Below are positions 1-64,000 of a stretch of 64,000 bases of DNA, piece by piece. Position 1 is the stretch's first letter; every line of letters starts with the position of its first letter. The translations under genes were made by a program, and so were the position numbers. Under the pieces are notes generated by a model, which was not told the DNA's origin, searched no databases, and worked only from the letters and a program-made list of their open reading frames with translations. Origin of the DNA: Nitrospiria bacterium (lineage in GTDB: Bacteria > Nitrospirota > Nitrospiria > SBBL01 > JAADHI01); contig CALZIJ010000009.1 of NCBI GenBank assembly GCA_945787655.1, forward strand, positions 3,588 through 67,587. The letters are read 5' to 3'.

Positions 1-63
1 AGTCGAGGCCAACTCATTGAAACCGTTAGAGGCATGGGGTATCGGTTTTCCGAACAAGAGTAG
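1..63 (+). CDS. 3' end of an OmpR/PhoB-family response regulator (partial; start lies outside the window)
   Basis: Frame +1 reads SRGQLIETVRGMGYRFSEQE then TAG (61-63). TVRGxGYRF is the conserved C-terminal wing of OmpR/PhoB winged-helix output domains. A kinase gene starts 14 nt downstream. Confidence 0.6.
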   Translation, partial: SRGQLIETVRGMGYRFSEQE

Positions 64-77
64 CTTGAGGACATTCC

Positions 78-1850
78 TTGAAAATCAAAACCCACTACAA
101 GATCACATTGATCTTCACCCTGATGACCGCTATTCTTCTTTCCACAGGTTACCTTTACCTGAATAGCAACCTTAAGACCCACACCCGCCAAAATATCAGG
201 GCTGAACTCAAAAAGAAAACCGCCCTGGCCAAATATATCCTCGAAAAAAACACCGGCCAAAATCCAATCTCAAGACTGGATGAGATCGCAGATGACATCG
301 GACAAAATCTACAGCTTCGCGCAACAATCATTGGGGTGGATGGAACCGTACTGGGAGATTCAGAACTGGATGGAGATGCCCTCCACACCCTTGAAAACCA
401 CATCAACCGACCCGAAGTTCAGGAAGCCATGCGCGCCGGGATTGGAGAAAGCCAACGTTTCAGCACCACCTTGAACCAAAACATGCTCTATATGGCCATG
501 CTTTTTAACAGTGCAGAGGCAGAAGGCATGATCCGTCTGGCCCTTCCTCTGGCTGAAATGCAAAAACTGTCTGACCGAGTCAAGGACATCATCGGTGTTT
601 CACTTTTTGCAGTGTTTCTTTTGAGCATTTTGATCAATTATGGGGCATCGGCCTGGATTTCCAAACCGATTCAGGGAATGTCCAAAGCGGCCAAACGCAT
701 CGCGGAAGGTGATTTTTCAAAGATTAATACCCTCTCGCTCGATGGAGAAATCGCCGATTTGGGTCACGCCTTTAACAGCATGTCCCAGGAACTCTCTGCC
801 CGGATCAAAGACATGGGCTTAAGCCGCTCACGACTTGAAGCCGTTTTATTAAGCATGTTTGAAGGGGTACTCGTGGTGGATGCCACAGGATCAATCTTGC
901 TTATGAATCAGGCGCTCCGGGATTTCTTTCATATTACAATGGACGTTTCCGGGAAAAATGCCATTGAGGTCATCCGGAATATCGATATTCAGAAAATAAT
1001 TGATGCCGTACTCCAAAGCGACCTCGGATTGGACCCGACAGAGATTTCAATCCTGAGCCCTGAAGAAAAGATTTTATCCGTGTACGCTACACCTGTGATC
1101 AGTCCTCACGGACAGGAAGGGGCCATTCTCGTTTTTCATGACCTAAGCAATGTGAAACGGCTTGAAAAAATCCGTCAGGACTTTGTCGCCAATGTTTCTC
1201 ACGAACTGAAAACCCCGATCGCCAGCATACAGGGTTATGCCGAAACCCTTTTGGACGGCGCACTGGAAGATCAGGCAAACGCAAAGGATTTTATCGGGGT
1301 CATTTATCACGAATCGGAACGCCTCGCACAGCTAATAGATGATCTCTTAAGCCTTTCCAAAATCGAATCCGGCAAGTTGAACATGAGTTTAAAACCCACA
1401 AAACTCCCCCCCATCATCCAAAAAGTTATCACCAGTATGGACATTCAGGCAGAACGAAAATCAATCAATATCTCAATGGCTCTCCCGGAAGACCTGCCAC
1501 TTGTTATGGCGGACGGGACACGCATCACACAGGTTCTCTTTAATCTCATCGATAATGCCCTCAAGTATTCCCCGGAAAACAGCCGGGTTTTAATTTCCGC
1601 AGTGAATAAAAACGGCAACCTAGAAGTGGCCGTCTCCGACACCGGCATCGGCATTCCCGAAGAAGACCTGCCGCGTATTTTCGAACGGTTCTACCGGGTG
1701 GACAAGGGCCGATCAAGGGCCCTGGGCGGCACGGGACTGGGGCTTTCCATCGTCAAACACATCGTCAAGGCCCATAACGGGGAGATTTCAATCCAAAGCA
1801 CGCTGGGCAAAGGCACCACATTTATCTTCACCCTTCCCAAAGCCCATTAA
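78..1850 (+). CDS. phoR: Sensor histidine kinase, PhoR-like (TM, periplasmic domain, TM, HAMP, PAS, HisKA, HATPase_c)
   Basis: 590-aa ORF with TTG start per track. Two hydrophobic segments (ITLIFTLMTAILLSTGYLYL; IIGVSLFAVFLLSILINYGA). H-box FVANVSHELKTPIASIQGYAETL. ATPase boxes DNALKYS, DTGIGIP, GGTGLGLSIV. The kinase call is secure. The Pho assignment rests on H-box resemblance and on the neighbouring psiE and porin genes. Confidence 0.7.
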   Translation: MKIKTHYKITLIFTLMTAILLSTGYLYLNSNLKTHTRQNIRAELKKKTALAKYILEKNTGQNPISRLDEIADDIGQNLQLRATIIGVDGTVLGDSELDGDALHTLENHINRPEVQEAMRAGIGESQRFSTTLNQNMLYMAMLFNSAEAEGMIRLALPLAEMQKLSDRVKDIIGVSLFAVFLLSILINYGASAWISKPIQGMSKAAKRIAEGDFSKINTLSLDGEIADLGHAFNSMSQELSARIKDMGLSRSRLEAVLLSMFEGVLVVDATGSILLMNQALRDFFHITMDVSGKNAIEVIRNIDIQKIIDAVLQSDLGLDPTEISILSPEEKILSVYATPVISPHGQEGAILVFHDLSNVKRLEKIRQDFVANVSHELKTPIASIQGYAETLLDGALEDQANAKDFIGVIYHESERLAQLIDDLLSLSKIESGKLNMSLKPTKLPPIIQKVITSMDIQAERKSINISMALPEDLPLVMADGTRITQVLFNLIDNALKYSPENSRVLISAVNKNGNLEVAVSDTGIGIPEEDLPRIFERFYRVDKGRSRALGGTGLGLSIVKHIVKAHNGEISIQSTLGKGTTFIFTLPKAH

Positions 1851-1870
1851 TTGTTTCAATAACTTACGAG

Positions 1871-1887
1871 TTCACACAAACTTCACG
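1871..1887 (+). promoter_or_regulatory. Pho-box-like direct repeat TTCACA-N5-TTCACG (11-bp phasing) upstream of the porin gene
   Basis: TTCACA at 1871-1876 and TTCACG at 1882-1887, one helical turn apart, in the phoR-porin intergenic region. This resembles the TT(A/C/T)ACA direct repeats bound by PhoP/PhoB-type regulators. Only two hexamers are present, so support is weak. Confidence 0.3.
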
Positions 1888-1926
1888 AAGCATCCGCGAT
1901 TTCTCAACAATATCAAACTATTCTCC

Positions 1927-1956
1927 AACCAGTTCGGGCAGTATAACGAACTGGTT
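1927..1956 (+). repeat. Perfect 10-bp inverted repeat AACCAGTTCG-N10-CGAACTGGTT (hairpin without U-tract)
   Basis: Arms at 1927-1936 and 1947-1956 read directly from the sequence, between the phoR stop (1850) and the porin start (2020). It is followed by CAACAATAA, not a T-run. The structure is certain; the function (attenuator, processing site or operator) is unknown. Confidence 0.5.
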
Positions 1957-2019
1957 CAACAATAATTAAGCAGACACAAAAATGAAGAAAAAACACCATA
2001 TCAGTGGAGGTTTACAAAA

Positions 2020-3129
2020 GTGAAGAAATCCTGCAGTCGTCTCACAATCTTCGTGAGTGGCTTATTGCTAGCGCTCATTCCCTTCAGTCTCTCTGTCGTC
2101 TATGCGTCGGATGACGTTCCCAAATGGGTCAAAACCGTCAAAGTCAAAGGAGACTTGAGGCTTCGTTATCAGCTGACGCAAAAAGATGAAACAGGAACAA
2201 ACACGCCCGACCGAAGCCGGGGACGCGTCCGGGCAAGAATCGGCGTATCCGCCAAGGTGACAGACAACGTCAAGGCTGCCATCGGGATGGCCAGCGGCAG
2301 TGATGATCCCCGCTCAACCAACCAATCGTTTGACGATTCTTTTTCCTCAAAAGGCCTCCAGCTCGACTATGCCTATGCGGAAATCAAGCTCGCCGATCCC
2401 GTCAAACTCTACGGCGGAAAGATTCAACGCAAAAAGGTCATTTATACCCCTTCCGACTTGCTTTGGGACAGTGATGTCAATGTCGAGGGTGCGGGACTGC
2501 ATATGATGATGGGTCCGATTTTTTTAAACGCCGGCGGTTTTGTTATTGAGGAAAGAAGCGCAAACTCCGACCCGACCATGTATGTTGTGCAGCCGGGCGT
2601 CAAAATCAAATCAGGCGACCTGAGCATTAAAGCAGCCGTGGCCTACTATGCCTTCAGCGGCGCCCAGGGGAACACCCTGGCACATTCGGACGGAAATAAC
2701 ACGTTGTCCGGCGGCGTTTTGCGCTACGACTACGACGCGTTCTCCCCTGCGGTCGAAGTTGGCATCAAAGGCGAAGCCCTGCCCTATGCCGGTTTTTTTG
2801 GCGAATATGTGAACAATTCCGATCCTTCGGACGACAACACGGGTTTTCTCGCCGGGTTTAAGATCGGAGAAAAAAAGGTCAAGGACAAAGGCCAATGGCA
2901 ATTCAAATACCTTTACCGGAAATTGGAAAAAGACGCCTGGGTCGATATCTTGCCGGATTCGGATTTCGCCGGCGGCAAAACCGGTTACAAAGGGCATGAA
3001 CTCATTGCCCAGATCGGCTTGAAAAAGAATGTGGTTTTTGGTCTGGATTATTACATGACCGAAGAAATTGATAGCACCTCAGATAAGGAAGAGAAAGTGT
3101 TACAGGCCGACCTGGTCTTAAAGTTCTAG
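2020..3129 (+). CDS. Outer-membrane porin (beta-barrel), probably Pho-regulated
   Basis: 369 aa with GTG start 9 nt after GGAGG (2006-2010). Signal peptide LLLALIPFSLSVVYA/SDD. Alternating amphipathic strands rich in G/Y/D turns. C-terminus ...ADLVLKF (terminal Phe typical of OM barrels). Confidence 0.65.
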   Translation: MKKSCSRLTIFVSGLLLALIPFSLSVVYASDDVPKWVKTVKVKGDLRLRYQLTQKDETGTNTPDRSRGRVRARIGVSAKVTDNVKAAIGMASGSDDPRSTNQSFDDSFSSKGLQLDYAYAEIKLADPVKLYGGKIQRKKVIYTPSDLLWDSDVNVEGAGLHMMMGPIFLNAGGFVIEERSANSDPTMYVVQPGVKIKSGDLSIKAAVAYYAFSGAQGNTLAHSDGNNTLSGGVLRYDYDAFSPAVEVGIKGEALPYAGFFGEYVNNSDPSDDNTGFLAGFKIGEKKVKDKGQWQFKYLYRKLEKDAWVDILPDSDFAGGKTGYKGHELIAQIGLKKNVVFGLDYYMTEEIDSTSDKEEKVLQADLVLKF

Positions 3130-3145
3130 AAAAACATCACGATCC

Positions 3146-3183
3146 GGTTCCCGCCACAGCAATTCAAGGCCGTGGCGGGAACC
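3146..3183 (+). repeat. 12-bp perfect stem hairpin GGTTCCCGCCAC-N14-GTGGCGGGAACC immediately after the porin gene
   Basis: Arms at 3146-3157 and 3172-3183. No T-tract follows (AACAACATC). The GTG at 3172 used by the ORF track lies inside the 3' arm. Confidence 0.5.
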
Positions 3184-3234
3184 AACAACATCAGTGCTAT
3201 ATATCTCTCACCTCACTTAAATCAGAGGGTCAAT

Positions 3235-4710
3235 ATGAATCAAAAAAACTGGATGACACAACTGAGTTTTTATTTTGAAAACTGCCGGATCCGTTATCCG
3301 GATGAAAAACTGATGATCGTGTTTGATATCGACCGCACGATTCTGGATGTACGATACATGATTTTAAATATCCTGAATGATTACGACCGAAGACACGACA
3401 CGTCTTTTTTCAAAAACCTGAATATTTCTAAAATCAATGTCCACGAAAATCAGGTAGACCACCTGCTTTCCCAACTGGCCATCCCACCGGAAGAGCAACA
3501 GGACATTTTCGAGTGGTATCATCAGAAATGCTGGACCGAGTCATACCTGCTCACTGCACATCAGCCTTTTCATGGTGTGCTTGAAGTGATTCGCTGGTTT
3601 CAACTCCAAAAAAACACCCACGTCGGACTCAACACAAGCCGACCTGAATCGATTCGAAAAGAAACCCTTTGCTCTTTAAATCAGCTTGGACAAACCTATA
3701 AAATTCGTTTTGAAGATTCACTACTCAACATGAGTTCTTACACGTGGGGAAAACACGTCCCCAAGTCCAAGGTTGAAGGAATACAGAAATTTCAGGACAA
3801 AGGATTCCGTGTTTTTGCCTTTGTTGACAATGAGGCAGAAAACTTGAGTGCTGTAGAAAAAATAGATAAAAAACGGGAAATATTTCTTTTGCATGCCAAT
3901 ACCTTGTTTGACTCTAAAAGAGTGTCCCTGCCTTTTTACGCCGCAAAAGGCGACAACTACGACCTGACCGCCCTCATTCCGAAAAAATCCCTTCCAAAAC
4001 AGGTTCAGTTCGTGTGGCAAGGCATTAATGATGAAGACAACCTGCGGCAATTTCTCGCTTCTGATATCCGTTGGGGAGAATGTGATCTTCGCATGGCCCC
4101 CAAAAACAAAGAGGTGGCCTTGAGGCACGACCCTTTTTGGAAAACCCCTTTTGAACCCGAAAACAAGTTTTTCCCGCTCGATGCACTCTTAAACCGCATT
4201 TCACAAACCGATAAGTCCATTAAATTTGATTTGAAAGAAGGCGGACCTTTGATCGATCATTTAATTGAAGCCATTGATGATCACAAGATTGATCCTGCGC
4301 GGTTATGGTTTCATGGAGATTCGGATATCGTTCATGAAACGGGCTTTAAAACATTATCCATGGCCTACCCCAAAGCCCTGTTACAAACCTCCGTTGATTT
4401 TTTGGCTCCGATCATCCTGAGTAAACCGGAAGAAGCCAGAGCGACTTTAAATGTGTATACGAGCTGGGGGGTTTCCCGTTTTCTCCTGGACTGGAGAATC
4501 AAATACATGAGAGCCCTTTTTGAAAAAATGGAAGCATGGCACTTTAAAACAGATATCGGGAACGTGCATAATCTGGAAGAATTCCTGGAAGCCATTCTCC
4601 TGATGCCGTCCTCCATCACCGCAGACTTTAATTTTCCCAAATGGCAGTATTTCGGAAGAGGCGCAGGTCAAAACGGACGGCATCATGAATATACGGAAAT
4701 GTGTATTTAG
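3235..4710 (+). CDS. Two-domain protein: N-terminal HAD-like phosphatase plus C-terminal PLC/GDPD-like (FAM151-like) phosphodiesterase domain
   Basis: ATG 3235 preceded by AGAGGG is preferred to GTG 3172, which sits in the hairpin. HAD motif I is FDIDRTILD (DxDxT), motif II is GLNTSRP, motif IV-like is FVDNEAEN. The C-terminal half has WGECDLRM...VALRHDPFW, resembling the E-x-D ... HD signature of glycerophosphodiester-phosphodiesterase-type TIM barrels. The C-terminal assignment is tentative. Confidence 0.5.
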   Translation: MNQKNWMTQLSFYFENCRIRYPDEKLMIVFDIDRTILDVRYMILNILNDYDRRHDTSFFKNLNISKINVHENQVDHLLSQLAIPPEEQQDIFEWYHQKCWTESYLLTAHQPFHGVLEVIRWFQLQKNTHVGLNTSRPESIRKETLCSLNQLGQTYKIRFEDSLLNMSSYTWGKHVPKSKVEGIQKFQDKGFRVFAFVDNEAENLSAVEKIDKKREIFLLHANTLFDSKRVSLPFYAAKGDNYDLTALIPKKSLPKQVQFVWQGINDEDNLRQFLASDIRWGECDLRMAPKNKEVALRHDPFWKTPFEPENKFFPLDALLNRISQTDKSIKFDLKEGGPLIDHLIEAIDDHKIDPARLWFHGDSDIVHETGFKTLSMAYPKALLQTSVDFLAPIILSKPEEARATLNVYTSWGVSRFLLDWRIKYMRALFEKMEAWHFKTDIGNVHNLEEFLEAILLMPSSITADFNFPKWQYFGRGAGQNGRHHEYTEMCI

Positions 4711-4725
4711 ACCAACTCGATCCAG

Positions 4726-5385
4726 ATGATCAAAAAAATCCTTTCAGAATTCATCGGAACATACGGACTTGTTTTTGCCGGAACCTCTGCCATCGTCTTC
4801 AATGATCTGAGTGGCGGACAAATCACACATGCCGGGATTTCGATAATCTTTGGCCTGGCTGTTACGGCCATGATCCTGATTTTTGGAAAGATTTCCGGCG
4901 CACATATCAATCCCGCCGTGACCATCGCGCTTTGGCTCGCCCGCCGGTTTCGGGGTATCGCGGTTTTCCCCTATATCAGCAGTCAAATTTTAGGAGCACT
5001 CACCGGCAGCCTCTCCGTATACCTTTTGTTTTCAGGGCATCCCACTTTGGGGGCTACCCTGCCGACCGGAACGGTCTCCGAGACTTTTCTCCTCGAAATT
5101 TTCTTAACTTTTGCCCTGATGCTCACCATCTTTCAAACCACCACAAGACCGGCAGACCAGGGCATTATCATTCCAGCTTTGAGTATTGGAGCTGTGGTCG
5201 CAATAGAAGCATTTTTTGCCGGTCCCCTAACCGGAGCCTCTATGAACCCGGCCCGCTCCATCGGACCGGCAGTTTTAAGTGGCCACATACAAACTTTATG
5301 GATTTACATTTTTGCACCGGTACTGGGCGCCTCGCTCGCTGTATGGGGCTGCCGGTGCCTCAAAACAAACGGATGTTGTCGATGA
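4726..5385 (+). CDS. MIP-family channel (aquaporin/aquaglyceroporin), likely arsenite channel by context
   Basis: 219 aa with six hydrophobic segments. Two NPA boxes (GAHINPAVT, GASMNPARS). The stop TGA 5383-5385 overlaps the arsC ATG. Confidence 0.85.
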   Translation: MIKKILSEFIGTYGLVFAGTSAIVFNDLSGGQITHAGISIIFGLAVTAMILIFGKISGAHINPAVTIALWLARRFRGIAVFPYISSQILGALTGSLSVYLLFSGHPTLGATLPTGTVSETFLLEIFLTFALMLTIFQTTTRPADQGIIIPALSIGAVVAIEAFFAGPLTGASMNPARSIGPAVLSGHIQTLWIYIFAPVLGASLAVWGCRCLKTNGCCR

Positions 5386-5789
5386 ATGAGAAAAAAACAG
5401 TGGTTTTTGTGTGTATTGAAAATGCCTGCCGAAGCCAAATGGCTGAAGGATTTGCAAAAATGCTGGGCTACGACATCATAGAGGCCTATAGCAGCGGCTC
5501 ACGTCCATCTGGAAAAATTAACGAAAAGGCCATTACCGCTATGGAGGATACCGGATACGATTTACGCACACATGCCTCCAAAAGTATCAACACCATCCCG
5601 GATATAGAATATGACTGGGTCGTGACGATGGGCTGCGGCGACACCTGTCCCGCAGTACGAGGAAAGCAGCACGAATCGTGGGACATTCCCGATCCGAAGA
5701 AAATGGACCAGGCCCGCTTTAATCAAGTTCGGGATACCATCCGGCAGAAAGTCATGCGATTGATCAACACCATTCAAAATGCGCCATAA
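5382..5789 (+). CDS. arsC: Arsenate reductase, low-molecular-weight phosphotyrosine-phosphatase type
   Basis: MNEKKTVVFVCIENACRSQMAEG carries the CX5R(S/T) P-loop. A downstream Cys pair occurs in MGCGDTCP. The ATG 5382-5384 forms an ATGA overlap with the MIP stop. The longer track ORF from 4932 is an out-of-frame run through the MIP gene. Confidence 0.8.
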   Translation: MNEKKTVVFVCIENACRSQMAEGFAKMLGYDIIEAYSSGSRPSGKINEKAITAMEDTGYDLRTHASKSINTIPDIEYDWVVTMGCGDTCPAVRGKQHESWDIPDPKKMDQARFNQVRDTIRQKVMRLINTIQNAP

Positions 5790-6050
5790 ACTTCTTAAGA
5801 CAAGCAAAATACCTCGTATGATATAACAAATCCGGGGACGGAGAGGTTTTTTCCCGCTCGCCGCAGACACGGTCAGGTTTCTTCCCTCCCGTCTCCGGAT
5901 TCCGTCCTTATCCTCTCGCCATCTGTTCAAATTTTTCATGAATTCTCCTGCAAATTTTTCAAACTGCCCGCGAGACCTCAACCTATTGTTAACATGCCCC
6001 CTTTATGCTGTGTACGCTTAAAATTTATTTCAACAGGGAGAACATCATTC

Positions 6051-6515
6051 ATGAAACCTCAAGGAAAAACAGTCAAAGAAATGTTTAACACCGCGGTACA
6101 ATACATCATCAATGTACTGATTTTTTACATCATAATGCTCTTAATCATCGGGTTGGGGAAAATGCTGTTCGAGGTACATACGCTCTTTAACGGCAAACCC
6201 ATTGGAGATGCCTTTACCTCTTTGGTTACGGATATTTTGACTTTTTTAGTGATTATTGAATTATTCAGAAGTTGTATTGAATATTTCAAGGCCCACCGTT
6301 TTCGACTTAATAATATGATGGACCCCGCCATTATTCTTGTGATTCGGGAAATGATCGTCAGCCTTTACAAAAGCACACACCTGGATTTGGCGGAATTGGC
6401 CGGATTCAGCCTGCTGATCCTATCCCTTGGAACAGTGAGAACGATGGCAGTCCGTTTTAGCCCGACGAAAACACCTCAAAAAATACTTAAATCTCAAAAT
6501 ACAAAAGCCGCTTGA
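6051..6515 (+). CDS. psiE: PsiE-family (phosphate-starvation-inducible) inner-membrane protein
   Basis: ATG 6051 preceded by GGGAG. Four hydrophobic helices. Overall resemblance to E. coli PsiE, e.g. ...LVIIELFRSCIEYFK...DPAIILVIREMIV. Confidence 0.6.
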   Translation: MKPQGKTVKEMFNTAVQYIINVLIFYIIMLLIIGLGKMLFEVHTLFNGKPIGDAFTSLVTDILTFLVIIELFRSCIEYFKAHRFRLNNMMDPAIILVIREMIVSLYKSTHLDLAELAGFSLLILSLGTVRTMAVRFSPTKTPQKILKSQNTKAA

Positions 6516-6577
6516 AGGTATCACTCCAGGATTTAACAAGGTTTCCTGAACTTGGTAGTGTGATCGTGAGAAAGGAT

Positions 6578-7192
6578 CTATCGGGTTTTTAGCAGGACTG
6601 CCGTACCCACAGCAGAGACGAGGATATTTGTTGAATCCAGACGATGATAATTAAACGTGGTCGCCACCACGGCATTGGCTTTGAGCAAAGCAGCCGCATC
6701 CCGCAGAGATGTTAAGGTATCGGCCACCCCTTTTTTCAAGTGGTTCATTGTTGAGGAATCATTTTCTCCAGATGCAATCAAAGCTTCCGCATGCACGAGG
6801 CCATAATAAGCCCCGATCCGCTTTCCTTCAACCCGCTGCGTGGTTGCGATTAAAATATGACCAGCCCCGTTTTTACGAACGGAACCGGTTTTTTCAGGAT
6901 TTTTCTCAACAGAAACGGAAGCCGGAACCTTTTCCTTGAAAGCAGATTCCTTCTCAGGGGCCGGTTTTTCTACAACAGGTTTCAACTGCGACGGGGAGGT
7001 GTCTTCATTAAATTCGTTGTCAGAATCCTTTGTACTCGAAGGGTGTGTATCAATATCCGGGTCTAGATCAAGGTCTAAATCCAGATCAAGATCCTGTTCA
7101 GAAGTTTTTGGGGCCTTTTCTTGCAGTGGCGCATGGCATTGAACACAAGAAGCAGACTTTCGCTGTTGACAACCACAAACGGGACAAATCAT
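6578..7192 (-). CDS. Zinc-ribbon, acidic linker, YbjQ/UPF0145 (heavy-metal-binding-like) domain protein
   Basis: N-terminus MICPVCGCQQRKSASCVQCHAPL (CxxC...CxxC). Linker with DLDLDLDLDLDPDID. C-terminal 95 aa resemble E. coli YbjQ (...VEGKRIGAYYGLVHAEALIA...NAVVATTFNYH...VSAVGTAVLLK). Confidence 0.6.
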   Translation of the reverse strand: MICPVCGCQQRKSASCVQCHAPLQEKAPKTSEQDLDLDLDLDLDPDIDTHPSSTKDSDNEFNEDTSPSQLKPVVEKPAPEKESAFKEKVPASVSVEKNPEKTGSVRKNGAGHILIATTQRVEGKRIGAYYGLVHAEALIASGENDSSTMNHLKKGVADTLTSLRDAAALLKANAVVATTFNYHRLDSTNILVSAVGTAVLLKTR

Positions 7193-7209
7193 TCCACAGC
7201 TCCTAAATT

Positions 7210-7827
7210 TTAATCCGTTAAATGACGGACAACTCTTCCTTCAATACTTAACCGCCCTTCAGCAAACCACTGGATTACCCTGGGCAGCAGGTGATGCTCT
7301 TCGATTAAAATACGATCCGCCAAACTGGATGTGGTCTCTCCCGCCTTCACCGGGACAGCGGCTTGGGCGATGACCGGGCCATGGTCCATTTTTTCATCGA
7401 CAAAATGAATCGTGCAGCCACTCAGCTTTACACCATATTCAATGGCCTGGCGTTGTGCATGCAGACCGGGAAAAGCAGGGAGAAGACTTGGATGAATATT
7501 CAACATTCGCCCCAGATAAGGCCGGACCAATTTCGCGGTTAAAAGCCGCATATACCCAGCAAGAACAACCAGTTCAACTAAATGCGCACGAAGCGTCTCT
7601 AATAAAACAGTATCATAAGCTTCCCGGCTTGGGTAGTTGTTTGGATCAAAATATATCGCCGGAATACCCGCCTTTTTCGCCCGTGTCAAGGCATAAGCAT
7701 CCTTTTTGTTACTTAATACGACGCCGATTTCAGCCTGAAGCGCTCCACTCGATATCGCATCAATAATCGCTTGTAAATTACTGCCTCTCCCGGAAGCCAG
7801 CACACCCAGTATGAGTTTTTTAGACAT
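7210..7827 (-). CDS. purN: Phosphoribosylglycinamide formyltransferase
   Basis: MSKKLILGVLASGRGSNLQAIIDA..., NIHPSLLP, HFVDEKMDHGP. ATG at 7827 is chosen (8-nt overlap with the purM stop) rather than the upstream 7875. Confidence 0.9.
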   Translation of the reverse strand: MSKKLILGVLASGRGSNLQAIIDAISSGALQAEIGVVLSNKKDAYALTRAKKAGIPAIYFDPNNYPSREAYDTVLLETLRAHLVELVVLAGYMRLLTAKLVRPYLGRMLNIHPSLLPAFPGLHAQRQAIEYGVKLSGCTIHFVDEKMDHGPVIAQAAVPVKAGETTSSLADRILIEEHHLLPRVIQWFAEGRLSIEGRVVRHLTD

Positions 7828-8851
7828 AATAAACTTGCCCGTCCCCTTTAATGACAGTGCCGATTTTATATGCATACAATCCCTGACGTTTTAGCAGAGC
7901 CATTGCGGGTTTCAGTTCATCGGGTGAAAGCACCACAACCATTCCGATGCCCATGTTAAACGTCGAGAACATTTCTTCCGATCCGATCTTTCCTTTTTCC
8001 TGCAATATTTTAAAAATGCCGGGTGGTGACCATTGGTTCACCTGAATTTCTGCGGCAACCCCTTTTGGGAAAATACGAGGCAGGTTGTCCGTGATCCCGC
8101 CGCCTGTCACATGGGCCAACCCTTTTATCGAAACCCGCCGGAGCAAACGACGGACCACATCCACGTAAATCCGAGTCGGCTCCAATAAGGCTTCACCCAG
8201 GGGGCGTGTCAGGCCGGGGAGACGATCTGTTACCGTTAACCCTTCATTTTCAAAAAGTATTTTTCGGACCAATGAAAATCCATTACTATGAAGCCCCGAA
8301 GAAGACAAGCCAATCAGGACATCTTTTGGACGGATTTTTTGTCCATTAATCATTTTCGATTTTTCAACCACTCCAACGGAAAACCCCGCCAGGTCATACT
8401 CTCCTTCAGGATATGAAGAGGGCATTTCCGCTGTTTCTCCGCCGATCAGAGCACATCCGGCCTGACGACACCCCTCGGTTATTCCTTTTACCACTTCGAC
8501 AGCCACTTCCGGCAAAAGCTTCCCTGTTCCAAAATAATCCAGAAAGAAAAGGGGTTCAGCGCCAGTCACAATGATGTCATTGACACACATCGCGACAAGG
8601 TCAATGCCAATCGTGTCATGCCGTCCGGTTAAAAAAGCGATTCTTAGTTTGGTCCCCACGCCGTCTGTGCCAGAAACCAGGACAGGTTGTTTATATTTTC
8701 GGGATTGCAAAGCAAATAATCCCGAAAACCCGCCCAAATCACTGATCACCTCCGATCGAAAAGTTGATTTGACCAGCGGTTTAATGCGTTCGATCACCTC
8801 GTTTCCCGCCTGGATATCCACTCCCGCTTTTTTGTACGCGATTTGCTCCAT
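7820..8851 (-). CDS. purM: Phosphoribosylformylglycinamidine cyclo-ligase (AIR synthetase)
   Basis: 343 aa. YKKAGVDIQAGNE..., SGTDGVGTKL, DYFGTGKL and HSNGFSL motifs typical of PurM. Confidence 0.95.
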   Translation of the reverse strand: MEQIAYKKAGVDIQAGNEVIERIKPLVKSTFRSEVISDLGGFSGLFALQSRKYKQPVLVSGTDGVGTKLRIAFLTGRHDTIGIDLVAMCVNDIIVTGAEPLFFLDYFGTGKLLPEVAVEVVKGITEGCRQAGCALIGGETAEMPSSYPEGEYDLAGFSVGVVEKSKMINGQKIRPKDVLIGLSSSGLHSNGFSLVRKILFENEGLTVTDRLPGLTRPLGEALLEPTRIYVDVVRRLLRRVSIKGLAHVTGGGITDNLPRIFPKGVAAEIQVNQWSPPGIFKILQEKGKIGSEEMFSTFNMGIGMVVVLSPDELKPAMALLKRQGLYAYKIGTVIKGDGQVYYV

Positions 8852-9084
8852 AACTCCGGCTTTTCCTTTACTTCTTTAATATTAAAAAAGACCTGACCTG
8901 CCTAAAACCACCGTTGTTTTTCCCAAGAAACGATGATTCGAATCTTACCCCAAGGTCTTGATAAAGATCAAATCGGCACCTTGAGGTTTAACTGTTATAA
9001 TAGACAGAAATGATTGACATTTATTGGCTATATGCCTATTCTGATTAGATTTTAGAGCTCGAATTTTGTATTTTCTAACTTAAA

Positions 9085-9864
9085 ATGAATCGCTTTCAAT
9101 CCGACAATGGGCGTCCATACCAAAAAATCCACCTTCGCCTTTTCACCATACTCCTTGTCATGATTTTGTCCCCTCCGGCCTTTTCGGCACAAACCATCGA
9201 GGGGAATATTGATGATATCGCACGGGCCATTCTCACTTACTTTCCCAAGGTGACCGGTAAAGTCATCGCAGTCAATGACAACCAGATTACCGTCCAGGTC
9301 GAATCAGGACAAGGGCTTTCAAAAGGCGTCTTGCTCACCGTATTCCGCGAAGGGGAATCCTTTTACCATCCGGTAACGGATGTCCCGCTTGGCCGTTTTG
9401 AAAGTGAAATCGGCTTTATTGAAATCCTTCACTTTGAAAAATCCCGTTTGACCGCAAAGAATATAGACCCGACGATAATGATTGAAGTCGGAGACCTGGT
9501 TCGCTTACCCTCTACAAAGATCCCTTTGGCCATCGCAACGCGGACAAAGGAGGATCACAGTTTTTTACAAAATGAACTCAGCGCGGCGCTCAACGATACC
9601 GGGCGTTTTCAAATTGATCCGCTCGCACCGGGCGCTGATCTTAAGGCGGCGCATGACCGGAAAAATCGGTATTACATTGAACTTGCGACGGACCATCAAG
9701 ACGGACAATTTTTAATGTCCTTGCTCATCCAGAATACAATCACAGGCAATCAGCTCGCCAACCTGGAGGTCTTGATTCATCAATCCAAGGAGAGTGACCT
9801 CATATTGGAACATTTACAATACCAGCTATTTGAACAACGGCAGAAAACAACAATCAATGACTGA
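9085..9864 (+). CDS. Hypothetical exported protein
   Basis: 259 aa with ATG start. Signal-peptide-like LRLFTILLVMILSPPAFSA/QT. No assignable motif. The stop overlaps the uppS start region. Confidence 0.5.
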   Translation: MNRFQSDNGRPYQKIHLRLFTILLVMILSPPAFSAQTIEGNIDDIARAILTYFPKVTGKVIAVNDNQITVQVESGQGLSKGVLLTVFREGESFYHPVTDVPLGRFESEIGFIEILHFEKSRLTAKNIDPTIMIEVGDLVRLPSTKIPLAIATRTKEDHSFLQNELSAALNDTGRFQIDPLAPGADLKAAHDRKNRYYIELATDHQDGQFLMSLLIQNTITGNQLANLEVLIHQSKESDLILEHLQYQLFEQRQKTTIND

Positions 9865-10645
9865 CTTCTCCTCTTTCGAACACAAACCCTCAGCCACCGA
9901 AGAAACCCTCCTTCAACAACTGGACCGGGATAATTTACCTCGACATGTGGCCATCATTATGGATGGGAACGGACGTTGGGCCGCACAAAGACACCTTCCC
10001 CGTATCGCAGGACACAAAGCAGGCATTCAATCCGTCAGGGAGATTGTGACTTTTTCTTGTGAAATCGGTATACAAGCCTTAACCTTGTATGCCTTTTCCA
10101 ATGAAAACTGGAACCGTCCGGTCAAGGAAATCACCCAGCTCATGATTCTCCTGGAACGTTTTCTAAATAAAGAACTTAAAACCATGATGAAAAACGAAAT
10201 TCGGTTTCAGGCCATAGGCCAAATTGACCGTCTGCAAGATTCCGTAGTCAAACTAATTCGTTCCGTAGAAAAAGAAACCCGAAATAATAACAAAATGACG
10301 CTTATTCTAGCCCTCAGTTATGGCGGACGAACCGAAATCGTGGATGCGATTAAAAAAGTCCATCAAGACCTGGAACAAGAACGGATGACAATAAAAGACC
10401 TGGATGAAAAAAGTTTTTCAAAATATTTGTATACCTGCAATATCCCCGATCCGGATCTTATGATCCGCACAAGCGGAGAAGTGCGCGTGAGCAACTTTCT
10501 CCTTTGGCAAGTCGCATATACAGAACTTTATTTTACAAAAACACCCTGGCCCGATTTCAGAAAGATCCATTTTTTACGGGCCCTATGTGACTATCAAGGA
10601 CGGGAGCGCCGGTATGGCTTGATTTCCGGGGAGCAAAACCATTAA
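9857..10645 (+). CDS. uppS: Undecaprenyl-diphosphate synthase (cis-prenyltransferase)
   Basis: HVAIIMDGNGRWA, AFSNENWNRP, RTSGEVRVSNFLLWQ. ATG 9857 is chosen (MTDFSS...), overlapping the preceding stop by 8 nt. Confidence 0.93.
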   Translation: MTDFSSFEHKPSATEETLLQQLDRDNLPRHVAIIMDGNGRWAAQRHLPRIAGHKAGIQSVREIVTFSCEIGIQALTLYAFSNENWNRPVKEITQLMILLERFLNKELKTMMKNEIRFQAIGQIDRLQDSVVKLIRSVEKETRNNNKMTLILALSYGGRTEIVDAIKKVHQDLEQERMTIKDLDEKSFSKYLYTCNIPDPDLMIRTSGEVRVSNFLLWQVAYTELYFTKTPWPDFRKIHFLRALCDYQGRERRYGLISGEQNH

Positions 10646-11441
10646 GGCAAGCCGACTTCTCACTGCAGCTATTTTACTGCCTATCCTTTGGGCAATCATC
10701 TGGTTTTCACCGTCTCTTTTCTTTTTTGTTTTTGTCGTGATACTAATTTTGCGTGTCCAGTATGAATTTTACCTGCTGTATTTTCCACCTGAGCAAACAA
10801 AAACCATGGTCTTCGGGCTCTTCTGGGGGTTCTGTCTTGCTTCAACCCTTTATATCAACACCTCTATGGCAGGCATTATTCTGTTTTTAAGTCTCATCGC
10901 CGTTTTTCTGTACACCTTGTTTACCTTTCAAGACATTCAAAAAACATTTTCAGAATCTGCTATCCTTTTTATTGGTATTGCCTATTTACCTGGATTCGTC
11001 AGCCATCTTTTTTTAATCCGGGATTTACCTGAAGGCCCTGGGCTGATTATTCTTTTGCTTCTGATGACCTGGGGGGGCGATGCGGGCGCGTATTACGCGG
11101 GCCGTGCGCTGGGCAAAAAAAAACTTGCCCCCAGAGTCAGCCCGAACAAAACCATCGCAGGTGCCATTGGCGGCCTCGCGACGACTTTTTTAGGATGTCT
11201 ATTGGCCAAGTATACCTACTTACCCATACTCGAATGGAAAGACGTCGTTATCCTTTCCCTATTACTTGGTATAATGGGGCAATTGGGCGATTTGACGGAA
11301 TCAATGCTGAAACGGGCGGCCGGCGTTAAAGACTCGAGTAGTATAATTCCTGCCCATGGCGGCCTTTTTGATAAATTAGACAGCATTGCGTTTGCGGCAC
11401 CGCTGCTCTATTATTATATGCAATGGGGACATTCACTATGA
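10641..11441 (+). CDS. cdsA: Phosphatidate cytidylyltransferase (start codon uncertain; first canonical start is GTG 10737)
   Basis: C-terminal signature SMLKRAAGVKDSSSIIPAHGGLFDKLDS. The frame is open from 10623 and encodes a typical CdsA first helix (KASRLLTAAILLPILWAIIWF) upstream of the first ATG/GTG/TTG. ATT 10641 overlaps the uppS stop (ATTAA). Confidence 0.85.
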   Translation: MKASRLLTAAILLPILWAIIWFSPSLFFFVFVVILILRVQYEFYLLYFPPEQTKTMVFGLFWGFCLASTLYINTSMAGIILFLSLIAVFLYTLFTFQDIQKTFSESAILFIGIAYLPGFVSHLFLIRDLPEGPGLIILLLLMTWGGDAGAYYAGRALGKKKLAPRVSPNKTIAGAIGGLATTFLGCLLAKYTYLPILEWKDVVILSLLLGIMGQLGDLTESMLKRAAGVKDSSSIIPAHGGLFDKLDSIAFAAPLLYYYMQWGHSL

Positions 11442-11526
11442 ACACCCGCACAATAGAAAAAAGCGCTAAAAATCCCCGTGCCAGTAATTCCATAGATGCC
11501 TTTATCAGTCTGGTTTGCAAATCCCT

Positions 11527-12690
11527 ATGAAAAAAATCGTCATCCTAGGGGCAACCGGTTCAATCGGGACAAATACCCTCGACATTATTCAACGCTTCCC
11601 CGACAAGTTTCAAGTCCTGGGACTGACCGCAGGATCAAGTGTTGAAAAACTTGAGTCACTGATCAAGGTATTTAAACCCAAAGTCGTGGCTTTGCAAAAT
11701 GAGAAATCTGCGGCGGCTTTGTCTAAAACCCTTTCTGCGTCCAATGTCGAAGTGCTCTCTGGCAATCAGGGAATTGTTGAAGTCGCCCGGCATCCGGAAG
11801 CAGACCTTGTGATCTCCGCCATCGTCGGTGCGGCCGGTCTGCTTCCGACCCTTTCAGCCATCAGGGCAAAAAAAAATGTAGCCATCGCCAATAAAGAGCC
11901 CTTGGTCATGGCCGGAGAAATCATTCGACGTGAGGCGACCTTAAACGGCGTTTCCATCTTACCGATTGACAGCGAACATTCTGCAATTTTTCAAGTCCTT
12001 AATGGAGAACAGCGTCATTCCATTAAACGAATTATTCTCACCGCGTCAGGAGGGCCGCTGCTTCGTTTTTCAAATAAAGAAAAAGAACAGGTGTCTTTGG
12101 AAGAAGCACTTGCACACCCCAACTGGAAAATGGGGCCCAAAATCTCCATAGACTCCGCAACGTTGATGAACAAAGGGCTTGAAATCATCGAAGCCCGTTG
12201 GCTTTTTGATGTGCCGCCTGAACAAATAGATGTCGTGATCCATCCTCAATCCATTGTCCATTCCATGGTCGAATTTGTGGACCGTTCCGTCGTGGCACAA
12301 ATGGGTCTTCCGGATATGCGTACTCCGATTTGTTATGTCTTGCATTATCCCCGAAGAGCGCCTATTTCGCTGCCCTCACTTGACTTGACGGAGGTGGGGA
12401 CGCTAACATTTGAAAAGCCGGATACCACTGCATTTCCCCTCCTGAAAACCGCCTATACGGCATTGGAAGAAGGTGGAACGCTTCCATCCGTTCTCAATGC
12501 AGCAAATGAAGAAGCGGTCACGGCATTTTTAGAGAAACAAATCAGTTTTGGCATGATCAACCGCATCATCCAGCAAACGCTTGAGGCGCACACGCCCCAG
12601 TCCACAGAAACCCTGGACGATGTACTCGAAGCGGATCGTTGGGCCCGTTTGGAAGGAAAACGATGGATCAAGCAATGTACGGTCTGTTAA
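11527..12690 (+). CDS. dxr: 1-deoxy-D-xylulose-5-phosphate reductoisomerase
   Basis: MKKIVILGATGSIGTNTLD, LPIDSEHSAIFQ, NKGLEIIEA, HPQSIVHSMVEF. Confidence 0.95.
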   Translation: MKKIVILGATGSIGTNTLDIIQRFPDKFQVLGLTAGSSVEKLESLIKVFKPKVVALQNEKSAAALSKTLSASNVEVLSGNQGIVEVARHPEADLVISAIVGAAGLLPTLSAIRAKKNVAIANKEPLVMAGEIIRREATLNGVSILPIDSEHSAIFQVLNGEQRHSIKRIILTASGGPLLRFSNKEKEQVSLEEALAHPNWKMGPKISIDSATLMNKGLEIIEARWLFDVPPEQIDVVIHPQSIVHSMVEFVDRSVVAQMGLPDMRTPICYVLHYPRRAPISLPSLDLTEVGTLTFEKPDTTAFPLLKTAYTALEEGGTLPSVLNAANEEAVTAFLEKQISFGMINRIIQQTLEAHTPQSTETLDDVLEADRWARLEGKRWIKQCTVC

Positions 12691-12709
12691 AAACCAGGGA
12701 AACCATTAG

Positions 12710-13786
12710 ATGTTTAGTTTGACCACTATTTTGACATTTATTATCGTGCTTGGGGTACTCGTCGGCATCCACGAATTCGGCCACTATATTGTCGCAAGGA
12801 TGTGCGGGGTACAGGTTCAAACCTTTTCTTTGGGCTTTGGTCCCAAGATCGCTTCAAAAAAAGTCGGACCCACTGAATATTGTCTTTCGGTCATTCCACT
12901 CGGTGGATACGTCCGCATGCTGGGCGATGACCCAAATGAAGAAATTCCTGAGGAAGAAAAATCAAGATCTTTTCTGACCCAGCCCGTACGAAAAAAGATC
13001 GCCATCGTCGTGGCCGGCCCGCTTTTCAACCTCCTTTTGGCTGTCCTGATCTATTCCGGAATTTATATGACCGGCTTTCCTACAGTCACCGCAGTCATTG
13101 GTGAAGTCCAGGAAGACTCTGCCGCAGAAGCAGGAGGGATGCTGCCGGGAGACAAAGTCATCGCTATAGAAAATGAACAGATTGCGGATTGGGAAGAAGT
13201 ACGCGAAACAGTGCAAGGAAGCGGCGGGAAACCGCTCTACTTCCTTGTACAAAGAGACGGACAGGAAGTCGAGCTGAATATTACCCCCCGGTCTAAAGAG
13301 AGTGAGGATGTTTTCGGTGATGCACAAGCAGTCTGGCTTGTAGGGATTACCCCCAAAGGGGATCAAATCACAAAACGCTACAACCCCGTCAAAGCCATTT
13401 ATATGGGGACAGAAAATACCATCAAGCTCACCTATTTGACCGTTAAAGGCATATTCAAAATGATTATGGGAAAGATTTCTTCCGAGAGCCTGGGTGGGCC
13501 CATCCTGATTGCCCAAATTGCCGGTGAACAAGCCGAACGCGGATTTTCAAATGTGATTCTTTTTGTGGCCATGCTCAGCATCAACCTTGGGGTACTTAAT
13601 CTTTTTCCCATTCCGGTTTTAGATGGCGGACATTTGCTTATTTTCTCGATAGAAGGCATTATCGGACGGCCAATCAGTTTAAAAATACGGGAAATTGCTC
13701 AACAGGTCGGGCTTTTTCTGATTATTTCGCTTATGGTTTTTGCTTTTTACAATGACATTATGCGTATTTTCGTCAATCAAGGTTAA
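12710..13786 (+). CDS. rseP: RIP site-2 zinc metalloprotease RseP
   Basis: HEFGHYIVAR zinc motif. PDZ-like segment (AAEAGGMLPGDKVIAI). C-terminal NLFPIPVLDGGH motif. Confidence 0.93.
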   Translation: MFSLTTILTFIIVLGVLVGIHEFGHYIVARMCGVQVQTFSLGFGPKIASKKVGPTEYCLSVIPLGGYVRMLGDDPNEEIPEEEKSRSFLTQPVRKKIAIVVAGPLFNLLLAVLIYSGIYMTGFPTVTAVIGEVQEDSAAEAGGMLPGDKVIAIENEQIADWEEVRETVQGSGGKPLYFLVQRDGQEVELNITPRSKESEDVFGDAQAVWLVGITPKGDQITKRYNPVKAIYMGTENTIKLTYLTVKGIFKMIMGKISSESLGGPILIAQIAGEQAERGFSNVILFVAMLSINLGVLNLFPIPVLDGGHLLIFSIEGIIGRPISLKIREIAQQVGLFLIISLMVFAFYNDIMRIFVNQG

Positions 13787-13810
13787 AGGCAGTATTTCTG
13801 TAAATTCACT

Positions 13811-14932
13811 ATGTCCAGTCCTTTAAATATCCTGCGCCGAAAAACAAGGCAGATTTCAGTCGGAAATGTCAAAATTGGAGGAGATGCGCCCATTGTCGTT
13901 CAGTCCATGACAACAACGGACACACGGGACATCGCTGCAACGGTCGCCGAAATTCATCGCCTTGAAGCGGCCGGATGTGAAATCGTTCGTGTCACGGTGC
14001 CCGATCAGGCTTCTGCGGAAGCCCTCCCCAAAATCAGGGAACAGATCAGCACCCCCCTCATCGCTGATATTCATTTCAGCCATAAAGTGGCTTTGATGGC
14101 ACTGGATGCCCATGTCGAAGGCCTTCGCCTGAACCCTGGCAATATTGGCGCGCGCAACCGGGTAGAACGTGTGGTCAAACAGGCCAAAGACCAGGGTGTT
14201 CCAATTCGCATCGGCGTTAATGCCGGTTCACTTGAAAAACACCTGCTCGAAAAATACGGCTATCCCACGGCAGAAGCCATGGTCGAATCTGCCGCATATC
14301 ATATCGAAATTCTGGAATCCCTTGGTTTTTATGAAACGAAGGTCTCATTAAAGGCCTCCCATGTCGGTTTGGCGGTTGAGGCTTACCGCCTTTTTTCTTC
14401 TCGATTTGATTACCCCTTACATTTAGGCATTACGGAAGCAGGGACTGCTTCAACCGGTGCGGTAAAATCTGCTGTCGGCCTTGGCATTCTACTTGCCGAA
14501 GGAATCGGCGACACCATTCGCATTTCCCTCGCGGCAGACCCGGTTGAAGAAATTCGAGTCGGCTTTGAAATTCTAAAATCATTGAATCTTAGAAAGCGCG
14601 GCGTCAATGTCATCGCCTGCCCGACATGCGGGCGTCTGGAGTTTGATGTCATCCAGCTGGCAGCCGATATTGAAAAACGGCTTTCTCATATTACCGAACC
14701 CATCGATGTTTCGATACTCGGCTGTGTCGTAAACGGCATTGGAGAAGGCAAAGAAGCTGATATCGGCATTGCAGGAGGTCATTCAGGCAGCCTTCTTTTT
14801 AGAAAAGGGAAAATCATTAAAAAAGTCCCCTCGGAGGAACTGGAATCTGCTCTGATTGAAGAAGTCGAACAAATCGCCTTGGAAAGAAGGGAAGCCCGAA
14901 AACAACATGTGCTTACCCCCTCGTCCACTTAA
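13811..14932 (+). CDS. ispG: 4-hydroxy-3-methylbut-2-en-1-yl diphosphate synthase
   Basis: [17 protein letters not shown]-like [26 protein letters not shown] cluster ligand motifs. Confidence 0.95.
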
Positions 14933-14968
14933 ACCAAACACCCGTATCTTGTTTTTAAAGGCTTAAAC

Positions 14969-15898
14969 ATGTCTAATCATACCGCAGTGCTGCTAATGGC
15001 ACACGGCGCGCCCGAATCCGTTGAACACATTCCAGCCTACCTTCAGCATATTATGAAAGGCAGGCCCCCTTCTGATGAAATTATCGCTCAAGTCAAGGAA
15101 CGCTATCAACTCGTGGGTGGAAAATCTCCTTTACTTGAAATCACAACAAAGCAGGCGCTGTCACTCGAAAAACGTTTAAATCAAAGCACTGAGGTATTTA
15201 AAGTTTTTATTGGCATGCGCCATTGGCACCCTTTTATCGATGAAACTGTTCAACAGATGGCATCTGACCCGCCGGAGCGTCTGCTGGCACTCAGTCTCGC
15301 TCCACAGTACTCTACTTTAAGTGTCGCGGCCTATATCGAAACCCTGAACAAAGCCCTCTCTTCAGCCCACTTAAATGTTCCGGTACAAACCGTCAAAAGC
15401 TGGTACAAGCAACCGGATTTAATCGAAGCATTTTGCGAAAAAATTAAAGACGCGCTCAATCACTATGAAGAGGATATCCGTAAAGAGGTTCATTTGCTTT
15501 TTACCGCGCATTCCCTTCCGGAATCTGTGTTGGAGCAGGGAGATCCATATCCCCAGGAAGTCGAGGGGACGGTGAAGGCTATTCTGAAAAACCTCGATAT
15601 CCATTCGAAAGAATATTCCAGCTCCTTTGCGTATCAAAGTCAGGGGTTCAGAGGTGGAAAATGGCTCGGCCCGGAAGTGGAAAAAATACTGGATCAACTG
15701 GCTTCAAAAGAAACCAAACATGTCCTTCTGGTTCCCATCGGCTTTGTCTGTGATCATGTCGAAATCCTTTACGATGTGGATATTCTTTTTAAGGATTATG
15801 CCAAAACACTGGGGATCACACTTCGGAGGACTGCATCCCTGAATGATTCTCCCCGTTTTATCGATGCCTTGGTGAAAACGATTCATGCCCACCTTTAG
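14969..15898 (+). CDS. hemH: Ferrochelatase
   Basis: AVLLMAHGAP, YQLVGGKSPL, FTAHSLP, VPIGFVCDHVEILYD. Confidence 0.92.
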   Translation: MSNHTAVLLMAHGAPESVEHIPAYLQHIMKGRPPSDEIIAQVKERYQLVGGKSPLLEITTKQALSLEKRLNQSTEVFKVFIGMRHWHPFIDETVQQMASDPPERLLALSLAPQYSTLSVAAYIETLNKALSSAHLNVPVQTVKSWYKQPDLIEAFCEKIKDALNHYEEDIRKEVHLLFTAHSLPESVLEQGDPYPQEVEGTVKAILKNLDIHSKEYSSSFAYQSQGFRGGKWLGPEVEKILDQLASKETKHVLLVPIGFVCDHVEILYDVDILFKDYAKTLGITLRRTASLNDSPRFIDALVKTIHAHL

Positions 15899-16069
15899 TG
15901 CAGAGCCACTTGAAACCTTCCCGTTACGGCCCTTCCAGCAAAGACGACACGGATCTTTATAAATTGGTTATAAAAACGCCCGCTTTCCGGGCAGTAGGAA
16001 ATATGGTATCTTTTTCGCAAGTCTATATGATTGGTTCGAAAACTCTAATTAATCAACATATCCAAAACG

Positions 16070-17422
16070 ATGAATAAACCCAAACTGCTCATCATTGATG
16101 ACGACGAAACCATATTAAATCAAATGAAATGGGCCCTGATGGAGACCTATGATATTTTTCTCGCGGGTGATCGCAGAAAAGGGCTTGATCTTTTCCGTCG
16201 TGAACTGCCGCCCCTGGTGACGCTGGATTTGGGCCTTCCGCCCTATCCCCGCGATGCGACGGAAGGGTTGCGGGCCTTATCCGAAATGCTTGAAATGAAT
16301 GCCAAAACAAAAATCCTGGTCGTCAGCGGCAATTCGGATCAATCCAATGCCTTGCAGGCAATTGAACAAGGGGCATATGACTTTTTTAAAAAACCGATCG
16401 AACTCGACGAAATCCAGGTCACACTCCGTCGGGCATTAAATTTATTTCACCTGGAAGAAGAAAACCGCCGACTTAAACGAAAACCCGTTCCAGGGAGCGG
16501 CATTATTGGCGCCAGCCGTGCGATGGAAACACTTCATAAGACCGTTCGAAAAATTGCCAACAACAGCTTCCCTGTACTCATTTCCGGGGAAAGCGGGACG
16601 GGAAAAGAACTGATCGCCCATGCCATTCACCATCAGAGTGATCGGGCAGAGAAACCCTTTGTCGCCATTAATTGTGGCGCCATTCCTGAAAACCTCATGG
16701 AAAGTGAGCTTTTCGGACATGAAAAGGGATCGTTCACAGGAGCCCATGCCCAACGCAAGGGCCGGATTGAATTTGCTGAAGGCGGCACCCTTTTTCTCGA
16801 CGAAATAGGAGAACTGGGTCTAAACCTGCAGGTCAAGCTCCTGCGTTTTCTCCAGGAAAAAACACTCGAAAGGGTGGGTGGACGAAAAAGTTATGAGATT
16901 GACGCCCGTGTCGTTGCCGCAACCAATCGGGATTTGAAAGAATTGACTCAATCAGGAGCATTCCGGGAAGATCTATATTACCGGCTAAGCGTGGTTTCCG
17001 TCACCAGTCCACCTCTTCGGGAACGGGAAGGAGATCTCCTTTTACTGACCCATGCCTTTTTAAACCAATTTTCAGAAGAAGCCCGAAAAAAAATCAAGGG
17101 CCTGACCAAGGAAGCCATCGAAGCCCTGTCCGTTTATGACTGGCCGGGAAATGTTCGGGAACTTGAAAATAAAATAAAGCGTGCTGTGGTGATGGCGGAA
17201 GGCGCCTTTCTGACCGCAGAAGACCTGGAGCTGGCCAACCAATCAGGTCCTCCTCCTTTGCCCAGACTTAAAGATGCAAAAGACCGACTTGAACGTGAAT
17301 TGGCCGAAGAAGCATTGACCCGTTATGGAGGAAACATTACGCACGCAGCCTCCGCCTTAGGAATTTCAAGACAGGCTTTTCATGATATTATTTCAAAACA
17401 TGGCATCGAACGGCCCAGTTAA
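16070..17422 (+). CDS. Sigma-54-dependent response regulator (REC, AAA+, Fis-type HTH); resembles PEP-CTERM-box regulator PrsR
   Basis: REC with LIIDDD and VTLDLGLPP. Walker A GESGTGKE. Sigma-54 contact loop GSFTGA (GAFTGA variant). C-terminal HTH AASALGISRQAFHDIISKHGI. The N-terminal LDLGLPPyprdatEGL...VSGN...AIEQGAYDFFKKP strongly recalls the PrsR family as I remember it. Confidence 0.85.
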   Translation: MNKPKLLIIDDDETILNQMKWALMETYDIFLAGDRRKGLDLFRRELPPLVTLDLGLPPYPRDATEGLRALSEMLEMNAKTKILVVSGNSDQSNALQAIEQGAYDFFKKPIELDEIQVTLRRALNLFHLEEENRRLKRKPVPGSGIIGASRAMETLHKTVRKIANNSFPVLISGESGTGKELIAHAIHHQSDRAEKPFVAINCGAIPENLMESELFGHEKGSFTGAHAQRKGRIEFAEGGTLFLDEIGELGLNLQVKLLRFLQEKTLERVGGRKSYEIDARVVAATNRDLKELTQSGAFREDLYYRLSVVSVTSPPLREREGDLLLLTHAFLNQFSEEARKKIKGLTKEAIEALSVYDWPGNVRELENKIKRAVVMAEGAFLTAEDLELANQSGPPPLPRLKDAKDRLERELAEEALTRYGGNITHAASALGISRQAFHDIISKHGIERPS

Positions 17423-17492
17423 CTTCTGCTTTAACCCCCATTTTGACCGACGAAGACAATCTTGATTATTAGGATTTGAAGGACTCTGAGCG

Positions 17493-17699
17493 CTAGCTTA
17501 GAATCATGACCGGTCTCAACAAATTTCTTCCTCTTCCGGTTTGAGTCTGTCCTTGCCGGTTATTCAGAATCACACCATCTATAATTTCACCACATGAGAG
17601 ACAACGATATATCGGTATGTATACGCGTCCCCTGTCATCAATCAATCGATCACAAACCATCATCCCCTTGCACCGTCCACAACTCACTTTATCCTCCAT
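17493..17699 (-). CDS. Small zinc-ribbon protein (hypothetical)
   Basis: 68-aa ORF with CGRC...(21 aa)...CLSC. Convergent with the sigma-54 regulator. No convincing Shine-Dalgarno sequence, so coding status is uncertain. Confidence 0.35.
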   Translation of the reverse strand: MEDKVSCGRCKGMMVCDRLIDDRGRVYIPIYRCLSCGEIIDGVILNNRQGQTQTGRGRNLLRPVMILS

Positions 17700-18036
17700 T
17701 TTTATATTCGGTATCCGATCGCACGTTTTACTTCACACCGAATTTCAATAATGAATGTCCGCTCCCGGTCTCTTTCATTTTTCTCCAACAGGGCTTGTTT
17801 TTTCTATAATTTGAAAAATTCTGCCTGTTTTATAGATAAAATGATCCAGGTGAGGCTTTAGTGATGAAATTGTAAAAACGACGTTAAATCAAAAGAGGAT
17901 GACGATTGAAACAGTGCATTCAAGGTATTTTTATGGAGCTGTTTCACGACTGAGGATATAAAAATTCGGATGGATATAAAACAGGATGGTTTTTATCTAA
18001 AGAGAAAACCGGCGGATGTTAAAAAAGGTCATTCTC

Positions 18037-18846
18037 TTACAAGTCTTTGGCACACCGAAACCCCAGAAATGGAAGTCGTGTTTCGGGAGTAACATTTTGA
18101 CGGTAAGGTAATCTTGAAAAAATTGAAAGCGCATAGTGGCCGGATTCACCAAAGGCATCCCCTTTTGCCACTTTAAATTGCTGACCAAAATCATCGGATT
18201 GATAATCCGCTCCAGGAAAAGGCTGGTACCAGTCCGCCGACCATTCCATCACATTGCCATTTAAATCATACACATCGTAGAAACTCCGGTCCTGAGAAAA
18301 CCGTCCAATCATCATCACATTGCCGTGGGAACCGGCACTCACATTGGCCTTGGTGCCATCAAATTCATTTCCCCAAACATAAAGGTTACCATTTGGACCG
18401 CGTGCTGCTTTTTCCCATTCCGCTTCTGTGGGCAACCTTTTAGCCAATGATCGGCAATAATCCCGTGCTTCATACCAATTGACTTCAACCACAGGTAAAA
18501 GCGCCATTCCTGGGGGATGTGAATCCCCTTTCCAATACGGAGGCGGCCTGCGTTTTCGCGCATGAATAAACCGCTGATAGTCTTCATTGGTTACTTCAAA
18601 GCGATCAATATAAAAATCATCCAGTGAGAGACGTCTTTCGGGATGTTCATCGAGATAAAAAGGTTTTTTATTCCCCAACTCGCCCTGGCTTTCCGTATCA
18701 TCAGGGACATCATTACTTCCCATAATAAAAGGGCCGGTAGGAATAAGCACCATTTTGGGCGGAACAGCTTCACGCTGCAGCAAAAAATAAAATATGCCGC
18801 CAAAAAGAAGTAACAGGGAAAGGAATAATAACAGTTTTTTGGACAT
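18037..18846 (-). CDS. Membrane-anchored FGE-sulfatase/SUMF1-domain protein (formylglycine-generating-enzyme family)
   Basis: ATG 18846 (MSKKLLLFLSLLLLFGGIFYFLLQ, an N-terminal anchor). FYIDRFEVTNEDY, VNWYEARDYC, LPTEAEWEKAARG, NVMEW, C-terminal LGFRCAKD, all typical of PF03781-type domains. Last gene of the cytochrome operon. Confidence 0.8.
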   Translation of the reverse strand: MSKKLLLFLSLLLLFGGIFYFLLQREAVPPKMVLIPTGPFIMGSNDVPDDTESQGELGNKKPFYLDEHPERRLSLDDFYIDRFEVTNEDYQRFIHARKRRPPPYWKGDSHPPGMALLPVVEVNWYEARDYCRSLAKRLPTEAEWEKAARGPNGNLYVWGNEFDGTKANVSAGSHGNVMMIGRFSQDRSFYDVYDLNGNVMEWSADWYQPFPGADYQSDDFGQQFKVAKGDAFGESGHYALSIFSRLPYRQNVTPETRLPFLGFRCAKDL

Positions 18847-18951
18847 CAATGGTACTCCGCCAAGACCAGTTTGATGGAGTACTACTTTTTGAAAAAAGCC
18901 ATCATGAAAGGGCGCAGGATAATCGTCCAATCGGATCGGTGCCACATTCTA

Positions 18952-21900
18952 TTATTTCTGTCCGTCCATTACGGAATGTGCATCTGTATTATGGTTCATG
19001 TCAAAACCATGACAGCGGAGGTTACAGCCAGGACCACGATGCCGTTTTCCGGGGTCTGTAGGATGATTGAAATCATTGTCTGCGGTCGCACCGACCTGAC
19101 CACCATCCGGACCATTCACAATTTTTCCGGCGCCCCACATGGGTTGATCCGGGACACGGTTTCCTCTGATATTCGGTTGAAAGTTCAGCAAATGGGTGTT
19201 GGTTTCATGGCCTGGATTGTCCGCTTTAAATTCAGCGCTGTTCATGCCCACAAAAACCGTATTTCCCGACTCAATATTGCTGTGAACATTATTATGGCAT
19301 TCATGACACCGTGCATTCGTCCGGCCAATCAAATGCAGCATATGGAGATTGCCTCCGGTGGTGTTTAGCCCGTCCACATTGGAAGTACCGCATCGGTAAA
19401 AATTGGTCAGGCGGCTCTTCGGGGCAGGGGTCCCCTGTTCCGGATCGGAGGATGGCGGACAATCCTGTGTTTCCCACCACGGCGTAATAAAAGCCGATTC
19501 ATTATGACAATTAAAACACAGAGCAAAATTTTGAGGATTGTATTGCCCGGTGACTGTGCCCGCCGGTTTGGTTTCCGCCGTTCCGATATTTGTGTCATAG
19601 TTTGCACGTAAGATTCTTTTGTATATGGAACCGTGAGGACCTTGTGCCGTTTTTGGATCATTTAAAGACGAAGTCCGTACCCCCACGGGCTCTTCAGGAA
19701 TACTCGGAGATCGGTCCGTATCTCTACGGTAAGCTTTTCCTCGTGTATCATCAAAACTGATCGGGCCGGGGTAATCCGGGAAATTAATGCCAATTGGAAA
19801 ACCGGCGGCTAACCCTTTAAAAAGCGGGATACCTCCCAGATAGGTTCCGAAAAGATCCGTGTTGTGACAATCCGGGCATTGCAGGGTTGCGACACGGGAA
19901 AGCCCGCCCGATCCGTCATGACCACTGACACGCCCGTTGCTGTCAAAACTGGCCTGTGAACCGAACCCACCCATAAGCTGCCCTTGCTGAGTCGGAACAT
20001 CGACAAAAAGATTATAATTATTCAAAACCCCGGACTGATTCCGCCCCGGCTGAAATACAGGGTGAAAGGAGGTGTTAAACATCGGTGGACTCGGATCTAC
20101 CAACAAAGGCCCTCCCGGATTTCCAGTATCTGGCACCCTGAAATTTTCGGGATAAAAAGGGATTGAATTGGGGTCGAATTCCTTGCGTTTATTGCTGCCG
20201 TGCGCATTAACCCCCACAGCGGGATTAATCGGGCTGTTCCCCCGTGCCTGAACTATTTTCCCCGTACCAACAGCTGTAAACAGCGCCTCTCGCACATGGT
20301 TATTAAAAGTGTTCCCATGACACCTCAAACAGACTTCATAAAGCCAGGGTTCACGAACCTCACTGGCTCCCCGAACCGTTTTGGCCACAATTTGGCTGCG
20401 GATTGTAATCCCCGGAATTCCCTGAAAACGGTTTCTGCGGGTCACGCGATGCATGTTATGACAATCCACACATTCTACATGCGAGGTATCCGGTGTATTG
20501 GGCGCGTGTTCTAAATCGATGTCCTTATTCCCTGGCGGCGTATCAAAAGGGCCCCCAAAATAAGAGGGAATCCGGTTGTCACTGCCCAGTTGTACCCCTT
20601 CTTTCGGGTCATCCACAAATACAGGTTGATGGCCCAGTGCCATGGTCAAATCCATAGCGCTTCCGGTTGGGGAAGTCCCGTGGTTCCCATTCCCTTCACG
20701 GTCTCTAAAAAACTGACTTTGAATATCCGGAGCTCGCGTCGGCGCCTGAAGGATGGAGGTTTCCTGTGGCTGGTGACACTGAAAACAGGTCGTTTCAATG
20801 GAGACATTGCCGGCAGGATCTACCCCTTCACGTAAAATACGGATGGCCCCTTGACGGGTGTGGGGGTCATGACATACCAAACAGGCCCGTTCCGCCACAA
20901 CCGGGGTTTCTCCGTCGTGCAGGTTGGTTGCCCCCGGTTTAAGCAGGCTATCATCAAAAACGCCGGTTTGCCGGTCCCCAAAATGGGAATTCAGCTCGTC
21001 CGGATTATAAGGCCAGCCTGGTTTGTCATGGCAAAACAGACATAAAATCGCACCGCCCTCATTTGGAGGAGAGGCACGGTTTGGTCCTCCGACGCGTTTT
21101 TCAGCCTGTGTGGACGCAAAGGTGCGGGCTTGCAGACGGTTTGCCCGTAAAAATTTAGGGAAATCAACCTGATGCGGGTTATGACAAGAGGTACACTGTA
21201 CGGAATCAAATACATTGACATCATCCCCCGAAGCGCGTCGTAACGGGCCAATCGGGGTCGGTGTACTCTGCGTAAAAGGCCGTCGAAGGGGTGGGCCCGG
21301 ATTGACAAACTCAACATCTTTTGCAATCAGGGCGGCATCAAATTTCATTGAAATCGGGTGATCATTTCTCAGATCCCTTCCCAATGCCCGGGTATTTTGT
21401 GAAGTGGCGCCTTCACCGACGGGAATGCTGCCAAAAGGACCGGCAGGATCCTGCCCGGTCGGATACTCCATCGTATATTCGCCATTCAGACCACCACTGC
21501 CGCCCTTGTTTAATACATTCCCCAGGGCAATCGTGCCATCGTGACAAGAAAGGCAAAGCCTGGAATAACCGGTGGGCTGACCGGGCGCATTCGGCGTGGC
21601 TTCAAATGATTTGCTCCATACCTGGTCATACATCTGATACTGCGCCCTTGAAAGACTTCTGTTCCAAATCGGTGCCTGAAACGGGATTCCTTCACGGTTG
21701 GCGCCATGAGGCGTGTGGCAGAACACGCAAACTTCCGTTGTCCCGTTCGACAATGAGGATTTAATATTTCGTTGTTGATCGGGACTAAAAATTTCTTCAA
21801 ACAACTGTTGCTGTTCCGCATCCAGCGGGACGGCAGACAGGTTGTGCTTGGTCGCACTGACATCCTCGGTAAAGGGTTCAGAAGTCGGTTGCGCCCAGGA

Positions 21901-22041
21901 GGGCTGATCCGATGATAAAAAGAATGAAAAACCCGTTATAAGAACAAGCAGAATCAGTATAGAAAAAGAGAAAATCCCCTGTAAATCAGGCTTTCTGACA
22001 ATTGATCGAATTTTCTTTATCAATAGAGATAACCCTTTCAT
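18952..22041 (-). CDS. Large secreted multihaem cytochrome c (11 CXXCH + 1 CX3CH)
   Basis: 1029 aa with N-terminal hydrophobic signal (FSILILLVLITGFSFFL...SWA/QP). CXXCH motifs counted by eye: CVFCH, CLSCH, CTSCH, CLFCH, CLVCH, CFQCH, CVDCH, CLRCH, CPDCH, CFNCH, CHECH. Also CNLRCH at 19009-19026. CVFCH verified on DNA at 21715-21729. Confidence 0.9.
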   Translation of the reverse strand: MKGLSLLIKKIRSIVRKPDLQGIFSFSILILLVLITGFSFFLSSDQPSWAQPTSEPFTEDVSATKHNLSAVPLDAEQQQLFEEIFSPDQQRNIKSSLSNGTTEVCVFCHTPHGANREGIPFQAPIWNRSLSRAQYQMYDQVWSKSFEATPNAPGQPTGYSRLCLSCHDGTIALGNVLNKGGSGGLNGEYTMEYPTGQDPAGPFGSIPVGEGATSQNTRALGRDLRNDHPISMKFDAALIAKDVEFVNPGPPLRRPFTQSTPTPIGPLRRASGDDVNVFDSVQCTSCHNPHQVDFPKFLRANRLQARTFASTQAEKRVGGPNRASPPNEGGAILCLFCHDKPGWPYNPDELNSHFGDRQTGVFDDSLLKPGATNLHDGETPVVAERACLVCHDPHTRQGAIRILREGVDPAGNVSIETTCFQCHQPQETSILQAPTRAPDIQSQFFRDREGNGNHGTSPTGSAMDLTMALGHQPVFVDDPKEGVQLGSDNRIPSYFGGPFDTPPGNKDIDLEHAPNTPDTSHVECVDCHNMHRVTRRNRFQGIPGITIRSQIVAKTVRGASEVREPWLYEVCLRCHGNTFNNHVREALFTAVGTGKIVQARGNSPINPAVGVNAHGSNKRKEFDPNSIPFYPENFRVPDTGNPGGPLLVDPSPPMFNTSFHPVFQPGRNQSGVLNNYNLFVDVPTQQGQLMGGFGSQASFDSNGRVSGHDGSGGLSRVATLQCPDCHNTDLFGTYLGGIPLFKGLAAGFPIGINFPDYPGPISFDDTRGKAYRRDTDRSPSIPEEPVGVRTSSLNDPKTAQGPHGSIYKRILRANYDTNIGTAETKPAGTVTGQYNPQNFALCFNCHNESAFITPWWETQDCPPSSDPEQGTPAPKSRLTNFYRCGTSNVDGLNTTGGNLHMLHLIGRTNARCHECHNNVHSNIESGNTVFVGMNSAEFKADNPGHETNTHLLNFQPNIRGNRVPDQPMWGAGKIVNGPDGGQVGATADNDFNHPTDPGKRHRGPGCNLRCHGFDMNHNTDAHSVMDGQK

Positions 22042-22090
22042 AGACAGATGAATATAATCAGCACACTTTTTTTTGTCAACAAAAACCCCC

Positions 22091-23128
22091 TTAACCGGAG
22101 GGTCTCTCTCTTAATAACTGGAAAACCTGAAGCCTTTTATTATAGGCATCTGCAACATAAATTTGTCCACCCTGCGCCACGGCAATGCCTGCGGGCAGCC
22201 AAAATGCACCCGGATCTTTCCCGGATTTTCCGAAATTGAGCAGTAATTCTCCGGAAGAATTAAAAACCTGAACGGTGTCAAACAAGGTATCCACCACATA
22301 AATATTTTTATCGCGGTCTACAGCAACGCCTTTTGGGCGGGAAAATTGTCCCAGCTGACTTCCAAGACTCCCCAGCTGGGATTTAAACTGCCCTTCCGGG
22401 GTAAACACCTGAACGCGAAAATTCAAGGAATCCGAGACATAAAGCGCGCCGTCCATATCCACAGTCGCATAGGTTGGGAAATTGAAGGCGCCTTCGGCGA
22501 TTCCACGCTTTCCAATCGTCCCTTGTGCTTCTCCTTCAAGGGAATAGACCAGAACCTGGTGCCCCATCGTGTCGACTGCATACAACTTTTCACGAGCGGC
22601 ATCAATTGCCAATCCTGAAATCCGCTTTGCACGTTCGTCATTGCCAATCACCCGGATCATTTTTTTATCCCGATTAAACACAAATATCCGATTCAGATCG
22701 GTATCCGATACATACAAAAGTCCAGCGGCATCCACGGCAACGCCAATAGGGTTTTGAAGGCGTTCTGTCTGTGTAATCTGATAAAGCTGGTGATATTTTT
22801 TATTGTTTACATCAAAATAATGCACGACCTGCAATCCGGTATCAGCAACATACACCCCGCCTTCAAAATCGACCGCCACACCTGAGGGGCGAATAATATA
22901 AGGAATTTTCCCTTTTCCAAAAATAAACTGGACCACACGTTTAAACCAAGTGGGTTTGAGACCAATATCTTCAGGTTTGGACCAAACGTCCACAAAGGAA
23001 ATTTTAGGGGCATCCGGGGGCTTAGGCCAAAGAATTGTCGGATGTTCCTTGACCGGTGCGGTTGCACACGCCGATAACAGCATGAACGCAACAAGAAAGA
23101 CCGCATATTTTAACCGTTGATTTCGCAT
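22091..23128 (-). CDS. Six-bladed NHL-repeat beta-propeller lipoprotein
   Basis: Lipobox MLLSAC. Six repeats of the Y(V/A)(A/S/V)D...(V/I)x(V/I)(F/Y) type: YVADTGLQVVHYFD, YVSDTDLNRIFVFN, YAVDTMGHQVLVYS, YVSDSLNFRVQVFT, YVVDTLFDTVQVFN, YVADAYNKRLQVFQ. Confidence 0.85.
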   Translation of the reverse strand: MRNQRLKYAVFLVAFMLLSACATAPVKEHPTILWPKPPDAPKISFVDVWSKPEDIGLKPTWFKRVVQFIFGKGKIPYIIRPSGVAVDFEGGVYVADTGLQVVHYFDVNNKKYHQLYQITQTERLQNPIGVAVDAAGLLYVSDTDLNRIFVFNRDKKMIRVIGNDERAKRISGLAIDAAREKLYAVDTMGHQVLVYSLEGEAQGTIGKRGIAEGAFNFPTYATVDMDGALYVSDSLNFRVQVFTPEGQFKSQLGSLGSQLGQFSRPKGVAVDRDKNIYVVDTLFDTVQVFNSSGELLLNFGKSGKDPGAFWLPAGIAVAQGGQIYVADAYNKRLQVFQLLRERPSG

Positions 23129-23136
23129 GATTATAT

Positions 23137-25008
23137 TTAAAAGGACCGGCTGGCGCGGACAAAAACAGACTGGTTTTCAAAATCCACATCTTCCGTACTT
23201 TTCGATGTGTCTTTCCCCCACCTTGCATCAGCGCTAAACAGGAACTTTCCGATGTTGTATGTCAATCCGCCCGTCGTTTGCAATGTGTCTCGGTCCAGGG
23301 AACTATTGCCTTCAGACCGCTCCTGACTTGCACGCGCAGTGAAAGAAAAAGAGGTATCCCCGATAATAAAACTCCAATGCAGCTCTTCATAAAAAATATG
23401 AGAATCCGTATAAAATCCTCCGGGATAATTTTGAAGCGTATATCCCGCAGAAAACATCGCTCCGGGATAGAAATAATAATTACCCCGGCCATCCAAAAGA
23501 AAATTTTCTCCGGCCGCGCCAAAACCATCAATTTTGGTGTAACTGGCTGTCGATTGCAACAAGAGGCTGTCGTCATCCCGAAACAATCCCCTGAAATAAC
23601 TGGAGTCCGCATTGAGCTGAAAAAGGTGTGAGAGCTGATCCCCTTCCCCCTGAGTCTGGGAGCTGCCGCCGGTGTGGCTTCGGTCCAGATCATTCAAAGT
23701 GTATCCCAGGGTCAAATGCACATACCGGATTTGTGTGTTTTCTACTGAGAATGACAAGGTGTGCATTGTATCCTTGGATTCCCCCTGGCCGTCCGTATCC
23801 GAGAACCCGTGACTGATGGCGTAACGTGTGGAATACCGAATGGATTCGAGCGCCCGGGTATAATCCAGGTTTCCACGGTAACGCAGATAGTTTGTAGAAA
23901 TATCCGATGCGCCGCCCTTTGTTTCCGTCATCCCGTAGGATGCGCCAAACCCCGAAGAAAACCCGAAAAAAGGACGATAATTCAAGGTGTAATCAACAAA
24001 GGGCGAGGTGGTCTCGACATCACTGATATCATAACGAAAATAACGTGCGCTCATCACCATGTCCAAATCTTCGGTCGGGCGATATGATCCGCTCCAGAAT
24101 GCATTTTGCTGGCTAATTCTCGGTCCGGCGGATGATGAGGGGGTTTCACTTAAATTAATCCGGGCATGCGTTCCCCATTTTACAGAAGGCGTATAAGAGG
24201 CTGTCGCACCAAATCCGCGCTCAGGACGGATAGAGATTCCGGGCGCATGCCCGCCGCTTAATGGATCCGACCAACGCCAGTTTGTCGTTACGATAAGCGC
24301 GTTTGCCGGACGGCTTTCCGTATTGAGGGTATAAGAATGGCCGCCTCTTTTTTTCGAGGAGACCGACCCGAAACTTGCGATGTCGGCCTTTTGATACTGA
24401 TACCGTCCAATGAGCGTGGTTTCACGAAACTGTCCGCTGGATTCCAGGTTAAAAAACCGATTTACAGTGTTGGGGAGACGATTAGGGTCATCGGCTTCCA
24501 GTTCCGACTGATTATAAGAAACCGTCAGCCGGGGTAGTTTCGGTACGGAAAAGTTCCAGTTTCCGCCAAAGGTGATTAAGCGGTCCTTGACTTCAAGGCC
24601 GGACTGAAGCCCCACTGGATCAATTTTATTGGTCCGGTTCATCTGTTGATAATACAAACTGAACGGTGAAACATAAGGGAGCAGTGTCATATGAACGGAG
24701 TAGTCATTAAATTGAAAATCCTGATCCCCTCCCGCGCTATCCGTATCGGTGTCCTGGCTTTGATAAGTACCGTTTAAGAGCAGGTTACCGATGCGAGGAT
24801 TAAAGATTTCACCAAAGTTATGGAGATTGTATCGTTGCTGAAAAAAAGTGGTTTCCTGTGTTTCGTTCCCCTGTTCCGTTTTAAACTCACCATAACTGAG
24901 ATCAAGAGAACCGCCCAGGTTAATAAACCGGGATTCAGCTTGAACCGGAAGAAAAAGCATAAAGATTATGCCGAACCAGATTAAGTTTCTCTTCCTCAAA
25001 CGGAGCAA
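23137..25008 (-). CDS. Large outer-membrane beta-barrel protein (candidate cytochrome-sheathing porin)
   Basis: 623 aa. TTG start 4 nt after AGGAGG (25013-25018). Signal peptide IIFMLFLPVQA/ES. Long run of alternating amphipathic strands with Y/G/N/D/S/T-rich turns. C-terminus ...VFVRASRSF. Confidence 0.65.
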   Translation of the reverse strand: MLRLRKRNLIWFGIIFMLFLPVQAESRFINLGGSLDLSYGEFKTEQGNETQETTFFQQRYNLHNFGEIFNPRIGNLLLNGTYQSQDTDTDSAGGDQDFQFNDYSVHMTLLPYVSPFSLYYQQMNRTNKIDPVGLQSGLEVKDRLITFGGNWNFSVPKLPRLTVSYNQSELEADDPNRLPNTVNRFFNLESSGQFRETTLIGRYQYQKADIASFGSVSSKKRGGHSYTLNTESRPANALIVTTNWRWSDPLSGGHAPGISIRPERGFGATASYTPSVKWGTHARINLSETPSSSAGPRISQQNAFWSGSYRPTEDLDMVMSARYFRYDISDVETTSPFVDYTLNYRPFFGFSSGFGASYGMTETKGGASDISTNYLRYRGNLDYTRALESIRYSTRYAISHGFSDTDGQGESKDTMHTLSFSVENTQIRYVHLTLGYTLNDLDRSHTGGSSQTQGEGDQLSHLFQLNADSSYFRGLFRDDDSLLLQSTASYTKIDGFGAAGENFLLDGRGNYYFYPGAMFSAGYTLQNYPGGFYTDSHIFYEELHWSFIIGDTSFSFTARASQERSEGNSSLDRDTLQTTGGLTYNIGKFLFSADARWGKDTSKSTEDVDFENQSVFVRASRSF

Positions 25009-25067
25009 CCCGCCTCCTCTATTCGTTTAGCCTCAAACCACTCAGGATGATATTAACGGACAAGCAT

Positions 25068-25637
25068 TTATTGATCATCCGCTGAGGTAGTCAAACCATC
25101 GCCAAAAAGTTGAATTTCTGCACGTTGGGCCATTTCCTGTAAACGGTGACTGCGTTCTGACTCCGGCATTTTCAAATAACGCTCCCATGATTTCTGAATT
25201 AAAATCGAACGCACGACCCCTTTTCGAATATCTTCTAAATTCAAGGTTTGCTCAGACAATGCGGCATAAAACGCATCGACCGACTCAAACCGGTTTTGGA
25301 TTTTTTGAATACCGGCCTTAACTTCTTCTTCAGTGACCCTTAGATCATTTTCCAATCCACTTTGATATAAAAGTTCTTCCTCAATCAGTTTCTTCAATAC
25401 CTCTTTTCGAATCGAAGCCATTCTCATCGGAGACAGCTTCTGGTGTCCGATCTGCCGAAGGTAGGTTTGAACGAGCGTATCAACCTCATTTTCGTGAATC
25501 GGGGTTTTGTTGACTTCAGCCAGGGGCGCCGCTTTTACCGAGGGAACCATCAGCAAACTCATCAAAAACAGCGTGAATACCCCCCACTTTTTGTTTACGC
25601 TGAATCCGCTCGTTTTTTTCATCAAAGTCCACTTCAT
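25068..25637 (-). CDS. Periplasmic SurA-N-terminal-like chaperone lacking a parvulin rotamase domain
   Basis: 189 aa. Signal peptide FLMSLLMVPSVKA/AP. ...NKTPIHENEVDTLVQTYLRQ...IRKEVLKKLIEEELLYQ... resembles the SurA/PpiD N-terminal chaperone module. Too short to hold a PPIase domain. ATGA overlap with the upstream cytochrome gene. Confidence 0.6.
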   Translation of the reverse strand: MKWTLMKKTSGFSVNKKWGVFTLFLMSLLMVPSVKAAPLAEVNKTPIHENEVDTLVQTYLRQIGHQKLSPMRMASIRKEVLKKLIEEELLYQSGLENDLRVTEEEVKAGIQKIQNRFESVDAFYAALSEQTLNLEDIRKGVVRSILIQKSWERYLKMPESERSHRLQEMAQRAEIQLFGDGLTTSADDQ

Positions 25638-26770
25638 TTTTTATGACAACTTAAACAAATTAAACTTCTGGCGTTTCGATCTTGCGAATCCGGATTGGGC
25701 CGTGAAGCCAGACGCAGAAAAAGGGAATTATTAATAGTTTGCGCATTTACGGGGTCGGATAAAACCGGTTGTCCGCCGGGGCGGCTGGCTTCGTGCGGAT
25801 TATGACAGGAAGCACATTCGATATACGGCGCATCTGGACGACTGGGGTCGGACGGATAGGCCCGAATCCGGTCCCGTTTATCCAGTGGCAAGTTTGCCCC
25901 ATTCGGGTCTCGATCAATCCACATCACACTGCCGCTCCCCGGAATTCGTCCACCCTTGGTGGTGATATTGGTCAAGATCTCCTTGAATTGCGGGTCGGTT
26001 CTGGGGATTTCCATGCTAATCGGGTGATCATCCCTCAAATCGAGACCCAAGTTGGGGAAAGGTTCGGCCCCAAAGGAAGCATTCGGGCCGGACCCAAATT
26101 GGTCAAAATAGACAAACCCGCCATTACCCGTTGGGTCCGCATCCGCACGGCGGCCCTCCCGAAAACTATTCGCAGCATCCACAGCCGGGCCTGAAAAACC
26201 CATACCAATACTGCCACCCGGCCCGTCGAAGGTTTTATTTAAAGGGAAAAACCCGCCGGAGCCGGAGCTGTTAATCAAGGCATCAAAAGCCACCGCACCG
26301 TCATGGCAGGAAAGACACGCCAGGGAAACACCTTTGGGCCGACCCGGCGTTCCCGTCATGTCCTGTGCATCGAAATGAGGGCTGCTGTAAGGCGTATAGG
26401 CCATTGGGCTGGAGATACGCCGGTTCCATAACGGCGCGATTCCCTGAACACCGCCGACATTCGACCTCCCGCCGTGTGGCGTATGACAAAAAATACAGAC
26501 TTCTTCATTCAAGCGGATATCCCCTTCAATGCCTCGGACTTCAGGGTTCCGGGCACCACGCAAGGAAGTCAACCCGCCGGGGACAAAATCGTTTCCTTCT
26601 CCAGCAAGGATATCCGGATTAACAGCAAGATTATGTTTGGTATGCCGGACATCCTCTGACCCAAATGTACTTTTCAAGAAAAAAGGAAGACTCATGAAAG
26701 TGATGACGAACGCACCGAACATCCACTTTACAAGCATTCCGTTTCTATGTTTATGAAAAGAACGTTTCAT
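25634..26770 (-). CDS. Tetrahaem cytochrome c (periplasmic/secreted)
   Basis: 378 aa with signal-like N-terminus. CIFCH, CLSCH, CASCH, CLSCH. Shares the KHNL / CxFCHTPH / PLWNR / CLSCHDG / DLRDDHPISM / CASCHNPH scaffold with the other two cytochromes. Confidence 0.9.
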   Translation of the reverse strand: MKRSFHKHRNGMLVKWMFGAFVITFMSLPFFLKSTFGSEDVRHTKHNLAVNPDILAGEGNDFVPGGLTSLRGARNPEVRGIEGDIRLNEEVCIFCHTPHGGRSNVGGVQGIAPLWNRRISSPMAYTPYSSPHFDAQDMTGTPGRPKGVSLACLSCHDGAVAFDALINSSGSGGFFPLNKTFDGPGGSIGMGFSGPAVDAANSFREGRRADADPTGNGGFVYFDQFGSGPNASFGAEPFPNLGLDLRDDHPISMEIPRTDPQFKEILTNITTKGGRIPGSGSVMWIDRDPNGANLPLDKRDRIRAYPSDPSRPDAPYIECASCHNPHEASRPGGQPVLSDPVNAQTINNSLFLRLASRPNPDSQDRNARSLICLSCHKK

Positions 26771-27903
26771 TGGTCGCTTGAGACTCCTTTCTCTTCAAAA
26801 AACTGAAAAGAACCGGGACTGTCCGAGGAAGGTTTTGACGAAATGGAAGCCGGTGCGTCAAGGTATTGAAACACATTGATCCGATGATTGTATTGATCGG
26901 CGACGTAAATACGATTGTTTTGATCGACGGTTAAACCAGCTGGCAGCCAAAACTGACCGTTTCGCCCGCCAAATTCACCGAAGAAAAGAAGCAGACGCCC
27001 CGACTGATCGAATATCTGAACATTGTTAAACCGGGAATCCACGACATAGATATGGCCTTCGGAATCCACGCCAACGCCTTTAGGCAAAGAGAACTGGCCA
27101 AACCCCGTACCGACACTCCCAAACTTGGACAGAAATTTCCCCTCGGCATCGAAAACCTGAACCCTGAAATTCATATCAGTGATGTATATTTTCCCTGACC
27201 GATCAATAGAGAGGTTGGCGGGAAAATTAAATTTCCCATCTTCTGTGCCGCGGCCCCCAAATTCAAAAAGAAACTTTCCCTCGGTATCGTAAACAAGCAC
27301 AGCATGTTTACGCGTATCTACAATATAAACCCGTTTAAGGCCATCATTTACAGCAATACCGACGGGATGTTCCATTTCATTCTCATTACCGAAATTAAAA
27401 AGAAACTTTCCTTCAGTATCATAAACAAACGCTTTTCGGTGTACAGTATCCGTTGCGTAAACCCGGCCTTGCTGGTCCACCGTCACACCCAAAGGGCCGG
27501 AAAGCGCCCCTTCCCCGTCTACACCAATCATGGAAAATTGCTTTTGTTTTTCATCAAAAACCAGGATTTTCCGCCACCCCGAATCAGCAACATAAACACG
27601 GCCTTCCGGTGTCGCAAAAACGGCATAGGGTTTTACTAAAGACGCCGAGGATTTCGCGCCAAAAAGAAAGGCTTTCACATGATCAGTCCATTTTTTCTCC
27701 TCTACATCAGTGGAAGAAGAAATGGTTTTGATAAACTTGATCCGCGGCGGCTCCGGAGGGGAAGGCCACACGATCTCCGGGCTGGATTTTAAGGCTTTAC
27801 CCCCGCATCCGAAAAGAATCAGTACCAGAAAAACCAGGAGAACATTACGTAACCGAATCGAAAAAAAGATACCGCCTCCTATTTTTGATGACAGGTCAAA
27901 CAC
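26767..27903 (-). CDS. Six-bladed NHL-repeat beta-propeller lipoprotein
   Basis: GTG start 27903. Lipobox-like LILFGCGG. Repeats YVADSGWRKILVFD, YATDTVHRKAFVYD, YIVDTRKHAVLVYD, YITDMNFRVQVFD, YVVDSRFNNVQIFD, YVADQYNHRINVFQ. Overlaps the upstream gene by 25 nt and the downstream gene by 4 nt. Confidence 0.85.
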   Translation of the reverse strand: MFDLSSKIGGGIFFSIRLRNVLLVFLVLILFGCGGKALKSSPEIVWPSPPEPPRIKFIKTISSSTDVEEKKWTDHVKAFLFGAKSSASLVKPYAVFATPEGRVYVADSGWRKILVFDEKQKQFSMIGVDGEGALSGPLGVTVDQQGRVYATDTVHRKAFVYDTEGKFLFNFGNENEMEHPVGIAVNDGLKRVYIVDTRKHAVLVYDTEGKFLFEFGGRGTEDGKFNFPANLSIDRSGKIYITDMNFRVQVFDAEGKFLSKFGSVGTGFGQFSLPKGVGVDSEGHIYVVDSRFNNVQIFDQSGRLLLFFGEFGGRNGQFWLPAGLTVDQNNRIYVADQYNHRINVFQYLDAPASISSKPSSDSPGSFQFFEEKGVSSDQ

Positions 27904-28685
27904 AATGCGCTGCCTCGATTGGACGTTCTCAAAAACGGGTCCCGCCCCTGCAAATTCTTTTCATCCGGACTGTGAATATCGTGACAAGATGCGCATTGCA
28001 CCTTATCTCCCTCAAATGTTTGCACACCATTTGGAAACATTCGGCCGCCATCCGTCTTTAAGATCGTGGGCTGATTAAACTGCGGATCAAGGTCTAGCGA
28101 AGGATAAACCATAGAAAAAGCATGATCATCCCTTAAATCCTTTGTAAAATAACGTATCGTCGCATCATGCGCGCCTGACACGCCCCCATATGCGCCTTCG
28201 GAACGATTGTGGCATTTGGAACAGGCGTCCGAACCGGGTTCCCCTTCAAGCGTCATCCTGTGTTTGACGCCCGCATCATTGATATTGTGAAACTTGGGGG
28301 GTTTTAATACGGAATCCACCGCCACAGAACCGTCGTGACAAGAAAGACATGCGAGCGAAATCCCATCCGGTGCTTTAGGTGGAGTGGAATCAAAATTGGG
28401 ACTGGAGTACATCCGGTATTGCCGTTCTTCCGGCAGTTCCCGATTCCAAAGCGGGGCGTAACTGCTGCTGTTGTGAGGCGTATGGCAATAGACGCAGGAT
28501 TCGCGATAGTCGCTAAATGTGCCGCCCTGCATGGGTCCGGTTTCAGCCTGATATCCCCGCCAGTTTAACGCGGACAAATCATGGCGGGAACGGACAATCG
28601 ATCCACCTTTCGCTGAAGCAGAGAACATCAATAGAAGACCTGCGATGGAGAACAGGACAACAACCTTTATCCCTTTTATGTTCAC
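27879..28685 (-). CDS. Pentahaem cytochrome c (periplasmic/secreted), first gene of the operon
   Basis: 268 aa. GTG start 11 nt after AAGGAGG (28697-28703). Signal peptide LLLMFSASA/KG. CVYCH, CLSCH, CSKCH, CASCH, CLTCH. Confidence 0.9.
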   Translation of the reverse strand: MNIKGIKVVVLFSIAGLLLMFSASAKGGSIVRSRHDLSALNWRGYQAETGPMQGGTFSDYRESCVYCHTPHNSSSYAPLWNRELPEERQYRMYSSPNFDSTPPKAPDGISLACLSCHDGSVAVDSVLKPPKFHNINDAGVKHRMTLEGEPGSDACSKCHNRSEGAYGGVSGAHDATIRYFTKDLRDDHAFSMVYPSLDLDPQFNQPTILKTDGGRMFPNGVQTFEGDKVQCASCHDIHSPDEKNLQGRDPFLRTSNRGSALCLTCHQK

Positions 28686-28790
28686 CTCGGCAAATGCCTC
28701 CTTTAGATGAAGCTGAATGGCTCATAAAAGGCCGATATCAGGAAAAACTGACTTATCTGTCAGAAAAAAATCCCAATATAATCCGGGATC

Positions 28791-28818
28791 ACTATAAATT
28801 TATTTTCAAATTTGTCAA
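28791..28818 (-). promoter_or_regulatory. Sigma-70-like promoter candidate for the cytochrome operon (TTGACA-16 nt-TATAGT on the minus strand)
   Basis: Reverse complement of 28813-28818 is TTGACA. Reverse complement of 28791-28796 is TATAGT. Spacer is 16 nt. Lies about 100 nt upstream of the GTG at 28685. Confidence 0.4.
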
Positions 28819-28834
28819 GAAATTTGTCAAGAAA
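28808..28834. repeat. Tandem 12-bp direct repeat AAATTTGTCAAG x2 (plus AAA)
   Basis: 28808-28819 and 28820-28831 are identical. Each unit carries TTGACA on the minus strand. Located in the divergent intergenic region. Confidence 0.9.
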
Positions 28835-28909
28835 AAAGGAATCCCGTTTTAAGTTTGAGTCTTTGAGCTGACCAGTGGAAGGGAAAGTCTGAACTTAAAA
28901 TAAAAGCGG

Positions 28910-28939
28910 TTGACAAAATTAAAAACGGTATGGTACTAA
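28910..28939 (+). promoter_or_regulatory. Sigma-70-like promoter candidate for the c7-type cytochrome genes (TTGACA-18 nt-TACTAA with TG extension)
   Basis: TTGACA 28910-28915. TGgTACTAA 28931-28939. About 35 nt upstream of the ATG 28974, which is preceded by AGGGAGGG. Confidence 0.35.
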
Positions 28940-28973
28940 TCCACCAACTTTTCATATTTTCAAGGGAGGGATA

Positions 28974-29360
28974 ATGAAAAAGGCGCGTGTAGGCACAATA
29001 TTGGGATTGGCCATTCTGTTTTCGTTCTTCTTCGTTGAAGACCGTGCATCTGGATATTTTGGCGACATGGTTCTAAACAGTAAGGCCGAAAAAAGAGGGA
29101 TGCCACCAGTCGTCTTCCCTCACTGGTATCACAGGGCGGAATTTAAATGTAAGGTTTGCCATCCTGCAATTTTTGAAATGCGATCCGGTGCCAATGATAT
29201 TGACATGAAAAAGATTGTTGTGGACGGTCAGTACTGTGGGAAATGTCATAACGGAACCATCTCATGGAAGCCGATCGAATGTGCACGCTGTCACTCCGGT
29301 ACTCCCGGAATGGAAACTGGAGTCCTGGAAGGGTTCCCCTGGAAGGGGCCTTCAAAGTAA
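28974..29360 (+). CDS. Small periplasmic c7-type trihaem cytochrome
   Basis: 128 aa with signal peptide. VVFPHWYHRAEFKCKVCHPAIFEMRSG...IVVDGQYCGKCHNG...IECARCH gives three CXXCH in the spacing of c7/c3-like trihaem domains. Confidence 0.85.
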   Translation: MKKARVGTILGLAILFSFFFVEDRASGYFGDMVLNSKAEKRGMPPVVFPHWYHRAEFKCKVCHPAIFEMRSGANDIDMKKIVVDGQYCGKCHNGTISWKPIECARCHSGTPGMETGVLEGFPWKGPSK

Positions 29361-29482
29361 GGCTTGTCTGATATTTTAAACGGATGGTATGATGAGAAGA
29401 ATGGAGTTTAAAATATCACAAACCTTAGGAAAGTAAGTCTCAACGAAGCATATACTTTTGATCGATATTTGGAGGGGTTTTA

Positions 29483-30178
29483 ATGGCCGGGGCAAAAGGA
29501 CAAAAAAGATCAGCATTCACGGGAATTTTCATCGTGGCACTCTCGCTTGTTTCAATATATGCCTGTGTGCGTCAGGCAAAAAGCGAGACCGTCACTCCAG
29601 CAACACCAGCAAAAGATAAACCTGTTGTTGTTGCACAAGCTGCAGCGCCTATGCAGGTAGAAGAAAAAGAGCTCGCTGCTGAAAACAAACCTCAATCACT
29701 TGTTGCGCCTCGACCTGAAACAGGTCTACCGGTATTCGAAAGCCCTCACAACCTGCCGAAACCAGGGCCGCCCTTCAACAAGGAAAATTCAAACCCTGAT
29801 GTCGTCATGAAGAGCATCCCTAAAGAAGCCACGGGTTTGGAGGATTGGGTCAAAGCATTCCAGGAAGATAAAATCAACCCACACGAATCTCTGGATTTGG
29901 ATAAAAAACATACCCCTCCCCTAAAATTTGATGTGGAAATTCCAGCGGTTGGCTCTATGCCCAATGTGATTTTTCCGCATGAGCCGCATACTTACTGGCT
30001 CGATTGCACCAATTGCCACCCAGGGATTTTCATGATGAAAAAAGGAGGGAACCCCATCTCCATGGTTAAAATTGTCAATGGTGAATTTTGCGGCCGTTGT
30101 CATGGAAGGGTGGCTTTCCCGATTGCCAATTGCACGCGTTGCCATGTTAAACCAAAAGAGGAAGCTTCTGCAAAATAA
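29483..30178 (+). CDS. Membrane-anchored c7-type trihaem cytochrome with long Pro/Ala-rich linker
   Basis: 231 aa. N-terminal anchor FTGIFIVALSLVSIYACV. About 110-aa low-complexity linker (TPATPAKDKPVVVAQAAAP...LPKPGPP). C-terminal VIFPHEPHTYWLDCTNCHPGIFMMKKG...IVNGEFCGRCHG...NCTRCH. Confidence 0.85.
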   Translation: MAGAKGQKRSAFTGIFIVALSLVSIYACVRQAKSETVTPATPAKDKPVVVAQAAAPMQVEEKELAAENKPQSLVAPRPETGLPVFESPHNLPKPGPPFNKENSNPDVVMKSIPKEATGLEDWVKAFQEDKINPHESLDLDKKHTPPLKFDVEIPAVGSMPNVIFPHEPHTYWLDCTNCHPGIFMMKKGGNPISMVKIVNGEFCGRCHGRVAFPIANCTRCHVKPKEEASAK

Positions 30179-30201
30179 GCGGCAGGCATGTATTTGTTTC
30201 T

Positions 30202-30246
30202 ATGAAATCGCCCCGCAAGATGATTCATCTTGCGGGGCGATTTCAT
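30202..30246 (+). terminator. 45-nt perfect palindrome (22-bp arms) after the second c7 gene; likely terminator/insulator hairpin
   Basis: ATGAAATCGCCCCGCAAGATGA-T-TCATCTTGCGGGGCGATTTCAT centred on 30224. Starts 24 nt after the stop at 30178. No clean T-run follows the stem (ATCCTACACATATTTTT). Confidence 0.5.
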
Positions 30247-30271
30247 ATCCTACACATATTTTTCCAATGTT

Positions 30272-31090
30272 ATGAAAACCATTTTGATACTAAACTTAAT
30301 GCTCACCTTAATTTCCCCCTCTTTACTCAAAGCGGGAATCCTGGATAAAACGGATACTGCACGGGAAAACCTGATTGGTCCTGTAAAAAATGTCCACGTG
30401 GAAATTGCAAAAATCATTCAGGTTGACGGGGAATGGGTTGAAAAGGCGCCAATGCCCTGGCTGTCCACATTCTATGATCCACAAGGACACCGGACTAAAG
30501 AAGTTCAAATTTACACCAATCCCTCCCTGGATTTCACATCGACCTTTACACGTGACAAACACGGCCTGCTCATCGAAGGCACAGAATTCAATGCCGCCGA
30601 GGAGGTCGCCTTTAAGTGGACTTATACGCATGACCCGTCCCACCGTCACATCGAAGAACAGCGGTTTCAACCGGATGGGACTTTTTTCTCAAAAACCACC
30701 TATGAGTACGACAAAAATGGTAACCTCAGGGAAGAAAACCGTTTTCCGCCTCATACGCAGAACCATTTTAAATGGGTATACAAATACAACGACTCAGGGC
30801 TTCAGATTGAAGAGTCTCATTTTTTAATGCGTTCGGGCATTCGTCCCGGTCATGTAGAAAAATCGCTTAATTCACGGCGGGAGTTTGAATATGACAGAAA
30901 AGGCCGGATTAAAAAGGAAATCCGATACAATGGATCAGGGGAAATTGTGAGGATCATGGCCTACAAGTATACCTTTGATCAACGGGGCAACTGGGTCTCC
31001 CAAACAGCCATGGAATCTTTAAAATCACCGGGAAAATCCCCGCTTGTTCCCACTGAAATTACGCACCGTAAAATCACCTATCATCCATAA
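30272..31090 (+). CDS. Secreted protein with YD/RHS-like repeats (hypothetical)
   Basis: ATG 30272 (MKTILILNLMLTLISPSLLKA, a signal peptide) is preferred to the TTG 30230 inside the palindrome. Repeats such as YEYDKNGNLREE, YKYNDSGLQIEE, FEYDRKGRIKKEIRYNGSGEIV. Confidence 0.5.
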   Translation: MKTILILNLMLTLISPSLLKAGILDKTDTARENLIGPVKNVHVEIAKIIQVDGEWVEKAPMPWLSTFYDPQGHRTKEVQIYTNPSLDFTSTFTRDKHGLLIEGTEFNAAEEVAFKWTYTHDPSHRHIEEQRFQPDGTFFSKTTYEYDKNGNLREENRFPPHTQNHFKWVYKYNDSGLQIEESHFLMRSGIRPGHVEKSLNSRREFEYDRKGRIKKEIRYNGSGEIVRIMAYKYTFDQRGNWVSQTAMESLKSPGKSPLVPTEITHRKITYHP

Positions 31091-32244
31091 TGGGGGATGC
31101 ATTGACTTTTTCATTTCATAAAAAACAATTCATTTTAAGAATCTTGTTGATACTCATCCCTATTGTGGCTTTATCCGCATATCCTGTTTCCGCCCAACCC
31201 AGAGAAACAGTCCCCACACCGGCACAAACCAATCCCTCTTCCGGGTTATGGGAACATTACTTCCTGTTTTCAATTGTCCGGGCCTTGGCTTTTGATCAGG
31301 ATACCTTATGGGTAGGTACATCAAACGGGCTGTTGCAATACAATCTCTCCACCGGAGCACAACAGGTTTACACCGTCAAAGAAGGCTTGCTTTCCAATAT
31401 CATTCATGCCCTGGAAATCGCGCCAAATGGAGAAGTTTGGGTTGGCACAATCGGCGGTGGATTAAGCCTTCTTCGAGACGGGCAATGGCTAAACTACACC
31501 CCTTACGGCGCTGGATCAACCGTTTCTTACTGGAGCGACTGGCAGACATACTCAAAAGGAAAAGGCCTTGGAGATTTATGGGTATACGGGATTCACTTTG
31601 ATCCAAAGGGAACCATGTGGGTCGCCACATGGAAAGGCGTCAGCGTCTTCGACGGGGACACCTTTCATACTTACACAACCAAAGACGGCCTGGTTGATAA
31701 GTGGGTCTACACCATCACTCAAGATAAAAAAGGAAACTTCTGGTTTGGAACAGAAGCTGGCGTCAGCCGCTTTAATGGAAAAACATGGGCCAGCTGGGAT
31801 AATAAAGATGGTGTGGGGGCCGACATTGCCATGAGTACGCCGCCCGTGGCCCAAGGCTTGCCGTTCATGCCAAAACACCATGAAGGAGATCACAAACCGC
31901 TCTCATACAATCCGAATTACATCGTTTCATCAGCCATCGATTCAAAGGATCACCTTTGGGTGGGAACCCTTGGGGCCGGGCTTTCCCGGTTTGACGGGAA
32001 AAAATGGATCAGCTATTCCACCCAGGACGGACTTGCGGGAAACATGGTTCATGCCCTCAAATTTGATGCCTCCGGCATACTGTGGATCGGAACGGACGGT
32101 GGAGTGAGCCGTTTTGACGGAAAAACGTTTTCAAATCTCACAAAAAAAGATGGGATCGGCGCAGTATTTTCGATAGAAATTGACCGTCAAGGGCATAAAT
32201 GGTTTGGCTCTTTTGGGGTCGTCAGTCAATACCGAGGAAAATAA
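31090..32244 (+). CDS. Secreted stand-alone beta-propeller of the two-component-regulator propeller (Reg_prop) type
   Basis: Signal peptide LLILIPIVALSAYPVSA/QP. Repeats LWVGTSNGLLQYN, VWVGTIGGGLSLL, MWVATWKGVSVFDG, FWFGTEAGVSRFNG, LWVGTLGAGLSRFDG, LWIGTDGGVSRFDG. No kinase or output domain. TAATG junctions on both sides. Confidence 0.7.
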   Translation: MGDALTFSFHKKQFILRILLILIPIVALSAYPVSAQPRETVPTPAQTNPSSGLWEHYFLFSIVRALAFDQDTLWVGTSNGLLQYNLSTGAQQVYTVKEGLLSNIIHALEIAPNGEVWVGTIGGGLSLLRDGQWLNYTPYGAGSTVSYWSDWQTYSKGKGLGDLWVYGIHFDPKGTMWVATWKGVSVFDGDTFHTYTTKDGLVDKWVYTITQDKKGNFWFGTEAGVSRFNGKTWASWDNKDGVGADIAMSTPPVAQGLPFMPKHHEGDHKPLSYNPNYIVSSAIDSKDHLWVGTLGAGLSRFDGKKWISYSTQDGLAGNMVHALKFDASGILWIGTDGGVSRFDGKTFSNLTKKDGIGAVFSIEIDRQGHKWFGSFGVVSQYRGK

Positions 32245-32831
32245 TGGAACGAACCGAAGCAGAGTATCTTTTAAAAAAGACCATTCAAGATAGTATTCGA
32301 GTCAAGGAAAGTGTTTTGGCTCACTTAACCCCGACTATTATTTCAGTGGCCCAGGCCATCTCCGATTCGATTGCGGCAGGTGGGAAACTTATTCTTTTTG
32401 GAAACGGCGGAAGCGCTGGAGATGCACAACACATCGCGGCAGAACTGCTCGGCCGATTTGAACTGGAAAGACAAGCCCTGCCCGCTATTGCGCTCACCAC
32501 AAATACATCCACACTCACGGCCATTGGCAACGACTACGGTTACGACACTATTTTTTCTCGTCAAGTGGAAGGCTTGGCCAATACCGGAGATGTCGTCATT
32601 GGTATCAGCACCAGCGGGAATTCCCCGAATGTTGTCGAGGCCATTCGCGTTGCCAATAAAAAGGGAGCGGTCACCGTTGGTCTCACGGGAGAAAAAGGAG
32701 GACTGCTTTCCGACGAGTCTACGCATTGCCTAAAGGTTCCCTCTTCAAGCACCGCTCGCATCCAGGAATCACATATCATGATCGGGCACTTGCTTTGTCT
32801 GCTTGTTGAGAAGGAATTTTCTCCAAAATAG
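32244..32831 (+). CDS. gmhA: Phosphoheptose isomerase (SIS domain)
   Basis: LFGNGGSAGDAQHIAAEL, TALTTNTSTLTAIGNDYGYD, ISTSGNSPNV. ATG 32244 overlaps the preceding TAA. Confidence 0.8.
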   Translation: MERTEAEYLLKKTIQDSIRVKESVLAHLTPTIISVAQAISDSIAAGGKLILFGNGGSAGDAQHIAAELLGRFELERQALPAIALTTNTSTLTAIGNDYGYDTIFSRQVEGLANTGDVVIGISTSGNSPNVVEAIRVANKKGAVTVGLTGEKGGLLSDESTHCLKVPSSSTARIQESHIMIGHLLCLLVEKEFSPK

Positions 32832-32839
32832 TTGGAATA

Positions 32840-33550
32840 ATGCCTCAAAAAACCACCCCGGGCACACTTTATATTGTCAGTACCCCTATCGGGAACCTGG
32901 AAGATATCACCCTTCGGGCCATTCGTATTTTAAAAGAAGTAACCACCATTGCAGCAGAGGATACCCGGCAAACAGGTAAACTGCTGGCCCACTTTCAAAT
33001 CAACACCCCCATGACCAGTTATCATGATTTTAATAAAGAAGGAAAGACTCCTGTTTTTATTCAAAGAATGCAGAAAGGAGACTCCTTTGCGCTGGTTTCA
33101 GATGCAGGGACTCCAAGTATTTCAGATCCTGGATATTACCTGATAAGAACCGCGCTCTCCAAAGATATTCCCGTCTGTCCAATCCCCGGACCAGTCGCCC
33201 TGATTGCAGCACTCTCCGTTTCGGGGCTGCCGACGGACCGATTCGTTTTTGAGGGATTTTTGGCGCGAAAAAAAGGAAAACGTGATAAACAGCTCGAAGC
33301 CCTGAAAGACGAGCCGAGAACCCTTATTTTTTATGAATCCCCTTACCGAATTATTTCACTACTCAATGCTATCCTCACGCTCCTGGGCGATCGTGAAATC
33401 GTGATCGCCAGAGAATTGACCAAACTCCATGAAGAAACCATTAAAGGCTCTGTTTCGCAAGTATTAAATGATTTAAAAACAAAGAAATTTCGGGGAGAAG
33501 CCAGTATCGTTGTGGAAGGATACCGGCCGAAAAAGCAGTCTCAAACATAA
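32840..33550 (+). CDS. rsmI: 16S rRNA (cytidine1402-2'-O)-methyltransferase
   Basis: GTLYIVSTPIGNLEDITLRAI, AEDTR, SDAGTPSISDPG, IFYESPYR. Confidence 0.9.
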   Translation: MPQKTTPGTLYIVSTPIGNLEDITLRAIRILKEVTTIAAEDTRQTGKLLAHFQINTPMTSYHDFNKEGKTPVFIQRMQKGDSFALVSDAGTPSISDPGYYLIRTALSKDIPVCPIPGPVALIAALSVSGLPTDRFVFEGFLARKKGKRDKQLEALKDEPRTLIFYESPYRIISLLNAILTLLGDREIVIARELTKLHEETIKGSVSQVLNDLKTKKFRGEASIVVEGYRPKKQSQT

Positions 33551-33587
33551 GTTGGATTGCCAAAAACAGTGGAGTTTTCTAAAAAAA

Positions 33588-34892
33588 TTATGGAACGACT
33601 TGACGGACAATCACCCGATTTCGCCCTTTCTCTTTCGCTTGATAAACCGCCTGGTCTACGGTAGAGAACAAGGTAGAAAAATCACACCGAAAATCAAGGG
33701 GCAAGGCGGCGACCCCAAAACTCCCGGTTATTGGAATTTGACCAGGATTCAGGGTTTCAATCCTGGCCCGAATATGCTCTGCCTTTTCTATCGCCTTTGC
33801 TTCATCGCAATACGACATAATCACTAAAAATTCTTCACCACCAAATCGCACCGCAATATCCTCCTCTCTTAAAACTTGTTTTAAAAGGGCTCCGGTACTG
33901 GCCAAAACGAGGTCTCCTATTTCATGTCCGTGCTGGTCATTGATGGTCTTAAAATGATCCAAATCCATTAAAATCATACTCAAAGGGATTTTATGCCGAT
34001 AGGATTCGTTAATTTTTTTCGGCGCCACTTCCATCAAATAATGACGGTTATTGATTTTCGTGAGCGGATCGGTCATCGCCATTTCCATCAATTGTTCTTG
34101 CTGAACCTGAACCTGATCCATTAACTTTTTATTGGCAACCAGATTTCTGACCCGTGCAATCAATTCCTCGTCCACGACAGGTTTTGAAACATAGTCATTC
34201 ACCCCTGCTCGAAATAACTCGATACGCCGTGCCACATCATCAAGACCCGTCAGTGCCAATATGGGCAGGGATGCCCACTGACTGCCCTTGTTGCGCAATA
34301 CACGTGTAAAGGCAATTCCACTCATTCCTTCTCTTAACATCACATCAGTGACAACCAATTCATATTGATTGGATTCCAGGGCTTTGAGCGCTTCTTCCGC
34401 CTGCGTGAAATGATGAACGCCAAGGCCCAGCCCTTCCAACACATGCATGGTTTTTTTTGCAACAACAAGACTGTCCTCTACATATAAAACCTGGCCCGAA
34501 ACTTTTTTCCCTCTCCGGACTTTTTCTGTAAATGTTTTTAGATAATCGGTTAGTTTATTAAATGCATCTTTGTGAAATAATTCAGTGACCCCGGCTGCGC
34601 TGGCTTTTTCCAGTACATCCTTATCCTCACTCGAGGTCATCATAAATGCAGGAAGATGCGCATGTTCCTTACGAAGACGTAATTCCTGACAAAAAGATTC
34701 CCCTGTCATGTCGGGTAAAAACATCGCAAAAATGACAACATCAAAATGAGCTTGGTCGAGAAGGTGAATTCCCTCCTTCCCGGTTTTTGAAAAGACGACG
34801 TTGTAGCCTAAACCTCCCAAGTGCATCGTCATCAACTGTTGATGCAAGGTAGACGGTTCAATGATCAGGGCAGTTAGTTTATCTGGAACCAT
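33588..34892 (-). CDS. REC(degenerate)-REC-GGDEF diguanylate cyclase (PleD-like architecture)
   Basis: 434 aa. REC1 lacks the acidic pocket (IIEPS) and the phospho-acceptor Asp (DVVIFAMFLPDMTG). REC2 is canonical (YVEDS, VVTDVML, ALTG, SKP). C-terminal RFGGEEF. Confidence 0.85.
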   Translation of the reverse strand: MVPDKLTALIIEPSTLHQQLMTMHLGGLGYNVVFSKTGKEGIHLLDQAHFDVVIFAMFLPDMTGESFCQELRLRKEHAHLPAFMMTSSEDKDVLEKASAAGVTELFHKDAFNKLTDYLKTFTEKVRRGKKVSGQVLYVEDSLVVAKKTMHVLEGLGLGVHHFTQAEEALKALESNQYELVVTDVMLREGMSGIAFTRVLRNKGSQWASLPILALTGLDDVARRIELFRAGVNDYVSKPVVDEELIARVRNLVANKKLMDQVQVQQEQLMEMAMTDPLTKINNRHYLMEVAPKKINESYRHKIPLSMILMDLDHFKTINDQHGHEIGDLVLASTGALLKQVLREEDIAVRFGGEEFLVIMSYCDEAKAIEKAEHIRARIETLNPGQIPITGSFGVAALPLDFRCDFSTLFSTVDQAVYQAKEKGRNRVIVRQVVP

Positions 34893-35032
34893 ATCTGCCG
34901 TAAACCCAATTCACGGTTTATAAAAATATTGACCTTTTTCCTGCCCTAAGTATAACAGTTCTCTCGATCAAGGCTGTCGTCCCCACGGCTTGTCTGAATG
35001 TATGGAATTGAATAAAAAGAAACGCTAAATAT

Positions 35033-35635
35033 TTAAAGGCCGGGGTCTTGGTCCCCGGTTTCTATTTGAGGGGATAATTCTTTGAGCGGGAGCATTGGTG
35101 ATTCTTCTTCAGCCAACTCCTGAAATTCCTTCATAGTCGGCAATGCGGATAAATCAGACAAGCCTAAATATTTTAAAAAAGTACGTGTCGTCCCGTACAA
35201 CATCGGGCGGCCCGGAACCTCTTTTCGGCCCACAATCTTGACGAGTTTTCGATCGAGCAAGGTTTTCAGAACCCCTGCCGCATCCACACCCCGAATCATT
35301 TCGATTTCAGCGCGTGTTACCGGTTGTTTATAGGCAATAATTGCAAGGGTTTCAAGGCCGGGTTTGGAAAGACGGGCGGCCGCACGGGTACGCTCCATTT
35401 CCTTAATCCAGGGGGCAAGATCACTTCGAGTGACAAACTGATATCCCCCAGCCACTTTGACCAAATGGAAGCCGCGGTTGGATAACATAAATTCCTGCTC
35501 CAATTGATCCAACAGGGCACTGATCCTTGCTTTATCCACTCCGTCAAAAACACCGTGTAAACGATCCAGGGTAATGGGTTCAGAAGAGACAAAGAGCAAA
35601 GCCTCAAGAATGGGTTTTATTTCATGATCTTCCAA
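35033..35635 (-). CDS. scpB: Segregation and condensation protein B
   Basis: ILEALLFVSSEPITLDRL, AGGYQFVT, IAYKQPVTRAEIEMIRGV. Confidence 0.9.
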   Translation of the reverse strand: MEDHEIKPILEALLFVSSEPITLDRLHGVFDGVDKARISALLDQLEQEFMLSNRGFHLVKVAGGYQFVTRSDLAPWIKEMERTRAAARLSKPGLETLAIIAYKQPVTRAEIEMIRGVDAAGVLKTLLDRKLVKIVGRKEVPGRPMLYGTTRTFLKYLGLSDLSALPTMKEFQELAEEESPMLPLKELSPQIETGDQDPGL

Positions 35636-36356
35636 AGTTTTCCGTTTTGATTAAACGAAGCGGACCAAAAAGATCCGGCTGTACCACCCGAACGAGTCCA
35701 AGCCGGGTGACTTCAAGTAAGGCGAGAAAAGTCACAATAATCGCATGACGTGTAACGGATGTCATAAAAAGCGCCTCAAACAACATGCTGTCAGCGGCCT
35801 CCATCTCCTCTAAAATAAATTGCATCTTTTCTTTAACCGTTAAGGTTTCTGTCGTCACTTGCATGACCACGGGATCAGGCCTGGTTTTTAAAAGATCATT
35901 TAATGCAGACATCAAATCATAGAGGTTCAGGTCCGCGATGGGCACTTCTTCAGGTAATAGTTCCGGAGTAGGGGTCTCGCCCCTGGGAAAAATATCTCGC
36001 CAAAGGGCTTCCCTCTCTTCCATCACCTCCGAAACATCCTTAAAACGTTGATACTCCAACAATCGTTCCACCAGATCTGTCCGTGGATCTTCATCTTCTT
36101 CATCCACGGTTTCCGGAACCGGCAGCAGCATTTTTGATTTTATGTGGATCAGAGTCGCCGCCATCACAAGAAATTCCCCAGCAATGGAGAGGTTCAGGGA
36201 TTGCATCAAATCCAGCGTTTGAAGATACTGCTCCGTGATGAGTGAGATCGGAATATCATAGATATCAATCTCGTTCTTTTTAATAAGATGAAGAAGGAGT
36301 TCAAGCGGACCTTCAAATGTTTCCAACTTCACTTCGTAGGGAATTTCGACGTACAT
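35622..36356 (-). CDS. scpA: Segregation and condensation protein A
   Basis: FEGPLELLLHLIKKNEIDIYDIPISLITEQYL. 14-nt overlap with scpB. Confidence 0.9.
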   Translation of the reverse strand: MYVEIPYEVKLETFEGPLELLLHLIKKNEIDIYDIPISLITEQYLQTLDLMQSLNLSIAGEFLVMAATLIHIKSKMLLPVPETVDEEDEDPRTDLVERLLEYQRFKDVSEVMEEREALWRDIFPRGETPTPELLPEEVPIADLNLYDLMSALNDLLKTRPDPVVMQVTTETLTVKEKMQFILEEMEAADSMLFEALFMTSVTRHAIIVTFLALLEVTRLGLVRVVQPDLFGPLRLIKTENFGRS

Positions 36357-36510
36357 TCACCTTCCTGTACAGTGAGAAATATGCTTTTCTATATAACAGT
36401 ATCAAAGGAGAAGAATCAAGGCAAAAAACAAGGTGTAGTGGATTCCACTGACTTGCAACTCAATATAGTGGGTTTTGTTAGAAATAAAACCAGGATAAAA
36501 ATAATGAAAA

Positions 36511-37035
36511 CTAGATTAAGCCGGCGAGCAGCCCCTTGGCGTATTCAAGATCAGACTCCCGAACGACCATCCTGACCCCGCCGGGAACCGGAGAAGCGCC
36601 TGGGCCAAAAATACCGATGTCTTCAGACTGAATAAGATAAGGAATTTCAGCCTGCCTTAATATTTCTCCAACCATTTCTGCTTCAAGCCGGGAAGAAAAA
36701 AGGTGCAGTGTGACAAAACTAAAGGGCTCTTCCTGATCTGCATCTTTTCGGGGCAAGCGAGGCTTCTTCCCTTTGTTTAAATCAGATTTTTGGTATCGGC
36801 GGCGCGCATTTTTAAAATCGATTACATTTTCGAACCCTTCTTCTGACTGAAGGAGACCAGGGTCATCTGTTTTTTCGGATTCGAGTTGGACCGAAGCATT
36901 GATGGGCGTCAACACCATCCGTCCATCTGAATGCACATTGCAAAGGTACTGCTCAACCTCATTCGGAAGGAGCTCTTTTGGAAAGACAATTTTATCCTGA
37001 TCCACCGATAAAATAAACCGTTTTTCAGATGACAT
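36511..37035 (-). CDS. Hypothetical protein with C-terminal DUF2007-like (putative signal-transducing) domain
   Basis: 174 aa. The C-terminal FVTLHLFSSRLEAEMVGEILRQAEIPYLIQSED...VRMVVRESDLEYAKGLL resembles DUF2007. The N-terminal half is unassigned. Confidence 0.45.
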   Translation of the reverse strand: MSSEKRFILSVDQDKIVFPKELLPNEVEQYLCNVHSDGRMVLTPINASVQLESEKTDDPGLLQSEEGFENVIDFKNARRRYQKSDLNKGKKPRLPRKDADQEEPFSFVTLHLFSSRLEAEMVGEILRQAEIPYLIQSEDIGIFGPGASPVPGGVRMVVRESDLEYAKGLLAGLI

Positions 37036-37064
37036 AAGCTTCCTTTACGACCAATCGGCTGAGT

Positions 37065-37964
37065 CTATCGTTCTCTTTTCTGTCTGTCAAGACGGTCTTC
37101 CTGGCCCACGCTTCGCCCCGACTTGATAAAAGTACCATTGCGAAATTCCTGAAGCGCCGTTTGAATCTCCGCCTGCGAATTCATCACCATCGGGCCATAC
37201 CAGGCAACAGGTTCCTTTATCGGCTTTCCCGATATTAAAAGGAAACGGACCGCAGCATCACTTGTCCTGATTTTTACAGTATCCCCCTCACCAAAAAGAA
37301 GGACTTCTTCACAGGAACCCATATGTTCTTCTTCACCAAAAAATGCCTCTCCACTCACCACATAAGCAAAAACGGTATGACCAGACGGCACATCATATTC
37401 ATAAGTGGTCTGGGCCAAAACTGAAAAATCGAGATACTGCGGGTCGGTGACAATATCCCTGACTGGCCCTTTGGCTTCAAGCACTTGTCCGCATATGACC
37501 TTGACCGTCACCCCCGCTTTCGGAGTCACCACCGGCACATCCTTGGCCAAAACTTCCTGGTAACGAGGCGGCATCATTTTAGAAGCGGCCGGCAGATTGG
37601 CCCAAAGCTGAAATCCCCACAAACCCGATTTGGATTCCTTCGGCATTTCTTCATGAATAATACCACTCCCGGCTGTCATCCACTGGATATCCCCTGCTTG
37701 GATCACTCCCCGATTACCCATACTGTCCTGGTGTTCAACTGCCCCCTGTAACATGTATGTGATGGTTTCAATGCCCCGGTGCGGATGCATCGGGAAACCC
37801 GCCATATAATCTTCAGGGTTTTCTGAATGAAAATCATCCATTAACAAAAAAGGGTCAAACAGGGGGACTTCAGGGTTTCCAAAAACACGTTTCAAACGGA
37901 CCCCTGCGCCTTCAATCACCGGCTTGCTTTTCATGGTCTTTTTAATTTGACGAATTCTCTTCAT
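37065..37964 (-). CDS. Pirin-family (bicupin) protein
   Basis: VIEGAGVRLKRVFG, GFPMHPHRGIETITYMLQG, HQDSMGN, QWMTAGSGIIHEE. Start is ambiguous (ATG 37964 or 37934; the track's 38000 is a GTG). Confidence 0.85.
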   Translation of the reverse strand: MKRIRQIKKTMKSKPVIEGAGVRLKRVFGNPEVPLFDPFLLMDDFHSENPEDYMAGFPMHPHRGIETITYMLQGAVEHQDSMGNRGVIQAGDIQWMTAGSGIIHEEMPKESKSGLWGFQLWANLPAASKMMPPRYQEVLAKDVPVVTPKAGVTVKVICGQVLEAKGPVRDIVTDPQYLDFSVLAQTTYEYDVPSGHTVFAYVVSGEAFFGEEEHMGSCEEVLLFGEGDTVKIRTSDAAVRFLLISGKPIKEPVAWYGPMVMNSQAEIQTALQEFRNGTFIKSGRSVGQEDRLDRQKRER

Positions 37965-38114
37965 CCTGATCCTGTGAAAAGACCTGCGGACAGCCACCAC
38001 CCGTATCGGCGATTATCTCGGTCTTTTTTGATATCGAGAAAAGCGGGTTATCCGAATTCCCAGCGTCGTTTTATCTTAGCGAAGAGTGATGTATAAAAGC
38101 AATTTCAGGTCAAC

Positions 38115-39947
38115 CTAACCTTGGTCAGTTTTATTGGAAAGCCGACTTGCATCTCCGCCAAGCTGGATAACCGCTTTCCTGACCTCGCGAGCGGTTGTTG
38201 TGGACGGCAATGGTGCGCCAAAAGCGACAGAAACCCTTAAAAAAAGTTTGAGGGGCCAACCCCAAAACCGACCTTTCCGGGCGCTAAAAACACTGCCCCT
38301 GAGTCCTTCCAGGTATACCGGAATAATCGGCACATCAAGGTCTTTCACCATCCATTCAAACCCTTTTTTAAAAGGCAGCATTTCGCCCGTTTCACTAATG
38401 GCTCCTTCGGCAAATATACAGACCACGTGGCCTTCCAAAAGCGCTTGTCTTCCCTGTTGCATGGATGCAATTGCTGCTTCCCGTCCATTCCCTCCCACGG
38501 GAATCGCACGCATTACTTTCAAAAGCCAGCCAACCCCTTTAATCTTAAAAAATTCCCGGTACACGACGAAACGGATAAACCGCTGGACACAGGCTCCGAC
38601 CAGCAAGCCATCGATATAGGACACATGATTTCCAACCAGTAGGGCCGGTCCGCGAAACGGGACATGCTGCTGGCCTTTCATCCGTATTTTAAAAATCGTA
38701 TGGGTCAACATCCAGAGGGAAAAACGAATGAGGTACTGCGGCACAATTTTCATGACGTATGGCGTCATTGCAAGTGTAAATAGCCCTAATATCATAATAA
38801 TCTGGTCCGGTCCCAGAGACGCCACATCATGAAGAAGCCAAAGGAAGCCCGATGCGGAAAGAATTGCGACGGTCATCAGAAAATTGGAAGTTCCGATAAG
38901 TTTTCCGCGTTCCGCTGTGCCGCTCTTTTGTTGAAGCATGGCATACAGCGGAACACTAAAGATTCCCCCCGCTGTGCCCAGCAAAACCAGCACGAACGCG
39001 GTCTTGGCAAAAGAATTTCCTGATAAAGCCAGCATCACCGCAAAAAGCCCCATCCCGATGGAACCCAATGGGACAAGCCCCAGTTCAACCTTATCCCCTG
39101 AAAGACGACCGGCCAACAAACTGCCCAAACCCACGCCAATAGCAAGAAATGTCCCCAGTAAACTGATTGAAAATTCATCGAGCTGCATCACTTCGCTGCC
39201 AAAAAGCAAAAAATCCATCTGAAGGAATGATCCTAAAAAGGCAAAATAAGAGATCCCCATCACAGTCGACCACAGCATTTTATTCTGAGAAAGACGTTTC
39301 ACTCCGTGCCTGACTTCCGCCCAGGGATTCAGTTCAAAACGAGGATGGTTTTTTGGCGTCCCGACTGAACTAATCCCTAAACTTGCAGTATATCCCACAA
39401 GAGCGACCCCGATTAACACCCAGCCGACGGTGCCGAGAGACGCTTCCCAAATTGAAAACATCAACCCTCCTGCGGAAGTCCCAAGAATAATGGCGAAAAA
39501 CGTACTCATCTCCACCAGCCCATTCGCACGGGAGAGATCCTTATCCGTCAGCATTTCCGGCAAAATGCCGTATTTCGCCGTGCTAAAAAAAGTCGTCTGC
39601 AAGGCCATGAGAAACAATACGGCCAGCATCAGATTGATCTTGCCGATAACAAAAGTAAATAGAGCCAATATCATTGCCAAAAGCTCTAATGCTTTGGTCC
39701 AAATCAGGATGGTCCGTTTATTAAACCGGTCCGCCGCATATCCCGCATACCCGGAAAAAAAGAAAAACGGAACCATAAAAATCGCCCCGATCAGGGAGAT
39801 ATAGGCACCACTTGTGTCGGATTTGCTTTTAATCGCCAGCATTGAGATGACAATTTTAAAGACATTATCGTTAAATGCCCCCAAAAATTGCGTACACAGA
39901 AAAAATGAGAACCCTTTGTTTTTTAAAAGCTCAAGATATTGTTTCAT
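38115..39947 (-). CDS. Fusion of an MFS transporter (LplT-like) and a PlsC-type acyltransferase
   Basis: 610 aa. About 12 hydrophobic helices in the first 400 aa, then VGNHVSYIDG (HX4D acyltransferase motif) and FAEGAIS. Confidence 0.75.
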   Translation of the reverse strand: MKQYLELLKNKGFSFFLCTQFLGAFNDNVFKIVISMLAIKSKSDTSGAYISLIGAIFMVPFFFFSGYAGYAADRFNKRTILIWTKALELLAMILALFTFVIGKINLMLAVLFLMALQTTFFSTAKYGILPEMLTDKDLSRANGLVEMSTFFAIILGTSAGGLMFSIWEASLGTVGWVLIGVALVGYTASLGISSVGTPKNHPRFELNPWAEVRHGVKRLSQNKMLWSTVMGISYFAFLGSFLQMDFLLFGSEVMQLDEFSISLLGTFLAIGVGLGSLLAGRLSGDKVELGLVPLGSIGMGLFAVMLALSGNSFAKTAFVLVLLGTAGGIFSVPLYAMLQQKSGTAERGKLIGTSNFLMTVAILSASGFLWLLHDVASLGPDQIIMILGLFTLAMTPYVMKIVPQYLIRFSLWMLTHTIFKIRMKGQQHVPFRGPALLVGNHVSYIDGLLVGACVQRFIRFVVYREFFKIKGVGWLLKVMRAIPVGGNGREAAIASMQQGRQALLEGHVVCIFAEGAISETGEMLPFKKGFEWMVKDLDVPIIPVYLEGLRGSVFSARKGRFWGWPLKLFLRVSVAFGAPLPSTTTAREVRKAVIQLGGDASRLSNKTDQG

Positions 39948-40138
39948 TGTTCATACCGCATTCGACCAACCTATCTTGCAAAATCAAGGAAAATAAACAC
40001 AAGAAGGTAGGGTATTTTATAGATATCGATCCACTAAATCTATTTCTATTTTAAAAAAAATTGGGTTCTTCTCCCGTGTTTTCTCATTTGACATTCCCCC
40101 GGAACAAACTATAATAACGCCTTTATTCTATCTCTATC

Positions 40139-41851
40139 ATGGCAGGATTTATATTGAACCCGCATCAATCCACTCAAAAAAACATACTATTTCAGCTCTT
40201 GGAAGACGCGCTCCAACAATGCCGGAGTCAGGGCATCCTGACCGGCTCAAAAAAACCGAAAGTGACACTCGAAATTCCCAAGCACGACGGACAGGGCGAT
40301 TTTGCGACAACACTTGCACTCGCACTCGCCAAAATTGAAAAAAAACCACCACGTGAAATCGCGTCTGCCCTGATTTCAATTTTAGAAAATCAGAATTCCT
40401 GGATCGAAAAAATTGAAATTGCGGGACCAGGGTATATTAATTTTTTTCTGACCCAGGATTTCTGGCGCCAAACGCTGCTGTCTATTCACGAACAAAAATC
40501 CGGCTTTGGGAAAACTTCTGTCCCGACCAAAGAAAAAATTCTCATTGAGTTTGTCAGCGCCAATCCGACAGGGCCGCTTCACGTCGCAAGCGGCCGCGCA
40601 GCCGCGCTGGGCGACGCACTCACCCGCCTGCTTGAAGCCGTGGGACACCAGGTCGATCAGGAATACTATCTGAATGATATCGGAGCACAAATGAAACTCC
40701 TGGGCCGCTCAACCTATCTGCGTTACCGGGAGCTTTTTGGAGAAAAAATCACCTTGCCCGAAGGAAGCTATCAGGGTGACTATATTATCGAAATTGCTGA
40801 AGCCCTGAAACAAAAAGACGGTGATCGATACCTCAGCGGAACAGAAACATCACATCTCGATTTTTTTACACAATACAGCCTGAAAACCATTATCACCTGG
40901 ATAAAAACGGATTTGCACGACTTCGGCATCGATTTCAACACCTGGTTTTCTGAAAAAGACCTGCATAAAAATAACGAAGTGCCTGAGGTGCTGGAATTTT
41001 TAAAATCCAAAACTATGCTTTATGAAAAAGACGGCGCACAATGGGTCTCGACAACCCCGTTCGGAGATGATAAAGACCGGGTTGTCGTACGCAGCAACGG
41101 ACATAAAACCTATTTCGCCTCAGATATCGCCTATCATCGTAATAAATTTAAAAGAGGCTATGACCGCCTGATCGATATTTGGGGCGCGGATCATCATGGC
41201 TATGTGAACCGTATTAAAGCCGCCACAGAAGCCATGGGCTACGAATCTGGTCGTTTAACTATTTTAATTCATCAGCTGGTAAACCTGCTTCGGGACGGAA
41301 AACCGGTGAAGATGTCCAAACGGGCAGGCACCTTTGTTACCCTTCGGGAAATCATCGAAGAAGTCGGTGTGGATGCCACGCGCTTCTTTTTTTTAATGCG
41401 GCGTTCGGACACAGCACTGGATTTTGATCTGGAACTGGCGAAAAAAGCGACCAATGAAAACCCCGTGTTTTATGTGCAATACGCCCACGCGCGCCTTTGC
41501 AGCATATTACGTGTGGCCAAATCCCAGGGCTTCGATACAGCCGCCCTCATTAAAAATACAGATTTAAACACCCTGAAACCCTTGACCTTACCGGAAGAAA
41601 TGGCCGTTATCCGGGAATTATCACGTTATCCCGAATTAATACATTCGGCGGCGGACGCGCTGGAGCCGCATCGTTTGACCTTTTATTTGCAAAATCTGTC
41701 TGGCCTGCTGCATCGTTATTATTTTAGCTGCCGGGTGATCACCGAAGATGAACTCCTGACCCATGCCCGGCTGGTCCTGATCACCGCCATCCGTATTGTG
41801 CTTCAAAACGGACTCCAAATTTTAGGCATCAGTGCCCCGGAAGAAATGTAA
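40139..41851 (+). CDS. argS: Arginine--tRNA ligase
   Basis: [14 protein letters not shown] (HIGH-type), KMSKRAG, C-terminal anticodon-binding domain ending ...APEEM. Confidence 0.95.
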
Positions 41852-41874
41852 GCGAAGATACCTCCCATTTTCAA

Positions 41875-42972
41875 GTGTTATCAGAGGACAAAAACCAGCT
41901 TGCCCGTCGAGGACGCTTGCGGACTGTGCATGGCACGGTTGAAACACCGGCCTTTATGAGCGTGGGAACCGCCGGCACGGTCAAAGGCATGACTCCGGCC
42001 GACCTCGAAGACCTGGGCGCCCAGATCATCCTGTGCAATGCCTACCATCTTTACCTAAGGCCCGGACACGATTTTATAAAAAAACGGGGCGGGCTCCACC
42101 CCTTTATGGCCTGGAACAAACCGATACTCACCGACAGCGGCGGGTATCAGGTCTTCAGTCTGAATGCCCTGTCCAAAATTACAGAAGAGGGCGTCGAGTT
42201 TCAATCTCACATCGACGGATCGCGACACTTTGTCAGCCCGGAAAAAGCGATCGAGATCGAAGCTGCGCTGGGGGCCGACATCATTATGGCTTTTGATGAA
42301 TGTCTGGAGTATCCCGCAACTCGCGAGAGAGCCGAAGCCTCATTGAACCGGACCCTCCGATGGGCCGACCGTTCAATGTCTGCCCATCATCGTGAAGACC
42401 AGTTTTTATATGGTATCATTCAAGGAGGATGTTATCCCGACCTCAGGAAACAGGGACTTGAAGGGCTGCTTCATTTGGATTTTGATGGCTTGGCCGTCGG
42501 CGGACTTTCTGTCGGGGAGCCTCAGGAAGAAATGCTCAAGGTGCTCGAACACATTGTACCCTTAATCCCAAAGGACAAACCCCGTTATCTGATGGGCGTT
42601 GGCACGCCTTCTGACTTGGTCGAGGCCGTCTCTCGCGGCATCGACCTGTTCGACTGCGTTCTTCCCACCCGGCATGCCCGAACAGGCATTCTTTTCACAT
42701 CCCGCGGGGATCTCCATATTAAAAACGCACGTTTTAAAGACGATGATCTGCCGCTTGATCCCGACTGCCGCTGTTATACCTGCACTCACTTTTCACGAGC
42801 CTACCTGCGTCACCTGTTTTTGTCCAAAGAGTTGTTGGCCATGCGCTTGAATACCTTGCACAATTTATATTATTATCTGTCGCTAATGTCTGGGCTTCGG
42901 AAAGCCATTGAGCAACATTCACTCGATCAATTCCGTCACCGTTTTCAACACAACCGGGCGATAGGCATCTGA
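41875..42972 (+). CDS. tgt: Queuine tRNA-ribosyltransferase
   Basis: [35 protein letters not shown], zinc site CRCYTC...H. GTG start per track. Confidence 0.93.
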
Positions 42973-43020
42973 TTTTAAACAAGGCGTATTCAAAATAGGC
43001 TGAGAGCTAAGGAGGTTGTT

Positions 43021-43359
43021 TTGTTTGGATTTTTAGTTTCAAATTCATGGGCACAGTCAGGAGGCGGAGCCGCATCGGCCCCTGCTTTAAACCCCATTGT
43101 TTCATTCATGCCGTTCATTTTGATTTTTATTGTGTTTTACTTCCTCCTCATTAAACCCCAGCAAAAAAAAGCAAAAGAACGGCAGGCCATGGTCGAAGCG
43201 CTGAAAAAAGGGGATAAAGTGATCACTAGTGGCGGACTTATAGGCACGATCACCAATTTGGGCCCCAAGATTATTACGATTCAAATTGCTGAAGGGGTTC
43301 GTGTAAAGGTCATTCGGGCCAATATTGAAGAATTAAAAGAAGACGGTACAGACAAGTAG
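43021..43359 (+). CDS. yajC: Preprotein translocase subunit YajC
   Basis: TTG start 5 nt after AAGGAGG. FILIFIVFYFLLIKPQQKKAKE...LKKGDKVITSGGLIGTI. Confidence 0.9.
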   Translation: MFGFLVSNSWAQSGGGAASAPALNPIVSFMPFILIFIVFYFLLIKPQQKKAKERQAMVEALKKGDKVITSGGLIGTITNLGPKIITIQIAEGVRVKVIRANIEELKEDGTDK

Positions 43360-43371
43360 GAGCAACACACC

Positions 43372-45006
43372 ATGAAAAAGGGCATTAAAGGCAGACTCAT
43401 CACAATCGCTGTGTTTCTCTTCATCGCGATTATGTTTCTATTGCCGTCAACTCCCATTTATTCCATTCTGCCGGATTGGTGGGGCAAGGTCTTTCCCGAT
43501 AAAGGGGTCTCACTCGGCCTTGATTTAAGGGGCGGCATGCACCTGGTGCTTGAAGTCGAAGTTGAAAAAGCGGTCGACAACAGTATTGAGCGCAGCGCGA
43601 CGTCTTTGGAGACCGCTTTAAAAGAAAAAGAACTGGATAATTTTACAGTCACCCGCGAAGGCCGTCTCATCCACCTTACCTTTCCGGCGGACCAGACAGA
43701 AACCGTCCGGACGATCCTGGACGAAGACTTTGTCAACCTCGTCACCCAGGAAGAAGGGGGTGGCAAAAAAGTGCTCACGCTGCGGGAATCTGAAAAAAAC
43801 CGCATTCTGACCACCTCCACCTTACAGGCGCTGGAAACCATTCGAAACCGCGTCGACGAATTTGGGGTAGCAGAACCCCTGATTCAAAAACAGGGAGAAA
43901 ATCAGATTCTGATCCAGCTGCCTGGCATTGATGACCCTGACCGGGCCATGGAACTCATTGGAAAGACTGCCATACTGGAATTTAAGCTCTTAGACGAAAC
44001 GCATGCTATCCTCAACGAATTTCCCGGCCGGATCGAGCCCGGCATGGAAACCGAATTAATCAACAACTTCAAAGACCGCATCGGTGAAGGCAATGAAATT
44101 CTCTTTCAGAGGACCAATAATGAAGAAACCGGTGAAAACTACAAAATTCCCTTTCTCGTAAAAAAAGGGACCGTCATGGCGGGAGACCTTTTGACCGATG
44201 CCCGCGTGTCTATCGGAGAATTTAACGACCCTTATGTTTCCATCACTTTTAATGGAGAAGGGGCGCGACTCTTTGAAAAGGTCACCGGCGAAAACGTAAA
44301 CCGACGACTTGCGATTGTGCTGGATGACAATGTTTACTCCGCGCCCAATATCAATGAAAAAATTTCTGGCGGGCGAGCCCAAATCAGTGGCAGTTTCACA
44401 CACCAGGAAGCCAGTGACCTGGCGATTATCCTTCGTGCAGGGTCTCTGCCCGCACCGGTTAAAGTCCTGCAAAATGTCACGGTCGGCCCTTCTCTTGGTA
44501 GTGATTCCATACGGAAAGGCTGGATGGCCGGCTTCATTAGCGCCAGCATGGTCGTAGGATTTATGATTATGTATTACCGTCTTTCCGGCCTGCTCGCGGT
44601 CATGGCGATGACCATTAATGTTATCCTGCTTGTGGGGGCACTGGCCACATTAAACGCCACGCTTACGCTTCCTGGTATCGCCGGCATTATCCTGTCCATA
44701 GGGATGGCCGTCGATGCCAATGTTTTGATTCTGGAGCGCATCCGTGAGGAGCTTCGTGCGGGTCGGCCGGTCCGTTTGGCCATTGATGCCGGTTATGAAA
44801 AGGCGTTCACCTCTATTTTTGACTCCAATGTCACCACTTTGATCACAGCGATTGCGCTTTTTATGTTTGGAACAGGGCCGGTTCGGGGATTTGCCGTCAC
44901 CCTTGGCTTGGGAATCACCATTAACCTGTTTACCGCCCTTGTCGCCACGAAAGTGGTTTATGATTATTTAAATGGCAGAAAACGCCTGGAAACATTGAGT
45001 GTCTGA
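43372..45006 (+). CDS. secD: Protein translocase subunit SecD
   Basis: 544 aa. LGLDLRGGMHLVLEV, large periplasmic domain, C-terminal six helices with GIAGIILSIGMAVDANVLI. Confidence 0.95.
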   Translation: MKKGIKGRLITIAVFLFIAIMFLLPSTPIYSILPDWWGKVFPDKGVSLGLDLRGGMHLVLEVEVEKAVDNSIERSATSLETALKEKELDNFTVTREGRLIHLTFPADQTETVRTILDEDFVNLVTQEEGGGKKVLTLRESEKNRILTTSTLQALETIRNRVDEFGVAEPLIQKQGENQILIQLPGIDDPDRAMELIGKTAILEFKLLDETHAILNEFPGRIEPGMETELINNFKDRIGEGNEILFQRTNNEETGENYKIPFLVKKGTVMAGDLLTDARVSIGEFNDPYVSITFNGEGARLFEKVTGENVNRRLAIVLDDNVYSAPNINEKISGGRAQISGSFTHQEASDLAIILRAGSLPAPVKVLQNVTVGPSLGSDSIRKGWMAGFISASMVVGFMIMYYRLSGLLAVMAMTINVILLVGALATLNATLTLPGIAGIILSIGMAVDANVLILERIREELRAGRPVRLAIDAGYEKAFTSIFDSNVTTLITAIALFMFGTGPVRGFAVTLGLGITINLFTALVATKVVYDYLNGRKRLETLSV

Positions 45007-45031
45007 ACACCTTCTGTGAAAAAGGAACATC

Positions 45032-45964
45032 ATGTTAACGTTTATTAAAAAGACAGACATCAACTTTATCGGAAAACGGAAACAGTTTTTTATGCTTTCC
45101 ACCGTTTTAGTGGCACTTGGGATAACCGCCCTGATTCTGATTTCAAGCGGCTCAGGAAACCTGGGGATAGACTTTGCGGGCGGGGCCGCGATTCAACTCA
45201 AGTTTGATCAGCCCATTCAAATCAATGCCGCCAGAAAAGCACTTGAAGCTGGTGGACTAAAAAATGCGGCACTTCAGGAAATTTCTACAGAAAACAAACT
45301 GATTATTCGACTCAAAAAACAGGAAATCGACAAAACAAATCTGCGTTCAAAAGTCAGCGATATTTTTAGCACCTCTTTTTCAGGGAACACGTTTGTCGTG
45401 GAAAGTAGTACGGAAATCGGGCCAACAATCGGGGAAAAGCTCCAACGGGATGCATTAAATGCAATTCTATTTTCTCTCATTCTTATTATTACTTACATCG
45501 CATTTCGGTTTGAATTCCGTTTTGGTATTGCCGCCGCCATCGCGACTTTTCATGATGTTCTCGTTGTGCTGGGTATTTTTTACGTACTGAATGTTGAAAT
45601 TACCCTGCTGGTGGTGACCGCCTTGCTGACCATTGCGGGTTACTCATTAAACGATACCGTCGTCGTGTTTGACCGCATTCGTGAAAACCTGAAAAAACGA
45701 AAGAAAGAAACCTTTGATGAAGTCATTAACCGTTCCATAAATGACAACCTTTCCAGAACCTTAATTACCAGTTTAACCACCTTCCTGGCGGTCATCGCGC
45801 TCTTTCTTTTTGGTGGAGAAGTCATCCATGATTTTGCGCTGGCTGTCATTATCGGGATCGTCGTCGGGACCTACTCTTCATGGTTTATTGCAAGCTCGCT
45901 TCTGGTTTCCTGGCAAAAAAGAACAGAATCCCAAGGCAAACGTGTACTAAAACGCGCGTCCTGA
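45032..45964 (+). CDS. secF: Protein translocase subunit SecF
   Basis: 310 aa. GIDFAGG, FHDVLVVLG, GYSLNDTVVVFDRIREN. Confidence 0.95.
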   Translation: MLTFIKKTDINFIGKRKQFFMLSTVLVALGITALILISSGSGNLGIDFAGGAAIQLKFDQPIQINAARKALEAGGLKNAALQEISTENKLIIRLKKQEIDKTNLRSKVSDIFSTSFSGNTFVVESSTEIGPTIGEKLQRDALNAILFSLILIITYIAFRFEFRFGIAAAIATFHDVLVVLGIFYVLNVEITLLVVTALLTIAGYSLNDTVVVFDRIRENLKKRKKETFDEVINRSINDNLSRTLITSLTTFLAVIALFLFGGEVIHDFALAVIIGIVVGTYSSWFIASSLLVSWQKRTESQGKRVLKRAS

Positions 45965-46007
45965 TTTTATACCCATTTTCAAATGGTATTTGAGAATCGC
46001 AGAGCAG

Positions 46008-46030
46008 AGCCCGGATAAAAGGGCTTTTTA
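46008..46030 (+). terminator. Intrinsic-terminator-like hairpin after secF
   Basis: AGCCC-GGATAAAA-GGGCT followed by TTTT(A) at 46026-46030. Lies 44 nt after the secF stop. Confidence 0.5.
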
Positions 46031-46097
46031 GGCGCTTTTGATTTTAGGAACACCTGACTTATTAAATAAAGGGCCGTGCTTTTGGTATTTTCAGCGC

Positions 46098-47000
46098 TTA
46101 AGCCGCAATAACCATCTTGTTCCGCCCGGAGGTTTTGGCGCGGTATAAAGCGTCATCCGGTTTTTTTAAAACCGCCTCGACACTGTCCATATCCTCCTCT
46201 ACCGTAGCCACCCCGAAACTCGCAGTAATACTGACCGGACCTTCTTTTGATGTAAAGGTCAATCCCGCAATCAGATTTCTAAACTTTTCCGCCAATGCCG
46301 ATGCACCCTTTAAATCGGTTTCGGGCAGGATACAACAAAACTCCTCCCCTCCATATCGGGCCAGACGGTTCAGTTTTCTCATATTATTCTGCATCGACAA
46401 GGAAACTGATTTTAAGACTTCATCACCAAAAAGATGACCATGCTGATCATTAATGTTTTTAAAATGATCAATATCAATCATGACAACACTAAAAGGCCGA
46501 TGATAACGCTTAAATCGATAGAGCTCTTCCTTGATAAAAAAGGTTAAAGATCTGCGATTATATGCGCCGGTTAAGGGGTCAAGCTGGGTGAGTTGAATCA
46601 GTTTTTCCTGTTGGGAAGCCGCTTCCGTCATATCTCGAACCGAGACATAGAGAGAGACGATTTCATTTTTTTCATCTCTCAGGGGGCCGATAGTACAACT
46701 TTGCTGCATCTGTTTAAACTCGGATTTGAACAAACCGGTGGGTTTCATCGGAAATAAGTAGGCATAGGGATCAAAAGGGAAAAATGCTAAATTCCCAAAA
46801 GTGAGCACGGATTGACAATTTCTAAGGAATCGGTTGTTTTTGAGGTTGGGATAGAAATCAAACAGAGATCGTCCAATGATTTCGTTCGGTCCGAAACAGC
46901 TGTGTGAGGTCATCCAACCATTCCAGTACCTCACTTTATATTCACGGTCAAAGGTCAAAATCCCCGTGTCAATGGTATCCAATACCTTGGACATATCCAT
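46098..47000 (-). CDS. PAS-GGDEF diguanylate cyclase
   Basis: 300 aa. N-terminal PAS-like fold (ILTFDREYKVRYWN...). LDPLTGAYNRR, DIDHFKNINDQHGH, RYGGEEF. Confidence 0.88.
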   Translation of the reverse strand: MDMSKVLDTIDTGILTFDREYKVRYWNGWMTSHSCFGPNEIIGRSLFDFYPNLKNNRFLRNCQSVLTFGNLAFFPFDPYAYLFPMKPTGLFKSEFKQMQQSCTIGPLRDEKNEIVSLYVSVRDMTEAASQQEKLIQLTQLDPLTGAYNRRSLTFFIKEELYRFKRYHRPFSVVMIDIDHFKNINDQHGHLFGDEVLKSVSLSMQNNMRKLNRLARYGGEEFCCILPETDLKGASALAEKFRNLIAGLTFTSKEGPVSITASFGVATVEEDMDSVEAVLKKPDDALYRAKTSGRNKMVIAA

Positions 47001-47644
47001 TAAAATTGCTCCATAAACGTATGAAGGGCCTTTTTAAACCAGTGCAGGGACTCTTCATTTGTAATCAGAAAAAAATACCCATTGATATCGTGCGCCATAA
47101 ATTTGAATTCCGTTTTTACGGAAATCACCACACTTTCCTGTCCAATTAAATTCAAAGGGGTTTGCCAGGAAGGAGAGGAGGCCATCTCCAATCGCGGGGG
47201 CGTAAATGAAACGTTTTCATCTAACACATCAACAAGTTTTCCAACACAAGCCCCTGTTAAAATATTTCCAATCTCAATGAGCGCCCCCTTTTCAAGGCGC
47301 GTCTCCTCCACAGGGTCCAGATGCTCTTGATAATCCCCCAGCAAAGCGGTTAATTTTTTTTCTGATCCTTCCGGAAAAATCATAAACACATACCCGTTTA
47401 ATTTACCGGAAAAGCTTTGTTCGATACTGTTATAGGGCGGAGTGATCTCTATTTTATTGGCCAAATCACGTTGAAAATCCTTTCCGGACACCAATGTCAC
47501 ACTGGGTACACTCAATCGGATCAACACATCAATAATTTCAGCCAATTCGGCCACAGCATTGCCAAAAGAAATATTCATGACTTCTTGCAGAATGCTTTTT
47601 TCTTCTTCGGAAAAAAGGACGTTTGCGTCTTTTAATATTGTCAT
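47000..47644 (-). CDS. CheC-class CheY-P phosphatase-like protein
   Basis: Two copies of the CheC/CheX/FliY consensus (D/S)-X3-E-X2-N-X22-P. SILQEVMN + 22 aa + P is an exact match. (G)ALIEIGN + 22 aa + P matches E-X2-N-X22-P. Confidence 0.75.
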   Translation of the reverse strand: MTILKDANVLFSEEEKSILQEVMNISFGNAVAELAEIIDVLIRLSVPSVTLVSGKDFQRDLANKIEITPPYNSIEQSFSGKLNGYVFMIFPEGSEKKLTALLGDYQEHLDPVEETRLEKGALIEIGNILTGACVGKLVDVLDENVSFTPPRLEMASSPSWQTPLNLIGQESVVISVKTEFKFMAHDINGYFFLITNEESLHWFKKALHTFMEQF

Positions 47645-48027
47645 GACACCCTCATTTCCTGCATTTTTGCCACTGCCTTGTTGACCGCCGCCTGAATCGT
47701 ATTCCTGGAAGGAGGTTTGTACACCATCAAAAAAGCACCCAGGGACATGACCCGATCGACGACCTGTTTTTGAACATCAGCAGAAACAATAATCACCAGC
47801 GCCTTGTTATCGACTTTCAACATCTCTTCAAGGGCCTCAAATCCGTCCATCACCGGCATTGTCAGGTCAAGGAAGGTCAAATCCGGTTTAAAGCGCTTAA
47901 AACACTCAAGTCCCTCAGCCCCGTTTTTCGCCTCCATGAATTCCACATCAAGCTCCGGAGGCAAACACACCTTAAGAATCCGAATGGCAACTGGCGAATC
48001 ATCAACAATTAATATTTTCTTCAGCAC
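47641..48027 (-). CDS. CheY-like single-domain response regulator
   Basis: ILIVDDSPV, DLTFLDLTMPVMDG, IIVSAD, YKP. ATGA-type 4-nt overlap with the next gene. Confidence 0.9.
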   Translation of the reverse strand: MLKKILIVDDSPVAIRILKVCLPPELDVEFMEAKNGAEGLECFKRFKPDLTFLDLTMPVMDGFEALEEMLKVDNKALVIIVSADVQKQVVDRVMSLGAFLMVYKPPSRNTIQAAVNKAVAKMQEMRVS

Positions 48028-48290
48028 GTCCCCCCCAAAAAAAAGACGAATGATTGATCACATCCTTCAATTCATAAAACAGGTCAAACTTTCGATTAAA
48101 CACAACCTAACTCTTTTATCGGTTGTTTTCCTGCCATCCTTTAGACTTATTCCTTATTGAACCCCATATTAATACGAAGACACCACACATTTTGACCTGA
48201 GATTTGTCGGACTTTCACTTGACATGTCTGGGCGTTCCTGATAGTTCGTATCCTGTTTTTTTACAACACCAACCTTGTCATGGCTTAAAA

Positions 48291-49106
48291 ATGAAGCAAT
48301 ACCTTGAACTGGTTCGGTTTATACTGAACAATGGCGAAAAAAAAGAGGACCGAACCGGGACTGGCACCCTGTCGATCTTCGGCGCACAAACACGTTATGA
48401 CCTGCGCGAAGGCTTCCCCTTACTCACCACAAAAAAAGTGTTGTTTCCTGCAGTTGTCCATGAATTACTCTGGTTTTTAAAAGGAGCCACCAATATTAAT
48501 GACGGTCTGAAGGAGCAGACCCCAATCTGGAACGCCTGGGCAGACGAAGATGGGGAACTGGGTCCGATCTATGGTTATCAATGGCGAAGATGGGAAAAAT
48601 TTGTTTGGGACGAAAAAACAAAAAGCTACCAAAAAACCTGGATCGACCAAATCCAGAACGCCATTGACCTGATTAAAACCAATCCAGACTCCCGGCGCAT
48701 TATCGTGAGCGCCTGGAATGTCTCGGATATTGACCGCATGGCGCTGCCTCCCTGCCACACCTTTTTTCAATTTTATGTCAGCAATGGACGTTTAGACTGC
48801 CAGCTTTATCAGCGCTCCGCCGATATCGCACTGGGCGTGCCCTTCAACATTGCAAGTTATGCACTCCTGTTAACCTTAATCGCCCAGGAATGCGGACTAA
48901 CCCCCGGCTTTTTCATCCACACCCTGGGTGACGCACACATTTACGAAAACCACATTGAAGGCCTTTTGGAACAATTAAAACGTCAGCCGAAACCCTTGCC
49001 TACCCTTAAAGTTGAAAAAAAAGAGGTCCTCGATATTCGTTTTGAAGACATTACGTTGTGTCATTACCAACATCACCCCTTCATCAAATTTCCAATCGCT
49101 GTTTAA
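48291..49106 (+). CDS. thyA: Thymidylate synthase (ThyA type)
   Basis: [63 protein letters not shown] 48291 is chosen over the track's 48204. Confidence 0.95.
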
Positions 49107-49112
49107 TACTCG

Positions 49113-49664
49113 ATGGCACATTTTAGCTTGATTGCCGCAATGGACTCAGAGCATGGCATCGGAAAATCCGGCCGGCTTCCATGGTCTCTTCCGGGGGATC
49201 TAAAACATTTCAAGAGTATCACCACCCAAAGAGCGCACCCTCAAAAACAAAATATGGTCCTGATGGGCCGAAAAACATGGGATTCGATTCCTGAAAAATT
49301 TCGCCCCTTGCCCGAACGGATCAATGCGGTGTTGTCCCGAAAACCGGATTTGAAGCCTCCTCCTGGGGTTCTTGCGTTCACCTCTTTTAAAAAAGCCTTG
49401 AACCATTTTAAAATACACACCCTCGATGAAACGGCCCCTCATCTTTTTGTGATCGGCGGACAGCAAATTTTTGAAACCGCTATACAATACCCCGAATGCC
49501 AAAAACTGTACATCACTCATCTCCTGCAATCGTTGCAATGTGACACCTTTTTCCCTCCTTTTGAAGACACATTTAAATGCACACACAAGTCCGCCCGTTT
49601 GAATGAAAACGGGATCACCTACTATTTCGCCGAATATCTTCGGCGGGAAAACCCTGCGGCCTGA
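49113..49664 (+). CDS. folA: Dihydrofolate reductase
   Basis: SLIAAMDSEHGIGKSGRLPW, MGRKTWDSIP, FVIGGQQIF. Confidence 0.88.
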   Translation: MAHFSLIAAMDSEHGIGKSGRLPWSLPGDLKHFKSITTQRAHPQKQNMVLMGRKTWDSIPEKFRPLPERINAVLSRKPDLKPPPGVLAFTSFKKALNHFKIHTLDETAPHLFVIGGQQIFETAIQYPECQKLYITHLLQSLQCDTFFPPFEDTFKCTHKSARLNENGITYYFAEYLRRENPAA

Positions 49665-49674
49665 GATCATACAC

Positions 49675-49697
49675 AGAAACAGCATTTCACTGTTTCT
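49675..49697 (+). terminator. Hairpin AGAAACAG-CATTTCA-CTGTTTCT after folA (weak T-rich tail TGTTG)
   Basis: 8-bp perfect stem with 7-nt loop, starting 10 nt after the folA stop. Confidence 0.4.
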
Positions 49698-49753
49698 TGT
49701 TGACGGTAAGGCCAATGTCGCCTATGCTAATTTAAATTTACTTTCTGGTATCT

Positions 49754-50035
49754 ATGTTGATGTCCGAACGAGAGACCCACCTAAGAAGCTTTTTAAAAGG
49801 CATGAGCTGGAGGATTTTGGCTTCCGCCACAACCATCGGTATCGCGTACTTTGTCACTGGAGATACCACCATCGCGATCGGCATCGGGGGGATTGAGGCC
49901 GTCTTGAAAATATTTTTTTATTATTTACACGAGCGGGCATGGCAGCTCATCCCACGTGGTACGATACGCCATATTGAAGAGGAAATCCTGATTAAACGAA
50001 AAAAGGATCCGGCAATCGATAAAGCCGATCAATAA
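49754..50035 (+). CDS. DUF2061-family small membrane protein
   Basis: 93 aa. RSFLKGMSWRILASATTIGIAYFVTGD...GGIEAVLKIFFYYLHERAW matches my recollection of the DUF2061 pattern. Confidence 0.6.
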   Translation: MLMSERETHLRSFLKGMSWRILASATTIGIAYFVTGDTTIAIGIGGIEAVLKIFFYYLHERAWQLIPRGTIRHIEEEILIKRKKDPAIDKADQ

Positions 50036-50064
50036 CCCGCTCTTCCGGAAACACCTCCAAAAAA

Positions 50065-51606
50065 TCAAGTACCGAAATACGTATCCCAAAGCGAACCCAT
50101 AAAAAAGCGGCCAAAATCAGACAAGGCCTTGGCTTTTACCTTCAGGGACGCGGCATGGGTCACATGAATCGTGGACAGCACTTTCTTAAAATCGGATATG
50201 CTCAGGCTCAGCACACCGGCGCCGATCACCGGCGCCGTCTTGTCCGTCCCCTGATGAAGCTGCGTCAATAAAGTCGTGGTGTCTTTCCACAAATCAAAAC
50301 CGGGGTCATCCTTCACTTCCTTTCTCCCGGCCAAGTAATAATCTTCACCGTCATGTTCAAAGGCCAATTCATAAATCATCAACATTAATTCCGGGTCATC
50401 CGTTGGGTGAAAGAGGTTAAATACACCTGATTTGGCCGGGATATTGATTCCAAAAGGTGAAAAATCTATGCGGCCCGTTAACCGCCCGGGATGATTCGGA
50501 TCTTTTAAAAAGACATCCAGATCCTCAATACGGACCGCGGCATGCATTGCCAGTTTTAAACCGGTCTCTTTTCCTTTTTTTTCTCCATTTAAAGGATCTG
50601 TTTTATCCAAAGAAAAAAATCCAGCCATCGTTTCCCGAAAGGTAATCCCGACCTTTGGACTCTTCATCCGGGTCGATTCCGGGGACAAAGGCGTGCCATC
50701 CCTCAACCTGTTCTTTAAATACGCCGATGCATCGGCATAACCCATATCAATCAGTGTCGCATTGTCTACCTGTCCCAAATACAAGTCAGGGTCGAGCGGC
50801 AGCGGATATTCCGGTTTAATGAGGTGGAGTCGAATCGGTTTCTGATGTCCAAAGACCTGCTCACCCTGCTCAATGCGATCGTTGATGTCCTGAATTTGAC
50901 GAAACTCTTCATGCAAGGCACCGTTGGCGCTGACTTCGAGCATATTGACATATAAGCCCAGAACTCCGCCTTTGTAAACATCCGTATTGCCAAGCACCCA
51001 AACCACCCACAATTCCTCTGCACCACGACGCACCGACTCCATGAGATTGGCATCCCGCATAAAGGCGGAATCATGATACAAATCCTCCCCGATTTTCACA
51101 GGCGGCAACACCGCAGGAAGCGACATGCCCGCGACCAGGTAATCCGTACTGATCTGTTTATGCGGAATCACTTCATTGATTTTTTGCGTGTAATTACAGA
51201 CATTAAAAGTGCCTTCAATCCCTTGGGCAGCACGCACACGATCAACATCAATCCCCAAATGTGGGAAGACTTTATCCACAATGTTGTCCGCATCTCCCAT
51301 CGCTTGAATGTCCGTGACCTTGAGATATTTATCCAAGGGCATCAGGGAGACAAAATCCTTGGGATCGAGTGTCCGCCAACGGTCGCACATTTCTTCCGGG
51401 CTTTGGCCGGAAAAAAGCATGGCATGATTCAAGGCCCCGCCGGACGTACCGTCCACATGAGAAAACGTCAAGCCTGCTTCTAACAGCGCACGAATCGCCC
51501 CTGCCTGATAGGACAAGCGCATGCCGCCGCCCGCTAAAATTAAAGCGCGCTTCGGGCCTTTTACCGAAGCCGGTGTTGCTCCGAAAGGAATGTGCTTTAT
51601 GGTCAC
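50065..51606 (-). CDS. Patatin-like phospholipase with a C-terminal domain shared with the GMC oxidoreductase
   Basis: GTG 51606 lies 6 nt after GAGGAGG (51613-51619) and is preferred to the TTG 51621 inside that SD. LILAGGGMRLSYQAG (oxyanion GGGxR), DGTSGGA (GxSxG). C-terminal about 195 aa are unrelated to patatin. Confidence 0.8.
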   Translation of the reverse strand: MTIKHIPFGATPASVKGPKRALILAGGGMRLSYQAGAIRALLEAGLTFSHVDGTSGGALNHAMLFSGQSPEEMCDRWRTLDPKDFVSLMPLDKYLKVTDIQAMGDADNIVDKVFPHLGIDVDRVRAAQGIEGTFNVCNYTQKINEVIPHKQISTDYLVAGMSLPAVLPPVKIGEDLYHDSAFMRDANLMESVRRGAEELWVVWVLGNTDVYKGGVLGLYVNMLEVSANGALHEEFRQIQDINDRIEQGEQVFGHQKPIRLHLIKPEYPLPLDPDLYLGQVDNATLIDMGYADASAYLKNRLRDGTPLSPESTRMKSPKVGITFRETMAGFFSLDKTDPLNGEKKGKETGLKLAMHAAVRIEDLDVFLKDPNHPGRLTGRIDFSPFGINIPAKSGVFNLFHPTDDPELMLMIYELAFEHDGEDYYLAGRKEVKDDPGFDLWKDTTTLLTQLHQGTDKTAPVIGAGVLSLSISDFKKVLSTIHVTHAASLKVKAKALSDFGRFFMGSLWDTYFGT

Positions 51607-51642
51607 TGAGATCCTCCTCAAATATTCATTTTGCCCTTTAAC

Positions 51643-52512
51643 TTATGTGTCAATGGGCTTGGGTGGCGCCAGCCATTCCTGACTCTGGTCCAAATCGACC
51701 ACGCTTTCAAGGCCCTCAGGAATATCACGCGGCACTTCCGGGTAATCCAGAAACCAGTTTTCGAAATGGTCATCCAAAATACCGTTGGTATCCGGGAAAA
51801 ACCCGCTAAAGATTGGATGCTCACTGATATCGAGATCCTTCAAAGGTTTTATCCGTGGATGATCGCCAATCGTCAGTTTGGCGGATCCTTTTTTAAAGAG
51901 GCAAAACCCGGCTTTTCCCTTAAAATAGACATAGGATTTCATCAACATTCCTCGAAAGGCACAGTAATTCGCCCCGCCCATGTTCACCGGAAAGGTCTCT
52001 TTCTTTGCCCGCTGGACTTCGATCTTCATCACAAACTGGCCGTCCAAATCATACTGACTGCTCACTGATTTTTCATGAATCAGAAAATCCAGATTGGCCT
52101 GATGTTTTGGCATCCCCCAAATCCCCTTCCCGCCTTTGACGGAAACAATGGAACTCACAGGCAGATCAAAGACATATTGCCCGGTTCCAAAGGGCTTCAT
52201 AAAAATCAAGGGGAGCAGACGAGGCGCGGGTTTCGGCCCATGCGTACACCCAATCCCAATACTAAATTCCACATATTTCCCGATCGTGGTGACGCGGTAG
52301 TTTATGACCGTAATCAGTAACACCGCCTTATTCCAGATTCGAAATGGATGGACTTCCCGGCCCGGCATCAGTTTTCGCGCTTTTTCATAATCGATGGTAT
52401 AGGCCGCCATCAGAGCCGGCGATTCTTTCGATGCGACAGGCAGCTCGAAAGGAATACCATCCACCAGGCCGTAACGTCCTTCCTGTCTTTTTATTCGTTT
52501 GGGTATCGACAT
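51643..52512 (-). CDS. Acetoacetate-decarboxylase-like (ADC-fold) protein
   Basis: 289 aa. ...AAYTIDYEKARKLMPG...LLITVINYRVTTIGKYVEFSIGI...GQYVFDLPVSS...GIWGMPKH resembles PF06314-type proteins as I recall them. Unverified. Confidence 0.55.
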   Translation of the reverse strand: MSIPKRIKRQEGRYGLVDGIPFELPVASKESPALMAAYTIDYEKARKLMPGREVHPFRIWNKAVLLITVINYRVTTIGKYVEFSIGIGCTHGPKPAPRLLPLIFMKPFGTGQYVFDLPVSSIVSVKGGKGIWGMPKHQANLDFLIHEKSVSSQYDLDGQFVMKIEVQRAKKETFPVNMGGANYCAFRGMLMKSYVYFKGKAGFCLFKKGSAKLTIGDHPRIKPLKDLDISEHPIFSGFFPDTNGILDDHFENWFLDYPEVPRDIPEGLESVVDLDQSQEWLAPPKPIDT

Positions 52513-52540
52513 CGTTGGTCCTTTCTAAACGGTAGCGTTT

Positions 52541-53572
52541 CTAATGAGGACGATCCAATTCCTGAACCATCAGGGGGAAGGTATCATGCACTGCATTCTT
52601 CCCTAAAAAAGGGTCCAGATGACCATAATTCGGAATCAAATGCAGCGAGTGATAATCTTTTCGTATCCCGTCAAAATACTGAAAACTCTTCACTTGGCTT
52701 TTGGGTAAAAAACAGCGGTTGTCTTCTCCGGCAAAAAAAGCAAAACGCGCATCCGTTTTGGGCGGCGCTGCCGCAAAATCGGCGGGCAGTTCTGCTTTCC
52801 CTTCAACCGCAATCAGGTTCCCTTTACTGGCGCAACGGGTGATTTGCCGAAAAAAAGGAATCGACACTTCAGCAAATTCCGCTTTTAACCATTCGTGGGT
52901 TTCATCATTGAGATTTTCATGAGACCACAGGGCGGGAAAGCCGGAACCATAGGTGAAACTCACCTGTTTGCAAACCGGATTGTCACATTCATGGTGTGTC
53001 AGCTCGACTACCGCCGCGATTAATTTGGCGATCGGAATCTTTGCAGACAGCCCCCATTGCGGGTTTAAGTAGGGGGTGAATTTTTCTGTGGGTGGAATAA
53101 AAACCTTGAGCTTGAACATCGACCAAAGCGGCAAAACAGGATGTAACGACACGGCATTACTCACGATGGTCTTGACCTGTGGAACCAAACCGGCCACAGC
53201 GGACATCGTAAAACTGGTTGAGCCCTGGCAATGAATCACGGCCTTTATTTCTTCAGAACCGGTTTCTTTCACCACAGTCTTGACCGCTTCCGGATGATCG
53301 TATAAAGCCGCCTGGTCCAGTGTCCACTCGGTCGGAGGCAAATCAATGCTCGCACGCCAATTTTCCATCCACACGTCATACCCGTTTTCAATTAAATACG
53401 CCACAAAAGTGGTTTCCGTCGGCGGCATAAACAGGTTTGCACGAACTCCGGCACCATGCACCAATAACACCGGACCTTTCGTCGGCTCCTTTTCACCCTC
53501 AACATGTATGACATTACACATCATGCCATCACCCGCCTGAAAAGGCACCACACGTTGTTTTAATACACCCAC
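52541..53572 (-). CDS. Alpha/beta-fold hydrolase
   Basis: 343 aa with GTG start. VLLVHGAGVRANLF (oxyanion region). Nucleophile-elbow-like VIHCQGSTS. C-terminal NYGHLDPFLG (His of the triad). Confidence 0.65.
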   Translation of the reverse strand: MGVLKQRVVPFQAGDGMMCNVIHVEGEKEPTKGPVLLVHGAGVRANLFMPPTETTFVAYLIENGYDVWMENWRASIDLPPTEWTLDQAALYDHPEAVKTVVKETGSEEIKAVIHCQGSTSFTMSAVAGLVPQVKTIVSNAVSLHPVLPLWSMFKLKVFIPPTEKFTPYLNPQWGLSAKIPIAKLIAAVVELTHHECDNPVCKQVSFTYGSGFPALWSHENLNDETHEWLKAEFAEVSIPFFRQITRCASKGNLIAVEGKAELPADFAAAPPKTDARFAFFAGEDNRCFLPKSQVKSFQYFDGIRKDYHSLHLIPNYGHLDPFLGKNAVHDTFPLMVQELDRPH

Positions 53573-53606
53573 TTAAACCTCCTATATTGTTCTTTTAGAC
53601 CACCCT

Positions 53607-55991
53607 TTAAGATCCCAACCCCAAGCGTTCCAGTCTCAATACATTACCGGCCTTTTTTATGACCGGAGCGATGAATGCATCATAAAGTCCTCTCGCAAAA
53701 AATCGGCCAAACCGGGCCTGCGCTTCAAGCCGCTGTTTGAGACTATCGCTGTGTAAAACCTTCACAGTGGTTAATTGTGTAATGAAGTCCTTTGGTAAAA
53801 TACGTAAAATCCCCCTGCCAACGATGGGCTCCGACTGGCTTTCGCCCTGATGCACGGTAATAAACAAAGTGGTTGTGTCCTCCCACATATCAAAACCGGG
53901 ATCATCCTTGATTTCTTTAAAACCATCAAAATAATAATCACTGCCGTCTTCTGCATGGAGTTTCATGCGATACCGCATTTGATACGCATCGGGATGGTCC
54001 GGGTCTTTGACGAAAAGATTAAAAAACCCTTCCGTCACCGACAACGGAGACTCAGAAAGCGCAGGAGCACGCATACTGCCGACAATCCGGCCTTCGTGTT
54101 TCTCATCTTCGATCATTAAATCCAGATCTTCCAGAATGACCGTCAGCGTAAATTCAAAAGGTGAGTTCGATTTTTTCCCCGCTTGAGCGGCTTTTTGGTA
54201 GTCCTCTTTTTCCTCTGTTGAGAAAAATCCCCGCATGGTTTCTGTAAACTGAAGTCCCACCGGCCGGCTTTGAGGTTGCGCATTGGACTGTGACGGCAGA
54301 TTATAATCGATCGTCCACCCCTTGTCTTTTGCCAATAATGCACAGGTCCGTTCCGCGATAGCGGAGATGGTTAAAAAAGGATTAATTCCCACCGACCTGG
54401 GGAGCACCGCGCCATCGCAGACATACAGGCCTTCGTAAACGGCGTCCCCGCTTTGTGAAGAAAACACCTGCCCCTTGTGATTGGTTACGCCGGATTCGGC
54501 CGCTTCTCCCATACAACAGCCGCCTAGCGGATGCACGGTCGTCAGACTATTGTTCGTAATATCACTCCAAAGCGGATTTTTCACATAGGTCCCGCCGCAG
54601 GCCGCCGTAGCCTCTTCCAAACGTTGATTGGCCACTTCAAAAATGGCTTGTTTGCCGACACCCGCCCAATCAATCCGGAGCCGGTCATCCTTCAAAGACA
54701 TCTTCCCATTCGCATCATCATGGGCCATAATTAAATAGGTCTGGGTATGATGAACGGCCCCGCGATAGGCGCCAAAAGTCATGCTTTCCAATTCACGCAC
54801 CTTTTCTTTCACAGAATCCACAAATCCTTCATCTGTATCCTCCCCGACAAACTTCGAAGCCGCCGCAAAAGCCGCAGGCAAGACACTGGATAAGGCCCCT
54901 GGAAGCGTCCCTTCCTCGATAACCAGGCCATCCTCCAGATTATCTTGATGCCGCATATCAATAATTCCAGTGATACACGGCCCGACCGGATCCATTTTTT
55001 TGGGGTCTTTGTCCCCAAACCCGATCGCATTGATTTCTATATCGTTGTTGTAACCAAACCCCAGTACGTCCGCATTGCCGCTGAAACGCGCTCCCACTTG
55101 ATCCGAAAGCGAAAGCCCTTCAGCCTTGGAGCGCAGCAAAATTTCAGTGGACCCTAAAGCCCCCGCGCCCAGGATGACGTTGTCGGCAGTGACAAACATC
55201 GTGGGCGCATCAAACTTTTCACGGCCTGAATTCAAGAGTTGATAATGCACCACCCACTTGCCGTTTTCCCGCTCCAGTCGGCGGACGGCGATCTTCGTAT
55301 AGATTTCTGCGCCATGGTTTTTCGCATCCGGCAAATAATTCATCAGGGTTGTATTCTTTGCCCCGACATTGCATCCCGAAACACAATCTCCGCAAAAATT
55401 ACACGCATCCTGATGCACTCCGACATGATTAACCCCGGATTCAAAGGTGACATCAATCGGAAGCCGGTAGGTCTTTTGATTCATGCAGGCTGCGGATTTT
55501 TCAATGGCTTCCAATTTGGGCAGGCGAGGGGCATTTTCAGGGTAAGGATTGGGTTTCAGCATGGCTTCCGCGTGTTGATAACCTTCTTCCACCAAAGTAT
55601 TCAAATCATCCCGAAAGGCCTTAGGCCATCGCGGATCATCAAACACGCGGTCTTCGGCCCGAACGGCCACATTGGCATTGATTAGAGAAGTTCCTCCAAG
55701 ACCGGAGCCGATAACCACGTTGATGTCATCATTAACGCGAAAATCGAATAAATCAGTCTCGGAACCCAAATGTCCTTTTGGAGTATCAATTTGAAACTCC
55801 TCCAAAGCCTCCGAGCTGGTATCGGGATATTCCCCCGGCAACATTTCTTTTCCACGCTCAAGCACACAAACGGCCTGCCCGGCACGGGCCATCCGTGATG
55901 CCGCAATCCCGCCTCCGTAACCGGACCCCACGACGACTACGGGATAATGATCTTTCAAGTTTTTAATATCTGAAGCGAGACGATTCATCAA
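53607..55991 (-). CDS. GMC-family FAD oxidoreductase (cholesterol-oxidase-like) with about 215-aa C-terminal extension
   Basis: 794 aa. VVVGSGYGGGIAASRMARAGQAVCVLERG (Rossmann GxGxxG). GSGLGGTSLINANV. HPLGGCCMG. YVCDGAVLP. The extension from about aa 578 is homologous to the patatin protein's C-terminus. Confidence 0.85.
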   Translation of the reverse strand: MMNRLASDIKNLKDHYPVVVVGSGYGGGIAASRMARAGQAVCVLERGKEMLPGEYPDTSSEALEEFQIDTPKGHLGSETDLFDFRVNDDINVVIGSGLGGTSLINANVAVRAEDRVFDDPRWPKAFRDDLNTLVEEGYQHAEAMLKPNPYPENAPRLPKLEAIEKSAACMNQKTYRLPIDVTFESGVNHVGVHQDACNFCGDCVSGCNVGAKNTTLMNYLPDAKNHGAEIYTKIAVRRLERENGKWVVHYQLLNSGREKFDAPTMFVTADNVILGAGALGSTEILLRSKAEGLSLSDQVGARFSGNADVLGFGYNNDIEINAIGFGDKDPKKMDPVGPCITGIIDMRHQDNLEDGLVIEEGTLPGALSSVLPAAFAAASKFVGEDTDEGFVDSVKEKVRELESMTFGAYRGAVHHTQTYLIMAHDDANGKMSLKDDRLRIDWAGVGKQAIFEVANQRLEEATAACGGTYVKNPLWSDITNNSLTTVHPLGGCCMGEAAESGVTNHKGQVFSSQSGDAVYEGLYVCDGAVLPRSVGINPFLTISAIAERTCALLAKDKGWTIDYNLPSQSNAQPQSRPVGLQFTETMRGFFSTEEKEDYQKAAQAGKKSNSPFEFTLTVILEDLDLMIEDEKHEGRIVGSMRAPALSESPLSVTEGFFNLFVKDPDHPDAYQMRYRMKLHAEDGSDYYFDGFKEIKDDPGFDMWEDTTTLFITVHQGESQSEPIVGRGILRILPKDFITQLTTVKVLHSDSLKQRLEAQARFGRFFARGLYDAFIAPVIKKAGNVLRLERLGLGS

Positions 55992-56300
55992 AGCACCTCC
56001 ATAACATATTCTTTTCTAACATTTTGATTTTGTCAGAATTATAATTCAAAAAGATTGGCCTGATCTTCCCAGTCAACTAGCCCGCTGGAATATACAATCT
56101 GTGCATCAAACGCATCAGGGAAAATACCGGAAGAAGTGTATCAGAACGAATGTATTTTCTCTATACAGAAATACAAAACCATTGTCAAGAATATCCGGTT
56201 CATGGGTAATCGCCATCCTGTTATAAATTTTTTCAGCATTGTTTGGCCGGTTTATTGTAAAATAGCGTCCTGATTCTAACGGTAAAAACCAGGGAAACCG

Positions 56301-59018
56301 ATGAAAGCCACGACACCGCTCATGAAACAATTCCTTGAGATCAAGGGAAGTCACCCGGATACCATTCTTTTTTTCCGCGTCGGCGACTTTTACGAAATGT
56401 TTTATGAAGATGCAGTCAAGGCTTCAAAAATCTTGCAAATCACACTGACTTCCCGCGATAAAAACAGTGCAAACCCGATTCCGCTGTGCGGCGTTCCCTA
56501 CCATGCGGCATCCGCTTACATTGCCCGTTTAATCCGGAGCGGAGAGTCCATTGCGGTTTGCGAACAGGTCGAAGCGGCAAGCGCGGCCAAGGGCATTGTT
56601 CGCCGGGAAGTGGTTCGGGTTATCACCCCCGGCACGGTCATTGAACCGGAATTACTATCTGAAAAAGAAAATAACTTCCTCGCGGCATTAAACTGGAAGC
56701 CCCGTAAAAACCCCCAAAATGCAAGAGACATCGGCTTGGCTTGTATCGACCTTTCCACCGGGGATTTCCAAATGCTGGCTGAGGACATGTCCTGGCCTGA
56801 CATTGAAGCCGAACTCATGAAAATTGCTCCCAAGGAAATCCTCCTGTCTTCACACTGGCAAAAACAAGAAGGCGATATCTCCCCGTTTTTAAAACAGTGG
56901 TCCCTTCGCTTCGTGCCTGCCGCCCAGTTTCAAACAAAAGACGCAGAAACCGTGCTGACCACGCATTTTAAAGTTCACTCCACAGCCGCATTTGGCGGAG
57001 GGGCTTTGTCCCTGGCGGCCGCGGGTGCATTACTCCGTCACCTTGAAACCACACAAAAAAAATCCCTGGGCAACATTGCCGCGCTCCGGCCCATTTTATC
57101 AAGCGGCACCCTGCGGATACATCCGCTCGCGTTAAAACATCTCGACCTCGTCCCGATGTACAAAAATCAACAGGGAGGCACCTTGTTTGATTTACTGGAT
57201 CAGTGCGTGACGGCGATGGGGAGCCGGTCCTTAAAAACAACAATTCTTCGGCCGATGATGGACATTCAAACCATAAAAAAACGTCAAAACGGGGTGACTT
57301 TTTTTTATGATCACCTTTCCTTGAGAAAAAACCTTCGGGATCGTTTAAAACAAATGTCCGACCTAGAGCGGCTGATCGCTCGAATCAGCCTCAATGCATC
57401 CCAGCCGCGCGATTTAATCGCCCTGAAAAACTCGGTCTCCCTGCTGCCGGAGATCCAAAAAACCCTGCTTCAACTGGACGATGCCACAACCAAAAACCTG
57501 CATCCGGCTGTCATCTCGGATCTCCTTTCCGATTGGGACAATATTGAATCTATTGTACACACCGTCACCCAAGCCATTGTTCCTGAGCCTCCTTTTTCCC
57601 TAAAAGAAGGCGGCGTCATTCAAACCGGCTATCTTCCGGAACTGGATGAATTACGCCGGTTTCAAAAAGAAGGGCGTTCAATGTTGTCTCAGATTGAGCA
57701 GCAAGAACGGCAGCGCACGGGGATCGATTCTCTGAAAATCCGTTACAACCAGGTTCATGGTTACTATATCGAGGTTAGCAAAAGCCATCTCAGTAAAATC
57801 CCTCCTGATTACATTCGGAAACAGACTTTGGCAAATGCCGAACGATACATGACCAAGGAACTCAAAACACTGGAAGAAAAACTCACCGGGGCCAAAGAAG
57901 CCCTGATTGCACTTGAAGCACAGGTATTTGAAGAAATTCGTTATGACCTGTCTCAAGAAACGGCACGGGTGCAGCACATGGCGAAGGCCGTCGCTTTGCT
58001 GGATCTCCTCTCGGCTCTGGCGGAAACGGCGCAATATCATCATTACTGCAAACCGGAATTGCAGGATGACGGTCTGATTCAGATTACTGAAGGACGACAC
58101 CCCGTCCTCGAATCCGGGATGACCGGCGGAAAAGAAAGCTTTATTCCCAATGATGCGTATATTCATCCCACCGAAGCACCGCTTCTGATTTTAACCGGGC
58201 CCAACATGGCCGGAAAATCGACTTATATGCGGCAAATCGCCCTCATTGTCCTGATGGCGCAGATGGGCAGTTATGTCCCGGCCAGCAAAGCGGTCATTGG
58301 CGTGACGGATCAGATCTTTACACGTGTCGGAGCACAGGATGCCTTAAATGAGGGGATGAGCACTTTCATGGTCGAAATGACCGAGATGTCTCAGATTTTA
58401 AGGCACGCCACTGAAAAAAGCTTGATTTTACTTGATGAGATCGGTCGGGGCACCAGTACCTTTGACGGCATCAGCATTGCCTGGGCAATCGCGGAATATG
58501 TGCACAACACCCTCAAAGCCCGGACACTGTTTGCCACGCACTACCACGAATTAACCGGACTTTCGATGATTTATCCCGGGATTAAAAACTTTCATGTCCT
58601 CGTGCGTGAATGGGGTGAGGAGATTGTTTTTTTAAGGAAAATGGTGGAAGGCGGTTCCGACAAAAGTTATGGCATTCAGGTCGGACGCCTTGCCGGATTA
58701 CCCTCCGACATCATTCATCGGGCCAAAGCGGTTTTAAAAACACTGGATCAAAACGCAGGGGATACCCCGCTTCATACCCACTTTCTGGATGCTTCCACTT
58801 CGGAAAAAGCCCAGCAACCCGGGCTTTTTTCACCTCCACCGTCCCCGCCGCAAGTTCAAAGGATCGTGCCAGACTTTACAGATCATCCGGTCCTCTCGGC
58901 CTTAAATAAAATTGACCCGATGCACCTGACGCCCTTGCAGGCGCTCCAGGTTTTAGCCGACCTTAAGGCACAAATGGAGGAAAAAACTGATCATGAGCCC
59001 GATATTGGCCTATCTTGA
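56301..59018 (+). CDS. mutS: DNA mismatch repair protein MutS
   Basis: 905 aa. TPLMKQFLEIKGSHPDTILFFRVGDFYEMF, GPNMAGKSTYMRQ, DEIGRGTSTFDG. Confidence 0.97.
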   Translation: MKATTPLMKQFLEIKGSHPDTILFFRVGDFYEMFYEDAVKASKILQITLTSRDKNSANPIPLCGVPYHAASAYIARLIRSGESIAVCEQVEAASAAKGIVRREVVRVITPGTVIEPELLSEKENNFLAALNWKPRKNPQNARDIGLACIDLSTGDFQMLAEDMSWPDIEAELMKIAPKEILLSSHWQKQEGDISPFLKQWSLRFVPAAQFQTKDAETVLTTHFKVHSTAAFGGGALSLAAAGALLRHLETTQKKSLGNIAALRPILSSGTLRIHPLALKHLDLVPMYKNQQGGTLFDLLDQCVTAMGSRSLKTTILRPMMDIQTIKKRQNGVTFFYDHLSLRKNLRDRLKQMSDLERLIARISLNASQPRDLIALKNSVSLLPEIQKTLLQLDDATTKNLHPAVISDLLSDWDNIESIVHTVTQAIVPEPPFSLKEGGVIQTGYLPELDELRRFQKEGRSMLSQIEQQERQRTGIDSLKIRYNQVHGYYIEVSKSHLSKIPPDYIRKQTLANAERYMTKELKTLEEKLTGAKEALIALEAQVFEEIRYDLSQETARVQHMAKAVALLDLLSALAETAQYHHYCKPELQDDGLIQITEGRHPVLESGMTGGKESFIPNDAYIHPTEAPLLILTGPNMAGKSTYMRQIALIVLMAQMGSYVPASKAVIGVTDQIFTRVGAQDALNEGMSTFMVEMTEMSQILRHATEKSLILLDEIGRGTSTFDGISIAWAIAEYVHNTLKARTLFATHYHELTGLSMIYPGIKNFHVLVREWGEEIVFLRKMVEGGSDKSYGIQVGRLAGLPSDIIHRAKAVLKTLDQNAGDTPLHTHFLDASTSEKAQQPGLFSPPPSPPQVQRIVPDFTDHPVLSALNKIDPMHLTPLQALQVLADLKAQMEEKTDHEPDIGLS

Positions 59019-59073
59019 TTGACATTTTTTCCCAAAATCGATTAGTCTTCACTTTCAACGATCTATAAAAGGC

Positions 59074-60615
59074 ATGGGTCAAATGGATCAAAAACAGATT
59101 GCTGCGATCTACCATCAGGAAACCAAGTATTATGAAACAAAAATGGCGGATCAGCAAAAACCGCTCAACTGGGATGCACAACCTTCCCCTTTTAAGGCAT
59201 ATCACACCGAAAAAAAAATTGACCTTTCACCCTATTTGCCTTTAAGGACCAATCCTTTTACAGGAAAACCCATCGAACCCGTACCTGAAGAAAAAGGATA
59301 CCCCTTTACTTTGGGTGCACTGTCCCGTTTACTTTATTTTACTAACGGGGTCACCGGCATCTTGCAATATCCCAATGGAGAAAGCCTTGCGATGCGCGCC
59401 GCGCCAACCGCGGGAGGACTGTACCCAGTGGAGATTTATGTGGCGGTTCGCAATAATTCAGTGCTTGAAGACGGCATTTACAATTTTCAGTCCAATGACC
59501 ATTCCCTTGCGCTCGCATGGGAAGGGGATTTCTGGACTGAATTTGAAAAATATTGTTTCGACCATGAAGCCATTGCATCCTCAAAACTGCTGGTGATTAC
59601 CACGGCTGTTTTTCAACGCAGTGCCTGGCGCTATCACGAACGGGCCTACCGTCGAATCCTACTGGATACGGGACATATTCTCGGAAACCTGGTCACCTAT
59701 GCTACGGAAGAAGGATTCTATTCCTATCCCATTGGTGAATTTGTGGACCATTTATTAAACCGGCTTCTTTTTCTGGAAGAGGGGCTTGAAGGCATCCTTT
59801 CAGTGGTCGCGTTACCGCAAACTCCGGTTCATGTCGATCCAGCACATCATCAGGCGCCGCATTGTTCCCAGGCCGAAATCGAAGTGAGCGGACTCGACCC
59901 CTTGCTCCTGCAGCTTCACAAAGGGTCGTCCATTCAACAATTAATCGACGAATCCCCGCGAAAAACACAAACACCCCCTTCTCCTGACGCACTGGAGAAA
60001 AAATACGCCCTTAAGGAAAACATTTTACTCACTGGAGAACCCATTGATTGGGCCGGAGGAGTCGGCCAAACCATACTGTTGCGCCGCTCTACACGAGCCT
60101 TTACGGGGGAGTCCTTTTCCAGAGAAGAACTCGCCTCTATCCTGGAATATGGTTATGCCTCACCCTCCTCTTCGCGCTCCCTGCTCTTTGCGCCGTCCTT
60201 TCTTGAAACCTATGTTCTGGTTCAACACATTGATGGTTTGGAAAAAGGGGTTTATTATTACGCACCCGTCACGAGAGAACTGCGGCTGATTTATGCGGGG
60301 GACTTTGAAAATCAAAGCTGGCATTTCTGCCTTGGCCAGGAACTTGCGAGGGATGCGGCGGCGCTGGTGATTCATACTTCACACCTTGAAAACGCCATGA
60401 AATATTATGGTAATCGTGCCTACCGATATTTGCATATGGACGCCGGACACATTGGGGAGCGCCTCAATTTATCCGCGATCAAACTGGAACTGGGCGTCAG
60501 CGGCATCGGGGGATTTTATGATGACGAAGTAAACGCACTGCTAGGACTCCCGCTGGAACAAATCATCATCTACATTACAACATTGGGGCAGCCGCATGGC
60601 CTGCACCGATCGTAA
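59074..60615 (+). CDS. Tandem nitroreductase-fold protein of the SagB/ThcOx dehydrogenase type
   Basis: 513 aa. IYHQETKYY near the N-terminus. RAAPTAGGLYPVEIYV in domain 1. LLRRSTRAFTGE... and ...YRYLHMDAGHIGERL in domain 2. Confidence 0.65.
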   Translation: MGQMDQKQIAAIYHQETKYYETKMADQQKPLNWDAQPSPFKAYHTEKKIDLSPYLPLRTNPFTGKPIEPVPEEKGYPFTLGALSRLLYFTNGVTGILQYPNGESLAMRAAPTAGGLYPVEIYVAVRNNSVLEDGIYNFQSNDHSLALAWEGDFWTEFEKYCFDHEAIASSKLLVITTAVFQRSAWRYHERAYRRILLDTGHILGNLVTYATEEGFYSYPIGEFVDHLLNRLLFLEEGLEGILSVVALPQTPVHVDPAHHQAPHCSQAEIEVSGLDPLLLQLHKGSSIQQLIDESPRKTQTPPSPDALEKKYALKENILLTGEPIDWAGGVGQTILLRRSTRAFTGESFSREELASILEYGYASPSSSRSLLFAPSFLETYVLVQHIDGLEKGVYYYAPVTRELRLIYAGDFENQSWHFCLGQELARDAAALVIHTSHLENAMKYYGNRAYRYLHMDAGHIGERLNLSAIKLELGVSGIGGFYDDEVNALLGLPLEQIIIYITTLGQPHGLHRS

Positions 60616-60655
60616 TCGAATATCCGCATCTGTATTGAAAGGAGATCATTTTTAA

Positions 60656-60937
60656 ATGGCCAAGGTCAACTGCATTCGCTGCGAGAAAACACAGGAAGAA
60701 ATTGAAGGCACGCCTTATGGTGGAAAAATCGGACAAACCCTGCAAGAAAAGATTTGCAACGTTTGCTGGAAAGAATGGTATGAGCAATCCATTAAAATTA
60801 TCAATGAATACCACGTCAGCCTTCGGGATCAAAAAGGACGGGATTTTTTAGCCACCCAAATGAAACTCTTTTTAAAACTGGAAACACCTGAAGATGAAAC
60901 CGCCGTTCAGGTCGAAGATACCCCGCCCAAACCTTAA
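60656..60937 (+). CDS. yggX: Fe(2+)-trafficking / oxidative-damage protection protein YggX
   Basis: MAKVNCIRCEKTQEEIEGTPYGGKIGQTLQEKICNVCWKEW...IINEY... follows the YggX pattern. Confidence 0.8.
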   Translation: MAKVNCIRCEKTQEEIEGTPYGGKIGQTLQEKICNVCWKEWYEQSIKIINEYHVSLRDQKGRDFLATQMKLFLKLETPEDETAVQVEDTPPKP

Positions 60938-60942
60938 AACCC

Positions 60943-61596
60943 GTGAAACCGAAGACGAACCAGAGCAATCAGAAAACACGGCAGCGTACCGCCTTAATCC
61001 TCAAACGGCTCGAGCAATCCATCCCCGATGCCGATACGGCATTAGCGTATGAAACCCCCTTTCAGCTTTTAATTGCAACTATCCTCTCTGCCCAATGCAC
61101 AGATGTTCGTGTCAATCAGGTCACACCAAAACTCTTTAAAACCTTTCCTGGGCCGAAAGACTTTATTCAAGGTGATCCGGAGCTAGTGATTGAATTGATC
61201 CGTTCCACCGGATTTTTTAACAACAAAGCCAAAAATATTATTGCCGCCTCCCGGCAACTGATCGAATTACATGACGGGAAAGTCCCCGAGAACTTGGAAG
61301 ACCTGGTGTCACTTCCCGGCGTCGGGCGAAAAACCGCAAATGTGGTGCTCGGCACGGCTTTTGGCCGACCCTCTGTCGTTGTGGACACCCATGTCCGCCG
61401 TGTTTCCAACCGTCTGGGTTTATCAAAATCATCCGATCCCGAAAAAATCGAGCACGACCTCATGTGTCTTCTGCCTGAAAAAAAATGGACCTCCGGCGCA
61501 CACCGCCTGCTTTTGCACGGCCGTTATACCTGCAAAGCCAGAAAACCCATGTGCGATCAATGCGTGCTGGCGGATTTGTGTCCCTCTGTGGCTTGA
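60943..61596 (+). CDS. nth: Endonuclease III
   Basis: GTG start. FQLLIATILSAQCTD, HhH LPGVGRKTANVVL, VDTHVRRV, [4Fe-4S] ligands CKARKPMCDQCVLADLC. Confidence 0.93.
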   Translation: MKPKTNQSNQKTRQRTALILKRLEQSIPDADTALAYETPFQLLIATILSAQCTDVRVNQVTPKLFKTFPGPKDFIQGDPELVIELIRSTGFFNNKAKNIIAASRQLIELHDGKVPENLEDLVSLPGVGRKTANVVLGTAFGRPSVVVDTHVRRVSNRLGLSKSSDPEKIEHDLMCLLPEKKWTSGAHRLLLHGRYTCKARKPMCDQCVLADLCPSVA

Positions 61597-61657
61597 TTAG
61601 AAAGGTTTATATTCCAAAAGCGATTGGATGGTTACCCCGCATAAAAAATAAAAATGC

Positions 61658-63820
61658 TCACTTACTGCCTCTCCTCCTCCGGGGTAGCTTCCGTCCTTCC
61701 GCCAATTTCAAATCAATCTGCCAATTTTCTGTATCCACTTCTGCGATAAGCACCTCTATTGACTGGCCCAGACGATAAGCCCGCCGATGTGACCGGCCAA
61801 TGAGGGCGTGACGCTTTTCATCAAAAATATAATAATCGTCGAGCAGGCTGCTCATGCGTACCAGGCCTTCCACAAAATAGGCCTCCAATTGCACAAAAAA
61901 ACCATAGGCGGTCACACCGGAAATAATCCCGGTATGTTGTTCCCCAACCTTGTCCGTCATGAATTTCACCTGCTTGCGTTTGATCACTTCCCGTTCGGCA
62001 TCGACCGCAAGACGCTCCCGTTTCGAGCAATGCAAGGCGATTTCCGGTAATTTTTTTTGCCAGTGTGTTTGTTCCCTTTTTCCCAATGTTTTATTCATGA
62101 CGCTTTTCAGGAGACGGTGCACAATTAAATCGGGGTAGCGCCGGATGGGTGAGGTAAAGTGTGTGTACGCTTCGGAAGCCAAGCCAAAATGTCCGTGATT
62201 CTCAAAGGCATAACGGGCCTGCTGCATCGAACGCAGCACCACCTTGTGCATTAAATGTTCCTCTGGCCTCCCCTCAACGGCCTTTAAAATCTCCGAGAAA
62301 CCCTTGGGGCTAACCTTTTCTCCCAAGCGGGTTATTAATCCAAACTGACGGAGCAGGTCGTTCAGGGTTTCAATGCGGTCTTTAGGCGGCTGATCATGGA
62401 TGCGGTAAAGAAAGGGCACCTCCCGCCGCGTCATTTCTTCTGCAATGGTTTCATTGGCGGCGAGCATGAATTCCTCGATGATCTTGTGGGCGATGTTGCG
62501 CTGCTCCCGAATAATATTGATGGTCTCTCCGCCTGCATCCAGAATAATTTCGGCTTCAGGCAAGTCAAAATCGATACTCCCTTTTTCCAGGCGGTGTGCC
62601 CGGAGTTTAACGGCCAATGCATGCATGGCATCAAATTGCGGCAACAGTGCGGTATATTCCGCTCGAACAGCCGGATCTTTGGCTTCTACAATTTGATGGA
62701 CGGTGGTATAGGTCATGCGGGCATCACTGCGAATCACACTTTCAAACAATCGGTGAGAAAGCGGCAAACCCTCTGCTGAAAAATGCATTTCGGCGGTCAG
62801 GGTCAGTCGGTCTTCTTTCGGTTTAAGGCTGCAAATGCCGTTGGACAGCTTTTCCGGAAACATCGGCACCACCACATCGGGAAAATAGATCGAGGTGCCT
62901 CGGGAAAAGGCTTCCCGAGCCAGGGCACTGTCCTCTTTCACATAGTGGGCCACATCGGCAATATGCACCCAAAGACAATATCCCCCGTGTTTCTGTACTT
63001 CGATCGAGATGGCATCGTCAAAATCCCGCGCCCGTTCCCCGTCAATCGTCACCGTGGGCAGCGACCTGAAGTCCATACGTCCTTCACACATATTTTCCGT
63101 TACCGATTCGACAATCTGATCGGCTTCCGCCAAAACCGCATCTGTAAAATGCGGAGAGATTTCATAGGCTGCAATGACGGTGTCCGTATCGATTTCAGAG
63201 TCTTCGAGCCGACCCAGTATCTTGACGACACGACCTTCCGGACCCCGGCCTTTTGTCGGATAGCTTAAAATTTCAGCCATGACCACGTCTCCGTCTTCCG
63301 CTCGGCCAACCTGATCCAAAGGGATGCAGATATCATGAATCAAACGGCGATCCGACGGGATGACATAAGCCAGATCCCGCCCGGACTCAAAACGTCCGAC
63401 AATCTGATGATGGGCGCGCTCCAGGATACGAATAATGCTGCCCTCTCGGCGTCCTTCTCCTTTATGCCGTTCAATACGGGCCACCACCCGGTCACCATGC
63501 ATGGCTTCATGATATTTTCTGTCCCCAATGTACACGTCCGAAACGGGACTGCCTTCTTCAGGGATTTTATCGGGGATGACAAAACCATAACCGTCTCGAT
63601 GGCCCCTGAACTGGCCCGACACAAGGTCCATTTTTTGAGGAAGACCGTACCGGCGCCCGCGAAGCCGGATGATTTCGCCTTCGCGCACCATACGGCGCAG
63701 TAATTTCTTCACCTCATCCCGGTCTTCCCGATGTAATTTCAACAGGTTCATTAATTCCTTAACCAGGAGGGGCCGCTCCGATCGGGAAACCGTCTTGAGT
63801 ATTGCTTCTCTTTTTGTCAT
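61658..63820 (-). CDS. rnr: Ribonuclease R
   Basis: 720 aa. Cold-shock-like N-terminal domains. RNB core (DGERARDFDDA, FTSPIRRYPDLIVHR). C-terminal S1 domain (GIISGVTAYGFFVQL). Basic tail. Confidence 0.95.
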   Translation of the reverse strand: MTKREAILKTVSRSERPLLVKELMNLLKLHREDRDEVKKLLRRMVREGEIIRLRGRRYGLPQKMDLVSGQFRGHRDGYGFVIPDKIPEEGSPVSDVYIGDRKYHEAMHGDRVVARIERHKGEGRREGSIIRILERAHHQIVGRFESGRDLAYVIPSDRRLIHDICIPLDQVGRAEDGDVVMAEILSYPTKGRGPEGRVVKILGRLEDSEIDTDTVIAAYEISPHFTDAVLAEADQIVESVTENMCEGRMDFRSLPTVTIDGERARDFDDAISIEVQKHGGYCLWVHIADVAHYVKEDSALAREAFSRGTSIYFPDVVVPMFPEKLSNGICSLKPKEDRLTLTAEMHFSAEGLPLSHRLFESVIRSDARMTYTTVHQIVEAKDPAVRAEYTALLPQFDAMHALAVKLRAHRLEKGSIDFDLPEAEIILDAGGETINIIREQRNIAHKIIEEFMLAANETIAEEMTRREVPFLYRIHDQPPKDRIETLNDLLRQFGLITRLGEKVSPKGFSEILKAVEGRPEEHLMHKVVLRSMQQARYAFENHGHFGLASEAYTHFTSPIRRYPDLIVHRLLKSVMNKTLGKREQTHWQKKLPEIALHCSKRERLAVDAEREVIKRKQVKFMTDKVGEQHTGIISGVTAYGFFVQLEAYFVEGLVRMSSLLDDYYIFDEKRHALIGRSHRRAYRLGQSIEVLIAEVDTENWQIDLKLAEGRKLPRRRRGSK

Positions 63821-64000
63821 ATTTTAAATACACCTTTAAGACTTTGAAGCAAATTATACGGAAGTACTTTATCCACGGCAACAGACGAATGTTCGCCCGC
63901 AATCCGAAAACCAAAACATCCGCATGGGGGGAGCATTAAGAAATCGGCAGAGTCTCACATGCGGCCATTTTGCCGGGATAGCTCAATTTCAAAGAGACGC

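Follow-up and report, generated by a model that had tools for sequence, protein, structure and literature searches.

A putative PCC_1-type locus in a Nitrospiria bacterium with OmcE-family cytochromes: a probable trans-outer-membrane electron-transfer apparatus

Genes for multihaem cytochromes, NHL propellers and a large beta-barrel protein lie together in the genome of a Nitrospiria bacterium (GenBank assembly GCA_945787655.1, contig CALZIJ010000009.1; all positions are those of the window, the 64,000-nucleotide stretch that was analysed). What machine do these genes encode, and is it new? An earlier note on this DNA had proposed an extracellular electron-transfer machine of uncharacterised composition. 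The first part of this proposal is very probably correct, given a modelled MtrB-like 30-strand barrel, OmcE-type cytochromes and carriers with extracellular redox lifestyles. The second part has to be abandoned because this type of cluster has already been described, apparently as PCC_1, and is kin to the Uet and Occ clusters.

Layout of the locus

All ten open reading frames (ORFs) were found in position and orientation, namely, eight genes on one strand (28685→18037) and two divergently transcribed c7 trihaem cytochrome genes. The ORF coordinates reproduce the overlaps of 25, 4 and 4 nt and the gaps of 59, 8 and 49 nt, whereas a further gap of 105 nt exists only if the FGE-like gene starts at an internal ATG, which is where the publicly annotated gene of 269 aa begins; the longest ORF, from GTG, leaves 6 nt. 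The previously counted 26 canonical CXXCH motifs in five cytochromes were obtained again by motif count (5 + 4 + 11 + 3 + 3), and HMM scans recovered the expected families, with NHL in both propellers, FGE-sulfatase, and the TIGR04257 c7 trihaem family in both divergent genes. Also in agreement with the earlier note, no quinol dehydrogenase was detected in the cluster, among the approximately 30 window ORFs scanned with Pfam or in the public annotation. Locus comparison identified the same gene order in at least 13 independent Nitrospirota loci, so the arrangement is not a product of chance.

The divergent intergenic region (28686..28973) contains a sigma-70-like element on the minus strand (TTGACA-16-TATAGT, 28818->28791), about 105 nt upstream of the 5-haem gene, which is the best match in this region and, as a consensus match only, agrees at 11/12 positions; no match to a sigma-54 promoter was found within 28686..28973. 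Between the NHL2 and dodecahaem genes (22042..22101, minus strand), a consensus scan, with an overall yield not above chance, detected a terminator-like hairpin (22101->22086) followed by another sigma-70-like element (TTGACA-17-TATATT, 22079->22051). This predicted hairpin and promoter may point to a second transcription unit.

On the other side, Pfam matches identify a secreted RHS-repeat-like protein (30230-31090, plus strand) and a secreted Reg_prop beta-propeller (31090-32244, plus strand). These two genes adjoin the c7 genes in loci L001, L002 and L004-L006, and Reg_prop homologues also occur in the vicinity of Uet-type loci and, in L013, L016 and L017, before the start of the 5-haem gene; both neighbours may be accessory members of the system.

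Cytochromes, propellers, barrel and accessory proteins

Sequence comparison indicates that the 5-, 4- and 12-haem Paired-CXXCH cytochromes each hold an OmcE-type tetrahaem core with four distal histidines, a relationship of all three large cytochromes that the earlier note had missed. The 5-haem protein (27879..28685, minus strand; 268 aa, signal peptide, 5 CXXCH) consists of an OmcE core with an insertion (about aa 127-180) bearing the fifth CXXCH (C155). It matches the OmcE-family HMM with E 6e-45 and, over its full length, the OmcE filament structure 7TFS with E 8.7e-24 (9YUQ, E 3.8e-18); a comparison with 34 OmcE homologues shows no variation in the four shared CXXCH motifs or in H35, H71, H188 and H238. 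The 4-haem protein (25634..26770, minus strand; 378 aa, 4 CXXCH), which carries long insertions, matches the OmcE HMM (E 1.2e-27) and 7TFS (E 6.4e-12, with 4/4 haem sites aligned). It is the positional equivalent of UetA, both being encoded directly upstream of the chaperone and the barrel. In the dodecahaem cytochrome (18952..22041, minus strand; 1029 aa, with an N-terminal hydrophobic helix or signal, 11 CXXCH and 1 CX3CH, CNLRCH), an OmcE-type tetrahaem module (aa about 60-340) precedes eight more haems. Here, the OmcE HMM match (E 3.8e-28) covers only aa 95-301, the dodecahaem profile, A2, matches 7TFS with E 2e-19, and 12/12 haem sites are invariant in 31 homologues. This protein is 66-81% identical to Manganitrophaceae and Oslofjord MAG proteins and 30-35% identical to the undecahaems of Uet-type loci, and is a homologue of UetJ and OccP.

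The two NHL proteins are putative outer-membrane beta-propeller lipoproteins with lipoboxes called by eye and by regular expression. NHL1 (26767..27903, minus strand; 378 aa, six-bladed; PF01436 E 8e-30) has LFGC followed by VWPSPPEPPRI, and NHL2 (22091..23128, minus strand; 345 aa; PF01436 E 5e-33) has LSAC followed by WPKPPDAPKI. The omcE cluster of G. sulfurreducens encodes an NHL lipoprotein that NHL1 matches with E 1.9e-68, the post-lipobox motif being common to both, and NHL2 matches the Geobacter omcE-cluster lipoprotein with E 6e-54; by these matches, both are closely homologous to the propeller that Geobacter encodes in its omcE nanowire clusters.

The periplasmic chaperone (25068..25637, minus strand; 189 aa) contains the SurA N-domain only (SurA_N_3, E 1.6e-13), and a Pfam scan of this protein found no rotamase domain, in line with its earlier description as rotamase-less. 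At this position, the Uet-type locus L047 and the Nitrospirota locus L013 have ORFs of about 345 aa that combine SurA_N with Rotamase. On this comparison, the 189-aa protein, which is the positional equivalent of UetB but without the rotamase domain, has lost that domain relative to its relatives.

The 623-aa protein (23137..25008, minus strand; signal peptide, C-terminal ...VRASRSF) has no family match in domain scans. Its AF2 model (pLDDT 84) is a plug-less outer-membrane beta-barrel, and the strand count, the check previously set for a wide barrel, came to 30, with MtrB (6r2q_B, E 2.6e-10) and then LptD as the best PDB matches. In hhalign comparisons with UetC-like barrels, the protein scored 96.9% (E 1.5e-10), and a broader profile scored 99.8% (E 3e-28). 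As modelled, it is an empty 30-strand barrel, the homologue or equivalent of UetC, from a rare family with 128 representatives among 1.84 billion proteins.

The membrane-anchored FGE-fold protein (18037..18945, minus strand; 302-aa ORF, 269 aa from the ATG; PF03781 E 3e-50 behind an N-terminal hydrophobic helix) has two cysteines only, C164 and C297, which we take to be the structural disulfide positions of human FGE. Among PDB entries, it matches the inactive paralogue SUMF2 (1y4j) best, with no cysteine in the aligned active-site stretch; a role as formylglycine-generating enzyme was rejected because the catalytic cysteine pair is missing. The protein probably has an accessory role in structure or maturation. 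Most of the other Nitrospirota loci have 1-3 FGE-like genes after the large cytochrome; in L018, the copy precedes NHL2, and such genes are also found in L054 and L061.

The divergent genes encode c7-type trihaem cytochromes. One is a periplasmic protein of 128 aa (28974..29360, plus strand; TIGR04257 E 1.4e-17, PF14522 E 2.5e-13, 3 CXXCH). The other (29483..30178, plus strand; 231 aa; TIGR04257 E 2.6e-17; Geobacter PpcA, a weak match, E 1.6e-5) has an N-terminal signal or possible lipobox (IYAC), then a long linker rich in Pro and Ala, and 3 CXXCH in its C-terminal 75 aa, and is probably membrane-tethered.

Electron transfer and its direction

The carriers with extracellular redox lifestyles include the Mn(II)-oxidising Manganitrophus, the cathode-oxidising Tenderia, Fe(II)-oxidising Gallionella, the Mn(III)-reducing Ca. 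Dechloromonas occultata, and Geobacter and Desulfuromonas, in which OmcE is a proven extracellular filament (bioRxiv 10.1101/2025.10.22.684050). We consider it probable that the cluster encodes a PCC_1-type trans-outer-membrane electron-transfer apparatus built of OmcE-family cytochromes and most likely operating inward. The SurA-like chaperone and the NHL lipoproteins would aid barrel insertion and cytochrome delivery or docking. One OmcE-type cytochrome would reside in the barrel lumen or traverse it, by analogy with MtrA in MtrB, with the 4-haem protein as the likeliest occupant because it adjoins the barrel gene, as UetA does. The dodecahaem and 5-haem proteins would be located at the cell surface, touching the substrate, and the free and tethered c7 cytochromes would shuttle electrons through the periplasm, exchanging them with inner-membrane complexes whose genes lie elsewhere. 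In keeping with the proposals for PCC_1 and Uet, the electrons would most likely come from outside the cell, from Mn(II), Mn carbonate or a different mineral donor. Electron acceptance from Mn(II) itself, with a potential of roughly +0.4 V or more at pH 7 by our own estimate, fits poorly because bis-His haems of the OmcE type are usually low-potential. Cyc2, expressed in strain Mn1 at a level equal to or above that of PCC_1 (PMC9040806), could be the real Mn(II) oxidase of that strain instead of PCC_1.

A rather unlikely but serious alternative is a nanowire machine, in which the 5-haem protein would polymerise into an extracellular filament via histidine ligation to the neighbouring haem. The filament would be secreted through or anchored on the barrel with the help of the NHL lipoproteins, the extra exposed haem would make the wire 'leaky', and the 4-haem and 12-haem proteins would serve as base and tip. 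The full-length match to the OmcE filament subunit, the eight retained haem ligands and the similar size agree with polymerisation, but ligand conservation cannot tell monomers from polymers, and the AF2 model of the 5-haem monomer reaches only pLDDT 40. Minimal filament-making omcE clusters comprise two multihaem cytochromes, two propeller lipoproteins, OmcE and a large barrel, the same composition as here; 5-haem OmcE-like proteins of uncultured bacteria have been named as a possible new nanowire family, and Nitrospirota are among the phyla with OmcE homologues beside a porin (bioRxiv 10.1101/2025.10.22.684050). The NHL lipoprotein and its Geobacter counterpart show strong homology; however, there is no orthology between the 8- and 9-haem partners in Geobacter and the 4- and 12-haem proteins here, and the barrel homology is partial: for the ~200 N-terminal columns of the barrel profile, alignment with the barrel of the Geobacter omcE cluster gives E 4e-15 (reversed controls, ~7e-6), but the narrow profile reaches 50%. 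Furthermore, filaments have not been reported for Manganitrophus, Tenderia or D. occultata.

Outward flow of respiratory electrons onto extracellular acceptors, among them Mn(III/IV) and Fe(III) oxides, as might occur when O2 becomes limiting inside Mn-oxide nodules, appears improbable, even though bis-His haems suit low-potential outward transfer and homologous loci are present in Anaeromyxobacter and Myxococcales MAGs. Homology does not fix the direction because Mn(III) reduction is accompanied by expression of the homologous Occ proteins (bioRxiv 10.1101/695007). Organisms with OmcE clusters are metal reducers (bioRxiv 10.1101/2025.10.22.684050). The cluster belongs, however, to the core genome of its closest carriers, aerobic chemolithoautotrophs that oxidise Mn(II) and express it while doing so (PMC9040806), and Tenderia expresses Uet while taking up electrons from a cathode (bioRxiv 10.1101/2022.05.06.490989). 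A periplasmic multihaem enzyme system (Nrf-, Hao- or sulfite-reductase-like) acting on a soluble substrate, with the barrel as an ordinary porin, is hardly credible: against weak local similarity between NrfA and the dodecahaem profile (E 1e-4 to 1e-2) and a sub-threshold Cytochrom_C552 match, a motif scan of the cytochromes found no CXXCK or catalytic-haem signature, the flanks of eight Pfam-annotated loci contain pur genes, resB/ccsB, glycosyltransferases and housekeeping genes and no nrf, hao or dsr genes, the recurrent partners in 88 fetched loci are c7 cytochromes, NHL proteins, barrel and chaperone, and the modelled plug-less 30-strand barrel would be far larger than a diffusion porin.

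PCC_1 and its relatives

From the mBio text and Table S6 (PMC9040806), we infer that the cluster is of the PCC_1 (porin–dodecahaem cytochrome c) type, a published candidate Mn(II)-oxidation module, since PCC_1 is the only porin-dodecahaem cluster common to Ca. Manganitrophaceae. A 4.6-Mb Ca. Manganitrophaceae chromosome has the whole set of eight genes together with the divergent c7 pair, flanked in the same way (RHS-like, Reg_prop, SIS, methylase). Six table entries found for strain Mn1 within Ga0306812_1011436-1443 are annotated as 5-haem, NHL and 4-haem, then NHL, 12-haem extracellular and FGE; genes 1439 and 1440 are not among these six. According to these entries, the six genes are single-copy core genes (four in 8/8 family genomes, the 5-haem and FGE genes in 7/8) and are transcribed during growth on Mn(II) at the 34th-83rd percentile, the dodecahaem value being ~2x that of the upstream genes (PMC9040806). 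The locus thus appears to be a further copy of a known, though biochemically uncharacterised, module rather than a novel composition.

Comparison with these systems modifies other earlier statements. NHL propellers and a dedicated chaperone had been considered absent from known conduits, but Uet and Occ include NHL proteins and a PPIase, and omcE nanowire clusters combine beta-propeller lipoproteins with multihaem cytochromes, OmcE and a large barrel (bioRxiv 10.1101/2025.10.22.684050). Uet, previously assigned to Zetaproteobacteria, takes its definition from Tenderiales, which are Gammaproteobacteria, and has been found in Gallionella. PCC3, cited before as an NHL set, is a different system, described without mention of NHL; unlike the present cluster, it has cytochromes of 21 and more haems and an inner-membrane protein. 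The Uet kit comprises a tetrahaem, a PPIase, a barrel, c7 trihaems, two NHL proteins and an undecahaem (bioRxiv 10.1101/2022.05.06.490989). The Uet-type order that we observed (tetrahaem, SurA+rotamase, barrel, c7, c7, c7, NHL, NHL, undecahaem) fits the published one, and its core is present in about 40 of the ~55 loci from Proteobacteria and Nitrospinota, 33 of them with a UetC-like barrel. Occ of Ca. D. occultata, detected at the protein level, is reported to include the undecahaem OccP, NHL proteins and a PPIase (bioRxiv 10.1101/695007). The present cluster is a rearranged homologue of both, sharing the same kit with the Uet clusters of Tenderiales and Gallionella.

Gene content and layout of the cluster

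The eight minus-strand genes and the two that diverge from them were recovered from the ORF list with the gene set and coordinates proposed in the earlier note. In the direction of transcription, the minus-strand genes encode a 268-aa cytochrome with five CXXCH haem motifs (27879-28685), a 378-aa NHL propeller lipoprotein (NHL1, 26767-27903), a 378-aa cytochrome with four CXXCH motifs (25634-26770), a 189-aa SurA-like protein (25068-25637), a 623-aa barrel protein that belongs to no Pfam or NCBIfam family (23137-25008), a second, 345-aa NHL propeller lipoprotein (NHL2, 22091-23128), a 1029-aa dodecahaem cytochrome with 11 CXXCH motifs and one CX3CH motif (18952-22041), and a 302-aa FGE-sulfatase-domain protein with a hydrophobic N terminus (18037-18945). 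On the plus strand lie two c7 trihaem cytochrome genes (28974-29360 and 29483-30178; TIGR04257, three CXXCH motifs each). Motif counting again yields 26 CXXCH motifs in the five cytochromes, and all haem motifs of the dodecahaem protein, the 11 CXXCH and the single CX3CH, are invariant in an alignment of its homologues. Pfam and NCBIfam bear out the domain calls (NHL, SurA N-domain only, FGE-sulfatase and c7 trihaem). The SurA-like protein matches, in the Pfam scan, SurA_N families only, without a parvulin-type PPIase domain. The overlaps and gaps are likewise correct, the 105-nt gap corresponding to a start of the FGE-like gene at an internal ATG that is also used in the public record. The public record also has the dodecahaem protein encoded on CALZGB010000163.1, in MAG GCA_945786955.1.

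The cluster, although described as an operon, may comprise two transcription units. Between the NHL2 and dodecahaem genes, at 22042-22101, there is a terminator-like hairpin together with a sigma-70-like promoter match (11/12), both of them consensus hits only; in strain Mn1, transcripts of the dodecahaem gene are about twice as abundant as those of the genes upstream (Yu et al. 2022, PMC9040806). Because a sigma-54-dependent response regulator, encoded at 16070-17422 on the opposite strand, adjoins the cluster, the window was searched for sigma-54 promoters (TGGCAC-N5-TTGCW, up to 2 mismatches). The hits were fewer than expected by chance, with none in the divergent promoter region of the cluster and no excess over chance anywhere in the window. 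No quinol dehydrogenase was detected among the approximately 30 of the window's ORFs that were scanned or annotated.

Just two cysteine residues (C164 and C297) are present in the FGE-like protein, and they presumably occupy the positions of the structural disulfide of human FGE. The catalytic pair (CxxxxC, near the C terminus, at the copper site) has no counterpart, there being no cysteine in the aligned active-site stretch, and the best PDB match is SUMF2, the inactive paralogue; the protein is therefore an FGE-fold accessory protein, and its identity as a formylglycine-generating enzyme (FGE/SUMF1) is ruled out by the missing CxxxxC. Among the homologous loci fetched for comparison, FGE-like genes lie downstream of the large cytochrome gene in most of those from Nitrospirota and also in L054 and L061. 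Two or three such genes stand in tandem in Nitrospirota loci other than the Ca. Manganitrophaceae chromosome OY970371 described below.

A ferrochelatase gene (haem synthesis) is located at 14969-15898, 2 kb from the cluster, amid housekeeping genes of isoprenoid and envelope metabolism (GcpE, RseP, Dxr, CdsA and UppS). The Ca. Manganitrophaceae chromosome lacks this neighbourhood; there, the FGE-like gene is followed by large NHL-repeat proteins.

Relation to PCC_1 of Ca. Manganitrophaceae

The earlier reading of this region as a candidate outer-membrane electron conduit of uncharacterised composition was right in kind and wrong in its claim of novelty: the cluster is not new in itself, since the candidate system of which it is a further copy has already been described from other genomes. 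PCC_1, which combines a porin with a dodecahaem cytochrome c and is common to all Ca. Manganitrophaceae, has been proposed, along with Cyc2, as the entry point for Mn(II)-derived electrons (PMC9040806). Table S6 of that study lists Ga0306812_1011436 (5 haems), Ga0306812_1011437 (NHL), Ga0306812_1011438 (4 haems), Ga0306812_1011441 (NHL), Ga0306812_1011442 (12 haems, extracellular) and Ga0306812_1011443 (FGE), with Ga0306812_1011439 and Ga0306812_1011440 absent from the part of the table examined. All six listed genes are single-copy core genes, four of them present in 8/8 family genomes and the 5-haem and FGE genes in 7/8, and all six are transcribed in Mn(II)-grown cells (PMC9040806). These annotations, within the available part of the table, agree with the window cluster gene by gene.

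The 4.6-Mb Ca. Manganitrophaceae chromosome OY970371 carries the eight genes in the window's order, the divergent c7 pair, and the same outer flanks, namely, an RHS-like protein, a Reg_prop propeller, a SIS protein and a methylase. Identity to Ca. Manganitrophus proteins is 66-68% for the dodecahaem cytochrome and 51-53% for the barrel, whose homologues come almost exclusively from Nitrospiria and Ca. Manganitrophus. The closest relatives of the window dodecahaem protein (75-81%) are found in the Oslofjord-tunnel MAGs OFTM336 and OFTM244, 'Manganitrophus-like' genomes from Mn-oxide-forming biofilms, and in a hydrothermal-vent sequence. From the gene content, order and flanks, and the agreement with Table S6, we infer that the window cluster is an orthologue of PCC_1; the name PCC_1 probably applies to this locus, because PCC_1 is the only dodecahaem cluster common to the family (PMC9040806).

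In OY970371 (loci L002 and L005), two ORFs of 121 and 151 aa at 16056-16873 stand in place of a single FGE-like gene, owing to a frameshift or else to an error in the long reads. Eight further loci from other Nitrospirota MAGs, of groundwater and other origins (L009-L013 and L016-L018), harbor complete eight-gene clusters with dodecahaem identity of only 33-41%. These are either PCC_1-like clusters outside Ca. Manganitrophaceae, the existence of which conflicts with a statement in PMC9040806, or PCC_2/PCC_3 paralogues.

PCC_1 is treated in print as a porin-cytochrome complex, and the word NHL does not occur in the available parts of its description (PMC9040806). We found no literature that links PCC_1 to OmcE or Uet, or that states, for Manganitrophus, the homology of PCC_1 to OmcE or a link between the barrel and UetC. 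The present analysis adds that PCC_1 is explicitly homologous to the OmcE nanowire system in its three cytochromes and its propeller lipoprotein, and that its barrel is connected to UetC.

Homology with the OmcE, Uet and Occ clusters

Searched against PDB sequences, the 5-haem protein matches 7TFS_A, the OmcE filament of G. sulfurreducens, over its whole length (E 8.7e-24), and 9YUQ_N, from the D. soudanensis OmcE bundle (E 3.8e-18; bioRxiv 10.1101/2025.10.22.684050). The 4-haem protein belongs to the same family (E 6e-12 in the PDB sequence search), as does the N-terminal module of the dodecahaem protein (profile E 2e-19; OmcE HMM on aa 95-301). The OmcE HMM detects one module only, so that a fusion of three OmcE modules in the dodecahaem protein is rejected. 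An alignment of 34 OmcE homologues shows four CXXCH motifs of the 5-haem protein, as well as H35, H71, H188 and H238, to be invariant, and places the fifth haem site in an insertion relative to these homologues. The AlphaFold2 model built from the same 34 sequences has a pLDDT of 40, as expected of a coil-rich, haem-dependent fold. According to the preprint on omcE clusters, a minimal cluster invariably encodes OmcE and a large barrel together with two each of multihaem cytochromes and beta-propeller lipoproteins; OmcE homologues beside a porin occur in five phyla, Nitrospirota included; and OmcE-like proteins with 5 haems may represent a nanowire family that is new and partly 'leaky' (bioRxiv 10.1101/2025.10.22.684050).

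The omcE locus of G. sulfurreducens reads purHDE, ppcA, resB, ccsB, 9-haem cytochrome, 8-haem cytochrome, NHL lipoprotein, OmcE, 752-aa barrel, glycosyltransferases. The NHL lipoprotein encoded there matches both window propellers (NHL1, E 1.9e-68; NHL2, E 6e-54) and has a WPxPPxxPRI motif after the lipobox in common with the window lipoprotein. The Geobacter 8-haem and 9-haem cytochromes are not orthologues of those in the window; relatives of theirs are present in loci of architecture (ii) described below. Immediately upstream of the Geobacter/Desulfuromonadales omcE loci (L084, L086-L088) are ppcA, a c7 trihaem gene, and the System II maturation genes resB and ccsB, and the uet cluster of Tenderia is followed by ccsAB (bioRxiv 10.1101/2022.05.06.490989). 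In the window cluster, c7 genes are present and cytochrome maturation genes are not attached.

The dodecahaem family has 3794 matches. Taking one genome per species yielded 80 loci, the six-frame ORFs of which were compared with the window proteins, and three architectures emerged: (i) in Nitrospirota, 5-haem, NHL, 4-haem, SurA-like, barrel, NHL, 12-haem and one to three FGE-like genes; (ii) in MAGs of Deltaproteobacteria, Myxococcota, Binatia and Gemmatimonadota, NHL, OmcE-like tetrahaem, barrel, NHL and 12-haem; and (iii) in many Gamma-, Beta- and Alphaproteobacteria and in Nitrospinota, tetrahaem, chaperone, barrel, c7, c7, (x), c7, NHL, NHL and 11-haem. The large cytochrome has 11 + 1 haem motifs in architectures (i) and (ii) and exactly 11 CXXCH motifs in 56 loci of (iii). 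The 4-haem and 5-haem genes are paired in 13-14 Nitrospirota loci, those in which the fetched stretch includes both. The order of architecture (iii) is exactly that of the published uetABCDEFGHIJ (undecahaem electron transfer) cluster (bioRxiv 10.1101/2022.05.06.490989), which is known from Ca. Tenderia electrophaga; Gallionella carries this architecture as well. In Ca. Dechloromonas occultata, the Occ cluster, reported with an undecahaem cytochrome, NHL proteins and a PPIase, is expressed under Mn(III) reduction (bioRxiv 10.1101/695007). A chaperone with both SurA_N and Rotamase domains occupies the UetB position in one Uet-type locus and in a second Nitrospirota locus; because these same-position relatives retain both domains, the PCC_1 chaperone has lost Rotamase. 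The OmcE/Uet/Occ module is widespread, and PCC_1 forms one of its branches. The PCC3 and PCC4 systems known from Fe(II) oxidisers were considered and rejected: their cytochromes differ, they include an inner-membrane protein, and NHL is not mentioned for them.

Several observations concern the surroundings of these loci. In every Manganitrophaceae-type locus, the c7 genes are flanked by genes for an RHS-repeat-like protein (30230-31090 in the window) and a secreted Reg_prop beta-propeller (31090-32244). Homologues of the latter that score 160-217 bits lie near many proteobacterial Uet-type clusters (L033, L037, L043, L059, L064-L067, L069 and L073), and one is directly 5' of the 5-haem gene in other Nitrospirota (L013, L016 and L017); the Reg_prop and RHS-like proteins may be further members of the module. 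Clusters with a barrel, an NHL lipoprotein and an OmcE-like gene also turned up on contigs labelled 'Thermoplasmata archaeon' (L020, JBHHWA010000004.1) and 'Chitinophaga pinensis' (L038, CALRRO020000008.1); these contigs are probably mis-binned, the cluster type being typical of other bacterial phyla.

The 623-aa protein had been expected to fold as a wide barrel, and the AlphaFold2 model (38 homologues, pLDDT 84) predicts 30 strands directly after the signal peptide, without a plug domain. Foldseek places MtrB of the Mtr complex first, followed by LptD barrels, with a TM-score of only about 0.39, a value compatible with the smaller number of strands in MtrB, which we take to be 26 in the 6R2Q structure. 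By calculation from idealised geometry (n = S = 30), the backbone would measure about 53 Å across and the lumen close to 40 Å, which suggests that the predicted barrel is wide enough for a small multihaem protein. An exhaustive HMMER search found 128 representatives of the family in 1.84 billion proteins, many of them bridging subfamilies, and the family has a C-terminal signal, R-x-[ST]-R-x-F. Profile-profile comparison (hhalign) of the barrel with 33 UetC-like barrels of Uet-type loci gave 96.9% and E 1.5e-10 over 539 columns, against 0.2-0.3% for reversed controls, and a broader profile from the HMMER search gave 99.8% and E 3e-28. With the broad profile, reversed controls reached about E 1e-5 (7-9e-6), so only far stronger values count. 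For the barrel of the Geobacter omcE cluster, phmmer and hmmsearch with the window barrel or UetC profiles found nothing significant, the narrow profile-profile comparison gave 50%, and the broad profile gave E 4e-15 over 197 N-terminal columns, with reversed controls at about 7e-6. Because only the broad profile, with its raised controls, supports homology, we regard this link as probable and partial, extending over the N-terminal 200 or so columns only.

Possible function and comparison with known systems

Chemolithoautotrophic Mn(II) oxidation was reportedly first shown in 2020, and PCC_1 is among the two leading candidates for its electron-entry machinery. Grouping PCC_1 by homology with Uet, Occ and the OmcE nanowire system, for which structures exist, joins four literatures under four names and turns an anonymous 'porin-cytochrome' into a source of testable predictions: inter-subunit histidine ligation, a 30-strand barrel for export or anchoring, and a dedicated propeller lipoprotein.

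The homologous clusters are accompanied by recurrent partners across the fetched loci, namely, c7 cytochromes, NHL proteins, the barrel and the chaperone. Soluble-substrate operons (nrf, hao or dsr), which would have argued against extracellular electron transfer, do not surround them in the eight Pfam-annotated loci. Among the carriers are organisms that oxidise Mn or Fe(II) or take electrons from a cathode, and others that reduce Mn(III) or Fe(III), in keeping with the proposed extracellular redox role; many further carriers are MAGs without described physiology.

In the probable arrangement, an OmcE-type cytochrome would cross or fill the barrel, the other cytochromes with OmcE modules would lie outside the cell, the c7 proteins, one periplasmic and one probably tethered, would ferry electrons across the periplasm, and the link to the quinone pool would be encoded elsewhere. 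Homology does not fix the direction of electron flow or the substrate: by analogy, Tenderia and Manganitrophus point to electron uptake, and Occ and Geobacter to export. The bis-His haems are an argument against direct oxidation of Mn(II). The cluster is transcribed in an Mn(II) oxidiser, and Cyc2 is a competing candidate for Mn(II) electron entry (PMC9040806).

A bolder possibility is that PCC_1 is an OmcE-type nanowire system working in reverse, as opposed to an MtrCAB-like conduit. The 5-haem protein would polymerise into a 'leaky' filament in which every subunit exposes one haem, anchored on, or exported through, the 30-strand barrel, with the 4-haem protein as the base and the dodecahaem protein (an OmcE module plus 8 haems) as the tip. 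We consider polymerisation of the 5-haem protein rather doubtful and the scheme as a whole unlikely. If this is true, an aerobic autotroph that oxidises Mn(II) could use the filament to draw electrons from distant Mn(II) or MnCO3 and to keep its surface clear of Mn-oxide crusts, and the PCC_1, Uet, Occ and omcE clusters would be a single ancient, bidirectional filament-assembly machine.

Among known systems, PCC_1 is the closest: the two clusters agree in the genes they contain, in their order and flanks, in the numbers of haems (12, 5 and 4), in the two NHL proteins and in the FGE-like gene, and the defining porin of PCC_1 and 12-haem cytochrome are matched by the predicted 30-strand barrel and the 11 CXXCH plus one CX3CH motifs. 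The window copy differs in that it sits in another MAG.

The omcE clusters of Geobacter and Desulfuromonas have in common with the window an OmcE-family subunit with all haem ligands conserved, a homologous propeller lipoprotein, a large plug-less barrel adjoining the OmcE-like gene, and a nearby c7 trihaem gene (PpcA in Geobacter). However, the candidate subunit of the window has a fifth haem, its barrel is 623 aa long rather than about 750 aa, its partner cytochromes have 4 and 12 haems instead of the 8 and 9 in Geobacter, and the glycosylation island is absent. Furthermore, OmcE forms filaments, whereas the 5-haem protein of the window is a putative filament subunit.

Uet resembles the window cluster in its tetrahaem cytochrome (UetA), SurA-type chaperone (UetB), barrel (UetC), c7 trihaem proteins (UetD/E/G) and NHL propellers (UetH/I); the tetrahaem, chaperone and barrel genes are adjacent in the same local order, and the two NHL propellers of the window are homologous to NHL ORFs of Uet-type loci. 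The large cytochromes UetJ and OccP show 30-35% identity over the N-terminal half (tblastn). In contrast to UetJ, the large cytochrome of the window has 12 haems, not 11, so that it is not an undecahaem protein. The window also differs from Uet in the additional 5-haem OmcE-like gene that, accompanied by an NHL gene, heads the operon, in the two divergent c7 genes in place of three within the operon, in the chaperone, which is homologous in its SurA_N part and lacks the rotamase domain, in the added FGE-fold gene, and in that ccsAB and batABD are not attached; Pfam and NCBIfam detected no cupredoxin domain (UetF) in any window cluster protein.

Two likenesses hold by description only. In the osc (omcS-companion) operon that Shen et al. 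(2025, as cited in PMC13194489) reportedly described from G. sulfurreducens, the gene of a cytochrome subunit is accompanied by genes for proteins with proposed roles in folding (OscH) and secretion (OscE/F/G). OmcS is not homologous to OmcE. In the OMC clusters of D. ferrophilus IS5, NHL beta-propellers are co-expressed with outer-membrane cytochromes (PMC5815863), a combination also encoded in the window.

Membership in the MtrCAB/PioAB/MtoAB group was rejected, with scores of 22-29 bits to TIGR03508 (DmsE family) against a cut-off of 192 and a barrel without a Pfam match. The proteins of the window cluster have no sequence homology to MtrB or to MtrA-type decahaem cytochromes, and they include a barrel of 30 predicted strands as well as NHL propellers and a chaperone. 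What appears to be shared, judging from the model with MtrB as its top structural match, is the logic of a wide, empty barrel combined with multihaem cytochromes.
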